Sequence record: SRR31156797_315
Length of the DNA stretch: 64,000 nucleotides
Reading direction: 5' to 3' (one strand)
Shown here: positions 1 through 64,000 of the stretch, piece after piece
Layout: each line of letters starts with the position of its first letter
Numbering within the stretch: the stretch's first letter is position 1
Made by a program: the position numbers and the translations under genes
The notes under the pieces: model-generated
What the model was told of the DNA's origin: nothing
Database searches by the model: none
The model's input: only the letters and a program-made list of their open reading frames with translations

Positions 1-1480
1 CATCGGTTGCAAGCGACCAGTCCTGGAAAGTTCCAACAATAAATACTCCTTCCGGTGATACTTCTTCATTACTCATATCCACCTGGAATGTTACGTCAAC
101 AGTTGGTGGTGGAACACAAGGATCGCATGAGCCGAAGCAAACCAGGCCGAGAGTTGTTGCCACACCCGGAACCATTAATTCACGGTAACCATTGGTATTT
201 GCACAGGCAAGCGGGACATCCTCAGTCTCTGTCAGGCCATTGACAAAAGCATATTCATGCACATCGTTTTCGATGAGCGTAATGGTTGTCGACCAGATGC
301 CTTCGCCCTGATCCGTTAATGGATTGATTTGAGGTGTGAAATCATTGAATGTACCCATCAAATGCACACCATCCTCAGATACCGTTTGTTCGCTCATATC
401 CACCTGGAAAGTTACATCTACCTCCTGTGGGGCCGGGCAGGGGCCGCACAATCCAAAGCAAACCAAATCCAGCTCGGTATTTACATCCGGTACATTGAAA
501 TATCTGTTACCACTATTATTACAATCTTCAGGCAGGATCTCAGCATCTTCCCATGTTATACCGTTCACGAATTTGTATTCCTGGTAGGTCCCTGAAGGGA
601 AAATACCGGTATAGGAATAAATGCCACCTCCTTCGTTGGTCATCAATGTTGCACCAGGATCCCAGCCCTGGAAGGCACCACCAATATGTACACCATCAGG
701 TGATACTTGCTGTTGAGACATATCTACTTTAAAGGTGATCTCCACATCAACGGGAGGTGGTCCGCAGGGATCGCAGTTGCCAAAGCAAACAGCATCCAGG
801 GTAGTGGAAACACCCGGAATCCAAAAATACCTGTTGAATCCGAAGGCACAATCCGGTGGAACAGTTTCGTCGTCTCCCCATGCATTACCGTTTATAAACT
901 TGTATTCATGATACTCTCCTTCCCCGAGGGAAAGCGTTACTTCATAAATGTCATTCTCCTTTAGGGTTAAGGGTGTTCCAGCTGGATCCCAGCCCTGAAA
1001 TGAGCCGGCAATATGAATCCCATTCGGGGAAACGGTTTCATTTGACATATCTACCTGGAAGGTGATATCTACCTGGGGGGGATTACAAATGGTGCAGCTT
1101 CCAAAACAAACAACGTCCAGTGTGATGTCTTCGTCAGGAACAGTTAAATTGCGGTTGCCACCCTGTGCACAACCATTCGGTACGGATTCATCCATGCCCC
1201 AGTCATTACCGTTAATATATTTGAACTCAAGTTCTGATCCGGGAGCAAAATCCTGTGTATACGTGTAAACAAATCCAAATGGAGGCTGGATCATCTCGGT
1301 GGAACCGGGATTCCAACCCTGGAAATTACCCGCAATATGTACACCCAACGGGCTGATTTCACCAACCTCCGACATATTAACGCGGAAGGTAACCTGCACA
1401 GTTTGTGCATTGGCTGAACTGAGCATGATCATGGCGGTAATGGCCAGGAAGCTCAATAGTTTTGTAAATAATGTTCTCAT
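1..1480 (-). CDS. Secreted protein with >=5 tandem Cys-rich CBM20-like (starch-binding-like) modules; 3' end runs off the window
   Basis: Absent from the ORF track because it has no stop in the window. Hand translation from ATG at 1480 gives MRTLFTKLLSFLAITAMIMLSSANAQ-TVQVTFRVNMSEVGEISPLGVHIAGNFQGWNPGSTEM...EFKYING...VCFGSCTIC. The same frame reads ...VDVTFQVDMSNEEVSPEGVFIVGTFQDW at the window edge. Paralogous to 1511..4129. Confidence 0.88.
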   Translation of the reverse strand, partial: MRTLFTKLLSFLAITAMIMLSSANAQTVQVTFRVNMSEVGEISPLGVHIAGNFQGWNPGSTEMIQPPFGFVYTYTQDFAPGSELEFKYINGNDWGMDESVPNGCAQGGNRNLTVPDEDITLDVVCFGSCTICNPPQVDITFQVDMSNETVSPNGIHIAGSFQGWDPAGTPLTLKENDIYEVTLSLGEGEYHEYKFINGNAWGDDETVPPDCAFGFNRYFWIPGVSTTLDAVCFGNCDPCGPPPVDVEITFKVDMSQQQVSPDGVHIGGAFQGWDPGATLMTNEGGGIYSYTGIFPSGTYQEYKFVNGITWEDAEILPEDCNNSGNRYFNVPDVNTELDLVCFGLCGPCPAPQEVDVTFQVDMSEQTVSEDGVHLMGTFNDFTPQINPLTDQGEGIWSTTITLIENDVHEYAFVNGLTETEDVPLACANTNGYRELMVPGVATTLGLVCFGSCDPCVPPPTVDVTFQVDMSNEEVSPEGVFIVGTFQDWSLATD

Positions 1481-1510
1481 AATACGTAGGTTTTAATTTG
1501 AGTTTATTGT

Positions 1511-4129
1511 TTATTCAATGATTAACTTTTGATATTTTGCCCCATATTCATTTTCGATAAGTAGGTAATACAAGCCGCTTTTCAATCCATTAATTTCAGT
1601 GTATGAGGAATTTAGGGGTTGATCCATAACCAGTTTCCCTGTGATGGTGAAAATGGTGATATGATCGGCATTGTTAAAAAACACCACCTGGTTTGCCGGG
1701 TTTGGATAAAAATCAAATGCATCAGCGTTTTCAGCATTCATTTCACGGTAACCTACCAAATCACATGATACACAGTAAGCAAAACATACGGCCGGAAGTG
1801 TGTCGTTTTCTTCGGGAACAGTAAAATATCTGTTGTTATTGTTGGTGCAGTCTTCAGGAATCACTTCATCTTCTCCCCATATATCACCATTCACAAATTT
1901 ATATTCGATATAATCACCAGATGACAATGTGGTTGTATAAGCATATAATGTTCCGTCGATCCACTGCATTTCGGTTGCTCCGGGATCCCATCCCTGGAAA
2001 CTTCCGGCAATATGAACACCGTCCGGTGAAACATCTTCAAATTCCATATCCACTAAAAAGGTGATGTCCACATCTGTTGGTGGCGGGCCACATGGGTCGC
2101 AGCTACCAAAGCAAACGGCTGTCATGGTGGTGTCTTCATCCGGAACGGTGAAATACCTGTTTCCGTTTTGTGAACAATCCGGAGGCACGATCTCCGCTTC
2201 ATCAAAAGTATCGCCATTGATGTATTTAAATTCATGTTCGCTGCCTTCCTCCAGCATCCGGGTAACCTCGTAAATGTTATCGCCGGTGAGCGACATCACT
2301 GTTGCCGATGGATTCCAACCCTGGAAAGTTCCGGCCAGGTGAACACCACTTGCTGAAACATCCTCATAGGTCATATCAACCCTGAAAGTAACCGCATGGT
2401 CTGGCATTGGCGGCAGGCAGGGTTCGCAACTACCAAAGCATACCGCCGTCATGGCAGTGTCGTTGGCCGGCATGGTAAAATACCTGTTAAAACCACCCAC
2501 ACCATCAGGCACACCACATGCTTCGGGTACATCTTCCTCAAAATCAAATGAATTACCATTGATGAATTTAAATTCCTGATCAGTTCCAGCTTCAATCATC
2601 ATTGATATTTCGTAAATATCATCGGTGGTCAGGTTCATCTCTGTTGATGCAGGATCCCAACCCTGGAATGAGCCTGCAAGGTGCACGCCATCACCGGAAA
2701 CGGTTTCGTTACTCATATCTACCCTGAAGGTAATTTCATATTCGGGTTGTGGAGGCATGCAGGGCTCACAACTTCCAAAACACAGGGCCTGCATGGTAGT
2801 ATCTTCAACAGGCACTTCAAAAAACCTGTTGTAGCCACCCTGCCCGTCAGGAACTCCACACTCCTCGGGAACACTTTCAACAAAGTCAAAAATATTACCA
2901 TTAACAAATTTATACTCGTGGTTAAATCCGGATTGCAGGGTAAGGGTAACTTCATAAATGTCGTCGCCAATAGCCGTCATTGGTGTTGCTGCCGGATCCC
3001 AGCCCTGGAATGTTCCGGTTATATGAATGCCGTCCGGAGAAATATCTTCTTCGCTCATATCCACTTTAAAGGTTACATCCACATCCACAGGCGGCGGGCC
3101 GCATGGGCCACACTCTCCATAACAAACTGCATCGATTACGGTATCATTCCAGGGAACCGTCAGGTAGCGGTTGTTGTTGATTCCACAATCCACAGGTACA
3201 TTTTCTGATTCTTCCCATGTGGTTCCGTTTACAAATTTGTATTCCTGGTATGTTCCGGAAGGAATTACGGCTGTATAGCTATAGATGTTGTCGCTAACCA
3301 GGGTCATCTCGGTTGCCCCCGGATCCCATCCCTGAAAACCACCACCGATATGTACGCCATCAGGTGAAGCTGTTTGTTCCGACATGTCAACCTGGAAAGT
3401 TACATTGATGTCGACAGGTGGCGGGCCGCATGGGTAGCAGCTCCCGAAGCATACAGCTTCAAGCGTGGTGGGAACTTCCGGAACATTGATATAACGATTC
3501 CAGCCAACGGAGCATTCAGGTGGTACGGTTTCATCATCACCCCAGGCATTTCCGTTAACAAACTTATATTCGAAATAACCGCCGATTTCAAGCAAAACGG
3601 TAATCGCATAAACGTCATCACCTATGGGTTCCATTTCAGTGGCACCCGGGTCCCAGCCCTGGAAGCTTCCGGCAACATGGATACCATTAGGTGAAATGGT
3701 TTCATTTGACATATCCACCTGGAAAGTTATCTCAACCTCTCCGGGGTTGCAAATGGTACAACTGCCAAAACATACAGCTTCAAGTTCGAGATTGGTGGCC
3801 GGAACGGTAAGAAACCTGTTTCCGTTTTGGGCACATCCTGCAGGAACAAGTTCGTCCAGGCCCCATGCGTTGCCATTTACATATTTGTATTCAATTTCCT
3901 CACCTTCAGTTAAGTCGGCTGTATAAACATAGATGTTGTCCTGTGTGAGTGTCATTTCAGTTGCACCAGGGTCCCAGCCCTGGAAACTGCCGGCAATATG
4001 AACACCTTCCGGGGCAACTGTTTCTTCGGACATATCCACCTGAAAGGTGACCTCAACAGCTTGTACAGTTCCGAAAAAGACAAGAAAAATGAGTGCAGAA
4101 ATTAGTGATTTAAGTACCTGTTTTTTCAT
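1511..4129 (-). CDS. T9SS-secreted protein with 7 tandem Cys-rich CBM20-like modules and no recognisable catalytic domain
   Basis: Signal peptide; seven ~110-aa repeats (V/I)TFxVDM..GVHIAGSFQGWDP..EM..EYKFVNG..VPxxC..NR..VCFGSCxxC; C-terminal FYPNPA...GLYYL...KLIIE typical of a T9SS type A sorting domain. Confidence 0.85.
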   Translation of the reverse strand: MKKQVLKSLISALIFLVFFGTVQAVEVTFQVDMSEETVAPEGVHIAGSFQGWDPGATEMTLTQDNIYVYTADLTEGEEIEYKYVNGNAWGLDELVPAGCAQNGNRFLTVPATNLELEAVCFGSCTICNPGEVEITFQVDMSNETISPNGIHVAGSFQGWDPGATEMEPIGDDVYAITVLLEIGGYFEYKFVNGNAWGDDETVPPECSVGWNRYINVPEVPTTLEAVCFGSCYPCGPPPVDINVTFQVDMSEQTASPDGVHIGGGFQGWDPGATEMTLVSDNIYSYTAVIPSGTYQEYKFVNGTTWEESENVPVDCGINNNRYLTVPWNDTVIDAVCYGECGPCGPPPVDVDVTFKVDMSEEDISPDGIHITGTFQGWDPAATPMTAIGDDIYEVTLTLQSGFNHEYKFVNGNIFDFVESVPEECGVPDGQGGYNRFFEVPVEDTTMQALCFGSCEPCMPPQPEYEITFRVDMSNETVSGDGVHLAGSFQGWDPASTEMNLTTDDIYEISMMIEAGTDQEFKFINGNSFDFEEDVPEACGVPDGVGGFNRYFTMPANDTAMTAVCFGSCEPCLPPMPDHAVTFRVDMTYEDVSASGVHLAGTFQGWNPSATVMSLTGDNIYEVTRMLEEGSEHEFKYINGDTFDEAEIVPPDCSQNGNRYFTVPDEDTTMTAVCFGSCDPCGPPPTDVDITFLVDMEFEDVSPDGVHIAGSFQGWDPGATEMQWIDGTLYAYTTTLSSGDYIEYKFVNGDIWGEDEVIPEDCTNNNNRYFTVPEENDTLPAVCFAYCVSCDLVGYREMNAENADAFDFYPNPANQVVFFNNADHITIFTITGKLVMDQPLNSSYTEINGLKSGLYYLLIENEYGAKYQKLIIE

Positions 4130-4184
4130 GATTTATGTGATTAAATTTTATCTTCTTACCAGGAAAATATCCCCTCAAAGTTAA

Positions 4185-7100
4185 TTATTGTTTCACAAAT
4201 TTTTTAACAATTGACATATCATCCTGATAAATATAAACATAGTAAACCCCATGTTGATATGATTTTACATCCAGCTGGTTATTATTTAACTGATTATCAT
4301 AAATTAAACTACCATGAGCAGAATAAACTTTAACCCTGGAATTTACGTCAATACCTTGAAAATATAAAATGTTTTTTGAAGGATTTGGATAAAAATGGAG
4401 TGCAACCCTTGCCTGGTCATCTAAAATGGTGGAGTTGAAACTCAATGATTTAACGTGTGTCATACCATTTGATTTCAGGCTTAAATCGTTGAATTTGCTA
4501 TCAACAATCAGTTCCGCAGGCACGATTGTATTAGCTCTTTTTATTGAAACCCGAATTTCGTCACCAGCATTAAAACCTTCCTGTTCTTTGGTGGTTTGAT
4601 CGTTCATAAAAATTGGGATTGCCACCGTTTTTCCGGGCTGTTGGATTGTGATCTTTGCCAGTTCAAATCCCGCATCTGATAAGAGTAAGATTTTATCTCC
4701 AGGGTTCAGACTGGCTGATGCCTGGCCCTCAAAAGCAATGATATGAGATTTGTTGGAAAGTTTCCCGTTTGGGTACCTGACACTAAAATCATCAGGTTGA
4801 TATTGATGCATTAGGGCTTGTTTTTCACAGTCCGGATATGTAAATGAAACAGCATCGGCAAAACCAGCCGTATAACACTTGCCTGGCTCCAGCATGAAAA
4901 GGTTTTGGAAAACACCCGGCCAGTAAAGTCTTACGCCAGCTACTTCTTTTACGATTACCACATCATCTGTCATTCCTGCAAAAAGGTCTTCAATAGAAGC
5001 ATTACACGAACTCAGCACAGGGATGAGGTACCATCCGGGACTGTCGTAAGTGAGTGATTTGGATGCTGGTGAATTACCTGTGATGTTGATTTGCTGGTCG
5101 CCTGCTACCTTTATTTGATAACCGTTCTGAAAATCCCAGCCGCCATTTATATCAACAGTGTTGATTCCTTCGGATGGCCAGTACAAGGTACTGTAGTTTT
5201 GGAAAACAACAAGATTGTTTGCCTGAACCATGTCAGCAAAAATGTCTTCAACCATGGGGTTTTGCGGCGTCAGCCAGGTGGAGATTCCACTCCAGCCATC
5301 AGGTATCTCAATGGTTTGGGATAAAAGGCTTTCGATGGTGAGGGTTGCTGTTTCGCTGGTTGCTGAGCCACATGCATTTTCGATGATGCAATAATAATCA
5401 CCCGCATCATCAGGCGCAACATTTTCAAGAACAAGTTGTGCATTATTTGAAGCCGGAATTTCGCCCGCTGGTCCATACCAGGTGTAGTCCACAGGTTGGG
5501 AGCCATCCACCCCAACTTCAAAGATTACCTGTGAACCCTGAGGCGCTACCTGGCTTTCCGGTTGGGAAACGATGGATGGTGAGTTAAGGATGGTGGTGAT
5601 CATCATATCCGAAACTGCTTCCGGGCAAGGGGTTATCGGGAAAGCCGTTAATGTCAGTTCGGCGTAGCCTGCCAAAACATCACCAGGTCCGGGTGTATAT
5701 GTCGTTATGGTGCCTGAACTGTTGGCAAACACGCCATCGCCTGTGGTACTCCATAATACAGTTGAGAAGCTGTCAGCCACACCTGATAACAAAACAGGGT
5801 CGTTATCACAGGATTCCTGATCGATGCCTGCGCTTACTGTGGGTGTTTCGTTCACGGTAATGTAGTCCGTTTGTGTGAGTGTGTTGCTTTCCCTGCCATC
5901 CGAAACAGTGAGGCTCACATCGTAGGATCCTGCGGAAGTGTAGGTTACAGATGGATTTTGTTCCGTTGAAGTTGCCGGATCACCTCCTTCGAAAGTCCAT
6001 GCCCATTGGCTAACACTTCCGGTTGATTGATCTGCAAAATTAATGGTTCCGGCAAGACAGACCTGGGTGTTATCGGCAGTGAAATTGGCCAGAAGCATCC
6101 CATTATTGGTTACCTCCACCTGCCAGGTTACAGTTGCACCGTCATGTTCCGGAATGCCGTCATTTGCACTGGCAACCAATTCGTTTATGCCAACCATGTC
6201 TGGCAATCCAACAAATGAATAAAGATCCGTATTGCCCACAGTTTCATCATTGAGTTTCCAGGTATAATCCAGGGCATCACCTTCAGGATCAGTTGCTGTG
6301 ATCGAGAAATCCACAGATTCACCAACCTCCAAAGATTGTGAAAGTCCCGACGGTGTCCATTCAGTGATTTCAGGTTCTTGGTTAGGTAATATAAAAATGG
6401 TGTTGGGTTCGATTCCTGTAACCGGCATGCCATCATTTATGTAAGGCTGGTAAAGTGCGTAGAAATGGGTGAGGGTGGGGGTATTACCGGCGGCATTCTG
6501 TGTTGGGAAAACATCGGTTACAACCTGGGAATCTTCTTCAGAAACATGCACTGCCAGGGCGATTCCTTCAGGGTTGCCAAGTGAGGTCCATGGGATCGAG
6601 ATTTCTGTAAACCCGTTTTCGGCCCAGCCTTCATAAGAATTACAGCCATTGCTTCCGGGATAACTCCAGCTACCACCTGCATGTTCGTTCAATTGTAACG
6701 ATCCGCCACCGCCTTCGATGGCAACCTGGTATTCGGCCTGGTACGTCGAAGTGTAATTTACGCGTCCCCATGATCCTGATGGTGCGCCGCTACCGGCAGT
6801 CTGATCCGTGTCGATATCCACAAACAGATCTCCATCGTTATTCAAATCCATATCTTCGAATCCGATGTAGAGATTATTGCTGTCCCAGGTCATGAACAAT
6901 GTATAGTTATCCGTGGCCATTAATTCAGTATCAGGATCAAAATCATTGGTTCCGTCAATAATGATGGTATGCGGTGTTGCGCCGGATGGCACTACAAAGT
7001 TTGCCGTATTGTTTCCAGAAATTGCATTTCCAACGAGGTCTTCAATATTATTTACAACAATCTGCCCTTCATCCCCTGGTACCCAATTTTCCTGAATCGT

Positions 7101-9692
7101 AAGATGTACTTTACGCCAGTCGGCCTGACGTACTGCTGAAATGGGTGTGTAAGTATTACTGAAATTTTGGAGTGCATAATTTGAAATATTCTGGGCGGTA
7201 TTAATCTCCACAGCTTCATCGAAAATGATTTCTACGGTGTTGTTGTCGATCTGGAAGGCGATCTCATTTAGCCTTGGTGGCAAAATATCCATACTCTGCG
7301 ATGCAAGGGTATTCAATTCAGGTACAGTTGTTCCTGTTGGAACGGAAGTGTACCCGGCCCACAGCCTGGTAAAAAACCGGTCATACCCTTTGATTTCATC
7401 ACCCAAAACAAGTGTCCCTTCAAACAGGGTGTTGTGTTGTGCACCGCCATCACCTAAAACGAGCGCCACGGTAGCCCCGGATGAGCTATTTCGCTGGCCA
7501 CAATATGAGCCGTAATCGCCCCAGATTCGTTGCACATTGGCCTTTCCTGACCACAGCACGTCCAGCAATCCCGGTGAGAACCCTGATTTAACATATCCAT
7601 CACTGCCAAAGAAATCATAAATCACATCCAGGTAACTGTTGCCTGCAACCAGAGAAACGGTTTTTTTAACGCCCCATTGGGTGAATTCCGCAGTAACGGT
7701 ATCGCCGGAAGTTTGCAACAGGTTCATTTCATAAACGGCATTTTGCTGGTTGGGATAAACATCCGAAAGAGCAGCCACGTGGTTGTTGGAGCCATCGTTG
7801 TAATCACCGTCGGTTTCGGCCCAGTAAGCCATGTCAGAACCAACTACAGAATGTGCATTTCCAAGTTCGTCTTTATAAAACAACCAGTTTATTTTTCCGC
7901 CAATGCTTTCGAAAACCGCGAAAACATCCTGGTTATGCATCACAACTTCATTCACACCATCGTGGTCGATGTCGTCAAAATAGGCGGTATTTTCAGCCTG
8001 ATATTGACCATCGGCCCATCGTGAAGCATGTGCATAAACGTTTGCATTTTTGATGTGTGAGGAATACCGGTGCTCCCATCCCGCAACCGACCCGCCATCA
8101 TGCCAGCCGGTTTCGTGCAGGTTTATCATCAGGATATACCAGGCAAGCTGGGAAAGTGCATTATCAGGCGCAGTTAGTAGGTTGTTGTGTGCATCATCCC
8201 AGATGTATCCGTATGTCCATTTTGGTTCATGAAAATCTGAATGTGATTCCGTGGCTGCCCACTGGGTGTACCACGAATTGTTGCTGCCACCGTAGCCATC
8301 AGGGCCTCCCAGCAATCCATAAGTTCCTGTTGATACCTCGGCACCGGTTCCGTTGAAGTTTGGATTTTGCATGGCATCCACTGTTTTCCAGACATTTACG
8401 CCGGGAAAGTTATCGTGGCACCACCACAACACACTTTCATAGTTGTCCAGGAAAAAGGTGCCGTCGTGTTCGTTCATTTCAGCAGCCACCTCCCAGTCGG
8501 TACCATACACACATATATTATAGGTGCCCATACCGGCAATCTGATTCTTTGCACCGTTGGCATCATAATGCATGTTTCCCACAAATGAGTTGTTAATGGG
8601 GATTACCCGCAGGCTGATACCTGAACCATTGTTCATCCAGTGAATTTTGCGGTTGTCGTAGCCGTTGAGATGCGGGCTGTCGTCCAGCACAATTCCCCAA
8701 ACACCATGATGCGCCCAGTTATCCCCCAGCCAGTCGATTACGCCGGCATCCGGGTAGTTGCCCGGTGCCAGCCATACACGTTCAGGAACCCAGGCGGTAC
8801 GGGGTTGATAGTTGTACTTATAATTAACCATGTCGCACTCAATATCCACCGACCAGTCATTCATATTGTTATGCACAAAGGGCATAATGTGTTGGCCAAG
8901 TGCCGAAGTCATCATCTCGATAGTGCCATTTCCTGCCAGTGTTGTCAGCCAGTCGTTGAACTCAGGGTTATGCCAGGATGCAGCGGGCATCAAGGTTCCC
9001 GACATGTGAAAATTTCCGGGAACGCCCGTAGCTTCATGCACCTGTAAAACCTCGTCGAAGCCACTCCCGTCGAGGCCGCTTTGCCCCCCGGGGCTTCCAT
9101 AAAACACTTCTGTGTAAGTTATACCCTGGTTGCCATGATGCACAAAGGCACAGTTGCCCTCGGCATCGCTGGTGCGACCGTCAGAAAGGAAATAATCCAC
9201 CACTTTTCCGCCTATTAAAACAGATATGCTGAATTCAATTTGTTCCCTTCCGATGGAGGAAGCCAGAGGAATCTCAGCTTCAAACAGGTTAAATGATGGC
9301 GTTCTCAGGCTGTAATATTCTCTGGAATTGTTTTGAATGGCTACAAGGTTCAGCACCTGGTGAAAAACTGCCTGCCTGTTTTGCTGGTTTATTAGCCTGA
9401 TATCGCATTGGATATCAGAATCTATAAAATTATCTTCAATTACAATGTTGTTTTTGCGGGCAACCATATTATCAAAAGTAACCCGGATCAACACCTTGTT
9501 ACCAACGGTGCGGGCATATACTGAGCTTATATCGCCGGTTTTCGCCAGGCAATCACCTATCTCATCAAATCCAAGAAAATCTGATTTTTCCCAGGAGTTT
9601 AAATCCCCATTAATTTGTTGTGCCGAAAGTATGGCTGAAAATGCAAGCAACAATATCAGTACTGCATTTTTTTTGGTAATTACTTTTTTCAT
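4185..9692 (-). CDS. Large T9SS-secreted GH57-like alpha-glucan-active enzyme with DOMON/CBM9-like, Ig-like and PKD domains
   Basis: GH57-type motifs FVHHGNQ, WVPERVW (nucleophile Glu) and YGTDWE (acid/base Asp); PKD (FADQSTGSVSQWAWTFEGG..NPSVTY..GSYDVSLTVS); Ig (DAGDYYCIIENACG); CTD (FYPNPSKN...GVYYV...KKFVKQ). Confidence 0.75.
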   Translation of the reverse strand: MKKVITKKNAVLILLLAFSAILSAQQINGDLNSWEKSDFLGFDEIGDCLAKTGDISSVYARTVGNKVLIRVTFDNMVARKNNIVIEDNFIDSDIQCDIRLINQQNRQAVFHQVLNLVAIQNNSREYYSLRTPSFNLFEAEIPLASSIGREQIEFSISVLIGGKVVDYFLSDGRTSDAEGNCAFVHHGNQGITYTEVFYGSPGGQSGLDGSGFDEVLQVHEATGVPGNFHMSGTLMPAASWHNPEFNDWLTTLAGNGTIEMMTSALGQHIMPFVHNNMNDWSVDIECDMVNYKYNYQPRTAWVPERVWLAPGNYPDAGVIDWLGDNWAHHGVWGIVLDDSPHLNGYDNRKIHWMNNGSGISLRVIPINNSFVGNMHYDANGAKNQIAGMGTYNICVYGTDWEVAAEMNEHDGTFFLDNYESVLWWCHDNFPGVNVWKTVDAMQNPNFNGTGAEVSTGTYGLLGGPDGYGGSNNSWYTQWAATESHSDFHEPKWTYGYIWDDAHNNLLTAPDNALSQLAWYILMINLHETGWHDGGSVAGWEHRYSSHIKNANVYAHASRWADGQYQAENTAYFDDIDHDGVNEVVMHNQDVFAVFESIGGKINWLFYKDELGNAHSVVGSDMAYWAETDGDYNDGSNNHVAALSDVYPNQQNAVYEMNLLQTSGDTVTAEFTQWGVKKTVSLVAGNSYLDVIYDFFGSDGYVKSGFSPGLLDVLWSGKANVQRIWGDYGSYCGQRNSSSGATVALVLGDGGAQHNTLFEGTLVLGDEIKGYDRFFTRLWAGYTSVPTGTTVPELNTLASQSMDILPPRLNEIAFQIDNNTVEIIFDEAVEINTAQNISNYALQNFSNTYTPISAVRQADWRKVHLTIQENWVPGDEGQIVVNNIEDLVGNAISGNNTANFVVPSGATPHTIIIDGTNDFDPDTELMATDNYTLFMTWDSNNLYIGFEDMDLNNDGDLFVDIDTDQTAGSGAPSGSWGRVNYTSTYQAEYQVAIEGGGGSLQLNEHAGGSWSYPGSNGCNSYEGWAENGFTEISIPWTSLGNPEGIALAVHVSEEDSQVVTDVFPTQNAAGNTPTLTHFYALYQPYINDGMPVTGIEPNTIFILPNQEPEITEWTPSGLSQSLEVGESVDFSITATDPEGDALDYTWKLNDETVGNTDLYSFVGLPDMVGINELVASANDGIPEHDGATVTWQVEVTNNGMLLANFTADNTQVCLAGTINFADQSTGSVSQWAWTFEGGDPATSTEQNPSVTYTSAGSYDVSLTVSDGRESNTLTQTDYITVNETPTVSAGIDQESCDNDPVLLSGVADSFSTVLWSTTGDGVFANSSGTITTYTPGPGDVLAGYAELTLTAFPITPCPEAVSDMMITTILNSPSIVSQPESQVAPQGSQVIFEVGVDGSQPVDYTWYGPAGEIPASNNAQLVLENVAPDDAGDYYCIIENACGSATSETATLTIESLLSQTIEIPDGWSGISTWLTPQNPMVEDIFADMVQANNLVVFQNYSTLYWPSEGINTVDINGGWDFQNGYQIKVAGDQQINITGNSPASKSLTYDSPGWYLIPVLSSCNASIEDLFAGMTDDVVIVKEVAGVRLYWPGVFQNLFMLEPGKCYTAGFADAVSFTYPDCEKQALMHQYQPDDFSVRYPNGKLSNKSHIIAFEGQASASLNPGDKILLLSDAGFELAKITIQQPGKTVAIPIFMNDQTTKEQEGFNAGDEIRVSIKRANTIVPAELIVDSKFNDLSLKSNGMTHVKSLSFNSTILDDQARVALHFYPNPSKNILYFQGIDVNSRVKVYSAHGSLIYDNQLNNNQLDVKSYQHGVYYVYIYQDDMSIVKKFVKQ

Positions 9693-9917
9693 ATGACTGA
9701 TTTTTGTTTTGTTCGAAAATTGTTCTTTGCGGTGTATTTGCTACATAAAAAAAATATTTTTTTTGGACCATTGCAAGAAATACGAATATTATTAATTTAA
9801 CTTACTGAATAACAAAGATCAAGAATTTCAAAATATAGCCCGGATTGAATTTGTATTTTAAGGATTCTTTATATTTTAGTGGATCAAAATAATAAGGGGA
9901 TTTAAACGCAAAAAGAG

Positions 9918-12110
9918 ATGAAAAAGATTTTTACGATTTGTATTGTAGCATTATGTATGCTTATGCCATTATCATCCTACAGCCAGTTTATAACTGCTCA
10001 GGATGATGCAGGGAATTATTCTGATTTCTCTAATGGGCTTAATGAAGGAAATGGATTTGGTACCTGGGTCATCTCTGCGCAAGGTGCAGGAGGTTCTTAT
10101 ATTGGTGCAACAGGACTTTCATCCAATTCATTTGGAATTTATGCCGGTGGTGGCGGAGGGAATAGTGCTGTGGCATCAAGAACATTTGATTTTGCATTGG
10201 AAATTGGAACTACATTTAGCTTTGATTTGGGTTATACGTCAATTGCATCTGGCGGTGAAATTGGCATCTCATTTTTTTCTGGTGAAAATTGGAGAATGAC
10301 TTTGAAATTTATCGGTGGGAATAGCTATTGGAAACTCAATGATGGCGGTTCTGATTTTGAGACTACAATACCATGGGATGGGACTAATCCCCCTCTTGAA
10401 ATTAGTTTAACAAGAGGCACTGGAAATAATTACACACTCGTATTATCTCAAAATGGAATAACATATAATGCCAATGATTACACAGCATCGTCCGGTGAGT
10501 TTTCTATCAGCAAATTTGATATTTATTCAATTGCACAGGGTAGCGGAGAGAATGTTGGGTTCGATACCTTCATTATAGAAGCAAGTGACCCTGCCAAGGT
10601 TCCGGCCACTGCCGATGTTACAATAAATGGAAATGTAACACTTGGCGCTTCACAAGCGCTTACGGTGAATGATTTGAGCATACCTGCAGGAAATTCTTTC
10701 ACGCTGGAATCAACAGCTTCTGGCACCGGATCGTTGATAATCAATGGTGCCTGTACTGATGAAATCAGTGTTCAGAGATTCCTCTCCGGCAACTGGGACT
10801 GGCATTTTCTTTCCTCACCTGTTGTTGATCAGCCTATAGTTGGTGCAGATAACTTTATTGATTTTCCCGGTGGGATTGGTGACCCATCCGTAGATTTTTA
10901 TAAACACGATGAAACCGAAATGAGCGGCCAGCCCTGGATCAATATTAAAAATGAGAATGGTACGCTTAACACAAGCTTTGGCAGCCCGTCAAGCGATCCG
11001 CTGTTTGAAGAAGGCTGGGGCTACCTGGTAGCTTATGCCGGAACAAAAGGTGATGTAACAAAAACATTTACCGGTGTACCCTTTCTCGATCAGGCATTTA
11101 TGATTTTAACTTACACAGATGGTGGTGGTGAAGGATGGAACCTGGTAGGAAATCCTTATACAAGTGCAGTAAGTTGGGATCAGGTTCGCTCAGATATGGG
11201 GTTAACGAATCTCTTTACAGAGACATATTATGTTTATAATGAAGCGATGAATGGTGGAGGTGGTGGATTCGAATGGTACACAAACCTGACCAGTCATAGC
11301 ACAAACATAGAATTTGGCAAAATACCGGCAATGCAGGCATTTTTTGTTCGCTCAAAGAATGTGGGTTTCCCGACTATGTTTTTGTCAAAAAATTCCAGGT
11401 TACATGATGAACAGGAATATTTTAAGCAGGATGATGGGGAAAGAAGTGACAGGCTTCAACTGAGTATCGCAGGTGAGAATTATAACAGCGATGCATATAT
11501 TTCGATAAGCGATGATGCTACAACCGGTGTGGATGCCACAGATGCTTTTTTGCTTTTTAGCCTTAATAGTTCTGTGCCTCACGTTTATAGTCTTGCAGGA
11601 GCAGATAAACTTGTTTCAAACAATGTGCCTTTCCCCGTTGAGGATTATAGTTTGCAAATTGGGATGAAGACCGGAATGCCGGGAAGTTATACCATTACAG
11701 CTGTGGGCATAGAAAACTTCAACAGCAGCATTCTGCCCATCCTCGAAGATACCCAAACCGGTGCCGAAATCGACCTGCGGTTTGAAGGCAGCTACACCTT
11801 TGATGTGTCTGAGTCCGGAATTAACAATTCCAGGTTTATCCTGCACTTAAAATCAGCTGTTGGTGTTACTGAAAATAGTGTAGTATCAGAAATTGCAGTA
11901 TCTGTTATTGGCAACCAGTTAAAAGTTTATAACCTTGAGCCCGGACAAAACACTGTTAAAATTATGGACACCATGGGCAGGGGTTTGGTGAGCGGAAAAT
12001 TAGATCACGACAACACCATTTCACTTCCGGCAAGTATTTCAGCAGGAACATACATTTTACAGGTTTCAAATGGTGACTGGCAATGGGTTGAGAAGTTTGT
12101 TGTGGATTGA
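9918..12110 (+). CDS. T9SS type A sorting domain-containing surface protein, function unknown
   Basis: Signal peptide; WHFLSSPV and GWNLVGNPY motifs common in Bacteroidota secreted proteins; C-terminal GTYILQVSNG..VEKFVVD. Confidence 0.75.
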   Translation: MKKIFTICIVALCMLMPLSSYSQFITAQDDAGNYSDFSNGLNEGNGFGTWVISAQGAGGSYIGATGLSSNSFGIYAGGGGGNSAVASRTFDFALEIGTTFSFDLGYTSIASGGEIGISFFSGENWRMTLKFIGGNSYWKLNDGGSDFETTIPWDGTNPPLEISLTRGTGNNYTLVLSQNGITYNANDYTASSGEFSISKFDIYSIAQGSGENVGFDTFIIEASDPAKVPATADVTINGNVTLGASQALTVNDLSIPAGNSFTLESTASGTGSLIINGACTDEISVQRFLSGNWDWHFLSSPVVDQPIVGADNFIDFPGGIGDPSVDFYKHDETEMSGQPWINIKNENGTLNTSFGSPSSDPLFEEGWGYLVAYAGTKGDVTKTFTGVPFLDQAFMILTYTDGGGEGWNLVGNPYTSAVSWDQVRSDMGLTNLFTETYYVYNEAMNGGGGGFEWYTNLTSHSTNIEFGKIPAMQAFFVRSKNVGFPTMFLSKNSRLHDEQEYFKQDDGERSDRLQLSIAGENYNSDAYISISDDATTGVDATDAFLLFSLNSSVPHVYSLAGADKLVSNNVPFPVEDYSLQIGMKTGMPGSYTITAVGIENFNSSILPILEDTQTGAEIDLRFEGSYTFDVSESGINNSRFILHLKSAVGVTENSVVSEIAVSVIGNQLKVYNLEPGQNTVKIMDTMGRGLVSGKLDHDNTISLPASISAGTYILQVSNGDWQWVEKFVVD

Positions 12111-12159
12111 AGCAGAGGGGTTTAACATTTTTTTAGTTGTGATAGTTTTTTTTGCGGCG

Positions 12160-12167
12160 TATTTTTG
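12160..12167 (+). promoter_or_regulatory. Bacteroidota primary-sigma -7 element (TAnnTTTG)
   Basis: TATTTTTG 36 nt upstream of the ATG at 12204. Confidence 0.45.
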
Positions 12168-12203
12168 GCGGCTTAGAAGTGTGAAACATAAATCAATTTA
12201 AAT

Positions 12204-14372
12204 ATGAAAAGAATTTTATTTTTTGCATTTGTTTTTTTGATGGGGAGTCATTCATTCTCCCAATCTAGAGCAGATTTTTACTGGAGTGGCGGAAGCCCTA
12301 CCTCTGATAATATTGATCAAGGAGACAATTGGTATACATCAGGGAATCCTGCTTCAGGGGATAATTTATATTTTGATAACACAGTAAATCGTCATTGGGC
12401 CTATAGTAATTATGGCGGCGGTTCTTATTTTGGAAATATTATTACATATGACGGTGCAGGAGGTATTAGATGGTATGGAGATAACACGTATGCATTGAAA
12501 TTCGAAAATTTTTCTGATGCTAATTTATTGGAATTAAGCCCTAGCAGTGCAACAGTTGGTAGTCGAGAAATAGGAAATCGGATAGATAATGATCTTGAGA
12601 TAAACCCTGTAGGATCTGGGGGTATATTAGTTTCGTGTGATAGAATAAGTATTGATAACTTAAATGGGGCAAGAACTTTAAAAATCTATGGAGATAACCT
12701 ACTGACCATTGACGGCTACATTTATGAGAAAAATGGAACTGGTGCACAATTGCAATTACTTGGAAGTGCAACTGTAATCATAAAGAGTAATTCGACTTAT
12801 ACTGGAGCAACAACTCTTGCATCTGGAATATTAGAATTGCAAGGGGGTATTGCGAGCAGTGATGTGATCGTTCAATCTGGAGCAACTCTAAAAATAAATG
12901 GTGATGACATTACCATCGCATCATTAACCGTAAATTCCGGAGGTATCGTTAATGTTGAACCTGGAAAGTCATTGACTGTATCAGGAAATTATTCGAATAG
13001 TGGCACAGTTACTCTGCATTCTGATGCTTCTGGTACAGCTTCACTTATTGTTAATGGTTCAGTTACCGGCGATGTGACTGTCGAAAAATACCTGGCTACT
13101 GAAACGGAATGGAATTATATGGCAGAATCGGTAAATGCTGGTACAAGTTTCGATGATGCCTTTGGTGCGAACGATCCTACGGAATTGTATGAATGGGATG
13201 AATCTTTTACAAATGGAACCATTGGTTGGTGGTTGGATTTGACTGATGAGCTGACCAGCTCTGATTTTGAACCTGCCAAAGGATATGCCATGTCATATTA
13301 TGTGGCACCTAAAGCAAATACCTACACCCTTACCGGTGCTCCATATACAAGCGACCAATCCATTACTTTAACAAAAACTGCTAATAGCACTGGTGAAGGC
13401 TGGAACCTGGTTGGTAATCCTTTTACTGCTACCCTGGCAGGAAACAGCGCGGCACAAACAACCAATAATTTTCTGGATGAAAATGCAGGTGTACTGGATG
13501 ATACCTACACAGCCATGTATTTCTGGAATGAAGGTAATGGTGATTATGATGCTGTGGATAATGCTTCAGGTGCGACATACATTGATGTAGGAAGGGCATT
13601 TATGGTTTTGACAGATGCAAACAACTCAACATTGAACTTCAATGAGTCCATCCGCAAACATGCAGATAACATAGTAATGAAAGGTGCGCTTTCCGATCCA
13701 TTCTTTGAACTTCAGGTAACTGATAATGATAAGCTGATCAACGAAATAGAATTTGTCTTTATTGACGGCATGACCAAAGGTCTTGATCCATCCTATGATG
13801 CTGGGAAATTTCAAGGGAACCCGGATATTGCATTCTACAGTTTCCTTACTGAAACCAATGACACCAAATTCGATATTCAGGCTCTTCCACCGCTCACTGA
13901 AGGGTATTCAGTTCCTATTGGACTTAGAGTAGCCAATGCTGGAAATTATACCTTTAAGGTAAAAACCCTGATCAATTTCGATCCCGGAACACCAATAACC
14001 CTTGAAGATCGCCTGACTGGTGAACTTACAGATCTTACCGTTATTCCGGAGTACAACTTCACAGTATCTGAAGCAGGTACATTTGATGACCGGTTTGTAC
14101 TTCACTTCAAATCATCTGTTGGTATTCCCGAAGGTGTTGCTGAAAGTAACCCCACCATCGCCATCCAAAACCAACAACTGAGCATCTCTGATTTACAACC
14201 CGGAAATGTTGATCTCAGGATTATTGATATCATGGGCCGGGTGGTTGCAACCGAATCGCTGAATGCTCAAGATGGGCAGGTCAGTTTACCTATCCATCTA
14301 AATTCAGGCATTTATATCTTGGAAATAAATACAGATTATCATACCTTTGCGCACAAGATCAGTGTAAAATAA
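12204..14372 (+). CDS. T9SS type A surface protein with an autotransporter-associated beta-strand repeat; C-terminal half paralogous to 9918..12110
   Basis: NSTYTGATTLASGILELQG repeat motif; shared SGTASLIVNG, GEGWNLVGNPF and RFVLHFKS blocks; CTD GIYILEI..AHKISVK. Confidence 0.75.
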   Translation: MKRILFFAFVFLMGSHSFSQSRADFYWSGGSPTSDNIDQGDNWYTSGNPASGDNLYFDNTVNRHWAYSNYGGGSYFGNIITYDGAGGIRWYGDNTYALKFENFSDANLLELSPSSATVGSREIGNRIDNDLEINPVGSGGILVSCDRISIDNLNGARTLKIYGDNLLTIDGYIYEKNGTGAQLQLLGSATVIIKSNSTYTGATTLASGILELQGGIASSDVIVQSGATLKINGDDITIASLTVNSGGIVNVEPGKSLTVSGNYSNSGTVTLHSDASGTASLIVNGSVTGDVTVEKYLATETEWNYMAESVNAGTSFDDAFGANDPTELYEWDESFTNGTIGWWLDLTDELTSSDFEPAKGYAMSYYVAPKANTYTLTGAPYTSDQSITLTKTANSTGEGWNLVGNPFTATLAGNSAAQTTNNFLDENAGVLDDTYTAMYFWNEGNGDYDAVDNASGATYIDVGRAFMVLTDANNSTLNFNESIRKHADNIVMKGALSDPFFELQVTDNDKLINEIEFVFIDGMTKGLDPSYDAGKFQGNPDIAFYSFLTETNDTKFDIQALPPLTEGYSVPIGLRVANAGNYTFKVKTLINFDPGTPITLEDRLTGELTDLTVIPEYNFTVSEAGTFDDRFVLHFKSSVGIPEGVAESNPTIAIQNQQLSISDLQPGNVDLRIIDIMGRVVATESLNAQDGQVSLPIHLNSGIYILEINTDYHTFAHKISVK

Positions 14373-14385
14373 AAAATCAGGAACG

Positions 14386-14616
14386 ATGAAAAAGAATTTA
14401 TCAATTTCGACAGGTATAGTATTGCTGTTTATACTGCTCGCTTTCAATATTAATGTTCATGCAGGATCACCCCCTCCACCCCCACCTCCGGGCCATGGCA
14501 CTGGTGGTAATGTTCCCGGTGGCGGCGCACCCGTTGGAGAAGGTTTAATGTTGCTGGTGGCACTCGGAGCTGCCTATGGATATAAGAAGTGGAAAGCATC
14601 AGGCAAAGAAGAATAA
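14386..14616 (+). CDS. Small secreted Pro/Gly-rich protein with a PID-CTERM-like C-terminal sorting signal
   Basis: Signal peptide ending VHA, linker GSPPPPPPPGHGTGGNVPGGG, then APVGEG, a hydrophobic helix and YGYKKWK; starts 13 nt after the preceding T9SS gene. Confidence 0.75.
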   Translation: MKKNLSISTGIVLLFILLAFNINVHAGSPPPPPPPGHGTGGNVPGGGAPVGEGLMLLVALGAAYGYKKWKASGKEE

Positions 14617-14639
14617 ACACCACGAATAAAAAATATTTG

Positions 14640-14675
14640 AACAGGTTCATTTTTAATAATGAGCCTGTTTTTTTT
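14640..14675 (+). terminator. Intrinsic terminator
   Basis: AACAGGTTCATT-loop-AATGAGCCTGTT followed by a T-run. Confidence 0.7.
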
Positions 14676-14808
14676 ATGCCTGAAATTATGGCAGTGTCTC
14701 CTGCTCTGTCAAGCGGTGATTTAAGGTCACACACCTTTCTGAAATGACTCATTAGCAATTTGCACGAATTTTGATCAGGATGTCAGTCTAAACTAAGGAG
14801 ATCATAAA

Positions 14809-15750
14809 ATGGAATACAGAGATTATTACGAAATATTAGGTGTGGATAAAAAAGCCGGCCAGGATGAGATTAAGAAGAAATACCGGAAGCTGGCACAAAA
14901 ATACCATCCTGACCGCAATCCGGATAATAAACAGGCAGAGGATCAATTCAAGGAAATACAGGAAGCTTATGAAGTGCTGAAAGACCCTGAAAAACGTGAG
15001 AAATACGACAGGTTAGGTGCCAACTGGAAACAATATCAGCACGCCGGTGCAGGAGCAGGCGGATTCGACTTTTCAGATTGGGCACAATCTGGTGGAGGCA
15101 GGCAATACCGCAGTTCCTTTGATGATATGTTTGGAGGTGCAGGAGGTGGCTTCAGCGATTTTTTCCAGAGTTTTTTCGGGGGGGAGTTTTCCGGAAAACA
15201 GGGGTTTGGTGGCAGAAGGCATGGTGGATTTCAGCAGATGAAAGGCCGGGATTATGAAGCCAGTATCCGGCTCAACCTCACTGATGCCTACCACGGCACA
15301 AACACAGTGCTCAATGTGGACGGCAAAAAAATAAGGGTAAACCTTAAACCGGGCGTACACAACGGACAAACACTGCGGGTAAAAGGTAAAGGCGGTGCAT
15401 CACAGGCTGGTGGCCCAAACGGAGATTTGTTGCTTAAGCTGCAAGTGGCAAATAACACCAAATTTAAAGTTGAGGGATCTGATCTTCATCTGCCTGTTGA
15501 TGTTGATTTATACACAGCATTGCTTGGGGGAAAAGTTACGGTGAATACGATAATAAAAACCATCAACATAACACTACCCGCTGAAACACCCAATGGAAAG
15601 GTGTTGAGACTTAAAGGAATGGGAATGCCTGTTTATGGGAAAGCCGGTGAAAAAGGTGATCTGTACGTAAAAATCAATATAGTGCTGCCTAAAAACCTGA
15701 ATCAGGAGGAGACGGACCTGATCAAAAAACTTGCTGAAATACGAAAATAA
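14809..15750 (+). CDS. DnaJ class II co-chaperone (CbpA-like)
   Basis: J domain with HPD motif (KYHPDRNP), G/F-rich linker, DnaJ C-terminal domain, no zinc finger. Confidence 0.92.
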
Positions 15751-15755
15751 TACTG

Positions 15756-15784
15756 ACGGCAATCCATTTCGGGTTGCCGTTTTA
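15756..15784 (+). terminator. Intrinsic terminator
   Basis: ACGGCAATCC-ATTTC-GGGTTGCCGT followed by TTT. Confidence 0.65.
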
Positions 15785-15942
15785 CTTTAGGGCAACCGAA
15801 GGTTCGGAGTGATTTTAAAAAATGTGGCCAATCCCGGTGTTAAAACTCAATTCCTGAAAATATTTGTATACTATTGCCGTTACTCAAACCTGATTATTTA
15901 ACTAAACGATGCTGATCGGACAAACCATTACTATTCATTCGT

Positions 15943-18258
15943 ATGAAAAACCGTTACTCTACCCTCCTGATATGGGCAGCCCTGCTACTGTTAACCTCAT
16001 TTTCACAAGTCAATGCACAGGATGCTACAATCCGCGGATTTATCTATGAAAAGGAAACTGGTGAACCAGTGATTTTCACCAACGTTTACCTGTATCAAAC
16101 TTCATATGGTGCGGCCTCAGATGTAAATGGCTATTTTGCGATCACAAAAATCCCACCCGGATCATACACACTTATGGTTACCTATTTGGGTTACGATACC
16201 CTCAGAATGGAGGTCACTTTATCCCCGGGGCAAATACAATCCGAAAACCTTTATCTTACAAAATCTTCTGTAATGCTGGGAACAGTTAGTGTATCCGCCG
16301 AAAGGCAGGCAGCTAAAACGGAGACAAGAACATCAATCGTAAAAGTCACTCCGCTTGAGATCAAACAAATACCCACTGTTGGTGGGCAGGCTGACATTGC
16401 ACAGTATCTGCAGGTATTGCCCGGTGTTATTTTTACTGGTGACCAGGGTGGACAACTCTATATTCGTGGAGGTTCTCCAATACAGAACAAGGTCCTGCTC
16501 GATGGAATGGTCATCTACAATCCATTTCACTCCATTGGTTTGTTTTCAGTTTTCGAAACGGATATTATCAGAAACGCCGACATCTATACCGGTGGATTTA
16601 ATGCTGATCATGGTGGGCGGATTTCTTCAGTTATGGATATTACCACACGTGATGGGAATAAAAAACGGCTGGCAGGTAAGATTGGTGCTTCAACCTTTGG
16701 TGCCAACGTTCTCCTTGAAGGACCGCTTAAAAAGCAACCTGAAGATGGTGGCGGCAGCTCATCCTTTATCTTTTCCGCCAAGAACTCATATCTGGAACAA
16801 TCATCAAAGATATTCTATGACTATGTTGATGAAGATGGCTTGCCATTTAATTTCCTCGACCTGTATGGTAAAGTATCGATCAATGGTTCCAATGGCAGTA
16901 AGGTGAACCTCTTCGGATTCAATTATACCGATAGGGTGAATTATCAGGATATTTCTGATTACAACTGGGATGCTTTTGGCGGTGGTGCCAATTTTGTGAT
17001 CATTCCCGGCAATTCTCCTGTTCTCATGGAAGGCGTAATGGCTTATTCATCGTACAAAATGCAACTCAACGAAGAGAATCAGGCCCCCCGTACAAGTTCG
17101 ATCAACGGCTTTAACGCTGCATTGAATTTTAACTATTTCATGGGTAAGGATGAATTGAAATGGGGACTGGAGCTCAATGGGTTTAAAACTGATTTTGAAT
17201 TTTTCAACGAAACCGGTTCGCGTATCGAACAGGAACAGAATACAACTGAGATTGCCGTTTATGGGAAATATAAACTCACAGTTGGTAAGTTTTTAATTGA
17301 GCCCGGATTGCGTTTGCAATGGTATGCTTCTTTGTCTGAAATCTCGCTGGAGCCACGATTTTCCATGAAATATAACGCATCAGACATTACCCGCTTCAAA
17401 CTTGCTGCAGGGCTCTATTCACAAAACCTCATCAGTGCACGCTCCGATCGCGATGTTGTAAACCTGTTTTATGGTTTCCTGTCAGGCCCGGAAAACCTTC
17501 CAGAGGAGTTCGATGGAGAGGAAGTTACAAGCAAGCTGCAAAAGTCACAGCACATCGTTGTTGGTGTGGAGCAGGATTTTAGTCGCCATCTCACTGTGAA
17601 CCTTGAAGGATATTACAAGTATTTCCCGCAGTTAACCAACCTTAACCGGTATAAGATTTACAACGAGGATGATGCCCCTTCGGGAACTCCGGATATTGAG
17701 AAAAAGGATTTCCTGATCGAAAAAGGCCGTGCCTACGGTATTGATCTATCTTTGAAATACAACCGTGACGGCATTTATTTGTGGGGAGCATATTCGTTTG
17801 CGTTTGTCGAAAAGTATGATGGCGAGATCTGGTACTATCCCCATTACGACCGTCGCCACAACCTGAATATGTTGGCTTCATATACATTCGGCGACCTGAA
17901 CCAGTGGGAGGTGAGTATGCGCTGGAATTTTGGCACCGGATTTCCATTTACCCAAACGCTCGGATATTATGAGAAGCTTCTTTTCCCTGGAGGACTAAAT
18001 TCCGATTTCATAACCGAAAATGGCCAAATGGGTATCCAGTATGCTGATCTAAACGAAGGCAGACTACCCACATATCACAGGTTGGACTTTAATTTCAAAA
18101 GGATATTCTTTCTTTCTGAAAACACCAAACTGCAGGCTGATTTCAGTGTAACCAACCTCTACGACCGTGAAAATGTGTTTTACGTAAACAGAATTTCAGG
18201 TGATATCGTACGGCAGTTACCTATCATGCCCAGCCTTGGCCTCACACTTACATTCTAA
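15943..18258 (+). CDS. TonB-dependent receptor (non-SusC type)
   Basis: N-terminal carboxypeptidase-regulatory-like domain; plug motifs LQVLPGV, LYIRGGSPIQNKVLLDG, GGRISSVMDI; C-terminal barrel ending LGLTLTF. Confidence 0.88.
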   Translation: MKNRYSTLLIWAALLLLTSFSQVNAQDATIRGFIYEKETGEPVIFTNVYLYQTSYGAASDVNGYFAITKIPPGSYTLMVTYLGYDTLRMEVTLSPGQIQSENLYLTKSSVMLGTVSVSAERQAAKTETRTSIVKVTPLEIKQIPTVGGQADIAQYLQVLPGVIFTGDQGGQLYIRGGSPIQNKVLLDGMVIYNPFHSIGLFSVFETDIIRNADIYTGGFNADHGGRISSVMDITTRDGNKKRLAGKIGASTFGANVLLEGPLKKQPEDGGGSSSFIFSAKNSYLEQSSKIFYDYVDEDGLPFNFLDLYGKVSINGSNGSKVNLFGFNYTDRVNYQDISDYNWDAFGGGANFVIIPGNSPVLMEGVMAYSSYKMQLNEENQAPRTSSINGFNAALNFNYFMGKDELKWGLELNGFKTDFEFFNETGSRIEQEQNTTEIAVYGKYKLTVGKFLIEPGLRLQWYASLSEISLEPRFSMKYNASDITRFKLAAGLYSQNLISARSDRDVVNLFYGFLSGPENLPEEFDGEEVTSKLQKSQHIVVGVEQDFSRHLTVNLEGYYKYFPQLTNLNRYKIYNEDDAPSGTPDIEKKDFLIEKGRAYGIDLSLKYNRDGIYLWGAYSFAFVEKYDGEIWYYPHYDRRHNLNMLASYTFGDLNQWEVSMRWNFGTGFPFTQTLGYYEKLLFPGGLNSDFITENGQMGIQYADLNEGRLPTYHRLDFNFKRIFFLSENTKLQADFSVTNLYDRENVFYVNRISGDIVRQLPIMPSLGLTLTF

Positions 18259-18307
18259 TCTGTAAGACCTTACGCCGATTCACAAACCTTTCACGTACTA
18301 AAAAACA

Positions 18308-18355
18308 GAAAAAAAGCCCTCCATCGGGGGTTGGTGATGGAAGGCTTTTGTTTTT
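18308..18355. terminator. Bidirectional intrinsic terminator
   Basis: A-run, AAGCCCTCCATC-loop-GATGGAAGGCTT, T-run. Confidence 0.75.
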
Positions 18356-18582
18356 AGGACTTGCAGTTGAGGAATTTTCATTAACCAAACCTATATTTAG
18401 TAAATAACCTCAACCAGTTTTATTGCACCGAAACTGTTTTTGGGATAAGGGGGCCCATTTAAGGGGGACGAAATAAATGGGTAAGATGAAAATGGATAAT
18501 TCTGCCTGATAATTCTAGATGTTAACAAACAGCTCGGGATGCAATATTTTAAAGAACGAATGACTTGCTTGTAACAAAATCT
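18308..18582 (-). ncRNA. Candidate ~270-nt structured small RNA
   Basis: Minus-strand promoter-like TTTG-N20-TATCTTAG (18618-18587), internal stems, terminator with U-run on the minus strand, no long ORF. Confidence 0.4.
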
Positions 18583-18915
18583 GAGGCTAAGATATACCCA
18601 ATGAAATTAAAAAGCAAACAAACATGTCTTCCTGATATATATGTTGATTATCATGATGTGTGCGTTTTTTTGGATGAGCGTTGGGGTTTTTTGATTAAAC
18701 GTTTGGGAAAGTTAAATAAGCGTGTCTGCAAAAAAAATTCAAAAATTATCTAATTTTTACGTGTTCTAAATAAAAACTTTTCGATTCTACAGTTTTTCAA
18801 AACCGATTCTGGTTTTAATCTTCAATAAAATTTAGCCGTCTGCTTTTAAAAATGACATCAATTGCTTATTTTTACGGATAATAAGTTTTTAAATAAATTT
18901 GAAAGTGAGGCTCAT

Positions 18916-19413
18916 ATGAAAAAGATTTTGTTATTGATGTTTTTTAGTGCCCTGATTTTCAGTAGTTGCAATCAGCAACCCAGGGAAGCGAAAGTTGATA
19001 TTCAAAAGGAGCGTGATGCCATTAAACTTGTTCTGGAAAAATATGCCATTGCCAATGAAAACCAGGACATGGTAATGATTGAGGAAATTTGGTGCCCCTC
19101 AGAACGAATTATCAGTTTTGGTACAGAATCGGGTGAAAAAATTGTTGGTTGGGTTGAAATTAAAAAGGCTGTAGAATCACAGTTTGCTCAGTTAAGCAAT
19201 ACATTTATTTCTTATCGTGATCAGATTATCGAAGTTAACGAAACGGGAAATACAGCCTGGTTTAGCGAGATTATCAATTACAATTTCATCCGGAATGGTG
19301 CGGCACATAGTTACGAGGGACTACGCTACAGCGGTGTATTGGTAAAAAAAGATGGCAACTGGCTATTGGTCCAGACCCATATGTCGGTACCGGAAAAACC
19401 AAAGATCAAGTAG
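18916..19413 (+). CDS. NTF2/SnoaL-like family lipoprotein
   Basis: Start moved to MKKILLLMFFSALIFSSC (lipobox); GNTAWFS and RYSGVLVKKDGNWLLVQTHMS are typical of the SnoaL-like fold. Confidence 0.8.
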   Translation: MKKILLLMFFSALIFSSCNQQPREAKVDIQKERDAIKLVLEKYAIANENQDMVMIEEIWCPSERIISFGTESGEKIVGWVEIKKAVESQFAQLSNTFISYRDQIIEVNETGNTAWFSEIINYNFIRNGAAHSYEGLRYSGVLVKKDGNWLLVQTHMSVPEKPKIK

Positions 19414-19414
19414 C

Positions 19415-19456
19415 AAAAAAAAGCTGTTTCAGAGTACTCCGAAACAGCCTTTTTTA
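19415..19456. terminator. Bidirectional terminator between convergent genes
   Basis: A-run, GCTGTTTC-loop-GAAACAGC, T-run. Confidence 0.8.
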
Positions 19457-19470
19457 CGTATATCTTAAAG

Positions 19471-20526
19471 CTAAATTGCGCCTTCAAATTGTTTTAGAAA
19501 ACGGATATCATTTTCAAAGAATAACCGCAGGTCATCAATCTGATATTTGAGCATAGTGATCCGCTCAATGCCCATTCCAAAAGCCAGTCCGGTATATTCC
19601 TTACTGTTGATGTTGCTACTTTCCAGTACGTTGGGATCCACCATTCCACAACCCAGGATTTCAACCCAGCCTGAGTATTTACAGATTTTACAACCCGATC
19701 CTCCGCAAATGTTGCATGAAATATCCATTTCAGCGGATGGCTCGGTAAAAGGGAAGTAGGATGGCCTGAACCTGACCTTCGTATCTTTCCCAAAAAATTC
19801 ATGGGCGAAATAAAATAGCGTCTGTTTCAGGTCAGCAAAAGAAACATCATGGTCGATATACAATCCTTCTACCTGGTGGAAAATGCAGTGAGCCCTTGCT
19901 GAAATGGCCTCATTACGGAAAACCCGTCCCGGTGCAACCACACGGATAGGGGGTTTTTGATTTTCCATTACCCGCACCTGAACCGATGAAGTATGCGTAC
20001 GCAGCGCTATTCTTTCGAGCGGTGGTGTATCATTATCGCTGATAAAAAAAGTGTCCTGCATGTCGCGTGCCGGGTGTTCTTCCGGGAAGTTCAGTGCAGA
20101 AAAATTGTGCCAGTCGTTTTCGATTTCCGGCCCAACTGCAACGGTATATCCAATCCTGCTAAAGATATCCAGTATCTGTTTGCGCACTATGGACAACGGA
20201 TGGCGTGTGCCCAAATCCCTGAAATCAGCAGGACGTGTCAGGTCAAGGTCGCTGTCAGTGGTTTCAAGATTTTTAAGTGATATTTCCTTTTTAAGGGCAT
20301 TCAATTTGTCCTGGGCTTTGGTTTTGAGGTCATTCAAAATCCGGCCCATTTCCTTGCGATCTTCAGGTGCCACTGTTTTAAAATCTCCGAACAACGCAGG
20401 AATTTTACCCTTTTTGCTTAGGTAAGCGATCCGGTATTCTTCAAGCTTCTCCAATGAATCAGTCGAAAAATTTTCAACTTCCTGCAGTATCTGTTCTATC
20501 TTTTCTTTCATGTTACGGTCATTCAA
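19471..20526 (-). CDS. pheS: Phenylalanine--tRNA ligase alpha subunit (start may be 20511)
   Basis: HPARDMQDTFF, LRTHTSSVQVR, RPSYFPFTEPS and GLAFGMGIERI motifs. Confidence 0.97.
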   Translation of the reverse strand: MNDRNMKEKIEQILQEVENFSTDSLEKLEEYRIAYLSKKGKIPALFGDFKTVAPEDRKEMGRILNDLKTKAQDKLNALKKEISLKNLETTDSDLDLTRPADFRDLGTRHPLSIVRKQILDIFSRIGYTVAVGPEIENDWHNFSALNFPEEHPARDMQDTFFISDNDTPPLERIALRTHTSSVQVRVMENQKPPIRVVAPGRVFRNEAISARAHCIFHQVEGLYIDHDVSFADLKQTLFYFAHEFFGKDTKVRFRPSYFPFTEPSAEMDISCNICGGSGCKICKYSGWVEILGCGMVDPNVLESSNINSKEYTGLAFGMGIERITMLKYQIDDLRLFFENDIRFLKQFEGAI

Positions 20527-20568
20527 GTCAGGTATTCACGAAAATGATTCGTGAAATAGCTTGTGGGG

Positions 20569-21198
20569 TTATTCAATAATTTCGATGGTCATTTTCACAT
20601 CCTTCACCGGGCGGTCTCCGGGTTTGGTTTGTACGGCAGCAATTTCGTCAATTACATCGTATCCGTCGGACACCTGGCCAAAAACCGTATATCCACCATC
20701 GAGATGAGGCGTACCGCCAACGGTTGTGTATGCCTTACGCTGTTCTTCGCTAAATTTGGTGTCTGATTTTTGTTCCATCATATCCAATGTAGCATCATTA
20801 AAAATCCTGCCCTGCACAATGTAAAATTGTGATCCTGATGATTCTTTTTTTGGATTAACCTGGTCACCCATTCTGGCTGCAGCGAGTGCCCCTTTTTTAT
20901 GCAAGTGATTGGGCAAAATTTCAGCCGGAACCGTATAACCCGGGTCAACCTTGCCGGAGGCATTGTGGCCACCCTGAATCATAAATTGATTAATAACACG
21001 GTGAAAGACAGAACCATCATACCAGCCTTCATTCACCAGTTTTACAAAGTTATCGCGGTGTTGAGGTGTGTCATTGTACAAATAACCCTTGATGTCTCCA
21101 TAATCCGTGTGGATGATAAATTTCACGGTTTTCTGCTGGGCAATGGTAATGCTTCCGGTCAGCAGGATCAGTAAAGCGAAAATTGCTATTCTTTTCAT
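20569..21198 (-). CDS. Cyclophilin-type peptidyl-prolyl cis-trans isomerase (secreted)
   Basis: FHRVINQFMIQGG, HKKGALAAAR, SSGSQFYIV and HLDGGYTVFG; signal peptide. Confidence 0.93.
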   Translation of the reverse strand: MKRIAIFALLILLTGSITIAQQKTVKFIIHTDYGDIKGYLYNDTPQHRDNFVKLVNEGWYDGSVFHRVINQFMIQGGHNASGKVDPGYTVPAEILPNHLHKKGALAAARMGDQVNPKKESSGSQFYIVQGRIFNDATLDMMEQKSDTKFSEEQRKAYTTVGGTPHLDGGYTVFGQVSDGYDVIDEIAAVQTKPGDRPVKDVKMTIEIIE

Positions 21199-21200
21199 TT

Positions 21201-21977
21201 TTATTCTTTTATTAGTGTAATAGTCATTTCCACATCTTCAACAGGCCTGTCGCCGGGTTTGGTTTTTACAGCGGCGATCATATCCACAACTTCGAGTCCA
21301 TCCACAACTTCGCCAAACACAGTGTATTGATTATCAAGAAATGGCGTGCCACCCACGTTTTTATACGTTTCAATTTGTTCAGCAGTGTAAAATGCACCCG
21401 TTCTTTGGGTCATTTGGTTGAGTTGCTGGGCAGTTACGGGTTGTCCCTGAACGATGTAAAACTGCGAACCGGATGACCTTCTTTCGGGGTTCACCTGGTC
21501 GCCCTGCCGTGCAGCTGCCAAAGCTCCCTTTTTATGGATAAACTCAGGTAAAATTTCCGCCTCAAGCGTATAACCCGGGCCGCCATTGCCAAGCCGTTGA
21601 TCTGGAGTTGCCCCAACCGAGTTCGGGTCTCCCCCCTGGATCATAAATCCTTTTATAACGCGGTGAAATAGAGTTTCGTTGTAAAAGCCATCCTGAACAA
21701 GCTTGATGAAATTATCACGATGGATTGGGGTTTTATCGTAAAGTAATACCGTAATATCGCCAAACTTTGTACTGATTTTGGCTTTTTGTCCTTTATGTTC
21801 ACCCTCGTCAGCACTAGTTGCTGCTTTATCTGGTGCATTTGCCTGGGTGCTTTTTACTTCTTTTTTTAATTCTGGGCGTTTGTTTTCTTTTTTATCTGAC
21901 GCCTGATTGTTGCATGCTGCAATTCCGAAAATTGCCACAATAGTGATCAATAATACGTTTCTCAAAGTCATCTTCAT
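21201..21977 (-). CDS. Cyclophilin-type peptidyl-prolyl isomerase, lipoprotein
   Basis: Lipobox IAAC; FHRVIKGFMIQGGDP, SSGSQFYIV and FLDNQYTVFG. Confidence 0.93.
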   Translation of the reverse strand: MKMTLRNVLLITIVAIFGIAACNNQASDKKENKRPELKKEVKSTQANAPDKAATSADEGEHKGQKAKISTKFGDITVLLYDKTPIHRDNFIKLVQDGFYNETLFHRVIKGFMIQGGDPNSVGATPDQRLGNGGPGYTLEAEILPEFIHKKGALAAARQGDQVNPERRSSGSQFYIVQGQPVTAQQLNQMTQRTGAFYTAEQIETYKNVGGTPFLDNQYTVFGEVVDGLEVVDMIAAVKTKPGDRPVEDVEMTITLIKE

Positions 21978-22098
21978 TCTATTTTGCGATTATGGAAATG
22001 ATATTTTACTGATTTTTTGCAAAGAACGTATTTTTTTTTTAGTGATTCCGGATGGATATTCAGGTAATGTAATAAGATCAAAAGACGGGTTTTCAGAA

Positions 22099-22653
22099 TT
22101 AGGAATTGATCCTGCCCGGGTTTTCATTGATGAAATTTTTCCAGCTGTTATAACTCTTTTGCCCGGCAACTTTTCCCTGCTTAAAGTAATGACATACAGC
22201 CGCAGCAAGTCCGTCGGTGGCATCCAGGTACTCAGGTGCTTTTTCAATATTCAGCAGGTTTAGCAACATGCCTGCCACCTGCTCCTTAGAGGCATTTCCA
22301 TTGCCGGTGATCGACCGTTTAATTTCCCGTGGTGAATATTCGGTGATTGGGATATCGCGATACAGGGCAGCAGCCATGGCCACACCCTGGGCTCGGCCCA
22401 GCTTGAGCATCGACTGCACATTTTTGGCATAAAAGGGCGCTTCAATCGAAAGTTCATCGGGTTTGTATTCTTCCACCATCGCCAGAGTCCGCTCAAATAT
22501 CTTTTTCAGTTTCAGCGCATGACCAGAGTATTTTGCAAGTTTCAGCACACCCATAGTGATCAGGGAAATGTCTTTGCCCTTTATGCTAACCAATCCGTAT
22601 CCCATGATTACCGTTCCGGGGTCGATGCCCAATATTATGCGGTCGTTGCTCAT
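22099..22653 (-). CDS. ruvC: Crossover junction endodeoxyribonuclease RuvC
   Basis: [27 protein letters not shown] and [15 protein letters not shown] at 22653 chosen because a TAGTTTTG promoter element covers the upstream TTG. Confidence 0.96.
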
Positions 22654-22739
22654 CAGTTGCAAAACTAAGTTTTTATATCGAGTACACAGTTTTTAGCCAT
22701 CAATTAGCCCGGTTGAAATCTCTGCTATATCTTTGGGGT

Positions 22740-24242
22740 ATGTTTCAAAAAAAACAAGCCGGGGAAAGGATCAAAGCGTATCTTTTGAAAGTTTTAGTGG
22801 GAGCGTTTCTGCTATCTGCATTTGTGCAGTGTGATTTAAAGCAAAATCATAGTGACCGAATTATGAGTTTTCATTCAAGTGACCAAAAACTTGAAGATGC
22901 TTTTGCATGGGCGCAACAAAAAGCAATGAGCTACCGGGGTGATCCAACTGATCCGGTTGGCGCATGGTACGAGGCGGCCCTGCCTGAGCGGGAAGCATTT
23001 TGTATGCGCGACCTGGCCCATATGTGCATGGGTGCTGAAATTCTGGGCATGACGAAGGAAAACAAAAATATGTTCCGGAAATTTTCCGAAAATATTTCTG
23101 AAAGTAAAGATTGGTGTACCTACTGGGAAATCAACCGTTACAATAAACCGGCACCCGCCGATTACCGTAACGACAAAGCGTTCTGGTATAACCTTCCGGC
23201 AAACTTCGATATCATCGATGCCGCAATTCGGATGTATAAATTTACCGGAGATTTCGGTTTTATCCATTACCCGGCAATACTGGATTTTGTAGATAAGTCG
23301 ATGAATCAGTATGTGGATCACTGGGACCTGGAACCCTCAAAAATTATGGACCGGGAAAGGCTGATGCACATGCCCGAAAATTTCAATCCCAATGATGCAT
23401 TTCATGTGTGCCGGGGGTTGCCCAGCTATGTTGAAAGTGTCCGTGAGTTACAACTTGGGGCCGACCTGATAGCTGCTGAATATGCCGGCTTCCTGGCGGC
23501 CTCTGAGATTGCAATGATGCAGCGTGATATTGAATCAGCACAAAAGTACCTTGGCCATGCACTCGAACTGAAGGTTATTTTGAATAATTCATGGTGGGAC
23601 CATGAACTGAATCGTTATAATACTTTCCTGTTTTTGGATGGGAATTACCAGCACGGCGAAGGAGAGGCATTTTTATTGAGATATAAAATTACCGGGCCGG
23701 GCTATAAGACGGAGCAAACGCTTAAAAGCCTGTTGGCAAAATCTCAGAATATGAACATCGAAACCCGGTCTTATCTACCTATGTTGCTCTTCGGGCAGGG
23801 TTTTGATCGGGAAGGTTATCAGCAGATTTTAAAACTTGCTGATCCACTAACACCCCGGCGTGATTATCCGGAAGTGTCGTTTACGCTTATAGAAAGTATT
23901 GTTTCAGGGTTGATGGGTATTGAGGCGGATGCAAGGGAAAACCTGGTGGTTACCCACTCGCATTTGCCGGATTCCGTGGATGCTGAAATAAATCATCTGA
24001 AAGTTTTGGGGCAAAATGTCTCGGTAATGCACTTTGGAAAAACAGAAACAAGACTTGATAATTCGGGGGAGGAAAATTTTTTATGGAAGGCTTGTTTCAA
24101 CGGTAAACATGGCACAATATTCATTAATGGAAAACCTGAAAAAGCAAATGTGCAATCAGAATTTGGTTATGATTTTTCCTGGGTACAGGTTGAGGTAAAA
24201 TCCAGGTCGAAAGTAGCAGCATGCTTAAAATGTAACCGTTAG
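22740..24242 (+). CDS. Uncharacterised secreted protein or lipoprotein, probable six-hairpin glycosidase-like fold
   Basis: Hydrophobic N-terminus ending FVQC; aromatic- and acid-rich motifs WYEAALP, FCMRD, YWEI, FWYNLPANFD and DYPEVSF. The fold call is a guess. Confidence 0.55.
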   Translation: MFQKKQAGERIKAYLLKVLVGAFLLSAFVQCDLKQNHSDRIMSFHSSDQKLEDAFAWAQQKAMSYRGDPTDPVGAWYEAALPEREAFCMRDLAHMCMGAEILGMTKENKNMFRKFSENISESKDWCTYWEINRYNKPAPADYRNDKAFWYNLPANFDIIDAAIRMYKFTGDFGFIHYPAILDFVDKSMNQYVDHWDLEPSKIMDRERLMHMPENFNPNDAFHVCRGLPSYVESVRELQLGADLIAAEYAGFLAASEIAMMQRDIESAQKYLGHALELKVILNNSWWDHELNRYNTFLFLDGNYQHGEGEAFLLRYKITGPGYKTEQTLKSLLAKSQNMNIETRSYLPMLLFGQGFDREGYQQILKLADPLTPRRDYPEVSFTLIESIVSGLMGIEADARENLVVTHSHLPDSVDAEINHLKVLGQNVSVMHFGKTETRLDNSGEENFLWKACFNGKHGTIFINGKPEKANVQSEFGYDFSWVQVEVKSRSKVAACLKCNR

Positions 24243-24246
24243 TTTT

Positions 24247-24963
24247 TTAAAGTGCTATTTTTTCGAAAGCATATTTTTTGTTGCGAACGATTACGTTTGG
24301 TGGAATTTTATAAATTTCGAAATGATCATACCCTGATTTGAGGTTTTTCCAGAACGCAATATTTCTATTACTTCGATACTTTTCCATGTTTTGATCGGTC
24401 ATACGAAACGGGAAAATATGGATACGGAAATAGGGTTGTCCACCTTCAAAGGCTTTAGTAATAATGGTCCAGATTTCTTCGATGTTTTTGTTTCCCATGG
24501 CATAGCACCCAATAGAGACACATTTACCATGAACCATCAAATAGCTTCCGGTGAATCCATGAGTCTGGTCATAAGCATTTGGATAACCAATGTTGAATGA
24601 AAGATGAAAATCGCTCCATGGATTCAACTGATTGGGTTTCACAAAATAAAATCCTTCAGGGCTTTTGCGGTCACCTGTTTTTTGCTTTGGGCCTAATCCC
24701 CCTGAGAAATCACAAACATCATATGTCTTAAAATGCTCGAACAGGCCATCTTTTTCGGCCCAGATTTCGAGTTCATTGGTATTCTTAAAAATCGGGATGA
24801 ATATCTGATTTCCAAGTGTTAATTCTTTTTCCTGGAATTCCTTTTTGAGGTCTGGTAAAACCTTTTTTATTGCCTTTTTGGATCGCTGAGATGAGGGAAT
24901 GTTCTGTGTAAACACCTGAAAACTGAACGCAAAACTGATGAATAATAGCGAGATGAACTTCAA
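24247..24963 (-). CDS. Murein L,D-transpeptidase family protein (YafK/DpaA-like)
   Basis: LGPKQKTGDRKSPEGFY, FHLSFNIGYPNAYD and MVHGKCVSIGCYAM (YkuD His/Cys motif). Confidence 0.88.
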   Translation of the reverse strand: MKFISLLFISFAFSFQVFTQNIPSSQRSKKAIKKVLPDLKKEFQEKELTLGNQIFIPIFKNTNELEIWAEKDGLFEHFKTYDVCDFSGGLGPKQKTGDRKSPEGFYFVKPNQLNPWSDFHLSFNIGYPNAYDQTHGFTGSYLMVHGKCVSIGCYAMGNKNIEEIWTIITKAFEGGQPYFRIHIFPFRMTDQNMEKYRSNRNIAFWKNLKSGYDHFEIYKIPPNVIVRNKKYAFEKIAL

Positions 24964-24980
24964 AGCGTATAACTGAAATT

Positions 24981-25655
24981 TTAAGATAGATACGATTCAA
25001 CAACTTTCAGGTCAAACGTGCGGGTGATTTTAATATTTTCGATGTTCCCTTCGATTAATGAAACGTTGTTGCCGTCGGCCTCAAAAACTGCTGCATCGTC
25101 TGTAAAACGAGGCTCAAAAGGTTTATCGTAAGCTTTCTTTATCAGTCTGGTTTGAAAGGTCTGGGGCGTTTGTACCATCCGGTATTCATTTCGGTCAACG
25201 GGTATATTTTCAGAATCTGAAACCTTCCTCAATGATTCGGCTGGATGAATTACAGGTATGGCACTTCCGGTATTTTCTGCTACCTGAAAACTTTTTTTAA
25301 TAACATGCTCAGAAACAAGGGGGCGAACTCCATCGTGAATGGCCACTAGCTCAGAATCCTGAATCATGGAAAGTCCGTTTTTTACAGAATGAAACCTTTC
25401 AGCCCCTCCGGCAGTTATCTGGTGCGGTATTGTAAATCGGTGTTCCGAAATGAGCCGGTTCCAGGATTCGATTTGTTCAAAGGGTAAAACCACAACAATT
25501 TTTAAATCCCTGAAACAATGATAGAATCTCAGGATTGTGTGCATAAGAATTGGTTTTCCTGCTACCTGAAGAAATTGTTTCGGTGTTTCTGTGCCCATCC
25601 GGGTGCCTTTACCCCCGGCAACAATAAGTACTGATTTGAGTTTTGACGTTTCCAT
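24981..25655 (-). CDS. ispD: 2-C-methyl-D-erythritol 4-phosphate cytidylyltransferase
   Basis: AGGKGTRMG..PKQF, IHDGVRP, VQTPQTF, TDDA and NIKIT. Confidence 0.95.
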   Translation of the reverse strand: METSKLKSVLIVAGGKGTRMGTETPKQFLQVAGKPILMHTILRFYHCFRDLKIVVVLPFEQIESWNRLISEHRFTIPHQITAGGAERFHSVKNGLSMIQDSELVAIHDGVRPLVSEHVIKKSFQVAENTGSAIPVIHPAESLRKVSDSENIPVDRNEYRMVQTPQTFQTRLIKKAYDKPFEPRFTDDAAVFEADGNNVSLIEGNIENIKITRTFDLKVVESYLS

Positions 25656-25687
25656 AAAAAAAGGGCTGGTTATTGAAAACAGCCCTT
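25656..25687 (-). terminator. Terminator after queA, abutting the ispD start codon
   Basis: Minus strand reads AAGGGCTG-loop-CAGCCCTTTTTTT-ATG. Confidence 0.6.
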
Positions 25688-25717
25688 CAAAATTATGATT
25701 TCTTTAGTTGTGATCGA

Positions 25718-26767
25718 TTAAATAATCAGCATGGCATCGCCATAGGTAAAGAACCTGTACTTTTTATCGATGGCTTCGCGATATGCTTTCAACAGAAAGT
25801 CGTACCCTGCAAAAGCTGATACCAGCATCATCATACTCGACATGGGCAGATGAAAGTTTGTGACCATCGAGTTGGCCAGTTTAATTTCATAAGGCGGGAA
25901 AATAAATTTATTGGTCCAACCCTCAAATGGTTTCAGGTGGCCCGAAATAGTCATGGATGATTCCATGGCTTTCATCACTGTAGTTCCAACCGCACAAACC
26001 TTTTTCCGGCTATCAATGGCAGCATTTACTTTTTCGGTGGCGCGTTCATCAATATTCAATTCTTCCGAATCCATTTTGTGTTTCGAAAGATCTTCCACCT
26101 CAATTTGCCTGAAATTTCCTAAACCGGCATGTAAGGTAATCTCAGCAAAGTTTACACCCTCAAGTTCCAGACGTTTCATCAGTTCGCGGCTAAAATGCAG
26201 TCCGGCAGTAGGTGCTGCAACGGCTCCTTCGTGTTTGGCAAAAATCGTCTGATACCAATCTTCATCTTCGGGTTTAATATCACGTTCGATGGTTTTTGGA
26301 AGAGGGGTTTTTCCCAGTTGCTGAAGCGTTTTCTTGAATTCAGAATATGGCCCGTCAAACAAAAAGCGAAGTGTACGTCCACGTGAGGTTGTGTTGTCGA
26401 TCACCTCGGCAACGAGGGCGTCATCCTCACCAAAATAGAGCTTGTTGCCAATTCTGATTTTCCTTGCAGGGTCGACCAAAACATCCCAGAGACGGGTTTC
26501 CTGGTTTAATTCGCGTAGAAGAAAGACCTCAATACGTGCACCTGTTTTTTCCTTCGTGCCATACAACCTGGCCGGAAATACCTTGGTATTGTTAAGAACC
26601 ATTACATCACCGTCTTCGAAATAATCGAGGATATCTGTAAATTTTTTATGTTCAATGGTTTTTTTCTCACGATTGAGTACCATCATCCGGCATTTGTCTC
26701 TGTCTTCAACTGGTTCTTTGGCAATTAGTTCCTGGGGCAGGTGAAATCTGAATTGAGATAGCTTCAT
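25718..26767 (-). CDS. queA: S-adenosylmethionine:tRNA ribosyltransferase-isomerase
   Basis: [34 protein letters not shown] and [12 protein letters not shown]. Confidence 0.96.
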
Positions 26768-26810
26768 AGTAAATTAATAGATAAAAAAAATATTTTCCAA
26801 AAAAGGTGTG

Positions 26811-26818
26811 CAAAGATA
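26811..26818 (-). promoter_or_regulatory. -7 promoter element for queA
   Basis: Minus strand TATCTTTG(CAC), 43 nt upstream of the ATG. Confidence 0.6.
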
Positions 26819-27063
26819 ATACCATATACCCCTGAAGTCAAGTAAATGAGCGAATTAGCGGATGGCTGTTAATTATTGTAAGTGATGCTCAGGGTAAAGG
26901 TGTTTTAGGGGATGAGACTGTAAAGTATTGGATAATAACATGTAATTCAGATTAGTTCCTTGGAATCCGCATTTTTTTTGGCCTTAATACCCGTAAAATT
27001 GATATGTAGAAATGTGAAACTTTAAGATTGTTTAACAGTAAATTATGTAAAATAAGTACAAAA

Positions 27064-28320
27064 TCAGGGTGTATCAGCGCTGTTTGTGTTGCCAATGGCT
27101 GTAGCGATCCATTGTGTTGGGTCCTGGATATGCTTTCCATTCCATATCTCGAAATGCAACTCGGTTTTCAGATTTTCTTCATCAGTAAAAACGATGCCAA
27201 TTTCTCCTGCAGTTTCAACCTGCATTCCTGGTGTTACAAAAACCTCGGAAAGATTGGAGTAAACACTTAAAAATTCACCGTGCCTTAAAATTACCACATG
27301 ATTAAAATTGGGAACCGAAAGTACCCGGGTTACCTCACCCTTAAATACCGAGCAAGCCACTGCATTTTCGTGGGTCAGGAAGTTGACCCCATTGTTTTTA
27401 ATTTTTATTTCAGCCAATTCCGGGTGGGCTTGTTCGCCAAATCCGGTGCTGATGATTGCGCGTTCGAGCGGCCATGGAAGTTTACCACAGTTTTCGTTAA
27501 AGCCTGTTGAAAGTTCAAGGTCTTGCAGCGAAGGTGTATCGATCAGTTCAGGGTTTGTGGAGGCAAGTGCTTCACTATTCGGCTGTTCATTGATGATTTT
27601 TCTGATCTCCTGTTGAAGGTTATCAGCTGATTTTTTATTGCTTTTTTGTTCAGCAATGAGTTGTTCAACCTTGGCATTGAGCGTTTCAACCATTTCGTTT
27701 TTCATATCCAATTCAGTCTCCAACTGCACATACTCTGCGTTTAGGTTGGTGAGCAATTGCTGATTTCTGTCTATTTTGGTTTCCAGTGTTTCAACCTCGG
27801 TGAAGTAATTGGCTTCAACAGATTTTATATGTTCGATTTGTGCATTGCGCTGACGTGCATAATATTTATAATAATTAAAGCGTGAGTAGGCCTGGTTTAA
27901 ATCGCCGGCAGACAATACATATACCAGCCTTTTATAGAAATTATGGTTGATATAAGCACTGTTTATCATGTGTGCGTATTCATTTTTTAGTCCTTCAAGT
28001 TCTTCGGTTATCTCGTTGATGAGCAGCATCCTTGCGAAGATTGTATCAAAAATAAGTTTTTGTTCTTCGAGGTAATTGCTGATTAACTTCTTCCTGTCAT
28101 CGATTTTGGATTGCAATAATGCCAGATCCTGCAGGGTGGTGTTTTTCTCTTTTCTGGCATCATCTATCAGGTAATCAGCGTATTCTATTGATTTTTCCAA
28201 CCGGCTTTTTTGTTTTTCCAGCTGGCGTGTATCTGGCTGGGCCTGCAAGTGTGGAATATGGGCAAGCAGAAATATAAGCAGTAATAATGGGGAAAAATAT
28301 TTCAAACCATTGGTTATCAT
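27064..28320 (-). CDS. Murein hydrolase activator EnvC family (coiled coil plus degenerate M23 domain)
   Basis: Signal peptide, long coiled coil, GKLPWP, NNGVN (metal ligands lost), VILRHG..SVYSNL and LHFEIW. Confidence 0.85.
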   Translation of the reverse strand: MITNGLKYFSPLLLLIFLLAHIPHLQAQPDTRQLEKQKSRLEKSIEYADYLIDDARKEKNTTLQDLALLQSKIDDRKKLISNYLEEQKLIFDTIFARMLLINEITEELEGLKNEYAHMINSAYINHNFYKRLVYVLSAGDLNQAYSRFNYYKYYARQRNAQIEHIKSVEANYFTEVETLETKIDRNQQLLTNLNAEYVQLETELDMKNEMVETLNAKVEQLIAEQKSNKKSADNLQQEIRKIINEQPNSEALASTNPELIDTPSLQDLELSTGFNENCGKLPWPLERAIISTGFGEQAHPELAEIKIKNNGVNFLTHENAVACSVFKGEVTRVLSVPNFNHVVILRHGEFLSVYSNLSEVFVTPGMQVETAGEIGIVFTDEENLKTELHFEIWNGKHIQDPTQWIATAIGNTNSADTP

Positions 28321-28339
28321 GGTTCAAAAGTAATTAGAT

Positions 28340-29161
28340 TTATTTAGCAGAGCTATATTTTGACGGAATGTTAAATGGAAACCTTAAAGTCTCATTCAAT
28401 GTTATCCTGTTGTATTTAACCTGAACATTGATGGCGTCTTCTGCCTCAATGAGGTAATTTATTTCGTTGGGAAATAGCTGGCCATTTATTTCCCTAAAAT
28501 CTGAATAATCTGCCGTAAGCTTTTTACTGTCTTTGGTAAGCTCTTTGAGTTTCACCTGTACAATCTTGAAAGTTTCAGGATCGAGCAATGTGTTTTGCAG
28601 GAATATCCTTTCTGAATCTTCAACATTGCGTACGTACTTTTTAAGCTTGCTTCGCCCTGTTGTGCTCAATTTGTAGAGGTTTCCATCAACGGAAGCTTTA
28701 AATTCAACCATGTCATAATATTCAAAATCATTGCCAAGGATGATAGACTGCAGGATACCAAAATCGATGTTGGTATTTAAAAAATTATTGATGAATGTGT
28801 AATCGGAAATGAGATATTGTTTGTTGAAACGATCAAGAAACTTTACCGTGTCCTGTGTGATCATTACCCTGGCAATTTCGATACCGAGATCCTGGTTAAA
28901 ACTGATCCAGATTACGCTGTCCTTTACCATCCTGATCTGGCCTTTAAAATCGTGGTAGGTACGTTTTTGTTTGTAATCGATGGTAAACTTAGCCTCAAAA
29001 GTGTTAAATTTTAGTTCCTTGTCCTTGAGTTTGGAGAAGAGATAATCAGGGCCTTCCTCTTTGATGGGGGTTTTGATTATACCACGTTTGCTCTTGCATG
29101 CCGGGAGGCCCGCGATAAGTACTGCCAATAGGATAAAAATTACCTGGTTTCTGAAATTCAT
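28340..29161 (-). CDS. DUF4292-like lipoprotein
   Basis: Start moved to MNFRNQ...GLPAC (lipobox); IRMVKDSVIWIS and GIEIARVMITQDTVKFLDR; usual position in the Bacteroidota dut-TPR-DUF4292-envC cluster. Confidence 0.8.
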   Translation of the reverse strand: MNFRNQVIFILLAVLIAGLPACKSKRGIIKTPIKEEGPDYLFSKLKDKELKFNTFEAKFTIDYKQKRTYHDFKGQIRMVKDSVIWISFNQDLGIEIARVMITQDTVKFLDRFNKQYLISDYTFINNFLNTNIDFGILQSIILGNDFEYYDMVEFKASVDGNLYKLSTTGRSKLKKYVRNVEDSERIFLQNTLLDPETFKIVQVKLKELTKDSKKLTADYSDFREINGQLFPNEINYLIEAEDAINVQVKYNRITLNETLRFPFNIPSKYSSAK

Positions 29162-29183
29162 TGTTGAATTGTGTGATTGGTCG

Positions 29184-30914
29184 TTATTCGTAAAGTTTTT
29201 GCTCACTTATTTTTTTGTCAAGAAATTCTGATGCTTCCTGGCCTGTATCTTTAGCTTTTTGCCAGTATTCCAGTGCTTCTTCTTTGCGGTCTAGTTTATA
29301 AAGGATATCACCGTAGTGCTCCAACAAAACGGCACCATCTTCCTCCGGATGATCCAGCGCTTTTTTCACCCATTCAGCGGCAGCTTCATATTCACCGAGT
29401 TTATAAAGCACCCAGCCATAGGTATCCATAAACGACGGACTGTTTGGCTCAATATCATTGGCACGTTTTGCCATTTCACCGGCTTTTTCAAGGTTTTCTC
29501 CCCGCAACGAAAGGTAATAGCTGTAGTTGTTTAAAACATAGGCATCCATGGGGTTCATTTTGAGGGCCAAATCATAGTACTCATCTGATTTTTCATGATC
29601 TTCGAGCTGATTGCAGATGTCGCCAAGTGTACTGTAAAATTGTGCTTTAAGCCTGTCGTTGCCCACCACCAGATTCGATCCGGTTTCGAGGGACTTTTTG
29701 GCGTCCTCGTATTTTTTTTGCTGATAATTGGCAAACCCGTTAAATAAATAGGGGAGTGGTTGCATAGGGAACAACACCGAAGCAGTTGTGCTCGTTTCGG
29801 CCAGCTCCTCATTTAAGCCCAATTCATTTTCGATGAACAGTTTTTGTTCCCAAATACCATAATTGCTTTCATCAATTTGGAGCACCTGGCTGATGATTTC
29901 AAGTGACTTTTCCAATTCGCCGGAGCGATACAGCAAATCACCGTAGAGTGACATCGACCTGGGATCGCCCGGATGGGCTTCGTTCAGGATTTTAGCCAAC
30001 TCAATGGCCTGGTCTTTTTTCTCATTAAATAACTGGTCGAAGGTGTAATAGGTGATCAGAATCTGGATTTTAGAATCCAGGTTAAGCTCCGGATTGGCAA
30101 AGCCGAGCTTCAGTTCCTCATGTGCTTTTATATCATCTCCTTTTTTGCGGTATAGATCCGAAAGGGAGATATGAATGTAAGGATCATCCGGTTCCAGCTC
30201 AACTACTTTGTTGTACATATCCAGGGCCTTATCGAAATTGCCATTTTCAACATAAAACTCAGCGAGTATTTGCAGATAGCGAGTGTTGTCAGGGTACCTT
30301 TCAACAAGCGCTTCTACCTCAGCCATGGCTTTGCGTGGTTTGCCCATGTTGGCATACAATGACCTTTTCTTAAGGGAGATATCTTCGGAGATCCCGATAA
30401 CGGATTGTATCTCATCATATATTTCAATGGCGGCTTTGGGTTCTCCCATGATGATGTATATCCCGGCAAGATCGTAACGGTAATCCAGTTTATCCGGAAA
30501 TGTTTCGATCATTTTCTGAAATACTTCAGCCACTTTTTCAAACTGTCTGTTTTGCCTGTAGAGATCAGCTAACAGCAAGTAGTACCATTCGTTTTGATTG
30601 TCGATTTCAAGGGCTTTTTCAACCAGTAAAATTGCATCATCCGCCCTGCCTTGTTGTTTGTAGAGTCTGGCAAGTTCATACATCGATGGTGCATGGTCGG
30701 GGTAAATTTTCAGTGCCTTTCTGAATTGTTCTTCTGCTTCATCCCAGTTCTCCAGAATTTTCTGCTTATTACCTTCAATAAAAGCTGATTTCAATTCTTT
30801 CTCCTGAAATTCATTGAGTTCATTAGAACCGTTCTGTGCCTTAAGCGGCGTGGTGGAAAATAACAGGCCAATGCATGCAACAAAAAGTATAGACGCTATT
30901 TTTTGAATTCTCAT
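29184..30914 (-). CDS. Tetratricopeptide-repeat secreted protein
   Basis: Multiple TPR motifs, VLNNYSYYLS, FMDTYGWVLY and LLEHYGDIL; start moved to MRIQK. Confidence 0.87.
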   Translation of the reverse strand: MRIQKIASILFVACIGLLFSTTPLKAQNGSNELNEFQEKELKSAFIEGNKQKILENWDEAEEQFRKALKIYPDHAPSMYELARLYKQQGRADDAILLVEKALEIDNQNEWYYLLLADLYRQNRQFEKVAEVFQKMIETFPDKLDYRYDLAGIYIIMGEPKAAIEIYDEIQSVIGISEDISLKKRSLYANMGKPRKAMAEVEALVERYPDNTRYLQILAEFYVENGNFDKALDMYNKVVELEPDDPYIHISLSDLYRKKGDDIKAHEELKLGFANPELNLDSKIQILITYYTFDQLFNEKKDQAIELAKILNEAHPGDPRSMSLYGDLLYRSGELEKSLEIISQVLQIDESNYGIWEQKLFIENELGLNEELAETSTTASVLFPMQPLPYLFNGFANYQQKKYEDAKKSLETGSNLVVGNDRLKAQFYSTLGDICNQLEDHEKSDEYYDLALKMNPMDAYVLNNYSYYLSLRGENLEKAGEMAKRANDIEPNSPSFMDTYGWVLYKLGEYEAAAEWVKKALDHPEEDGAVLLEHYGDILYKLDRKEEALEYWQKAKDTGQEASEFLDKKISEQKLYE

Positions 30915-31002
30915 CTTATTATTTTTCAATATTTTACTGCAGATTAACATACAGCACAGGGATAAAATTGTTCGTTGCTATGAAAAGTAAGTTTTGATCA
31001 AT

Positions 31003-31437
31003 TTATTTTGTTCCGGTGTGGCCAAATCCACCTGCGCCACGTTCGGTTTCTTCAAGTTGTTCCACCTCAATCCAATCGGCCTGTTCAACTTTTGAGATCA
31101 CCATCTGGGCTATTCGCTCGCCGTCCGCAATCTCCACATCTTCCTTCGATAAATTGATGACGATGATCTTGATTTCACCGCGATAGTCGGCATCAATAGT
31201 GCCGGGTGCGTTTACCAGCGAAATCCCCTTTTTTATGGCCAGTCCGCTGCGGGGCCTTATCTGTGCTTCAAACCCTACGGGTAGTTCAATAAATAGCCCG
31301 GTTGGGATCAGTGTCCGTTCCAGGGAAGATAATTTTTGCGGCTTGTTAAGATTGGCCCTCAAATCCATTCCTGCCGAAGCGCTGGTTTCGTAAGCCGGCA
31401 GCTTATGATGAGATTTATTTACGATTCGTACTTTCAT
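31003..31437 (-). CDS. dut: dUTP diphosphatase
   Basis: [29 protein letters not shown] and [10 protein letters not shown]. Confidence 0.97.
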
Positions 31438-31462
31438 TTTAGTCCGTTTTCTAAAAGGGGTG

Positions 31463-31470
31463 CAAAAGTA
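31463..31470 (-). promoter_or_regulatory. -7 promoter element for the dut operon
   Basis: Minus strand TACTTTTG(CAC), 25 nt upstream of the ATG. Confidence 0.6.
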
Positions 31471-31545
31471 CCAAAAATTGTGCTGGAATTTGTCAGCTGA
31501 TGTAAGTTCCTGAATAATATTGAGTTAAAAGGGGGTGGCTTACTA

Positions 31546-33036
31546 TTACTTTCTAAGCATTGGAATAAAGTGTTTTCGTTCCAGGATAAAAACAGTCATC
31601 AGGTAAGTCCCGATCAATAAAGTTGACAATATGTAATTAGCGAATCCCTCTTCAAGGGCAATAAAATGAGAAACGAAAAATAAAATGGCTGCGAATCCAA
31701 GGTAGAAAAGAATTTTTCTGATGCTGTAGGGAACCGGAAAGTGCTTTCTTCCCAAAAAGTAGGATACGGTCATCATGATAAAATAGGCTGAGAATGAAGC
31801 CCAGGCAGAACCAAAATAACCGATTTTGGGAATGAGAACAATGTTAAGCAGAACTGTTACTACAGCCCCAAGTACTGATAGTCCGGCACCGTAAATGGTT
31901 TTGTTGGTGAGTTTATACCAGAATGAGAGGTTATAAAAAATGCCCAGAAAAAGGTTTCCCATCAGCAGGATCGGGATCACCGCCCGCCCGGCACGATAAT
32001 CTTCACCAATAAACCCGATCACAAAATCGAGATAAAGCGTGGTAGCCAGGAAAATTAACGAAGTAATAATGGTAAAATACTTGAGCACATCAGCGTAGAT
32101 CTTTCGGGAATCTGATTTGCCGGCTTCCGAGAAGAAAAATGGATCGGCTGCATATCTGAAGGTTTGCACAAATAGAGTCATGATGATCGACACTTTGTAG
32201 CAGGCACCGTAAATCCCCACCTGCGACATGATCTCTTCTTCGGTTTCTCCGGGAAGCAGGTTTGCCAATAGAATTTTATCCATCGACAGGTTGATTGACC
32301 CGGCAATGGCTACAATCATCAGCGGCCACGTGTAGGCCAGCATGCGTCTCCATATGTTTAAATCGAACACCAGTTTTTTAATCCAAACTTCCGGAATGAG
32401 CAAGATGAGTGTGACAGCACTGGCAATGAGGTTTGAAATGAAAATATACCCAACCAGATCTCCCGGATTGAAGAATGTGGCGATCAAACTGCTGATTGCT
32501 GAATCAGGCTGTGTTTGGAGCAGGTATGGACAAAGCAGGATAAAGAACAGGTTAAAACCGATATTTAGGCCAATGTTGATCAGTTTGATGACTGCAAACC
32601 TGACAGGCCTGTTTTGCTGTCGAAGCCTGGCAAATGGAATAGCAGCGATAGCATCGAAGGTGAGGATCAATCCAAAATAAACAACATAGTGCGTATTGTT
32701 TGCGTAGCCCAGCCATTGAGCTATGGGTCCGGAATTTCCCAATACCAGTGCCAGAAATATGATTGACGTACTGACAAGGGATAAAAGTGATGTGCTGTAT
32801 ACTCTTTCACCGTTTTTTTCGGATTCCGAAAACCTGAAAAATGTAGTTTCCATGCCATAAGTGAGGATGACCCACAAAATGGAAACCCAGGCGTACATTT
32901 CGGTATAAATTCCATAATCCGAAGTGATGAGGACGCGTGTGTAAAGCGGCACCAACAGGTAGTTGAGCAACCTGCCTACTATACTGCTCAGCCCGTAAAT
33001 AGCTGTTTGACCGGCCAGTCGTTTGAGTGGGTTCAA
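31546..33036 (-). CDS. Oligosaccharide flippase / polysaccharide biosynthesis membrane protein (MOP superfamily)
   Basis: Many TM segments; LKRLAGQTAIYGLSSIVGR, YGMETTFFRF and FRYAADPFFF. TTG at 33036 preferred because TACTTTTG overlaps the ORF-track start. Confidence 0.85.
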   Translation of the reverse strand: MNPLKRLAGQTAIYGLSSIVGRLLNYLLVPLYTRVLITSDYGIYTEMYAWVSILWVILTYGMETTFFRFSESEKNGERVYSTSLLSLVSTSIIFLALVLGNSGPIAQWLGYANNTHYVVYFGLILTFDAIAAIPFARLRQQNRPVRFAVIKLINIGLNIGFNLFFILLCPYLLQTQPDSAISSLIATFFNPGDLVGYIFISNLIASAVTLILLIPEVWIKKLVFDLNIWRRMLAYTWPLMIVAIAGSINLSMDKILLANLLPGETEEEIMSQVGIYGACYKVSIIMTLFVQTFRYAADPFFFSEAGKSDSRKIYADVLKYFTIITSLIFLATTLYLDFVIGFIGEDYRAGRAVIPILLMGNLFLGIFYNLSFWYKLTNKTIYGAGLSVLGAVVTVLLNIVLIPKIGYFGSAWASFSAYFIMMTVSYFLGRKHFPVPYSIRKILFYLGFAAILFFVSHFIALEEGFANYILSTLLIGTYLMTVFILERKHFIPMLRK

Positions 33037-33136
33037 AGTATTGAAATTTGCAGGCAAAAGTAACCAAAATCAATCAGGAGGTGGCGAAAGTATGAAATGA
33101 TTCGGCGCACAAAATGGATGTGGTTTTTATCCGTTC

Positions 33137-33946
33137 ATGATATTAAAATATGATGATATGAAACCATTCAAAATTGCCATTATTCAGTTTGCGCCGGCTT
33201 TCGGTAATGTTAATGAAACCATTTTGAAGATTGAACCATTGTTGTTTCAGGCTGCTGATGCCGACCTGGTTGTGCTACCTGAACTGGCCAATTCCGGCTA
33301 TAATTTCAAAGATTTTGAACAGGCATATGCTTTTTCTGAAAATCCTGATAAGAGCCCCTTTGTGAATTTTTTGGTATCGAAAAGCATCGAATTTGGTTTT
33401 TCAATTGTATCCGGATTCAATGAAAGGAGTGAGGACAAAATCTTCAATTCAGCGCTACTGATTAATGAATCGGGGATTGTCGGGAAATACCGGAAAATAC
33501 AGCTCTTCATGAACGAAAAAGATTATTTCCTGCCCGGTGATCAAAAACCTGAAATCTTTGATGTGAATGGGGTAAAAATTGGCATACTCATTTGTTTCGA
33601 TTGGGTTTTCCCGGAGTTGTGGAATGGTTTGGCCCGAAAAGGTGCCGATATCCTTTGTCACCCCTCCAACCTGGTTTTACCTGGGAAAGCCCAAAAAGCC
33701 ATTCCAGTGTGGGCCATGACCAACCGGGTTTTTATTGCTACGGCCAACCGAACCGGAACAGAAAAAAATCTCACTTTTACAGGGAACAGCATAATGGCTG
33801 CACCCTCTGGTGAAGTTTTGGTTTCCGGGTTGCCTGATAAAACCCAGGTGTTGATGGCATCCTGTGATATTTCATTGGCGCGCTATAAGATGATTACACC
33901 AAGAAATCACATTTTTGAAGATCGTCGCCTGGAGTTTTATGGATAA
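33137..33946 (+). CDS. Carbon-nitrogen hydrolase (nitrilase superfamily)
   Basis: E-K-C triad motifs VLPELA, YRK and ICFDW; ANRTG. Confidence 0.9.
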   Translation: MILKYDDMKPFKIAIIQFAPAFGNVNETILKIEPLLFQAADADLVVLPELANSGYNFKDFEQAYAFSENPDKSPFVNFLVSKSIEFGFSIVSGFNERSEDKIFNSALLINESGIVGKYRKIQLFMNEKDYFLPGDQKPEIFDVNGVKIGILICFDWVFPELWNGLARKGADILCHPSNLVLPGKAQKAIPVWAMTNRVFIATANRTGTEKNLTFTGNSIMAAPSGEVLVSGLPDKTQVLMASCDISLARYKMITPRNHIFEDRRLEFYG

Positions 33947-34021
33947 AACTGTAAATGTTTCCTGCTGCAAACTGATTCATTCATTTGGTAAATTGAATGT
34001 TAATATTCTTTAAATTTTCAA

Positions 34022-34029
34022 TACATTTG
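34022..34029 (+). promoter_or_regulatory. -7 promoter element
   Basis: TACATTTG 39 nt upstream of the ATG at 34069. Confidence 0.5.
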
Positions 34030-34068
34030 AAGCCGAAAAAATGAATGTCTAACTAACTAAACTACAAA

Positions 34069-36810
34069 ATGAAAAACTTTACTCAATTCAACTCAAAAAA
34101 CCTGGTTTTACTTGTTTTATTGATCATTGCCTTTTCAGCTTCCTTCATTCTCCGACATACAGAAAGCAAATCCGAAAAAAGGGAGAAATACGAAACGTTC
34201 CTTCACGAAAAAGCTGCTGATATGGAGCTTCCATCTGATGAGGATCTCACTGAAATGCCAAAACCCACTCATCCTGACAAGGCCAAATTGCAGGATTTTT
34301 TCATGACGCACGATCCTGAAACCGGCATTGTTCCCAAAGAAAGGTTGATGCAGGCATACGTGGATGTTAAAAATAATGCTTCATTTAAAGCCACATCAGA
34401 TGTTGAGCTCGAATGGCAGGGTACCGGTGCAGAAATGGGTGGCCGAACACGCGCCATTATGTGGGACCCCAATGACCCGGAACACAAAAAAGTTTGGGCT
34501 GGTGGCGTTACCGGTGGCCTGTGGTATCGCGAGGATATTACCAACAACAATTCTTTATGGCAGCCGGTGGGAGATTTCTGGAGCTCGCTGAGTATTTCCT
34601 GTATTACTTACGATCCTAATGATCCCATGACTTTTTATGTGGGTACCGGTGAATCTCAGACAGCACTCATCATTTACCGCGAATCATCTGGAATTGGTGA
34701 TGGCATCTGGAAAACATCAGATGGTGGCCAAACCTGGGAATTAATGGAAACAACCCTTGAATTTGAATATGTAAACGATATTGAAATTAGGGATGAGAAC
34801 GGGCAGAGTGTGATTTATGCTGCTGTTGTTTCAGGAATTTACCGGGGTACCGTGCATCAGAGCCAACCTTCGGATGGCCTCTTCCGCTCAACCGATGATG
34901 GAGCAACATGGGAACAGGTGCTGCCTAACATACCCGGCAGTGACCAGCCTTATGCGCCTTCTGATATCGAAATCGGAGCTGACGGACGCATTTATGTGGG
35001 AACCATGCAAAACATAGATGTGGATGGCGGCGCGAATATCCTGTGGTCGGATGATGGGACTGAAGGTTCGTGGACTTTGTTTGACGACTACGTTCAGATT
35101 ATCCAGAACAATGGGCAGTACTACATTCCAGGAAGGGTGATGATCGCATCTGCGCCTTCAGACGAAAATGTTGTTTATGCTGCTATTGCTGCAGGATACC
35201 ACAACAACAATAATGGCTTTAATTATTATCGTGGAAGATATATCATCAAGTCGACCAATAAAGGTGAAAGCTGGATACAGATCAACATTCCGGACAGCGA
35301 CTGGTCCACACTGGCATGGCACGCATTCATTATCAAAGTTTCTCCGGAAGATCCGGATGAAATATTTACGGGCGGCCTCGACCTTTGGAAAACCTCAAAT
35401 GGCGGCAGTAACTGGAGACACATCACCGATTGGGCACTGATGTATTATGGCGGTGGTGATGAATATGTCCACGCCGATCAGCACGCCATCGAGTTCAGGC
35501 CCGGAAATCCCGGTGAACTCATGTGTAGCTGTGATGGAGGTGTTTTCTACACCAACTCAGCATCGAATAACTATCCTGATTTTCAGGAAAAAAATCAGGG
35601 ATACAATACGCTCCAGTTTTATACCTGTGATATAGTCCCTGAGCCCGGAACCCCGCTCTATGTTGGTGGCCTGCAGGACAACGGGACATTGCTTTACCAA
35701 AACCAACCACTTTCGATTAATCATATGATCGATGGTGGCGATGGTGCTTTTTGTTTCTTTGATGATGAGATGGAAGTGCTGATCACCTCTGTGTATTACA
35801 ACGATTACACCGTATTCAACAATTGGAATTATTTCGAGGATTTCGATGATAACAGTGGTATATTTATAAATCCGGCAGATTACGATAAGAAAACCAATAC
35901 CCTTTTTGCCAATCGCGTGGAGTTTGACGGCGGATATGCCAACCAGTTATTCCGGGTAAAAGGTATTCCGTTTGATATCGATACGGATATCGTTCCAATA
36001 CAAACTGATGTTGATGTATATTTCTCACATGTGTTGGCTTCGCCGTATGCACCACAAGGCAAGTCTACGGTATTTCTGGGTACGCAAACCGGACAGGTTT
36101 TTCGCCTGGATGATGCCGAAACCTTCAGTCCTGCAGTTACAGAAATTACGGGTGAAGATTTCCCAATTGCTTATGTTTCGGGTATTGCATTGGGTTCATC
36201 CGAAGATGTGATCATGGTAACTTTTTCAAACTATGGCGTAGAATCGGTGTGGCAAACGGTTGACGGAGGAGAAACCTGGTCCAATGTAGAAAGTAACCTG
36301 CCGGATATGCCCATCCGCTGGGCTCTTTACCATCCTGAAAATGACGAGCAGGTTATGCTGGCAACAGAGTTGGGTGTGTGGACGACAAACCTCGTAAATG
36401 CTCCGGAAGTGGTATGGGTTCAGAATGCGAATGGGCTGGCCAACGTAAGGGTGGATATGCTACAGCTGCGCGAGGTTGACAACACAGTGCTTGCCGCAAC
36501 ACATGGCCGTGGGCTCTTCACCTGTGAGTTCCTGCTCGATCCAACCATTTCGGTTCCTGAAATGCAGGCATCGGATTACTTCACAGTCTATCCAAACCCA
36601 TGTTCAGGTCTTTTAAATATTGATTTGGGAGATGTTGAAACAAACAATGCTGAGATCCTTGTTTTGGATATTTCTGGGAAAGCGGTTTTCCAAAATACAA
36701 TTTCAGGCAGCCAATCACAAGTCGACCTCACTCAATTGCCAAGAGGCAATTATATTTTGAAGTTGAATTTGGATGGAAGCATCTCCTCCAAAAAGATTGT
36801 ACTGGAATAA
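34069..36810 (+). CDS. T9SS-secreted BNR/Asp-box beta-propeller protein
   Basis: Asp-box repeats (KTSDGGQTW, RSTDDGATW, KSTNKGESW, KTSNGGSNW, QTVDGGETW), GGRTRAI, HADQH, GGLQDNGT, AATHGRGLF; CTD VYPNP..GNYILKL..KKIVLE. Confidence 0.85.
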   Translation: MKNFTQFNSKNLVLLVLLIIAFSASFILRHTESKSEKREKYETFLHEKAADMELPSDEDLTEMPKPTHPDKAKLQDFFMTHDPETGIVPKERLMQAYVDVKNNASFKATSDVELEWQGTGAEMGGRTRAIMWDPNDPEHKKVWAGGVTGGLWYREDITNNNSLWQPVGDFWSSLSISCITYDPNDPMTFYVGTGESQTALIIYRESSGIGDGIWKTSDGGQTWELMETTLEFEYVNDIEIRDENGQSVIYAAVVSGIYRGTVHQSQPSDGLFRSTDDGATWEQVLPNIPGSDQPYAPSDIEIGADGRIYVGTMQNIDVDGGANILWSDDGTEGSWTLFDDYVQIIQNNGQYYIPGRVMIASAPSDENVVYAAIAAGYHNNNNGFNYYRGRYIIKSTNKGESWIQINIPDSDWSTLAWHAFIIKVSPEDPDEIFTGGLDLWKTSNGGSNWRHITDWALMYYGGGDEYVHADQHAIEFRPGNPGELMCSCDGGVFYTNSASNNYPDFQEKNQGYNTLQFYTCDIVPEPGTPLYVGGLQDNGTLLYQNQPLSINHMIDGGDGAFCFFDDEMEVLITSVYYNDYTVFNNWNYFEDFDDNSGIFINPADYDKKTNTLFANRVEFDGGYANQLFRVKGIPFDIDTDIVPIQTDVDVYFSHVLASPYAPQGKSTVFLGTQTGQVFRLDDAETFSPAVTEITGEDFPIAYVSGIALGSSEDVIMVTFSNYGVESVWQTVDGGETWSNVESNLPDMPIRWALYHPENDEQVMLATELGVWTTNLVNAPEVVWVQNANGLANVRVDMLQLREVDNTVLAATHGRGLFTCEFLLDPTISVPEMQASDYFTVYPNPCSGLLNIDLGDVETNNAEILVLDISGKAVFQNTISGSQSQVDLTQLPRGNYILKLNLDGSISSKKIVLE

Positions 36811-36840
36811 AGGATCGAAAAGAGATTCGATTAAAAATTC

Positions 36841-36877
36841 AGGCGGCATCACTTTTAAAATGGTGCCGCCTTTTTTA
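36841..36877 (+). terminator. Intrinsic terminator
   Basis: AGGCGGCATCA-loop-TGGTGCCGCCT followed by a T-run. Confidence 0.75.
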
Positions 36878-36902
36878 TTTTGGAAGATAAAATATCTCGA
36901 TT

Positions 36903-36978
36903 GGGTTGCAATCCCTTCCTTTTAGTCAGGGCTGCGAACCCATAGCCGGGTTTGCAGCCCCGAAGGGGATAGCAACCC
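36903..36978. repeat. REP-like nested palindrome
   Basis: GGGTTGCAATCCCTTC...GGGCTGCGAACCC-ATAGCC-GGGTTTGCAGCCC...GAAGGGGATAGCAACCC, a GC-rich island in an AT-rich spacer. Confidence 0.55.
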
Positions 36979-37066
36979 TTACTCTGGTATATCAATAACT
37001 TTCATTCTTTTTAATGATTCATCTGAATCATGAGTGTTTTATTTTATGTTTGTTTTTCAATCCGGC

Positions 37067-38713
37067 TTAATCACACGCCGGAAAAACAATCTGCCCAGGA
37101 TTTGCCAGCTTAATGCTGTATGCCTTTCCGGGGACCAATTCGGTGAGGGTGTTTAAACCACCATCGGGCCAAAGGATGCCACTTCCGTCAACTTCACTTA
37201 CGATGATTAAATCCGAACCCAGTTGGTCGATTAAAATCTGGGAATCAACATTGCAATACACCGGAACTGGTAAAATGCTCCATCCTGCAGGAACATCAAC
37301 CATATCGTTGGCAAGTGTACCGGAGATGGATAATGTTGAAGCATTGTTCATCCTTACACTAAATCCAGTTGATGCCGTCAAAGCCTCAATAGTGTTGATG
37401 TTATAGGCCGGCCAGAAAATATGTGAACCATTCTGGGCAATGATCAGGTCGTCAACAATTGGTTGGATTATATCTTCAAAATCTTGTCCACCGGTATTGA
37501 TGTAGGTTGAAAAACCACCATAGCCCTGTGGAAAGTCAATCTGCTGTTCGGTGATCACGGTTAGTGTTAAGTCATCAGTTGCTGTTGAACATCCTGAAGT
37601 CAGCGCACTGAGGGTTAACATTACCGTTCCGGCCTGCATGTCCTCCTTTCCGGGAGTGTAGGCTGGCGATAAGAGGGTAGGATCATCAAATACGCCATCA
37701 CCTGATGTTTCCCACATTGTTTCCTCCTGATTTGTTACCGTTGGTGTGGGGCTGAAAGTTTCGTTAAAAAGGATAGTTGCATCCCCTCCGGCATCTGCCT
37801 CCGGTGCCGGTGCAAAGCAAATCTGTGCATATTCCTCGAGTACACCTGTACAAGGGGAAATCGGTTGAACAGACACACCAACGAAAATACAACCCTGAGG
37901 ATAATCAAATCCCGGTTCGGGAACATATGTGGTATTGATAGCGTTGGGGTTTTCGAAATATCCACCACCGGTCAACGAAAACCACTGGATGGAGGATTCT
38001 CCGGAAACAGTTGCATCAGAAAATGTGTAATTCTCATCGTAACAAACATTGTGAACCTCGCCACCCAAATCTACCTCAGGGTTGGGCACAAAACAAAGTG
38101 TCATTTCATCCTGGGCATATATTTCGCAAGGATCCTGTCCCTGGGCCAGTGCGATGATCTCAACGCACCCCTGGGCGTAATCCACTGTTGGGCTGGGAAA
38201 ATAGGTTGGGTTTGGAATATTTTCGTTGTTAAATCCACCGCCACCATTTGTGGTTAACCACTGGATGGCTGAATAGTTTAAAACTTCAACATCATTAAAT
38301 GTATAAGAATCGAAATAACAAATCTCGACCAATTCTACATTCAGATCAAGTTTGGGGCTCAATACAAGTGAAACATTAACACAGTCCGTTGCCTGTTCGC
38401 CACCGCCAAAAGCAGTGAGGCAAACTTCAGCATTTTGTGCCGATAAATCGGCTGTTCCGGGAAAATATTGTGTGGAGAGCATACCCGCATCTTCAAAAGT
38501 ACCGTCGCCATTTGTTGTCCACTCAACCGTTTCGTAATTCTGTGCTTCTCCATTGAGTAAAACTTCAATTTCACATGAAGTAAAATCCTCTCCGGCATTG
38601 GCTGTTGGGGTTTGTTGAGCAATGACCGGAAAGCTAAAACTCAGGAATAATAAAATTGTGAAAAACACATTCGGGGAGATATTGTTTTTTGGTTTGTTAT
38701 TGTTTTTGTGCAT
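37067..38713 (-). CDS. Secreted protein with four Cys-containing beta-rich repeats and an uncharacterised C-terminal domain
   Basis: Signal peptide ending VIA-Q; four W(x)2-4G(D/G)GxF..Y.P...D repeats; C-terminal ~160 aa similar to an internal domain of the GH57-like protein; no T9SS CTD. Confidence 0.8.
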   Translation of the reverse strand: MHKNNNKPKNNISPNVFFTILLFLSFSFPVIAQQTPTANAGEDFTSCEIEVLLNGEAQNYETVEWTTNGDGTFEDAGMLSTQYFPGTADLSAQNAEVCLTAFGGGEQATDCVNVSLVLSPKLDLNVELVEICYFDSYTFNDVEVLNYSAIQWLTTNGGGGFNNENIPNPTYFPSPTVDYAQGCVEIIALAQGQDPCEIYAQDEMTLCFVPNPEVDLGGEVHNVCYDENYTFSDATVSGESSIQWFSLTGGGYFENPNAINTTYVPEPGFDYPQGCIFVGVSVQPISPCTGVLEEYAQICFAPAPEADAGGDATILFNETFSPTPTVTNQEETMWETSGDGVFDDPTLLSPAYTPGKEDMQAGTVMLTLSALTSGCSTATDDLTLTVITEQQIDFPQGYGGFSTYINTGGQDFEDIIQPIVDDLIIAQNGSHIFWPAYNINTIEALTASTGFSVRMNNASTLSISGTLANDMVDVPAGWSILPVPVYCNVDSQILIDQLGSDLIIVSEVDGSGILWPDGGLNTLTELVPGKAYSIKLANPGQIVFPACD

Positions 38714-38785
38714 AATTCTATGGGTTTTAAGTAGGTATACTATTAATATGAATTCGGTTTAAAATGATTATAAATAACCTTGCTG

Positions 38786-38793
38786 CAAATATA
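38786..38793 (-). promoter_or_regulatory. -7 promoter element
   Basis: Minus strand TATATTTG(CAG), 72 nt upstream of the ATG at 38713. Confidence 0.5.
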
Positions 38794-39122
38794 GAATTCA
38801 TTTTCAGTTTTCACACCCGGGGAAAATGATCCTGAGAAAAACAGGAGGAACCACCCAGTGTTTTGTGGAAGATAAGATTTGATTTTAGGAATTATGCCGG
38901 TTATCTGTTTTGCTAACTGGCAGAGCTATAAACATTTGTAAAACAAGTAAAAATAAAATGATGTGCTTAATAGAGGGATTTACATATCATTCACTGGATA
39001 TTAATTCTTATCATCAAAACCACAATGAATTCCGGGAAAAAGGATTAAAGTTAAAAAAAGATAAATTATGGGAACAGCAAATAAAAAGCCCGATTACTGA
39101 TCCCGAAAAATGAAACCAGAAC

Positions 39123-39390
39123 CTAATAACCTGAGTTCGATATAAGAAGCGTATGGTTATTTATTTGTATTGAGCAAGTTATCTCTAACATCTTTGTGAA
39201 CAGTTTGTGTTTAGGTGGGTTCCCAGCAATAGCGGGGCAGGCTGTGGCAAAAACAAACCGCACTCACAAAGCGATGCCCGCTTCGCTAGGCAAGCCTTAG
39301 GCAAAAGTCACGATGTTTGCGCAAAAAACAAAAACAATTCTAATAAGACTTAGATTATCATTAAATTGTATTACGAAATCAGGTTGTTAG
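39123..39390. mobile_element. MITE-like non-autonomous element with IS982-like ends
   Basis: Imperfect terminal inverted repeat CTAATAACCTGAGTTCG / CGAAATCAGGTTGTTAG (15/17), internal GC-rich hairpins, no transposase ORF. Confidence 0.5.
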
Positions 39391-39747
39391 CTATCGATTA
39401 AGTTTGAATCAGTTTATAAGCCACCGGGATTCAACCTGATATCATTCCAGATGATTTTATAGATTTCCGGATTCAATCTTTTTTTGGAAATATGCTTTCC
39501 ACTGTTATCCTGCAGCGTTATCTTTACGGTGTACAAATGGTACTTTGTGGTCTTTAATTGAAACAAAATTTGAATATCCCAAAGGAGCTTTGTATTTAGC
39601 AGTGGTAAAGGGTTTTAATTATCTGGTTTTTTTTACAAATAATAAACAAATCGCCGAGTTGCATATTTCGGTGTATGAATTAATATTTAGTTTCGTTCGC
39701 GTTTTCACATACTTGGACTTTTAGTTTTTAAATTTTTTATCATGTAA

Positions 39748-40455
39748 ATGACGGACGGGATGCCCACAATGCATGTTTATTATTCAGAAGACAAGTTACT
39801 TGCTGCAGTTGATTGCATCATTTTTGGTTTTGATAACGATCAGTTAAAGGTGTTGCTTATTAAACGGGACTTTGAACCGGAAAAAGGTAAATGGTCGTTG
39901 GTTGGTGGTTTTTTGCACAAAGATGAAACCATGGAAACAGCTGCCCAACGGATCCTAAATCTCTACACCGGCCTCGATAATATTTACATGGAACAGGTTG
40001 CAACCTACAGTGATGTTGACAGAGATCCTGAAGAGCGGACAATCTCGACATCATATTACGCTTTGATCAACATCAAGGAATACAGTAATGATCTGATCAG
40101 TGAGTTTTCGGCAAACTGGTTCAGCCTGGATGAAGCGCCACCACTTATTTTTGATCATCAAAAAATGGTAAAGCATGCACTTAACCGGTTGCGTGAACGG
40201 ACAACCACAAGGCCGATCGGGTTTGAGTTACTTCCCGAAAAATTTACCATGCGGCAGTTGCAAAAATTGTACGAAGCCATTTGGGATAAAAAAATGGATA
40301 AACGAAACTTCATCAATAAAATCCGTTCACTTGATATTCTTGTAAAAACTGACGAGAAAGATATGACTTCATCAAAGAAGGGATCTTACCTCTATAAATT
40401 CAATGCAGATCAGTACAAGCGAAGAAATACCAACGGGCATGTGCTGCATTTGTAG
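39748..40455 (+). CDS. NrtR-family Nudix-wHTH transcriptional regulator (AraR-like)
   Basis: VDCIIFGFD..LKVLLIKR..EP.KGKWSLVGGF, RDPEER, LIFDH, IGFELLPEKFTMRQLQKLYEAI..MDKRNF. Confidence 0.9.
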   Translation: MTDGMPTMHVYYSEDKLLAAVDCIIFGFDNDQLKVLLIKRDFEPEKGKWSLVGGFLHKDETMETAAQRILNLYTGLDNIYMEQVATYSDVDRDPEERTISTSYYALINIKEYSNDLISEFSANWFSLDEAPPLIFDHQKMVKHALNRLRERTTTRPIGFELLPEKFTMRQLQKLYEAIWDKKMDKRNFINKIRSLDILVKTDEKDMTSSKKGSYLYKFNADQYKRRNTNGHVLHL

Positions 40456-40620
40456 GTTTTAAAACTAACCAGCCTTTACGGCTTACCAATTTGATTATTT
40501 CCAAATTTTATCTGAAACCATCATTTGGTTTACCTTCCCAATGCATCACAGGTTTTGCTGGATTCTTTTTAATGCTCGACAAAACCAGATAAATACTAAA
40601 TTCAAATAACTAAATACGTG

Positions 40621-40905
40621 ATGAAAAATAAACGGTTTCTGTGCATTATAATGGGTGTAATTGCACTTATGATTATTCCATTGGTCGGTATGCTGCTGTC
40701 GCCGGAAGTTAATTGGAGTATTTTTGATTTCCTCGTGATGGGTATGCTTTTAATGGGTACCGGTTTCATGTTGGAGATTGTTTTGAGGCGGGTAAAAACT
40801 GTGAAAAACCGGATAGCGTTTATTGCGGTAATCGTTGTGGTGTTTTTACTGATCTGGGTTGAACTTGCAGTAGGGGTATTTGGGACGCCCTTGTCGGGAA
40901 TATAA
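40621..40905 (+). CDS. Small membrane protein with three TM segments, function unknown
   Basis: Three hydrophobic segments; EVNWSIFDFLVMG and IWVELAVGVFGTP resemble a common Bacteroidota hypothetical family. Confidence 0.75.
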   Translation: MKNKRFLCIIMGVIALMIIPLVGMLLSPEVNWSIFDFLVMGMLLMGTGFMLEIVLRRVKTVKNRIAFIAVIVVVFLLIWVELAVGVFGTPLSGI

Positions 40906-40953
40906 AAAATGGGGCTGGATAAGAAATGGCAATTCATTTTTTGTTCCAACCCC
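40904..40953 (-). terminator. Probable tkt terminator
   Basis: Long imperfect hairpin GGGGCTGGA...TCCAACCCC with a U-run on the minus strand. Confidence 0.45.
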
Positions 40954-41059
40954 AGAGTATAATACTCATGATGTATAATGTTTCTCTTCCGTTGGTTTTT
41001 AAAAAAGATATGGAATTTATTTTCAGATTTTAAAAACCACCGTAAACGTTTTTAACGGT

Positions 41060-43093
41060 TTACATCAATTTTTCCTTAACCTGATTAAATACGTTCTCAC
41101 TGGTATAACCCAATTTTTCGTCCAGTACAGTATAAGGAGCCGAAAATCCAAATGATTTCATTCCGCATACAATGCCGTCAGCACCAACAAGGCCTTCGAG
41201 GGTTACCGGCAATCCGGCTGTCAGTCCAAACTTTTTAACCCCTGGTGGTAGCACCTGTTCCTGGTAATCCATGGATTGTTGTCTGAATAATCCTTCTGAC
41301 GGAGCTGAAACCACCCTGCATTTAACCCCTTCTTTTTCCAGCAATTCAGCGCCACCTATCAATGTGCTCACCTCAGAACCATTTGCCAGTAAAATAACAT
41401 CCGGCTTTCCTTCACTGTCTTTCACAATGTATGCGCCTTTTGCCGATTTCATTGCTTCATTGTAGCGAGATTCTAAAGCAGGCAAATCATTAATTCCCTG
41501 TCTCGAAAGAATAAGGGCAGTTGGTGTATGGGTATTTTCCAGTGCCAGTTTCCAGGCAACGCTAGTTTCGCTACCATCGGCCGGGCGCAATACCAGCATT
41601 GAATTTCTGTGGCTGTGATTTTGCAATTTTTCCAGGAGCCTGATTTGTGCTTCCTGTTCAACAGGCTGGTGTGTCGGGCCATCTTCACCCACACGGAAAG
41701 CGTCGTGTGACCATACATATTTTACAGGAAGTTCCTGCAGCGCAGCCAACCTTATAGCTGGTTTCATGTAATCGCTAAAAACGAAGAAGGTACCGCAAAC
41801 TGCGATTACTCCGCCATGGAGTGCCATACCGTTTATGATCGCGGCCATCGTAAGCTCGCTAACACCTGCCTGGAAAAAGTTTCCGCTAAAGTCTCCTTTT
41901 TTAAAAGAGGTGGTTTTTTTGAGGAAACCATCAGTTTTGTCTGAATTGGAGAGGTCGGCGGAGGATACAATCATATTTTCAACTTCATCGGCAAAAACCG
42001 AAAGCACAGCTGAAGATGCTCCTCTGGTTGCGCTATTGGCTTTTTGTGGAATGCTTTGGAAGTCTATCTTCGGAATATCACCTGAGAAGAAGCGGATGAA
42101 TTTTCGGGCCAGGTCAGGGTTTTGTTGTTGCCATGATTTTTGTTGGGCTTTCTTTGCCTGGGCTTTTTTTATTAAGTCGTTACGCCTTGCTTCGTAATAT
42201 GTACTAACCTCAGGAAATATACGGAAAGGATTTTCCGGGTCGCCACCCAGGTTTTTGATTGTATTCTCAAAAGATGCTCCGGCATTGCTTAACGGCTGAC
42301 CGTGAGTTGAAGTTTTTCGTTCAAAACTTGATCCTTCGGCGGTAATAGCTCCTTTGCCCATGATTGTCTTACCAATGATCAGGGTTGGTTTTTCTTTTTC
42401 GTTTTGAGCATTTGTCAGAGCTCCCCTGATTTCATCAGGATCATTTCCATTAATGGTTACCACGTTCCAGCCCCAGGCATCATATTTTTTGGCCGTATCT
42501 TCAAAGGTCACTTTATTTGTTTCAGTAGATAGCTGGATATCATTGGAATCGTAAAACATGATCAGGTTGTGTAAGCCAAGAAACCCTGCAATCCTGCCTG
42601 CTCCCTGTGATATTTCCTCCTGGATACCACCGTCAGAAATGAATGTGTAGGTTTTGTGAGCCATCCATTCGCCAAACCTTGCAACAAGAAACCGTTCCAC
42701 AATTGCGGCTCCGACTGCCATCGTGTGGCCCTGCCCTAGTGGTCCTGATGTGTTTTCGATGCCATGGGCAACATCAAGTTCAGGGTGACCGGGAGTAATG
42801 CTACCCCATTGTCTGAAATTTTTGATATCATCCATCGTGAAATAGCCGCACAGGGCAAGTTGTGCATAAAGCATGGGCGACATGTGGCCGGGATCCAGAA
42901 AAAACCTGTCGCGATTTACCCAGTGCAGATCTTCCGGATCATAATTCAGAAATTCTGAATACAGGATGTTGATATAATCGGCGCCACCCATAGCTCCTCC
43001 GGGATGCCCTGATTTTGCACGCTCAACCATCGATGCAGCAAGGATTCGAATGTTATCGGCTGCTTTATTTGTGGTCATGTTTTTGTTTTGCAT
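41060..43093 (-). CDS. tkt: Transketolase
   Basis: SGHPGGAMG, NRDRFFL, TPGHPE, SGPLGQG, SDGGIQE, VGEDGPTHQP and ALILSRQ. Confidence 0.96.
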   Translation of the reverse strand: MQNKNMTTNKAADNIRILAASMVERAKSGHPGGAMGGADYINILYSEFLNYDPEDLHWVNRDRFFLDPGHMSPMLYAQLALCGYFTMDDIKNFRQWGSITPGHPELDVAHGIENTSGPLGQGHTMAVGAAIVERFLVARFGEWMAHKTYTFISDGGIQEEISQGAGRIAGFLGLHNLIMFYDSNDIQLSTETNKVTFEDTAKKYDAWGWNVVTINGNDPDEIRGALTNAQNEKEKPTLIIGKTIMGKGAITAEGSSFERKTSTHGQPLSNAGASFENTIKNLGGDPENPFRIFPEVSTYYEARRNDLIKKAQAKKAQQKSWQQQNPDLARKFIRFFSGDIPKIDFQSIPQKANSATRGASSAVLSVFADEVENMIVSSADLSNSDKTDGFLKKTTSFKKGDFSGNFFQAGVSELTMAAIINGMALHGGVIAVCGTFFVFSDYMKPAIRLAALQELPVKYVWSHDAFRVGEDGPTHQPVEQEAQIRLLEKLQNHSHRNSMLVLRPADGSETSVAWKLALENTHTPTALILSRQGINDLPALESRYNEAMKSAKGAYIVKDSEGKPDVILLANGSEVSTLIGGAELLEKEGVKCRVVSAPSEGLFRQQSMDYQEQVLPPGVKKFGLTAGLPVTLEGLVGADGIVCGMKSFGFSAPYTVLDEKLGYTSENVFNQVKEKLM

Positions 43094-43132
43094 AATGCGT
43101 ATTTAGTTTGAATTCAATAATAATTTGTGTGG

Positions 43133-43171
43133 CAAAAATAAAATACTTTAACAAGTGTAAAAACAACACTT
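43133..43171 (-). promoter_or_regulatory. tkt promoter (-7 element TATTTTTG) with adjacent NrtR/AraR-type operator
   Basis: -7 element at 43133-43140; palindrome AAGTGT-AAAAACA-ACACTT at 43153-43171 (GT-N7-AC core). Confidence 0.7.
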
Positions 43172-43373
43172 AATGAGGTTTTGATAAATTTACTTAAAAA
43201 AACATGGGCTAAAATCGGTATTTTTTTCAGTGCAAAACGTAGGAGAAAAGAAGAATTTTTTTTTTGGCTTTTATCCTGGTTAATTTCCATGATTGAAATT
43301 GATACAAAACTGCCTGAATTAAATAATCATAATAGGTAAAGTATGATACAATCTGTTAAAAACGTAAAGCTGA

Positions 43374-46034
43374 TCAGTGTTGGAAAGATTGTTGTTTGCC
43401 CGATAAATTTACAATTGTTGTAACAAACGGAATCAGGTTGAAGTAGCTTTCCAGTGGCTGACCACCACCTACCGAAAATATGATTTCGCCAGGGTTTAAA
43501 ATCCTGTTCCCGCTATCGTTGATAACGGAAAGTTGTCGGGGCTCAATTTCGAAAGCCAGCTTTTTTGATGTCCCTTTTTTCAGGTGAACCCGCTCAAAAG
43601 CAACCAATGATCGCAAAGCTGTATTTGGATCATTATCCTTATGCGAAGCATAAATCTGCACAACCTCATCACCATCATAATGGCCGGTATTTTTGAGGAT
43701 CACTTCGATTTTTATTTTTTCACCTGTGGAGCATGAATCCTGAACTTTTAAATCCTGGTATTCAAAATTGGTGTAGCTTAAACCGTAGCCAAATGGATAG
43801 AGTGGCGCATCCTCGAAATATTTATAAGTTCGCCCCTGCATGCTGTAATCATCAAAAGGTGGTAGCTGATCTTCAGATTTGTAAATGGTAACCGGCAGGC
43901 GTCCGGCAGGGTTGAAATCCCCAAATAAAACATCTGCAATGGCAGTACCGCCATCCTGCCCCGGATACCAGGCTTCGAGGATCGCCGGAAGATTTTCCTT
44001 GCTCCAGTTGATGCTAATTGCACTACCGTTCATCAACACCATTACGATGTTTGGATTAGCAGCATAAACTTTTTTAAGCAGTTCCTGCTGAACTTTTGGC
44101 AACTCCAGTTTGATGCGGTCACCACCAAAAAAGCCTTCTACCGGCACTTTTTTCTCTTCACCTTCAAGGCGTGGCGTAATGCCCATACACATCACAACCA
44201 CATCTGAAGTTCTGGCAGCTTCGATGGCTTTTTGTACCATGTTTTCCTCAGGCATGTTCCAGATCAACCGAATCTCACTTTCTCCTTCATTTTCTTTTTG
44301 AAGGATTTTCAGATCATAACTTTGGTCGGCTTTCAGATACACTTTTTCGTATTCGGGATAGGACATAAAAATACTGGAACGGCTAACAAGTAGTGAATCG
44401 TCCAGGTAAACTTCGTACTCGGTTCCATATCCACCAATATAATAGTTACCGGTTTTTGGCGGAATGAGTTTTCCGGTCCAGCGAATGGAGAAATTGTTGT
44501 CATCCAGGTTGTCAAGGGGGGCACCTCCCCACCAGTTAAAATTTATCTCTGGATCGATACGGGTGAGTACAGGTTGTCCTTCCATTTCAAAATTGTCGAA
44601 AATTTCAGCTTTTAACCCATTCACCGTTTTACCGTTTTCGATGGTAAAAAGGTATTCCTTTGGAATAACGTGCATGGCAGGAAGATCTTCTGCCCAGTCG
44701 CAACCCTGTTCAAATATAACCTCCGCTTTTCCGGCGAGTTTTTCACGGATGGCCAGTAAAGGTGTTATGGGGTTTGCTGGAGTACCGTTGTAGTTTCCAA
44801 ACATGACTTCCGGACTATCTGCATTGGGCCCGATAACCGCAATCCTTTTAACCCCGGTTTCTTTGATCGGCAGCATTCCGTCATTTTTCAGGAGCACCAT
44901 CGATTTCCGGGCTGCCTCGAGCGATTTTGCCTGGTGGGATTTATCATCCAATACAGAAACCGGGATATTTGACCATGGAACCATTTCCGGAGGATCGAAC
45001 ATGCCGAGCCTGAACCGGGCATGCAAAAGCCTTTTCAAGGCAACATCAACGTTATCTTCGATGATCATGGCAGAGTCAAGTGAATGGCCAAGGTTGCGAT
45101 AAACCTGGCCGCAATTTAAATCCGTCCCGGCTTTTATGGCGATGGCTCCGGCCTCACCTTCACTTTCCGCTGTGGTTTGGTGGGTGATAAAATCGCGCAA
45201 AGCCCAGCAATCAGAAACCACGTATCCTTCAAAGCCCCAGTTTTTCCTGAGCATGTCTTTGAGCAGAAACGTGTTACCGCAACAGGGTAAACCTTTATAA
45301 AGGTTATAGGCACACATCACCGACTCCACTTGACCTTTTATTATGGTGTGGCGAAAATGTGGCAGGTAGGTTTGTTGTAGGTCTCGATCAGAAACTACTG
45401 CATTAAAAGCATGACGGTCGGGTTCAGGTCCGCTGTGTACGGCATAATGTTTTACAGTAGCAACTGTTTTTAAATATTTGGGATGATTACCCTGTAAGCC
45501 ACGAATAAAGCTGGTACCGATAAGTGCTGTAAGATATGGGTCTTCACCATAAGTTTCCTGGCCGCGCCCCCAACGTGGATCGCGAAAAATGTTGATGTTT
45601 GGCGACCAGAAAGTTATGCCCTGGAAAATGCCATGTTTTCCCTGACGCAAATAATCGTGGTATTTGGCACGTGCTTCATCTGAAATGATGTTGGCCATTT
45701 CATAAATCAGCGTGGTGTCCCAGGTTGCAGCCAGCCCGATGGCCTGTGGAAAAACCGTGGCTTTGCCCGATCGTGCTACACCATGCAAACATTCGTTCCA
45801 CCAGTTGTAATCCGGAATGTCAAGTCGTTCAATGGCTGGGGCATCGTATTTCAACTGTGAAATTTTTTCCTCTATTGTCATCCGGGAAATCAAGTCATCA
45901 ACACGTTTATCAAAACTCAGACTGGATTTGAGATAATCGGGTGTGGAAGCTTGATGACAGGAAATGACAAAAACCAAGGGCAGGAACCAGATCAAATGGC
46001 AGGATTTCAACGTTTTACGAATCTGTTTTATCAT
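43374..46034 (-). CDS. GH3 beta-xylosidase/beta-glucosidase with inserted PA14 domain, probable lipoprotein
   Basis: WWNECLHGV, RDPRWGRGQETYGEDP, KHYAVHSGPE, GYVVSDC (nucleophile), PA14-like FSIRWTG and FN3-like C-terminus; start moved to MIKQIRK (lipobox VISC). Confidence 0.93.
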   Translation of the reverse strand: MIKQIRKTLKSCHLIWFLPLVFVISCHQASTPDYLKSSLSFDKRVDDLISRMTIEEKISQLKYDAPAIERLDIPDYNWWNECLHGVARSGKATVFPQAIGLAATWDTTLIYEMANIISDEARAKYHDYLRQGKHGIFQGITFWSPNINIFRDPRWGRGQETYGEDPYLTALIGTSFIRGLQGNHPKYLKTVATVKHYAVHSGPEPDRHAFNAVVSDRDLQQTYLPHFRHTIIKGQVESVMCAYNLYKGLPCCGNTFLLKDMLRKNWGFEGYVVSDCWALRDFITHQTTAESEGEAGAIAIKAGTDLNCGQVYRNLGHSLDSAMIIEDNVDVALKRLLHARFRLGMFDPPEMVPWSNIPVSVLDDKSHQAKSLEAARKSMVLLKNDGMLPIKETGVKRIAVIGPNADSPEVMFGNYNGTPANPITPLLAIREKLAGKAEVIFEQGCDWAEDLPAMHVIPKEYLFTIENGKTVNGLKAEIFDNFEMEGQPVLTRIDPEINFNWWGGAPLDNLDDNNFSIRWTGKLIPPKTGNYYIGGYGTEYEVYLDDSLLVSRSSIFMSYPEYEKVYLKADQSYDLKILQKENEGESEIRLIWNMPEENMVQKAIEAARTSDVVVMCMGITPRLEGEEKKVPVEGFFGGDRIKLELPKVQQELLKKVYAANPNIVMVLMNGSAISINWSKENLPAILEAWYPGQDGGTAIADVLFGDFNPAGRLPVTIYKSEDQLPPFDDYSMQGRTYKYFEDAPLYPFGYGLSYTNFEYQDLKVQDSCSTGEKIKIEVILKNTGHYDGDEVVQIYASHKDNDPNTALRSLVAFERVHLKKGTSKKLAFEIEPRQLSVINDSGNRILNPGEIIFSVGGGQPLESYFNLIPFVTTIVNLSGKQQSFQH

Positions 46035-46167
46035 ATCTACATTAATACTGGTTAATTGACTGCAAATTAATTGTTTTTTTAAGTTCCTGACTTGTTTTAC
46101 ACGATGATTATTCAGTTCTCGCAGATCAGTACAGATCAGCACGATAGATCTGTGAACATCATCCCAA

Positions 46168-46206
46168 AAAACAAAAGCCCTGAAAGCGATAGTTTTCAGG
46201 GCTTTG
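46168..46206 (-). terminator. Intrinsic terminator between divergent genes
   Basis: AAAGCCCTGAAA-loop-TTTCAGGGCTTT with an A-run on its left (U-run on the minus strand). Confidence 0.7.
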
Positions 46207-46219
46207 TAGGTTCAGGTTA

Positions 46220-46236
46220 TAGCCCCACAAGGAATC
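46220..46236 (-). other. tRNA 3'-end-like fragment, possible att site
   Basis: Minus strand GATT-CCTTG-TGGGGCT-A fits tRNA positions 57-73; followed by a terminator. Confidence 0.35.
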
Positions 46237-46257
46237 CTTCTATGCCAGTTATTACAA

Positions 46258-46277
46258 ATGTTACATCCATGTAACAT
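46258..46277. promoter_or_regulatory. Palindromic candidate operator upstream of the fructan PUL
   Basis: ATGTTACAT-CC-ATGTAACAT perfect inverted repeat; TACTTTTG -7 element at 46358-46365. Confidence 0.45.
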
Positions 46278-46412
46278 CTCTTGTATTTTAAGGCTTTTGG
46301 TATCATTTGTAGCGATAATGGTAACATCTGTATTACCGGAAACGGCCCACCTGATCCTACTTTTGGCTCATCAATTTCAAGCGAATATGCTAACAATTAA
46401 AATATTAAACAG

Positions 46413-47771
46413 ATGAGCAAAAGATACACGAAAATCAGAACCATGGCCATCATCGCCGCGCTGGGAGGATTTCTTTTTGGTTATGACATTGCCATGATTT
46501 CGGGTACGACTATTTATCTTCAAAGTGAGTTTGGGCTTAACGACCTGTGGCTGGGATTCACCGTGATGATAGCTGTGGTTGGTACAATCATCGGCACCAT
46601 AATAATTGGTAATGTGGGTGACAAATTCGGAAGAAAACAAAGTATGCAAACTCTCGCCCTGCTTTATGCAATTTCTGCAGCGGGAAGTGCCCTCGCACCG
46701 TATTGGGAAGTTTTGTTGGTGTTTCGTTTGATTGCAGGTATTTGTGTGGGCGGGATATCGGTACTGGCTCCCATGTACATTGCCGAAATATCGCCCTCAC
46801 AAATCCGTGGCCGGTTGGTATTGCTGAATCAACTCAACGTGGTTACGGCAATTTTTGTAGCCTATTTTGTAAATTACTTTATCAACAGGCACGTGGGGGT
46901 TGATCCCTGGCGATGGATGATAGGAGCAGAGATGGTTCCGGGCTTGTTGTTTTTCGGCCTGCTGTTTAAAATCCCGGCCAGCCCGAGATTGCTCATGCTG
47001 AAAGGAAAGGTTGAAGAAGCCAGGCAGGTGCTGGAAGGCCTGAACTTTGGCCGCGTAAACGAGGAAATTGCCGACATTCAGCACGCATTGGATCGTTCAA
47101 GCAAGCTTGACAATGTGAAGCTTTTTACGAAAGACAACCGTTTCCCGGTAATTGCCACCATTTTGATTGCCATGTTCAACCAGCTCTCTGGTATCAATGC
47201 CATCATATATTATGCCCCACGAATTTTTGAACAAACCGGCCTGGGTAGCGATGCCGCACTGATGCAGTCCATAGCCATAGGTGGTACCAACCTGATATTT
47301 ACCTTAATTGCCCTTACCATCATCGACCGTTTTGGACGCAGGAACCTGCTTATGACCGGTTCGGTGGGGATGGTATTTTTTCTTGGTATGATTGCACGGG
47401 CCTTTTATCTGCAGGAGTTCGGGAGTTTCCTGGTGATGTTTTACCTGATAGGTTACATCGCGTTTTTTGCCATTTCGCAGGGGGCCATTTTATGGGTGTT
47501 CATTTCCGAGATTTTCCCTAATCATGTGCGCAGCAAAGGACAGGCACTCGGATCGTTTGTACATTGGCTGCTTACCGGAATTTTAGCACTGGTCTTCCCG
47601 GTTGTAGCGGCCATGCCCTCGATAGGTGGCGGCCCAATATTTACATTCTTCACGCTAATGATGGCTTTCCAGTTTTTCTTTGCCTGGAAGGTGATTCCGG
47701 AAACCAAAGGACGTTCACTTGAAGAAATCCAGGAAGACCTCGCTAAGCGCCGTGCCCCTAAAGTAGGGTGA
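46413..47771 (+). CDS. MFS sugar porter family transporter (probable fructose uptake)
   Basis: GGFLFGYD, GDKFGRK, PMYIAEISP..RGRL, QLSGINAIIYYAPRIF, DRFGRR and PETKGRSLE. Confidence 0.93.
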   Translation: MSKRYTKIRTMAIIAALGGFLFGYDIAMISGTTIYLQSEFGLNDLWLGFTVMIAVVGTIIGTIIIGNVGDKFGRKQSMQTLALLYAISAAGSALAPYWEVLLVFRLIAGICVGGISVLAPMYIAEISPSQIRGRLVLLNQLNVVTAIFVAYFVNYFINRHVGVDPWRWMIGAEMVPGLLFFGLLFKIPASPRLLMLKGKVEEARQVLEGLNFGRVNEEIADIQHALDRSSKLDNVKLFTKDNRFPVIATILIAMFNQLSGINAIIYYAPRIFEQTGLGSDAALMQSIAIGGTNLIFTLIALTIIDRFGRRNLLMTGSVGMVFFLGMIARAFYLQEFGSFLVMFYLIGYIAFFAISQGAILWVFISEIFPNHVRSKGQALGSFVHWLLTGILALVFPVVAAMPSIGGGPIFTFFTLMMAFQFFFAWKVIPETKGRSLEEIQEDLAKRRAPKVG

Positions 47772-47773
47772 AA

Positions 47774-47893
47774 GAGAAGGTAGAGGTGAGATCTGAGGTG
47801 GGAGTTTAGAGTTACCAGTTACGAATTTCGAATAACCAATAACGCATAACCTATAACCAATAACGCATAACGAATAACCAATAACGATTAACA
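47774..47893. repeat. Intergenic degenerate heptamer tandem repeats
   Basis: 7-nt periodic array: GAGNNNN-type units, then NATAACN units (aataacc aataacg cataacc tataacc aataacg cataacg aataacc aataacg). Confidence 0.8.
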
Positions 47894-47912
47894 AACAACA
47901 AATAGCCAAACG

Positions 47913-48803
47913 ATGAAACTGAAAAACAACAAAGTGCTTTGTGTGGGTGAGGTGCTCTGGGACAAGTTGCCCAGCGGGCCAAAACCCGGCGGGGCACCCA
48001 TGAATGTTGCCATACACCTGAAGAAATTCGGGATTGATGTGGCCATGGCCAGCAGGGTAGGTAAGGATGAGGATGGCCGCAAGCTCCGCGATTTTATCGA
48101 AGCATCCGGGTTGTCAACCTCTAATATCCAAACAGATGATGAGCTGGAAACCAGCCAGGTTTTAGTACATCTCGATGAAAACAACAACGCAACCTATGAG
48201 ATTTGCGAGCCGGTGGCCTGGGATAATTTACAGCTTACCGACGCATTGCAAACTAAAGCCGCCGAATCTGGGGTGATCGTTTTTGGAACCCTCGCCTCAA
48301 GAAATCGAACCACCCGCGAAACCGTGTTATCGGTACTCGAAACGGACGCTGTTAAACTGGTGGACATTAACCTGCGGCAGCCTTATGACAAGCAGGAACT
48401 TGTTGAAACCATGCTCCGGAAAGCGGATGTAGCCAAACTGAATGATGAAGAAATTGTCGTTATAGCGCAGTGGCATAACAAACACAAGCACGACGAAAGA
48501 AGTCTGATTAAGTGGATGGCCTCCGAGTACGATTGTGAGATGGTGGTTGTTACACGTGGCGACCATGGAGCTATTGCTTATCAGGATGGCGAATTTTACG
48601 AACATCCAGGATTTAAGGTTAAGGCTGTTGATACGGTAGGGTCTGGAGATGCCTTTTTGGCCGGCTTTACTGCATCGCTCATTCAGGGGAAATCAACAAA
48701 AGACGCGCTTGCATATGCCTGTGCCACCGGGGCTTTTGTGGCAAAACAAACCGGTGGCACGCCGGATTATAGTATAGATGATATAAAAATGATTATTAAC
48801 TAA
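47913..48803 (+). CDS. PfkB-family carbohydrate kinase, probable fructokinase
   Basis: GEVLWD..GGAPMNVA, DINLR, KLNDEE, VTRGDHGA and DTVGSGDAF; located in a GH32 locus. Confidence 0.9.
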   Translation: MKLKNNKVLCVGEVLWDKLPSGPKPGGAPMNVAIHLKKFGIDVAMASRVGKDEDGRKLRDFIEASGLSTSNIQTDDELETSQVLVHLDENNNATYEICEPVAWDNLQLTDALQTKAAESGVIVFGTLASRNRTTRETVLSVLETDAVKLVDINLRQPYDKQELVETMLRKADVAKLNDEEIVVIAQWHNKHKHDERSLIKWMASEYDCEMVVVTRGDHGAIAYQDGEFYEHPGFKVKAVDTVGSGDAFLAGFTASLIQGKSTKDALAYACATGAFVAKQTGGTPDYSIDDIKMIIN

Positions 48804-48820
48804 TATAAAAATTAGCATGT

Positions 48821-51800
48821 ATGGGAAAAATACTCCACTCATTTAAGAATTGGCAAATGACCCTGATGGTAATCGCCTCGCTGCTTTTTACCTCACAACT
48901 ATTTGCCCAGAATGTAGATATAAGCGGTACCGTTACCGATATTTCTACAGGTGAAACAATTCCTGGCGTTACAGTTCTCGAAAAAGGTACCATGAACGGT
49001 ACCATTTCGGATATTGATGGAAATTACAGTATCAATGTTCCTGTTGGAGCAACACTGATTTTTTCTTTTGTCGGAATGGAAACAACAGAAGTTCCGGTAG
49101 TTTCGGCAGGAACTATTGATGTTACAATGAAAAGTGCCATGGTTGGCCTCGACGAAGTGGTTGTTGTGGGTTATGGAACCAAAAAGAAGAAAGACCTTAT
49201 CGGGGCTGTTTCGGTGGTCGAAACCGAAACTTTTGATAGAAATGTGTCGGCCAATGCCATGCAATCTATCCAGGGCCAGATACCCGGTATGGTTATCAGT
49301 TCCGATGGTTCACCGGATGGTTCGGTGGATATCAAGATCAGGGGTATCAACTCGATCAACTCCAACACAACACCGCTGTACATTATTGACGGGGTGCCCA
49401 CCACAAGTAACCTCAACGAATTGAACTCGCAGGACATCGAATCCATGCAGGTACTTAAAGATGCATCAGCAGCCAGTATTTATGGCTCGCGGGCTTCCAA
49501 CGGTGTTATCATTATTACGACTAAAAAAGGTGAGGCCGGAAAAACCAAAATCAACGTTAAGGCAAATTACGGTTTAAGTTTCTATGCAAACCGGCCTACA
49601 GTGCTCGACAGCTATCAATACGGACAAGCTTACTGGCAGGCTGCTGTGAACGACGGTACCGACCCAAACCAGCATTACCTGTATCAGTACGACTGGCATT
49701 ATGATGATAATGGAACGCCCGTTCTGGATGATGTTTTGTTGCCTTACTATCTTGATGCAGATCAAACAATGCGTACGTCCAATACCGACTGGTTCAACGA
49801 AATATCCCGAATTGGTCAACAAAAATCATTGGATTTAAGCCTTTCGCAGGGAGGAGAAAAAGGAACTTCGATGTTTTCGATTGGCCTTTTTGACAATCAG
49901 GGAATCATAAACACATCCAGGTTCTCAAGAATTACGGCCCGCCTCAACAGCAATTATAAAATGTTGGATGGCAGGCTTACCGTTGGTGAAAATCTCTCTT
50001 TCAGCTATTTGCAGGATCAAAACTATGATGTGCTAAACCTCACACTGCAAACATTACCTGTTATTCCTGTAAGGACTGTTGACGGGAAAGGATGGGGTGG
50101 CCCGGTTGCCGGGATGAACGATCGCCAGAATCCTGCACGTTTACTGGCAGATAATGAACAGAATCACAGCAATTTTATGCGAATTTTTGGAAATGCTTAC
50201 CTGGATTTTGAAATTATCGATGATCTGAAATTCCATTCAAGTTTTGGTATCGACTACGGTAATTATTACAGCAGGCTTATGACCTACAGCTACCAGTCAG
50301 GGTATTTGCAAAACGAAACCAACAGAGTGGATAATTTCCAGTCCCATACTTTTAAATACACCTGGACGAACACTTTAAATTACAAATATACATGGGGTAA
50401 AAACGATTTCGATTTTCTTGCCGGTATGGAAATGTTCAGCGACAGCTACGAAGAATTTGGTGCAGGAGTAGAGCATTTTGAGATTGAAAACGAAGATTAT
50501 ATGTATATCAACGCAGGAACCGGTGCCAAGAGTGTACTCGGAAACGGAACCGGCTACAGGCTGCTTTCTTATTTCGGAAAAGTAAATTACGATTACAACG
50601 ATAGATACCTGGCTTCGGCAACATTGCGCTATGATGGGTCATCACGTTTTGGCTCAAACAACCAGTTTGGTTTTTTTCCGGCGGCTTCGGCTGGCTGGAG
50701 GATTAGCCAGGAAGACTTTATCAGGGATAATGTTGATGCGATCTCCGACCTGAAGCTACGTTTTGGTTGGGGGCAAACAGGTAACCAGGCCATCGATAAC
50801 CTGGCGCGTTATTCAATTTTTGTTGCCGACTACGATGGAGGAGATCCAACATGGGCATCACCCTGGGGGACTGCTTATGACATCGGCGGATACAATTCGG
50901 CCGGATTGCCTTCGGGATATCGCAGGGTACGCCTTGGAAACGATGACCTGAAATGGGAAACAACCACCCAAACAAATATCGGTATCGATTATGGCCTCTT
51001 CAATCAGAAATTACGTGGTAGCCTTGATTATTTCTGGAAAACAACCGAGGATATGTTGTTCGAGCCCGGATACATTGGCGTGATTGGCGAAGGCGGAAAT
51101 CAATTTGTGAATGGTGCCACTATGACCAACAATGGTTTTGAATTTATGCTTACCTGGACAGAAAGGGTGAATGCGGATTTTAATTATTCAGTATCCGGAA
51201 ATCTGGCTACTTATGTTAACGAAATCGTTGATTTACCCGAAGCGGTAGAAAACGCCTATGGCGGGAACGGAATGGATGATAATATTCTTGGCAGGCCCAT
51301 TGGTTCGTTTTATGGCTATGTGGCCGATGGAATTTACAGAACCGAAGATGAAGTGCTAAACTCAGCCGAAAGCGTTGGGAAAGGCCTGGGGCGTATTCGC
51401 TACAAAGATTTAAACGGCGATGGTGTAGTTAATGATGACGACCGCACATGGATAGGTATTCCGCACCCTGATTTCACTTTTGGGCTTAATTTCACGGCCA
51501 ACTATAAAGGGTTCGACTTTAATATGTTCTGGGAAGGTATTGTTGGGATTGATGTTGTTAACCAATCAAAATATCACACCGATTTCTGGAGTGTTAAAGA
51601 ATCGGGTTCCAACAAAGGCGACCGTCTGCTGGATGCATGGTCGCCTTCAAACCCCGGATCAGATATTCCGGCACTCACCCTGATTGATGCCAACAACGAA
51701 AACAGGTTTTCGACTTATGTGGTTGAATCAGGATCCTACCTCAAATTAAGGTATTTGCAGCTCGGCTATACTTTCGATCTCGAAAATCAGGGCATCAACA

Positions 51801-51949
51801 AATTCAGGGTTTTTGTTGGCGGACAAAACCTGTTGACCCTCAAGAAAAACAAAGGAGATAATAAGTTTACAGGTGTTGACCCGGAAAATCCGGCATGGGG
51901 ATATCCTATCCCGGTAACACTTACCGGCGGTTTAACACTTACTTTTTAA
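48821..51949 (+). CDS. susC: SusC-like TonB-dependent transporter
   Basis: LDEVVVVGYG, PLYIIDG, VLKDASAASIYGSRASNGVIIITTKKG, RYDGSSRFG and LKWETT. Confidence 0.96.
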   Translation: MGKILHSFKNWQMTLMVIASLLFTSQLFAQNVDISGTVTDISTGETIPGVTVLEKGTMNGTISDIDGNYSINVPVGATLIFSFVGMETTEVPVVSAGTIDVTMKSAMVGLDEVVVVGYGTKKKKDLIGAVSVVETETFDRNVSANAMQSIQGQIPGMVISSDGSPDGSVDIKIRGINSINSNTTPLYIIDGVPTTSNLNELNSQDIESMQVLKDASAASIYGSRASNGVIIITTKKGEAGKTKINVKANYGLSFYANRPTVLDSYQYGQAYWQAAVNDGTDPNQHYLYQYDWHYDDNGTPVLDDVLLPYYLDADQTMRTSNTDWFNEISRIGQQKSLDLSLSQGGEKGTSMFSIGLFDNQGIINTSRFSRITARLNSNYKMLDGRLTVGENLSFSYLQDQNYDVLNLTLQTLPVIPVRTVDGKGWGGPVAGMNDRQNPARLLADNEQNHSNFMRIFGNAYLDFEIIDDLKFHSSFGIDYGNYYSRLMTYSYQSGYLQNETNRVDNFQSHTFKYTWTNTLNYKYTWGKNDFDFLAGMEMFSDSYEEFGAGVEHFEIENEDYMYINAGTGAKSVLGNGTGYRLLSYFGKVNYDYNDRYLASATLRYDGSSRFGSNNQFGFFPAASAGWRISQEDFIRDNVDAISDLKLRFGWGQTGNQAIDNLARYSIFVADYDGGDPTWASPWGTAYDIGGYNSAGLPSGYRRVRLGNDDLKWETTTQTNIGIDYGLFNQKLRGSLDYFWKTTEDMLFEPGYIGVIGEGGNQFVNGATMTNNGFEFMLTWTERVNADFNYSVSGNLATYVNEIVDLPEAVENAYGGNGMDDNILGRPIGSFYGYVADGIYRTEDEVLNSAESVGKGLGRIRYKDLNGDGVVNDDDRTWIGIPHPDFTFGLNFTANYKGFDFNMFWEGIVGIDVVNQSKYHTDFWSVKESGSNKGDRLLDAWSPSNPGSDIPALTLIDANNENRFSTYVVESGSYLKLRYLQLGYTFDLENQGINKFRVFVGGQNLLTLKKNKGDNKFTGVDPENPAWGYPIPVTLTGGLTLTF

Positions 51950-51971
51950 TCATTTTAAAACTAGCATATAT

Positions 51972-53684
51972 ATGAAAAAGACAGTATATTTTTTATCAAT
52001 CTTAATGCTAACCGGATTGGTTTACAGTTGCAAGGATTTTCTTGATGTTAACCCAAAAGGTGTGTTAAGCGAAGAAAACCTGACATCCCCCGAAAACGCC
52101 GAAGGTTTTGTTATTTCAGCATACTCGGCACTGGGAAGCGATCACTACACAGCTCCTTACAGCCTCTGGGTTTATGGCAATGTGCGTTCTGATGACGCCT
52201 ACAAAGGCGGACGTGATGAGGCTGATATTCAATCGTTCCACTTCTTCGAAACTTTCGTTTATACACAGCCCGACATGGCCGGCCTCGAAGGTGGCGGCGA
52301 CCCTGACGAACTTTGGTTTAGTTTGTACATCAGCATCTCCAGGGTGAACAATGCACTGAGAGCTCTCAATAGCATCACGGAAGAGGAAATGCCATTGCGC
52401 GACACCCGGATTGGTGAAATGAGATTCTTAAGGGGGCATTTCTATTTTAAGCTCAAAATCCTCTGGAAATACATACCTTATATTGATGAGTTCGTGCCTG
52501 TAAATGAATACGAAAATGTGTCGAACAGAGCATTGTCGAATGACGAACTCTGGAATAAAATTGCTGAAGACTTCCAGGCTGCCGTTGACCTGTTGCCCGA
52601 AACACAATCAGAAATCGGAAGGGCGAATAAGTATGCTGCACATGCTTATCTGGCCAAAACACGCCTTTACCAGGCTTATGAGCAGGACGAGCAGCACAAC
52701 GTTACAAGCATAAACCCGGCCCGGCTGGAAGAAGTGGTAAATCACTGCGACCTGGCAATGGGTGGCGGCTATATGCTCGAAAGTGATTTTGCCAATAATT
52801 TTCTGCCGGGCTCTTATGAAAACGGTGTCGAGTCATTGTGGTCAGTACAGTACTCAATCGGAGATGTTTCTCCAAAAGGACGGTTAAACTGGGGTGACGT
52901 TTTAAGTGCACCTATGGCCGGTGGTTTTGGATGTTGTGGTTTTCATCAGCCCAGTCAAAATCTGGTGAATGCCTACAAAACCGACGAAAATGGCCTCCCT
53001 ATGACTGACGATTTTAATGCCGAAGATTACAATGGGGCACAAACCGTTGACCCACGTCTCGACCATACGGTGGCACAGGTAGGAAAACCCTGGAAATACG
53101 TACCCGATTTGGTGATGGATAATTCATGGCTGAGAAATCCTGATGTATATGGCACCAACATGTCGTTAAAAGAAAATGTAGCGCCCACATGCGATTGCAT
53201 GGTAAACATCGATCCATTTTACGGAAATTCCAAAAACCGGATCATTCTCAGATATTCAGATGTGTTGTTGATGAAAGCAGAGGCACTCATCGAGCTGGGG
53301 CAAACCGGAGCAGCATTGCCACTCATTAACCAGGTACGGTCAAGGGCGGCTCAAAGTACAGCTTTGCTCAAAAATGCAGATGGTAGTCCCGTATCAAGCT
53401 ATAACGTTGGCCTTTACACTTCGCTGGGGAGCCAGGAAGATGCACGCAAAGCTTTGCGTTTCGAAAGACGCCTCGAATTTGCAATGGAAGGCAGCCGCTT
53501 TTTCGATTTGGTCCGCTGGGGCATTGCTGATGAGGTGTTAAATGGCTATTTCAGCGACGAACAAGAAAAGAGAGAATATCTCGGATATGCACAGTTTACC
53601 AAAAACAGAGATGAATATTGTCCTATTCCACAGCAGCAGATCAATTGGTCGAAAGGACTTTATCAACAAAATCCTGGTTACTAA
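51972..53684 (+). CDS. susD: SusD-like glycan-binding lipoprotein (fructan type)
   Basis: Lipobox VYSC, SDDAYKGG, GEMRFLRG, vicinal GCCGFHQPSQNLVNAY, RYSDVLLMKAEA and ERRLEFAMEGSRFFDLVRWG. Confidence 0.95.
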   Translation: MKKTVYFLSILMLTGLVYSCKDFLDVNPKGVLSEENLTSPENAEGFVISAYSALGSDHYTAPYSLWVYGNVRSDDAYKGGRDEADIQSFHFFETFVYTQPDMAGLEGGGDPDELWFSLYISISRVNNALRALNSITEEEMPLRDTRIGEMRFLRGHFYFKLKILWKYIPYIDEFVPVNEYENVSNRALSNDELWNKIAEDFQAAVDLLPETQSEIGRANKYAAHAYLAKTRLYQAYEQDEQHNVTSINPARLEEVVNHCDLAMGGGYMLESDFANNFLPGSYENGVESLWSVQYSIGDVSPKGRLNWGDVLSAPMAGGFGCCGFHQPSQNLVNAYKTDENGLPMTDDFNAEDYNGAQTVDPRLDHTVAQVGKPWKYVPDLVMDNSWLRNPDVYGTNMSLKENVAPTCDCMVNIDPFYGNSKNRIILRYSDVLLMKAEALIELGQTGAALPLINQVRSRAAQSTALLKNADGSPVSSYNVGLYTSLGSQEDARKALRFERRLEFAMEGSRFFDLVRWGIADEVLNGYFSDEQEKREYLGYAQFTKNRDEYCPIPQQQINWSKGLYQQNPGY

Positions 53685-53702
53685 TTTTAAAAATAACTAA
53701 AC

Positions 53703-55127
53703 ATGAGATCAAGCATAATCACATTAATAATAGCCATTCTCTTTCTGGCAGGCTGTTACAAAAGAGATATCAACGAGGCCCTGGAGCCTATCCTGCCTGC
53801 GGTCGAAAACCTGAATTATGATTATTTCGCCGATCAGGACAGTGTAACCATTAGCTGGATGAATCCAAACACCGGCCCGGGGCTCAAAACCATTGTAACC
53901 CATACCGATGGTGTTATGGTGCTGCCCGGTGAACAAACAAGCTTCAATTACGGGATCATCAAAACCAATAATGAATACGCCTTTACCATCAAGATAAAGG
54001 ATACCACTGGCGTTTACTCGCTGGGGCAAACCATTCGTTTCAACCGCTCAGGGGCAAGTAATATCTCGGATATTGCCTTTGTTCAGGAAGAGGATACGGT
54101 TTTTGTTTCGTGGACGCTTCCGACGGGAGAAACACTCTCAAAAATAAACGTGGCCTGGAATTCGCCTGAAGAATCCGGAAGCGAAGAGCTGGATGGAAGT
54201 GCCACAAGCCTTAAGCTGGTCGGACTTTCACTGGCTGCCTATGAATTTTCGTTTAGCACCACCAACAGCAACAATCAATCATCACATACTACTTACGAAC
54301 AATTCAGGGTTGGCCCAACAAAAATTGCTTTCCTGAGTCAGTATCCCGACATTGGAAGCATATTGGATGATGATGAAATTGCTGCCGCACAATGGTTTGC
54401 CGATAATATAACAAACTCAGCTTACATTACTTTCGATCAGATTTTGAACGGAACAGTTGACCTGAAGCAATTCCGCGTTATCTGGTGGCATGCCGATGAA
54501 GTGGGCGGTGCTGCTTTGCCTGATGCAGCCAAAACCCCAACAGTACTTGCCGCAATAAACGATTTTTATAAATCCGGTGGAAACCTGCTGTTATCCATCC
54601 ATGCAACCATGTACCTTGAGCACCTGGGTCGGATTCCTACCGAAGGTTTTGCCAATGGTAAAGCCATTGGAGATGGCGAAGGTGGTGACAACGGAGATGT
54701 TTGGACGGCAAGTGTTAATCTGCAGGCCTACGATTACAGCTCACATCCTATTTATAAAAACCTGACGATCAACAATACCGCAAATAATGGTAAGGAAATT
54801 CCGTTGATTGGCGCCGGTTGGAAAGAAGATCATAACTGCAACTGGATAGATGTTCCTGCCGCCAATGGTTTTGGCAATGGCGATGACACCTTTATTCCAT
54901 ATCTCGAAACCACCTATGGCGTAAAAATGCTTGGTTCCTGGGGGCATGTCCGCGATTATTTTATGGTAGGAATTGGCGAGATGATGCCTTTTGGTGATTA
55001 CCAGGGAACTGCCATCGCAATAGGGCTTGGTGCTTATGAGTGGAACCAGAACAGTGGGGCCAACCCCTATCAAAATCAAATTGAAAAGCTTACCATGAAT
55101 AGTATCGAATATCTGAAAGCCAAATAA
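53703..55127 (+). CDS. Surface glycan-binding lipoprotein (FN3-like domains plus DUF4960-like domain)
   Basis: Lipobox LAGC; C-terminal domain IAFL..DDDEIAAAQWF..VIWWHAD..GGNLLLS..GWKEDHNC..GLGAYEW. Confidence 0.75.
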   Translation: MRSSIITLIIAILFLAGCYKRDINEALEPILPAVENLNYDYFADQDSVTISWMNPNTGPGLKTIVTHTDGVMVLPGEQTSFNYGIIKTNNEYAFTIKIKDTTGVYSLGQTIRFNRSGASNISDIAFVQEEDTVFVSWTLPTGETLSKINVAWNSPEESGSEELDGSATSLKLVGLSLAAYEFSFSTTNSNNQSSHTTYEQFRVGPTKIAFLSQYPDIGSILDDDEIAAAQWFADNITNSAYITFDQILNGTVDLKQFRVIWWHADEVGGAALPDAAKTPTVLAAINDFYKSGGNLLLSIHATMYLEHLGRIPTEGFANGKAIGDGEGGDNGDVWTASVNLQAYDYSSHPIYKNLTINNTANNGKEIPLIGAGWKEDHNCNWIDVPAANGFGNGDDTFIPYLETTYGVKMLGSWGHVRDYFMVGIGEMMPFGDYQGTAIAIGLGAYEWNQNSGANPYQNQIEKLTMNSIEYLKAK

Positions 55128-55140
55128 TAAGGAGGATAAA

Positions 55141-56586
55141 ATGAATAACATGAAACATATAGTTTTTGCTTTTATCGTAACAGTGTTGATTGGGGCATTG
55201 GTTGCCTCATGCGAAAAAGATCGTACCGATCTGGACCTGGAGCACGAAGTAAACATTTTGGAATTTAAGATCGGCGACAGGAGCGGTGAAATAGATACTG
55301 ATAATGCACGTATCCTGATTTATCTGCCTGCCGGCACTACAGATTTGAGTGCACTGGAACCTGTGGTTTCGGTATCCTCAGGAGCAACAGTAACACCGGC
55401 TTCCGGCGAAGCTGTTGACCTGAGCGACTCTGTTGAATATACCGTGTTTGCCGGTAATGTATATAAGAAATATTGGGTTAGGGCGGGCGTTCGCAAAGCT
55501 GAAATACTCAGCTTTTCGATCAATGGTTCGCAGGGAATTATCGACCATGAAACCAACAACATTGATGTGCCTTTACCGCTGGGAACCGATTTAACAAATC
55601 TTGTTCCTGAAATCACCCTTTCGGAGGAAAGTACAGTATCGCCGGCCTCCGGCGTTGCTCAGGATTTCTCTAATCCGGTAACTTACACCGTTAGCAGCGG
55701 AACGGAAGTTGTCGAATATACGGCCTTCACCTCATTATTGGCCACACCCGACACTACCAAAGGCCCGATTGGCGAAAAGATTGCCTTCCTCGGTGATGCC
55801 GGCGATCGCTTTAGCCTGCCTGATGACGATGAGCAGGCGGCAGCCGATTTCTTTTTCAGCGAATATGCCGATGCCGATTTTATCTCATGGGATCAGGTTC
55901 TGGCCGGCCATGTTAATATTTATGATTATAAAGTTATATGGTGGCATTATGACGCCGGATGGGAACTTCCTTCGCAAGCGGCACATCAGGCGGTAATTGA
56001 TATTTTTAGCGATTTCATGAAAGACGGTGGAAACCTCTTCCTTTCGGGACACGCCTGCCAGTATTTCTGGTCTATCGGAAGGTTTACCAATGCATACAAT
56101 ATGACCATTGGCAGTGGTGAAGGTTTTGATAATCCCGATACCTGGGCCATTGGCGTTAACCTGCCGGGCAACGATCAGCGTGGCCATCCGATTTATCAGG
56201 ACCTTATTTTTGATGATAACAATGGTTTATTTACGTTCCCCGTAATCGGGCCCGGCTGGAAAGAAGACCACAATCATGTGATTGTTGAAGTGGCTGCGTT
56301 CCATGGTTATCCCAACAATGCACCCGGAGCCTATGTTGCCTTTACCGAACAAAACAATGTGGAATGGTTAGGCGTATGGGGCGGCATTCAGGATTATTTT
56401 ATGGCAGGTGTTATGGAAATGCTGCCCACGGATGAGTTCAGCGGAAGAGCCATTTATCTTGGTATCGGAGGTTTCGAATGGAACCAGAATGCCCAGGGTG
56501 ATATCAACCCGACAGGCGACAATATGTATCAGGGCAATATCGAAACCGTGGCAAGGAATACCATCAACTATCTCTCGGCCAATTGA
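55141..56586 (+). CDS. Surface glycan-binding lipoprotein (two DUF5018-like Ig domains plus DUF4960-like domain)
   Basis: Lipobox VASC; two TDL..L.P..S.GATV.PASG...D.S..V.YTV repeats; C-terminal domain paralogous to the preceding gene. Confidence 0.75.
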   Translation: MNNMKHIVFAFIVTVLIGALVASCEKDRTDLDLEHEVNILEFKIGDRSGEIDTDNARILIYLPAGTTDLSALEPVVSVSSGATVTPASGEAVDLSDSVEYTVFAGNVYKKYWVRAGVRKAEILSFSINGSQGIIDHETNNIDVPLPLGTDLTNLVPEITLSEESTVSPASGVAQDFSNPVTYTVSSGTEVVEYTAFTSLLATPDTTKGPIGEKIAFLGDAGDRFSLPDDDEQAAADFFFSEYADADFISWDQVLAGHVNIYDYKVIWWHYDAGWELPSQAAHQAVIDIFSDFMKDGGNLFLSGHACQYFWSIGRFTNAYNMTIGSGEGFDNPDTWAIGVNLPGNDQRGHPIYQDLIFDDNNGLFTFPVIGPGWKEDHNHVIVEVAAFHGYPNNAPGAYVAFTEQNNVEWLGVWGGIQDYFMAGVMEMLPTDEFSGRAIYLGIGGFEWNQNAQGDINPTGDNMYQGNIETVARNTINYLSAN

Positions 56587-56599
56587 TCTAACGACATTG

Positions 56600-56773
56600 A
56601 AGGTTATCATAAATAGTTTTATCATCATATAGTCAGTTCTCATCATTTTTTTAATTTTTGGGGCTGTCCTGCAAAAAAAAGGATACAGGTTTTGTTAGTT
56701 GTTGTCTGTGTTTCTTTACAATAGTTTTTCTCATAATTGAAGTTTTGGACAAAGCAGGCAGCCCCATTTTTTT
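56600..56773 (+). other. Structured intergenic element: terminator-like long-range stem with repeated TCAT(A) motifs
   Basis: TGGGGCTGTCCTGC (56659-56672) pairs with GCAGGCAGCCCCA (56754-56766), followed by T7. Confidence 0.5.
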
Positions 56774-56782
56774 CTATTGATC

Positions 56783-59329
56783 ATGAAAACAGGTCTTCTT
56801 TTGCGGTTTTTTGTTTTAAGCTTGCTTGCTATCGCAATAACGGGTTTGGATGCGCAGCAGCTTGTGAAATTTAGTTTCGAGGAACCCACCGGTACAGTCA
56901 GCGCCCTGGATTCGATGAGTGGTGAAATGTTCCCCGTGGCCAATCATTTCGACAGGCCAGAGCGCATCACCGGGGTAAATGGCAGCGCATTGCGCCTCGA
57001 CAGTTACTCAACCTGGGTTAGTCTGAATCCTTTTCCGCTTCAGAATGTCGATACAAAATTAACCGTCCAGGCCTGGTATGCCACCGAGGCTTTTAACTAC
57101 GAAAACGCTTCCATCATAAGCCAGCAAACAACTGATGCCGGATTTTCGCTTAGCATTGGCAGGTTTGGGCAGGTTGTTCTTGAGTTTTTTGCTGATGACA
57201 CCACTTACAATTTTGTGAGCGAAAACAGCATCCAAACATACACCTGGAATCATATTGTCGGGTTCATCGATCTTGAAGCATCGATAGCCAAAGTTTATGT
57301 AAACGGGGAATTATGGATCAATCAATCCCTGTCTCAACACAACGCCCTGAATCTTTCTCAAACCCAGGCCTTGTTCGTTGGTCGTCATTCCATTTATCAA
57401 ACTGCCAATGGCTTCCCAATCATGGCCCTCAACGGTGTCATCGACGAGGTTTCGCTGTTCAATACAATTTTGGACGAATCAACCATCGTGGGCAATTATG
57501 AAAAATACAAGGATTCGATCCCCGACCTGACCATCGATCCGGACATCCGCCATGCAGGTGATCATCTGCGCCCAAAATATCACCCCATGCCCAATACAAG
57601 CTGGACCAACGAATCGTACGGGCTTACCTATTTTGATAATAAATATCACATGTTTTTTCAGAAAAACCCCAACGCACCCCATTTGTTCTTTATGCACTGG
57701 GGTCATGTAAGCAGTCCCGACCTTGTTGACTGGACCGAAGAAAAAGTTGCACTGGCTCCATCGCCGGGATTCGACAGCTTTGGCGTTTGGTCAGGGACAA
57801 CAGTGATGAACCACAGCGACGAACCTGTAATTTTTTATACCGGGGTAGATGGCGCAAAAGCCGGAATAGGCGGAGCACTGCGCTTAGATGATGATTTAAT
57901 ATCGTGGGAGGAGTTCCCCGAAAACCCACTCATACCCAATCCGCCACCCGAATACCAGCACATGGATTTTCGGGATCCCTTTCTTTGGAAAGCTGATTCG
58001 ACATATTATATGATTGTTGGTTCGGGACTTCAAAACAATGGTGGAGGAATTTTATTTACATACCGCTCCACCGACCTCATAAACTGGGAAAACATTCCGC
58101 CTTTGTATAGCAGCAGCAATGTGTCGCTCACAGGGAAATTCTGGGAGATGCCCGTGTTTTATCCGGTTAACGACAGTATTTATCTTTTGGCAGTTACGCC
58201 CATACCCACGCCCATAAAACCTGCCAAAACCATTTACTGGTTAGGGACGTGGGAAAACGAAATTTTTACACCCTATCAGGTTGAGCCAAAAAAACTTGAG
58301 ATTATCCAGAAAAACCTGCTTTCGCCGGCAGTAGGCACAGATGAAGAAAACAGGATAACGTATATCGGGATTATTCCCGAAGACCGCCCTGCCGAAAGCC
58401 AGGTTGAAGCCGGCTGGCGCAACACCTTTTCAATTCCACGGGTAATACGTTTGCTCAACGACACTTCCATCGGGCAGGTTCCTCATCCGAATCTATGCAG
58501 ATTAAGAGCAGCGCACACGCAGATTACGGATCGCGAAATTTTGCCTGGCACCACATTCAACCTCAACGGGTTTGAAAGCACCCAGTGCGAACTGGAGTTT
58601 TGGATACAGGCCAGCGACAGCTCCGTGTTTCAGATACAGCTATTAAAAAATGCAGTCGAAAATGAAGTTACCGTTCTGCAATTCGACATGATTAACGACA
58701 TGATAAGTATCGACCGGAGATTCTCGAGCTTATCCAATGCTACCGCCGATCTACTCACAGACGATTACATTTTTAACCCCAACGATACAGTATATGTGCG
58801 CATTTTCGTCGACCGTTCCACCATTGAGGTATTTGTCGATAACCTGACGGTGTTTTCATGCCGGGCGTATCCTTCACTCGAAAGTTCAAATATGATTGAT
58901 GCCATTGCTGAAACAGGCCCGCTGAAAATTATCGAAATGAATGCCTGGCAACTGAAAAGCTTTGGCGACACGATGAGTAACGATGTTTGTGAACCGGCTT
59001 TTCTTCCCGAAACATTTTTTGAAGATACCGTAAAACCCGGCCATTCATCAGTTCCTGAACAGGGAGAACCAACCGGGCTGATGATATACCCCAACCCGAC
59101 ACAGGATTATATCGATGTGGTGGCAAACAACAATTCAGGAGGCGAGGCAAACATCCAAATATTTAATATGGTAGGTGAATGTATCCGGCAATTTCAACTT
59201 TCGGCAAATAGCAGCGGCCTGATCCATCGGATTGTTACCAATAATTTCGACGAAGGAATGTATTTTTTGAGATTTTCGCAGGGGGGCTTTAGCACCATAG
59301 CCCGGTTTTTAGTTTTGGATAGTAAATAA
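56783..59329 (+). CDS. GH32 fructanase with N-terminal LamG/ConA-like domain and T9SS CTD (Glu-type nucleophile motif)
   Basis: WNHIVG and LNGVIDEVSLFN (LamG); WTNESYG, MHWGH, WSG, FRDP and WEMP; IFVDRSTIEVF; CTD IYPNPT..GMYFL. Confidence 0.88.
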   Translation: MKTGLLLRFFVLSLLAIAITGLDAQQLVKFSFEEPTGTVSALDSMSGEMFPVANHFDRPERITGVNGSALRLDSYSTWVSLNPFPLQNVDTKLTVQAWYATEAFNYENASIISQQTTDAGFSLSIGRFGQVVLEFFADDTTYNFVSENSIQTYTWNHIVGFIDLEASIAKVYVNGELWINQSLSQHNALNLSQTQALFVGRHSIYQTANGFPIMALNGVIDEVSLFNTILDESTIVGNYEKYKDSIPDLTIDPDIRHAGDHLRPKYHPMPNTSWTNESYGLTYFDNKYHMFFQKNPNAPHLFFMHWGHVSSPDLVDWTEEKVALAPSPGFDSFGVWSGTTVMNHSDEPVIFYTGVDGAKAGIGGALRLDDDLISWEEFPENPLIPNPPPEYQHMDFRDPFLWKADSTYYMIVGSGLQNNGGGILFTYRSTDLINWENIPPLYSSSNVSLTGKFWEMPVFYPVNDSIYLLAVTPIPTPIKPAKTIYWLGTWENEIFTPYQVEPKKLEIIQKNLLSPAVGTDEENRITYIGIIPEDRPAESQVEAGWRNTFSIPRVIRLLNDTSIGQVPHPNLCRLRAAHTQITDREILPGTTFNLNGFESTQCELEFWIQASDSSVFQIQLLKNAVENEVTVLQFDMINDMISIDRRFSSLSNATADLLTDDYIFNPNDTVYVRIFVDRSTIEVFVDNLTVFSCRAYPSLESSNMIDAIAETGPLKIIEMNAWQLKSFGDTMSNDVCEPAFLPETFFEDTVKPGHSSVPEQGEPTGLMIYPNPTQDYIDVVANNNSGGEANIQIFNMVGECIRQFQLSANSSGLIHRIVTNNFDEGMYFLRFSQGGFSTIARFLVLDSK

Positions 59330-59344
59330 AAAAACGTTTTTCGC

Positions 59345-62065
59345 ATGAGATTTTCTTGTTTCATAATCATACTTTTAAGCAGCTTATCCTGTTTGGTTGT
59401 ATCAGCACAAACCGGGACGGAACTTTTCCGGCCGGCCTATCATTTTTCGCCACAGCAAAACTGGATAAATGATCCCAATGGCCTGGTGTATTACGATGGT
59501 GAATATCATCTTTTTTATCAGTACAATCCTTATGGTGACCAATGGGGCAATATGAGCTGGGGGCATGCCGTAAGCACTGATTTAGTGGAATGGGAAGAGT
59601 TGCCGGTTGCCATTCCAGTAACAGGTGGCGTTATGGCTTTTTCGGGAAGTGCTGTGGTGGATTGGGAAAACACAAGCGGATTTGGAAATGGGACAGAGCC
59701 ACCCATAGTAGCAATTTACACAGGAGCAGGAAACAACAGCCAGTCGCAGTATGTTGCCTACAGCAACGACCGCGGAGGCAGCTTCCAATTGTATGATGAG
59801 AATCCTGTAATCAACCTGTTTGATGATGATTTTCGCGATCCGAAAGTATTTTGGCATCCCGAAACCAGCCGCTGGATCATGGTGGTTGCGCTTTCTTCAA
59901 AACACCGCATTCGTTTTTATAAGTCCACAAACCTCATCGACTGGGAATTTCTTCACGATTTTGGGAATGTGGGCGATCAGAGCGGCGTATGGGAATGTCC
60001 TGATCTTTTTCCGCTGACCGTTGATGGCGACAGTTTAAATATCAAGTGGGTGTTGCAGGTGGATGTTGGCCCGGGAAAATCGCAATATTTTACCGGTGAT
60101 TTTGATGGCAATCAATTCATTGCTGACAAATATCCGCCCGAAACCATCCAATCGCTTCCTGAAGGAGCATTGCTGGCTGATTTTGATGTTGAGGATTTTG
60201 GCGGCTGGACGGCTTCAGGGAATGCTTTTGGCAATGGCCCATCTTCGGGCGCTATCACAGATCAACTTCCTGTGGACGGGTTTCTGGGAAATGGTTTTGC
60301 AAACTCCTACCACGATGGCGATCAGGGCACCGGCATCCTCTCATCTCCCGCTTTTACCATCACACATCAATTCCTGAACTTTAAAGTTGGCGGGGGAAAT
60401 CACCCGGAATCATGTTTCGTGGTACTTTATGTAGATGGCCTTGAAATTTATAGTACAACGGGCAGAAACGACGAATACTTATTTTGGGAAAGTTGGGATG
60501 TGGAAAATTACATCGGCCATCAGGCCAATATTCAGGTTGTGGATTATGCCACCTCCGGATGGGGCCACATCAATGCCGATCATTTTTTCCTTTCTGACGC
60601 ATCCATGTTGGGACCGGTGGAGGCAGAAGGAGCTATCTTTGACGACTTTGAGCAGGAAAGCTATCAGGGTTGGAATGTGCTGGGTGAAGCTTTTGGTGAT
60701 GGGCCTGCCACAGGAACATTGCCCAACCAGATGGAGGTAAGCGGATACCTTGGAAACCGCCTGGTGAACTCATTCTTTGATGGCGACGTAACCCAGGGAA
60801 AAATGATCTCACAGAATTTTACCATCGACAGCAGTTATATCAGTTTTTTGATCGGCGGAGGAAACCACCCCGAAGGAACCTTTATTAGCCTGAAAGTTGC
60901 CGGAGAAGAAAAGTTCAGGGCAACCGGAAGCAACAGCGAAGCCCTGAAATGGGAAAGTTGGGATGTTTCTGGATTTTTGGGAGCTGGTGCACAAATAGAA
61001 ATTGTGGATTCTGTTACCGGAGGCTGGGGCCATATTAACATCGATCATATTATCCAAACCAACAATCCTCCGCAAACAGAGGAGCCGGATTATGTTGATC
61101 ATGGTAGAGATTTTTATGCAGTGCAATCCTATAACGATATTCCTGATTCGGATGGCCGCAGGATTTGGCTGGCCTGGATGAGCAACTGGCAATATGCCGG
61201 AGAGGTGCCCACATCACCCTGGCGCGGAATCATGTCGGTGCCGCGTGAGGTTGGACTAACCATGAATGACAGCAGGTTTTTACTTACACAAAAGCCGGTT
61301 GAGGAATTGCAGGAACTGAGGGATACACTCATCAGTTTTGAAAACGATTTTGTAAGCCATATCAAACCACAATTTGATCAAATCCGGTATCAGGTTTTTG
61401 AAATCCAGGCTACCATCGATTTGATGGATGCCGGTGAGTTTGGCTTTAAGGTAAGAACCGGAAGCAGCCAGGAAACCATCATTAAATATAATGCTGAGGC
61501 AGAAAAACTGATCTTCGACCGGTCATCATCAGGAAGCCTGACCAATCATGCTTCGTTTGCCGAAATGCAGGAAGCACCAATATCTCTGGTGGGCGGGAAA
61601 ATCGATCTTCGTATTTTGGTGGATCATTGCTCGGTGGAGGTATTCGCCAATGATGGCACGGTGGTTTTTTCAAACCTTATTTTCCCGGATTCCTCCAGTA
61701 CCGGAATGGATATTTTTAGCCTGGATGGAGATGCTTTTGTGGAAACTTTAAAAATATGGAAACTAAAAACGCCATCATCAAATACGTCTGTGCCCTACAT
61801 CAGCCCTATCCCGGGAGAAATATCAATTTCACCGAATCCGTCAAAGGGTTCAGATATTTGCATTTCCCTGAAAGATTCTAATAAAAAATTGCAACATATT
61901 GAGGTTTTAACGCTTCAGGGAAACATCATTTTCAAGTCCGGGCCAATTACGTCAACTTCATCTTTTGTCCTGAAGAAAAATATTTTTAACTGTCCGGGAA
62001 TATATGTTGTTAAAGGAACTGCATCCGGTAAAAGGTTTTTTAGAAAAATCGTGGTAACGAAATAA
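59345..62065 (+). CDS. GH32 fructanase with two inserted CBM38-like modules and T9SS CTD
   Basis: WINDPNG, WGHAVS, FSGS, FRDPKV and WECPD; duplicated insert ending GWGHINxDH; CTD ISPNPS..GIYVV..RKIVV. Confidence 0.9.
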   Translation: MRFSCFIIILLSSLSCLVVSAQTGTELFRPAYHFSPQQNWINDPNGLVYYDGEYHLFYQYNPYGDQWGNMSWGHAVSTDLVEWEELPVAIPVTGGVMAFSGSAVVDWENTSGFGNGTEPPIVAIYTGAGNNSQSQYVAYSNDRGGSFQLYDENPVINLFDDDFRDPKVFWHPETSRWIMVVALSSKHRIRFYKSTNLIDWEFLHDFGNVGDQSGVWECPDLFPLTVDGDSLNIKWVLQVDVGPGKSQYFTGDFDGNQFIADKYPPETIQSLPEGALLADFDVEDFGGWTASGNAFGNGPSSGAITDQLPVDGFLGNGFANSYHDGDQGTGILSSPAFTITHQFLNFKVGGGNHPESCFVVLYVDGLEIYSTTGRNDEYLFWESWDVENYIGHQANIQVVDYATSGWGHINADHFFLSDASMLGPVEAEGAIFDDFEQESYQGWNVLGEAFGDGPATGTLPNQMEVSGYLGNRLVNSFFDGDVTQGKMISQNFTIDSSYISFLIGGGNHPEGTFISLKVAGEEKFRATGSNSEALKWESWDVSGFLGAGAQIEIVDSVTGGWGHINIDHIIQTNNPPQTEEPDYVDHGRDFYAVQSYNDIPDSDGRRIWLAWMSNWQYAGEVPTSPWRGIMSVPREVGLTMNDSRFLLTQKPVEELQELRDTLISFENDFVSHIKPQFDQIRYQVFEIQATIDLMDAGEFGFKVRTGSSQETIIKYNAEAEKLIFDRSSSGSLTNHASFAEMQEAPISLVGGKIDLRILVDHCSVEVFANDGTVVFSNLIFPDSSSTGMDIFSLDGDAFVETLKIWKLKTPSSNTSVPYISPIPGEISISPNPSKGSDICISLKDSNKKLQHIEVLTLQGNIIFKSGPITSTSSFVLKKNIFNCPGIYVVKGTASGKRFFRKIVVTK

Positions 62066-62103
62066 TTATAGAGAAAAATTTCACACCTTAAAAAGAAGAT
62101 ATC

Positions 62104-63699
62104 ATGCGCATCAATATTAAATTAGCTATCCTGTCTTTTGCAATATCTATCGTATTAACAGGTTGTTTAGAGCAGCCCCAAAATGAAGATAAAAACACTT
62201 CGGTGGCAATGGAGAAATATACCGAACAGTACCGGCCGCATTTTCATTTCACACCCGATTCGATGTGGATGAACGATCCCAACGGAATGGTGTATTTCGA
62301 AGGTGAGTATCACCTTTTTTACCAGTATTACCCTGATGATAATGTTTGGGGGCCGATGCACTGGGGCCATGCCATCAGCACAGATTTGGTGCATTGGGAG
62401 CATCTGCCCATCGGATTATATCCCGACGAACATGGCTGGATATTCTCGGGAAGTGCAGTGGTGGATTGGAACAACACTTCAGGATTTGGTAGTATAGAAA
62501 ACCCGCCATTAATTGCCATTTTTACGTATCACAATCACGAGATAGAAAAAGAAGGAAAGGATACGTTCCAGACACAAGGCATTGCCTACAGCACAGATAA
62601 AGGTCGCACATGGAAAGTGTATGATGGAAATCCTGTATTGGAAAATCCTGGTATCCGCGACTTCCGTGACCCTAAAGTGTTCTGGTATGCACCGGATGAA
62701 AAATGGATTATGACATTGGCCATAAAAGACCATGTTGGGATTTATTCATCCAATAACCTAAAAAGCTGGAAGCATGAAAGCGATTTTGGTTTTGGCCACG
62801 GCATTCCGGATGTTTTATGGGAATGCCCGGATATGTTTTCCATGGAAATTGATGGAAAACAAAAGTGGGTGATGCTGGTGAGTACCAATCCGGGAGGTTT
62901 TAATGGTGGCTCTACCACGCAATATTTTATTGGTGGCTTCGATGGAGAGACTTTCATCAACGACAATCCTTCTGAAACAATCTTGTACCTGGATTGGGGT
63001 AAGGATAATTACGCGGGTGTAACCTGGTCGGATATTCCCGAAAAGGATGGCCGCCGTATTTTCATCGGCTGGATGAGTAACTGGCAGTATGCCACAAAAG
63101 TACCCACTGAACGGTGGCGAAGTGCCATGACCATTCCACGTACCCTGCAGTTGCAAAATATAAACGGCGATATCCGGCTGAGATCAAAACCAGTTGCTGA
63201 GATGGAAAAGCTCAATAAAACAACGCAAATACTGGAAGCAGAAATTATTTCCGGAGAAGAGAAAATCGACTTAAATCTGGCTGGAAGACCGGTGATCGGT
63301 AGGTTAGAAATAACCTTCCGGATGAGCAACGAAACACATTTTGGCTTTGCATCAGGATTTGGTATTGAGCTATCAAACAGCATAGGCGAAACCCTGACCA
63401 TCGGTTATGAACCCGAAAAACAGCAATTGTTTTGTGATCGCACCAATGCAGGAAAAACTGATTTTAGCGAAGATTTCCCGGCAAGGGTCGTCGCCAATCA
63501 TACCATTAAAAATGATGAATTAAAGCTTTCCGTTTTTATCGACGTGGCTTCCGCCGAAATATTTGCTGATGGCGGCAAAACCGTAATGACCAATATCTTT
63601 TTTCCCAACGAAGATTTTAATCTGGTTAAGGTGTATTCAAAAAACGGCAGTGTAAAACTTAAGGAAGGTAAATACATTGCTTTCGACAGGATTTATTAA
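62104..63699 (+). CDS. GH32 exo-beta-fructosidase/levanase (SacC-like), lipoprotein
   Basis: Lipobox LTGC; WMNDPNG, MHWGHA, FSGS, FRDPKV, WECPD and GWMSNWQYA. Confidence 0.93.
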   Translation: MRINIKLAILSFAISIVLTGCLEQPQNEDKNTSVAMEKYTEQYRPHFHFTPDSMWMNDPNGMVYFEGEYHLFYQYYPDDNVWGPMHWGHAISTDLVHWEHLPIGLYPDEHGWIFSGSAVVDWNNTSGFGSIENPPLIAIFTYHNHEIEKEGKDTFQTQGIAYSTDKGRTWKVYDGNPVLENPGIRDFRDPKVFWYAPDEKWIMTLAIKDHVGIYSSNNLKSWKHESDFGFGHGIPDVLWECPDMFSMEIDGKQKWVMLVSTNPGGFNGGSTTQYFIGGFDGETFINDNPSETILYLDWGKDNYAGVTWSDIPEKDGRRIFIGWMSNWQYATKVPTERWRSAMTIPRTLQLQNINGDIRLRSKPVAEMEKLNKTTQILEAEIISGEEKIDLNLAGRPVIGRLEITFRMSNETHFGFASGFGIELSNSIGETLTIGYEPEKQQLFCDRTNAGKTDFSEDFPARVVANHTIKNDELKLSVFIDVASAEIFADGGKTVMTNIFFPNEDFNLVKVYSKNGSVKLKEGKYIAFDRIY

Positions 63700-63751
63700 T
63701 AAAGAAATTAGGAGGAGCATGTGATATGAAATTGCAATGTCGCAAAATTTT

Positions 63752-64000
63752 AGATTTCTCCCTCCATCCCGCACATGCGGGATTCCAGTCGAAATGACAT
63801 GGTTACGAATATGTATGGGGGATGAAAGAAAGTGGGCGCGAAGCGCCCACTTTCTTTCATCCCCCGCAAACCCGCCAAAGCTCTGTCACCTCGAAGGAGC
63901 TTGCGACTGAGAGGTCTGTTTAATGGATGAGTTTTCAAAGCCTTACAAAAAGATGTCATTAGTAGCGAAGCAGCCTGCCCCGAGTTTTCGGGGAAGGAGA
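63752..64000. repeat. Cluster of REP-like palindromes
   Basis: AGATTTCTC...CGAAATGAC unit with internal ATCCCGCA/TGCGGGAT; perfect 23-bp stem with GAA loop at 63817-63865; GTCATT...CCCCGAG-TT-TTCGGGG at the window edge. Confidence 0.6.

Follow-up and report, generated by a model that had tools for sequence, protein, structure and literature searches.

Accounts of how Bacteroidota use starch and glycogen draw almost wholly on the Sus paradigm, in which GH13 lipoproteins act together with SusC/D. Bacteroides thetaiotaomicron Sus binds starch at the cell surface through tandem CBM-like modules and cuts it with a surface amylase, SusE, SusF, and SusG being lipoproteins that accompany SusC/D. In Ruminococcus bromii, starch is captured at the cell surface by the enzymes and non-catalytic multi-CBM proteins of amylosomes, which assemble through cohesin-dockerin pairs. 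A further point of reference is the T. litoralis GH57 glucanotransferase TLGT, an archaeal cytoplasmic enzyme that makes cycloamylose. CAZymes can also be exported by T9SS via a C-terminal domain, as described in the available portions of reports on the amylases of Flavobacterium johnsoniae (PMC11885536) and the multi-modular cellulases of 'Ca. Paraporphyromonas polyenzymogenes' (PMC5831590); those portions concern enzymes, not stand-alone seven-module CBM20 arrays.

Here we analyze a three-gene cluster in a 64-kb window (64,000 nt, the whole stretch of DNA under study) from a Lentimicrobiaceae-like Bacteroidales bacterium. Like Sus, it is predicted to combine surface starch binding by tandem CBM-like modules with a surface amylase, and SusF (4fe9) is among the weak PDB matches of the module profile (E 0.017). 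Unlike Sus, the cluster has no adjacent SusC/D, its enzyme is GH57-type rather than GH13, and its proteins carry signal peptides of type I (by eye), with T9SS C-terminal sorting domains (CTDs) on A and B, instead of being lipoproteins. The genes alone also predict an amylosome-like capture of starch at the cell surface by an enzyme and non-catalytic multi-CBM proteins, and the module profile matched a "cohesin-containing protein" in PDB (7rpy, E 0.0076). However, a Pfam scan of the three window proteins (E<=0.01) detected neither a dockerin nor a cohesin, so the amylosome likeness drawn in the first-pass annotation stands as a concept and the term is only an analogy. Proteins A and B carry T9SS CTDs, unlike the R. 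bromii amylosome; members of the gene A enzyme family from Cloacimonadota and Neomarinimicrobiota do carry dockerin I, an amylosome-type part. The predicted T9SS export of the gene A product is a feature shared with the F. johnsoniae and 'Ca. P. polyenzymogenes' enzymes. The first suggestion of an undescribed system agrees with a literature search that lay mostly outside subscription journals and returned no description of the enzyme-array combination, of stand-alone seven-module CBM20 arrays, or of the GH57-like clade, but T9SS-secreted amylases as such are already known (PMC11885536, available portion).

Cluster layout and proposed function

Genes A, B, and C are ORFs 9692..4185 (1835 aa), 4129..1511 (872 aa), and 1480..2 (493 aa), the last of which runs off the left edge of the window. 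All three lie on the minus strand, and the intergenic gaps of 55 and 30 nt are those given in the first-pass annotation.

4185..9692, minus strand: gene A, predicted secreted protein of several domains, among them a divergent catalytic region of GH57 type and a T9SS type A CTD (ORF, Pfam, NCBIfam, homologs)
1511..4129, minus strand: gene B, 872 aa; a signal peptide precedes seven CBM20/CBM48-type modules in tandem, with a T9SS type A CTD at the end (ORF, Pfam, NCBIfam, model, Foldseek)
2..1480, minus strand: gene C, gene B paralog with a signal peptide, cut by the window edge (ORF, Pfam)

Hundreds to thousands of homologs and the length of the ORFs mean that a chance origin of these genes is not an issue. 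Read by eye, the three N-termini have a basic start, a hydrophobic core, and an Ala-rich end with no lipobox Cys; we read them as Sec signal peptides of type I, which fits the earlier call. A scan of the 55- and 30-nt gaps detected no terminator-like site on the minus strand, and a sigma-70 promoter scan was uninformative (33 sites versus 34.2 expected). The window ORFs scanned include no T9SS component genes, and the presence of T9SS in the host is suggested by five further CTD-bearing ORFs in the window besides genes A and B. The assignment of the cluster to T9SS cargo holds for A and B, which bear CTDs; the end of gene C lies outside the window, and in its complete orthologs Pfam and NCBIfam recognized no T9SS CTD (2/2, L004 and L046).

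The statement that no SusC/D lies nearby was borne out. The only SusC/D pair in the window (48821-53684) is inside a GH32 fructan locus, and homologs of these two proteins were found in 0/80 related loci. A 771-aa TonB-dependent receptor at 15943-18258 gives a sub-threshold SusC-type N-terminal match (48 bits versus 368) and has no SusD beside it. To the left of the cluster, syntenic loci revealed neither susCD nor GH13 genes; this position is occupied by an MMPL gene in L046 and by a CTD-bearing gene in convergent orientation in L004.

Our preferred reading builds on the observed order of the genes, their domains, the fold matches, the conserved residues, and the linkage or fusion seen in relatives. 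The cluster is likely a three-gene operon for the capture and breakdown of extracellular alpha-1,4-glucan (starch or glycogen) with no adjacent SusC/D. The gene A product would be a retaining GH57-type enzyme that cuts alpha-1,4-glucan, and genes B and C would specify non-catalytic proteins with seven tandem CBM20-type modules each. The three products would cross the inner membrane via Sec. Because both carry type A CTDs, A and B would then be exported by T9SS and either fixed to the cell surface or released. The multivalent arrays would keep the glucan, whether insoluble or polymeric, at the cell during its cleavage by the enzyme. Inferred parts of this scheme are the substrate, whether the chemistry is hydrolysis or transfer, attachment to the surface, transcription as one unit, and the path of the gene C product.

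Catalytic and accessory domains of gene A

The gene A product divides into the following regions, all encoded on the minus strand.

9183..9578, minus strand: N-terminal beta-sandwich of no known family, residues 39-170 (AF2 blocks, pLDDT about 88-97)
8013..9158, minus strand: GH57-type barrel, residues about 179-560 (Pfam, profile match to 1k1w, Foldseek, residue conservation)
7350..7988, minus strand: beta-sandwich after the barrel, residues 569-781 (model secondary structure, Foldseek alignment to 1k1x)
6996..7259, minus strand: Big_5 Ig-like domain, residues 812-899 (Pfam)
5853..6086, minus strand: PKD domain, residues about 1203-1280 (Pfam, PDB sequence matches)
5337..5579, minus strand: Ig (I-set type) domain, residues 1372-1452 (Pfam, PDB sequence matches)
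4818..5330, minus strand: domain of about 160 aa and no known family, residues 1455-1625 (blastp, alignments)
4188..4391, minus strand: T9SS type A C-terminal sorting domain, residues 1768-1835 (PF18962, TIGR04183)

The barrel contains the motifs HHGNQG (residues 185-190), WVPERVW (with Glu304), and GTDWE (with Asp399 and Glu401), and the CTD exceeds the cut-offs of both PF18962 (Por_Secre_tail, residues 1768-1833; 37.4 bits, cut-off 27) and TIGR04183 (33.4 bits, cut-off 23). The initial description of an 1835-aa GH57-like enzyme with both catalytic motifs and a CTD is retained. The match to Glyco_hydro_57 (PF03065) is marginal (24.1 bits versus a cut-off of 21.2) and limited to residues 220-307, which correspond to profile positions 65-153 of 291. 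Among the distant relatives sampled, 21 of 24 score above the Pfam GH57 cut-off (22-74 bits). A profile search of PDB returned the GH57 structure 1k1w as its sole match, a weak one in which WVPERVW falls on WLTERVW and Glu304 on Glu123. A single-sequence PDB search with the 1835-aa protein yielded Ig, PKD, and CTD matches and nothing for the catalytic part.

Fold comparison points in the same direction. The best Foldseek matches of the gene A model are 1k1x/1k1w, the T. litoralis glucanotransferase (E 5e-18 to 1.5e-15), and the next GH57 folds are 7e1y, 1ufa, 3p0b, 9jlr, 5wu7, and 3n8t (E 5e-9 to 3e-6); GH38 mannosidases likewise score well. Identity to 1k1x is 12-13% in a fold alignment spanning 702 columns, TM-scores against GH57 structures reach only 0.3-0.47, and the AF2 model of the catalytic region is mediocre (pLDDT 69.8), its low-confidence segments including 303-325 and 399-408, i.e., those holding Glu304 and Asp399.

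Glu123 and Asp214 are given as the catalytic pair of TLGT in the available part of PMC5347038, which also presents GH119 as a sister family with the same catalytic machinery as GH57. Across 62 aligned sequences, Glu304, Glu401, His186, and Gln189 are present in 62/62 and Asp399 in 61/62, and the spacing from the nucleophile Glu to the conserved Asp is 95 residues in gene A versus 91 in TLGT, the latter figure being derived from residue numbers in the same source. We propose Glu304 as the nucleophile and Asp399 as the acid/base of the putative enzyme, with Asp399 the putative counterpart of Asp214 on conservation and spacing rather than residue-level alignment. The GH57 call, weak in Pfam, survives as that of a divergent clade, an assignment that the 1k1w profile match, the 1k1x fold, Glu304, and the distant relatives support at the level of sequence and model. 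Since GH57 specificities include an alpha-galactosidase (PMC12590816, available portion), the alpha-glucan specificity predicted for gene A rests on context.

In architecture, gene A resembles the alpha-amylase/4-alpha-glucanotransferase branch of GH57. It shares with TLGT the WxxERVW nucleophile motif and a barrel followed by a beta-sandwich, which parallels the C-terminal domain of the T. litoralis enzyme; one distant relative (P0182) has a weak AmyA-gluTrfs_C match. Gene A exceeds TLGT by a beta-sandwich at the N-terminus, some 1000 residues of Ig, PKD, or no known family, a signal peptide, and a CTD, and its clade comes from mesophilic FCB-group bacteria. To our knowledge, this clade has no characterized member.

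The N-terminal beta-sandwich is conserved throughout the enzyme clade. Pfam at E<=1 returned nothing for it (residues 30-178) or for residues 900-1110, and residues 1455-1770 gave just two sub-threshold matches (E 0.053 and 0.19). The 160-aa domain, which matches no Pfam or NCBIfam family, also ends the gene C orthologs, as blastp showed, and recurs in further secreted proteins; it is found in 8 shorter proteins, two of which combine GH18 with a CTD. As a check on whether this domain might join the enzyme to the array, complex prediction for the two 160-aa domains of L004 (enzyme and gene C ortholog) scored 0.02, with a mark of 0.34, and weighs neither way.

Module arrays of genes B and C

The 872-aa gene B product had been described as seven CBM20-like modules plus a CTD, and Pfam and a module splitting script agree.

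1748-4057, minus strand: gene B module array (module splitting script)
1517-1708, minus strand: gene B CTD, Por_Secre_tail, residues 808-871 (Pfam and NCBIfam, both above cut-off)

By the script, the modules of gene B start at residues 25, 132, 241, 350, 464, 578, and 687. Gene C is indeed a multimodular paralog of gene B; the window contains four of its modules in full and the beginning of a fifth (starting at residues 28, 137, 246, 354, and 461); its complete orthologs have 952-955 aa and seven modules and end with the 160-aa domain shared with the enzyme.

A CBM20/CBM48 fold for these modules, on which the earlier interpretation depended, is borne out by profile and structure alike. Gene B scores above cut-off with X25_BaPul_like (130.9 bits), AMPK1_CBM (111.8), CBM_20 (79.8), and CBM_48 (74.1), and every Pfam family matched by the modules is a starch or glycogen binder. 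The module profile matches glucoamylase CBM20 and AMPK CBM48 in PDB. A single-module model has a pLDDT of 96.1, and its best Foldseek matches are all CBM20, CBM48, or CBM25 starch-binding domains (TM 0.5-0.7), headed by STBD1 CBM20 with maltotetraose, GDE5 CBM20, AMPK CBM48, and the CBM20 of CGTase, glucoamylase, and beta-amylase. The AMPK beta1 segments GSFNNW, YKF, GQW, and NN, which we take to hold its sugar-binding residues, line up with conserved residues of the modules. Over 98 modules, position 28 is W in 88 and F in 8 more, K58 is kept in 91, position 65 is aromatic in 88, and N80 occurs in 87; all four sugar-binding positions are intact in 10 of the 11 window modules, and the fourth module of gene C is degenerate. 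As judged from these profiles, folds, and residues, the modules belong to the CBM20/CBM48/X25 starch-binding group, as a group rather than to one CBM family. Each has four Cys, which probably form two disulfides and would thus fit extracellular life.

Conservation of the pairing and rival explanations

Relatives of gene A are encoded in 300 genome loci, 80 of which were kept for synteny counts. In 53/80 of these loci, the enzyme gene is either fused to an ORF with modules or has one within 3.5 kb, as is the case in 29 of the 39 with at least 3 kb on both sides; as the module HMM was built from the window's own modules, these counts depend on that model. By manual count, 42 among the 120 homologs listed have X25, CBM20, or CBM48 in the same chain as the enzyme. 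The linkage proposed at first pass is conserved and turns into fusion in other lineages; in Bacteroidales, Cloacimonadota, and Neomarinimicrobiota alike, enzyme and array stay adjacent although gene order and strand vary. The catalytic region of about 770 residues is 59-89% identical across these three groups. The tails differ by lineage: the window enzyme ends in a T9SS type A CTD, that of a sister Bacteroidales clade in an Asp-rich stretch of 70 residues, and those of Cloacimonadota and Neomarinimicrobiota in dockerin I or FlgD_ig/CTD. The Asp-rich tail was considered as a dockerin, which is not established: one of four gave a sub-threshold Dockerin_1 match (15.3 bits versus 22.9) and three gave none. 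GH13 genes occur within flanks of <=10 kb in 36/80 loci, some of them fused to CBM48, and a LacI regulator in 3/80. The Lentimicrobiaceae-like loci, window included, have neither a GH13 nor a transporter gene beside the cluster; in the sister clade (L015, L029), a GH13 with Cyc-maltodext_N and Cyc-maltodext_C lies directly downstream of the enzyme gene.

The adhesin-plus-enzyme reading had been staked beforehand on four points. The modules match starch-binding folds, the GH57 call survives in divergent form, the left flank of syntenic loci is free of susCD, and the linkage is conserved, all of which supports this reading as far as comparative sequence data reach. On a wider scale, this uncharacterized secreted GH57 branch and CBM20-type arrays, fused or in trans, might form an FCB-wide, SusC/D-independent machine for insoluble alpha-glucan in which surface attachment has been swapped between lineages, a tentative view that we find nearly as easy to accept as to doubt.

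The chemistry could be another one. Gene A may act mainly as a 4-alpha-glucanotransferase, possibly cyclizing, which would turn bound starch into transferred or cyclic glucans; after import, a GH13 enzyme of the cyclomaltodextrinase type would open these, much as in CGTase/cyclodextrinase pathways. Its best structural and only PDB sequence match is the T. litoralis 4-alpha-glucanotransferase, C-terminal beta-sandwich included, CGTases, classically paired with CBM20, are numerous among the fold matches of the module, and the Cyc-maltodext-type GH13 of L015 and L029, together with GH13 genes of either type flanking 36/80 loci, would supply the second step. However, ordinary periplasmic neopullulanases in Bacteroidota starch systems share the Cyc-maltodext GH13 architecture, so the downstream GH13 is no sign of cyclic products; such a neighbor is missing from the window clade, and none of the sequence features examined separates hydrolase from transferase. 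We regard this pathway as unlikely; were it true, it would be the bolder reading, i.e., a GH57-based counterpart of the CGTase pathway.

Two further explanations abandon either the substrate or the partnership. That the system acts on another glycan (alpha-galactoside, mannoside, or bacterial exopolysaccharide), with the arrays as general adhesins for biofilm or prey cells, is suggested by the alpha-galactosidase specificity within GH57 (PMC12590816, available portion), by GH38 mannosidases as strong fold neighbors, and by the distance of the clade from any characterized enzyme (12-13% identity to 1k1x). Yet the CBM20/CBM48 residues that bind alpha-glucan are retained in the modules, which match only Pfam families that bind starch or glycogen, fused enzyme forms carry X25, CBM20, or CBM48, and the neighbors in relatives are GH13 amylase-family genes, some CBM48-fused, which leaves this substrate shift improbable. 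Scarcely more credit, and if anything slightly less, is due to the idea that A, B, and C are independent T9SS cargo placed side by side with no joint work. Several unrelated CTD-bearing genes in the window (12204-14372, 34069-36810, and 56777-59329) indicate that T9SS cargo is common in this genome, and multi-CBM20 proteins (2785 with E<=1e-3 among 7999 scored) far outnumber the enzyme family (320 among 7998 scored; 332 representatives), so most arrays occur without this enzyme. Against such chance neighborhood stand the adjacency kept across three groups despite changes of order and strand, with fusion in some loci, and the 55- and 30-nt gaps with no terminator-like site.

If the capture-and-breakdown operon is real, a conserved secreted GH57-type enzyme with stand-alone seven-module CBM20 proteins would constitute a second starch route beside Sus, in a pairing kept across several bacterial phyla. 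The groups concerned, Lentimicrobiaceae, Cloacimonadota, and Neomarinimicrobiota, are uncultured and prevail in anaerobic digesters and in parts of the ocean. In the databases consulted, these genes go by "hypothetical" or "PKD repeat protein," or are mislabeled "1,4-alpha-glucan branching enzyme"; correct annotation would change carbon-use predictions for genomes of all three groups. As mesophilic GH57 enzymes acting outside the cell, members of the clade might serve in raw-starch processing, and the passage from fused to separate CBMs would offer a natural test of binding modules working in trans.

Upstream of gene A, two paralogous T9SS cargo genes are divergently placed.

9918..12110, plus strand: P0269, 730-aa T9SS cargo of no known function, divergently transcribed (TIGR04183, 32 bits)
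12204..14372, plus strand: P0270, 722 aa, paralog of P0269 with a type A CTD (Pfam, NCBIfam, blastp)

An Atlas search with P0269 retrieved T9SS-signal protein clusters of no known function and nothing else. In 9 related loci, the enzyme gene has a P0269 homolog upstream, and P0269 is possibly part of the locus.

The gene cluster and its GH57-type enzyme

The leftmost 9.7 kb of the window contains three co-oriented genes, whose coordinates and gaps (55 and 30 nt) in the ORF listing are those of the first-pass annotation:

9692..4185, minus strand: gene A, ORF of 1835 aa, GH57-type protein
4129..1511, minus strand: gene B, ORF of 872 aa
1480..2, minus strand: gene C, ORF of 493 aa, truncated by the window edge

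The minus strand carries no terminator-like hairpin in these short gaps, which fits a single operon for genes A-C. As had been claimed, all three translations begin with type I signal peptides, read by eye, in which a lipobox cysteine is absent.

Pfam recognized Big_5, PKD, Ig, and Por_Secre_tail domains in gene A, and NCBIfam also found the type A C-terminal sorting domain (CTD) for type IX secretion (T9SS) that had been proposed there. The Glyco_hydro_57 match was marginal (24.1 bits against a cut-off of 21.2, residues 220-307 only), and because it was so thin, the GH57 assignment was checked in four further ways. A word-indexed search with residues 30-800 returned 320 proteins at E<=1e-3 among 7998 scored, the 120 listed ones sharing 59-89% identity over essentially this whole region; an exhaustive search of cluster representatives returned 332 at the same threshold. 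Judged by this conservation, the catalytic region forms one large and closely conserved unit of ~770 residues rather than a stray motif. Pfam GH57 scored above its cut-off (22-74 bits) in 21 of 24 sampled, more distant relatives. A profile from 22 close homologs had one PDB sequence match, the Thermococcus litoralis GH57 4-alpha-glucanotransferase (TLGT; E of 0.069), with the gene A motif WVPERVW aligned to WLTERVW and Glu304 thereby placed on Glu123. Glu123 and Asp214 are given as the TLGT nucleophile and acid/base in one account (PMC5347038).

An AlphaFold model of residues 1-800 (pLDDT 69.8, pTM 0.64), whose low-confidence segments include both proposed catalytic residues, matched the TLGT structure 1k1x best (E 5e-18, 702 aligned columns), followed by GH57 amylopullulanases and branching enzymes and also by GH38 mannosidases; TM-scores to the GH57 structures are only 0.3-0.47. 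Its predicted parts are as follows:

residues 39-170: extra N-terminal beta-sandwich
residues ~179-560: GH57-type barrel
residues 569-781: TLGT-like C-terminal beta-sandwich

Across a 62-sequence alignment of the close clade and distant GH57 relatives, His186, Gln189, Trp301, Pro303, Glu304, Arg305, and Glu401 are invariant. Asp399, the proposed acid/base, which has no direct alignment on TLGT Asp214, is present in 61 of the 62. Both catalytic motifs of the original description are present in the gene A sequence. We conclude from sequence and model that gene A carries a divergent GH57-type domain, predicted to be catalytically intact; the earlier GH57 call holds in this divergent form on the Pfam score, the relatives, and the 1k1w/1k1x matches to TLGT.

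CBM20-type arrays and the left flank

A script split resolved gene B into seven modules of 107-114 residues each plus a CTD, as first described, and the part of gene C inside the window into four complete modules and a fifth that is cut short, in keeping with the claimed paralog of at least five modules. Modules 1-3 of one protein are most similar to modules 1-3 of the other (61, 69, and 62% identity), a pattern suggestive of whole-array duplication. X25_BaPul_like, AMPK1_CBM, CBM_20, and CBM_48 all scored above the Pfam cut-off in array modules. A profile was made from 98 modules, namely, the 11 of the window and 87 that remained when 199 from related loci were thinned at 65% identity; it matched glucoamylase CBM20 and AMPK CBM48 in the PDB. 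The predicted module structure (pLDDT 96.1) had only starch-binding domains as its top folds, namely, the CBM20 of STBD1 (with maltotetraose), GDE5, CGTases, glucoamylases, and beta-amylase, with AMPK CBM48 and one CBM25 further down. The positions aligned with the sugar-binding Trp/Lys/Trp/Asn of AMPK are kept as W28 in 88 of the 98 modules (Phe in 8 others), K58 in 91, an aromatic residue at 65 in 88, and N80 in 87, and each of four cysteines is present in 94-96. Family, fold, and binding-site residues thus agree on the CBM20-like nature of the modules.

All four predicted binding residues are present in 10 of the 11 window modules. The exception, gene C module 4 (window 101-421, minus strand), has F, A, a gap, and Y in place of W, K, the aromatic residue, and N while retaining its four cysteines; with the binding-site residues lost, it is probably a non-binding spacer. 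Homologs of P0002, a protein of the multi-CBM20 type, are very common (2785 at E<=1e-3 among 7999 scored). One source labels several of them '1,4-alpha-glucan branching enzyme', yet these have no catalytic domain. Nearly all of the homologs come with a precomputed assignment to Pfam PF26120, which was absent from the results of our own Pfam scans.

The gene C ortholog is complete in three syntenic loci, and the two intact copies (~952-955 aa) have seven modules. Pfam and NCBIfam found no CTD in these complete orthologs. They end instead in a ~160-residue domain, with no match in either database, that is also internal in gene A (residues 1455-1625) and occurs in a few other secreted proteins, among them two with GH18 and a CTD as well as LTD-domain proteins:

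window 4818-5330, minus strand: shared domain inside gene A
L004 16125-16598, L002 16617-17087, and L046 19966-20439 (related loci): C-termini of gene C orthologs

Beyond the gene C ortholog lie an MMPL gene in L046 and a convergent CTD-bearing gene in L004, with neither susCD nor GH13 at that place; a canonical starch susCD immediately to the left is thus absent in these syntenic loci. L046, from a record titled 'Clostridia bacterium', carries the same five-gene cluster with T9SS CTDs and is syntenic with the window (TonB-dependent receptor 81% and DnaJ-like protein 60% identical); the Clostridia label is probably a binning error.

Linkage of enzyme and arrays in relatives

Relatives of the gene A catalytic region are encoded at 300 loci of species-representative genomes, of which 80 were kept, the closest being Lentimicrobiaceae metagenome-assembled genomes (up to 88% identity). 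Modules were sought with an HMM built from those of the window, which under-detects the X25-type modules seen by Pfam in the L038 and L066 enzymes. A module-bearing ORF was fused to the enzyme gene or lay within 3.5 kb of it in 53 of the 80 loci, many of the others being short contigs, and in 29 of the 39 flanked by 3 kb or more on each side; the proposed linkage is therefore conserved. Its layout varies:

Lentimicrobiaceae-like clade (L002, L004, L005, L007, L046): arrays downstream, same strand, as in the window
Other Bacteroidales (L014-L033 and others): array upstream, divergent
Cloacimonadota and Neomarinimicrobiota (several loci): array upstream, same strand
Various lineages (12 loci): array fused to the enzyme

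By our own count, X25/CBM20/CBM48 domains share a chain with the enzyme in 42 of the 120 listed gene A homologs, and a dockerin is present in 14. This alternation of fused and separate modules between lineages is the strongest argument, at the sequence level, that the partners work together.

Local phmmer searches placed GH13 in 36 and LacI in 3 of the 80 loci. A GH13 with cyclomaltodextrinase-type end domains lies directly downstream of the enzyme gene in L015 and L029, one bearing three N-terminal CBM48 modules lies directly upstream in L038, L066 has a GH13 with CBM48 modules, and in L013 a LacI regulator gene separates the enzyme gene from the array genes. These neighbors point to alpha-glucan metabolism. 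Homologs of the window's SusC or SusD were found in 0 of the 80 loci, as expected from the earlier claim of a locus without SusC/D.

In 13 of the 80 loci (L015 16167-17246, L029 16242-17351, and 11 more; phmmer), the GH57-like and GH13 genes are followed by a gene of the alkaline phosphatase family, whose product could conceivably dephosphorylate phosphorylated starch. The Cloacimonadota locus L038 encodes, 2 kb downstream of its GH57-like gene, a second, different GH57 protein (15806-18967, 49.7 bits) that has a FlgD_ig/CTD tail. A sister Bacteroidales clade has an Asp-rich tail of ~70 residues in place of the type A CTD, common to the enzyme, a four-module CBM protein, and unrelated neighbors (e.g., a Peptidase_C25-like protein in L029) (L015 14090-14299 and 7801-8010; similar ends in ~20 other Bacteroidales loci). 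A dockerin search of these tails gave a single weak, sub-threshold match, and they may serve as a different C-terminal tag for sorting or anchoring. Type I dockerins occur on the same enzyme family in Cloacimonadota and Neomarinimicrobiota (L066 13082-13381, 27.9 bits against a cut-off of 22.9; homologs P0091-P0123).

Proposed function and genomic surroundings

Type A T9SS cargo can be either surface attached or released. The A and B proteins would first be exported by Sec and then, via their CTDs, by T9SS, to be attached to the surface or released. The multivalent CBM20 arrays would keep starch granules or glycogen at the cell, where the GH57-type enzyme, which in the window clade has no CBM20 of its own, would cut or transfer alpha-1,4 chains.

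Each ingredient is already known: GH57 amylolytic enzymes, CBM20/CBM48 modules, and T9SS-exported CAZymes, with T9SS-secreted amylases noted in F. johnsoniae (PMC11885536). The locus is not of the Sus type, nor is it an amylosome, since the proteins of genes A-C have neither cohesin nor dockerin. The likeness to an amylosome in the earlier proposal is therefore conceptual only. In the literature found, neither the gene A enzyme clade nor its pairing with CBM20 arrays is described, and GH57 comes up in general terms only in the relevant part of a recent survey of Cloacimonadota (PMC12590816). Databases name family members "hypothetical", "PKD repeat protein", "T9SS type A sorting domain-containing protein", or, wrongly, "1,4-alpha-glucan branching enzyme".

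To the right of the cluster lie two paralogs with no known family besides the type A CTD:

9918-12110, plus strand: 730-aa paralog, divergent from gene A
12204-14372, plus strand: 722-aa paralog, divergent from gene A

Their homologs are found at the corresponding place in nine related loci (L001-L005, L009, L011, L013, and L046), and they may belong to the locus. The remainder of the window comprises housekeeping genes and, at 46-64 kb, a fructan locus (46413-63699, plus strand) with an MFS sugar transporter, a PfkB kinase, SusC/SusD, two DUF4960 proteins, and three GH32 enzymes, one of which (56777-59329) carries a T9SS CTD and so mixes Sus-type and T9SS logic.
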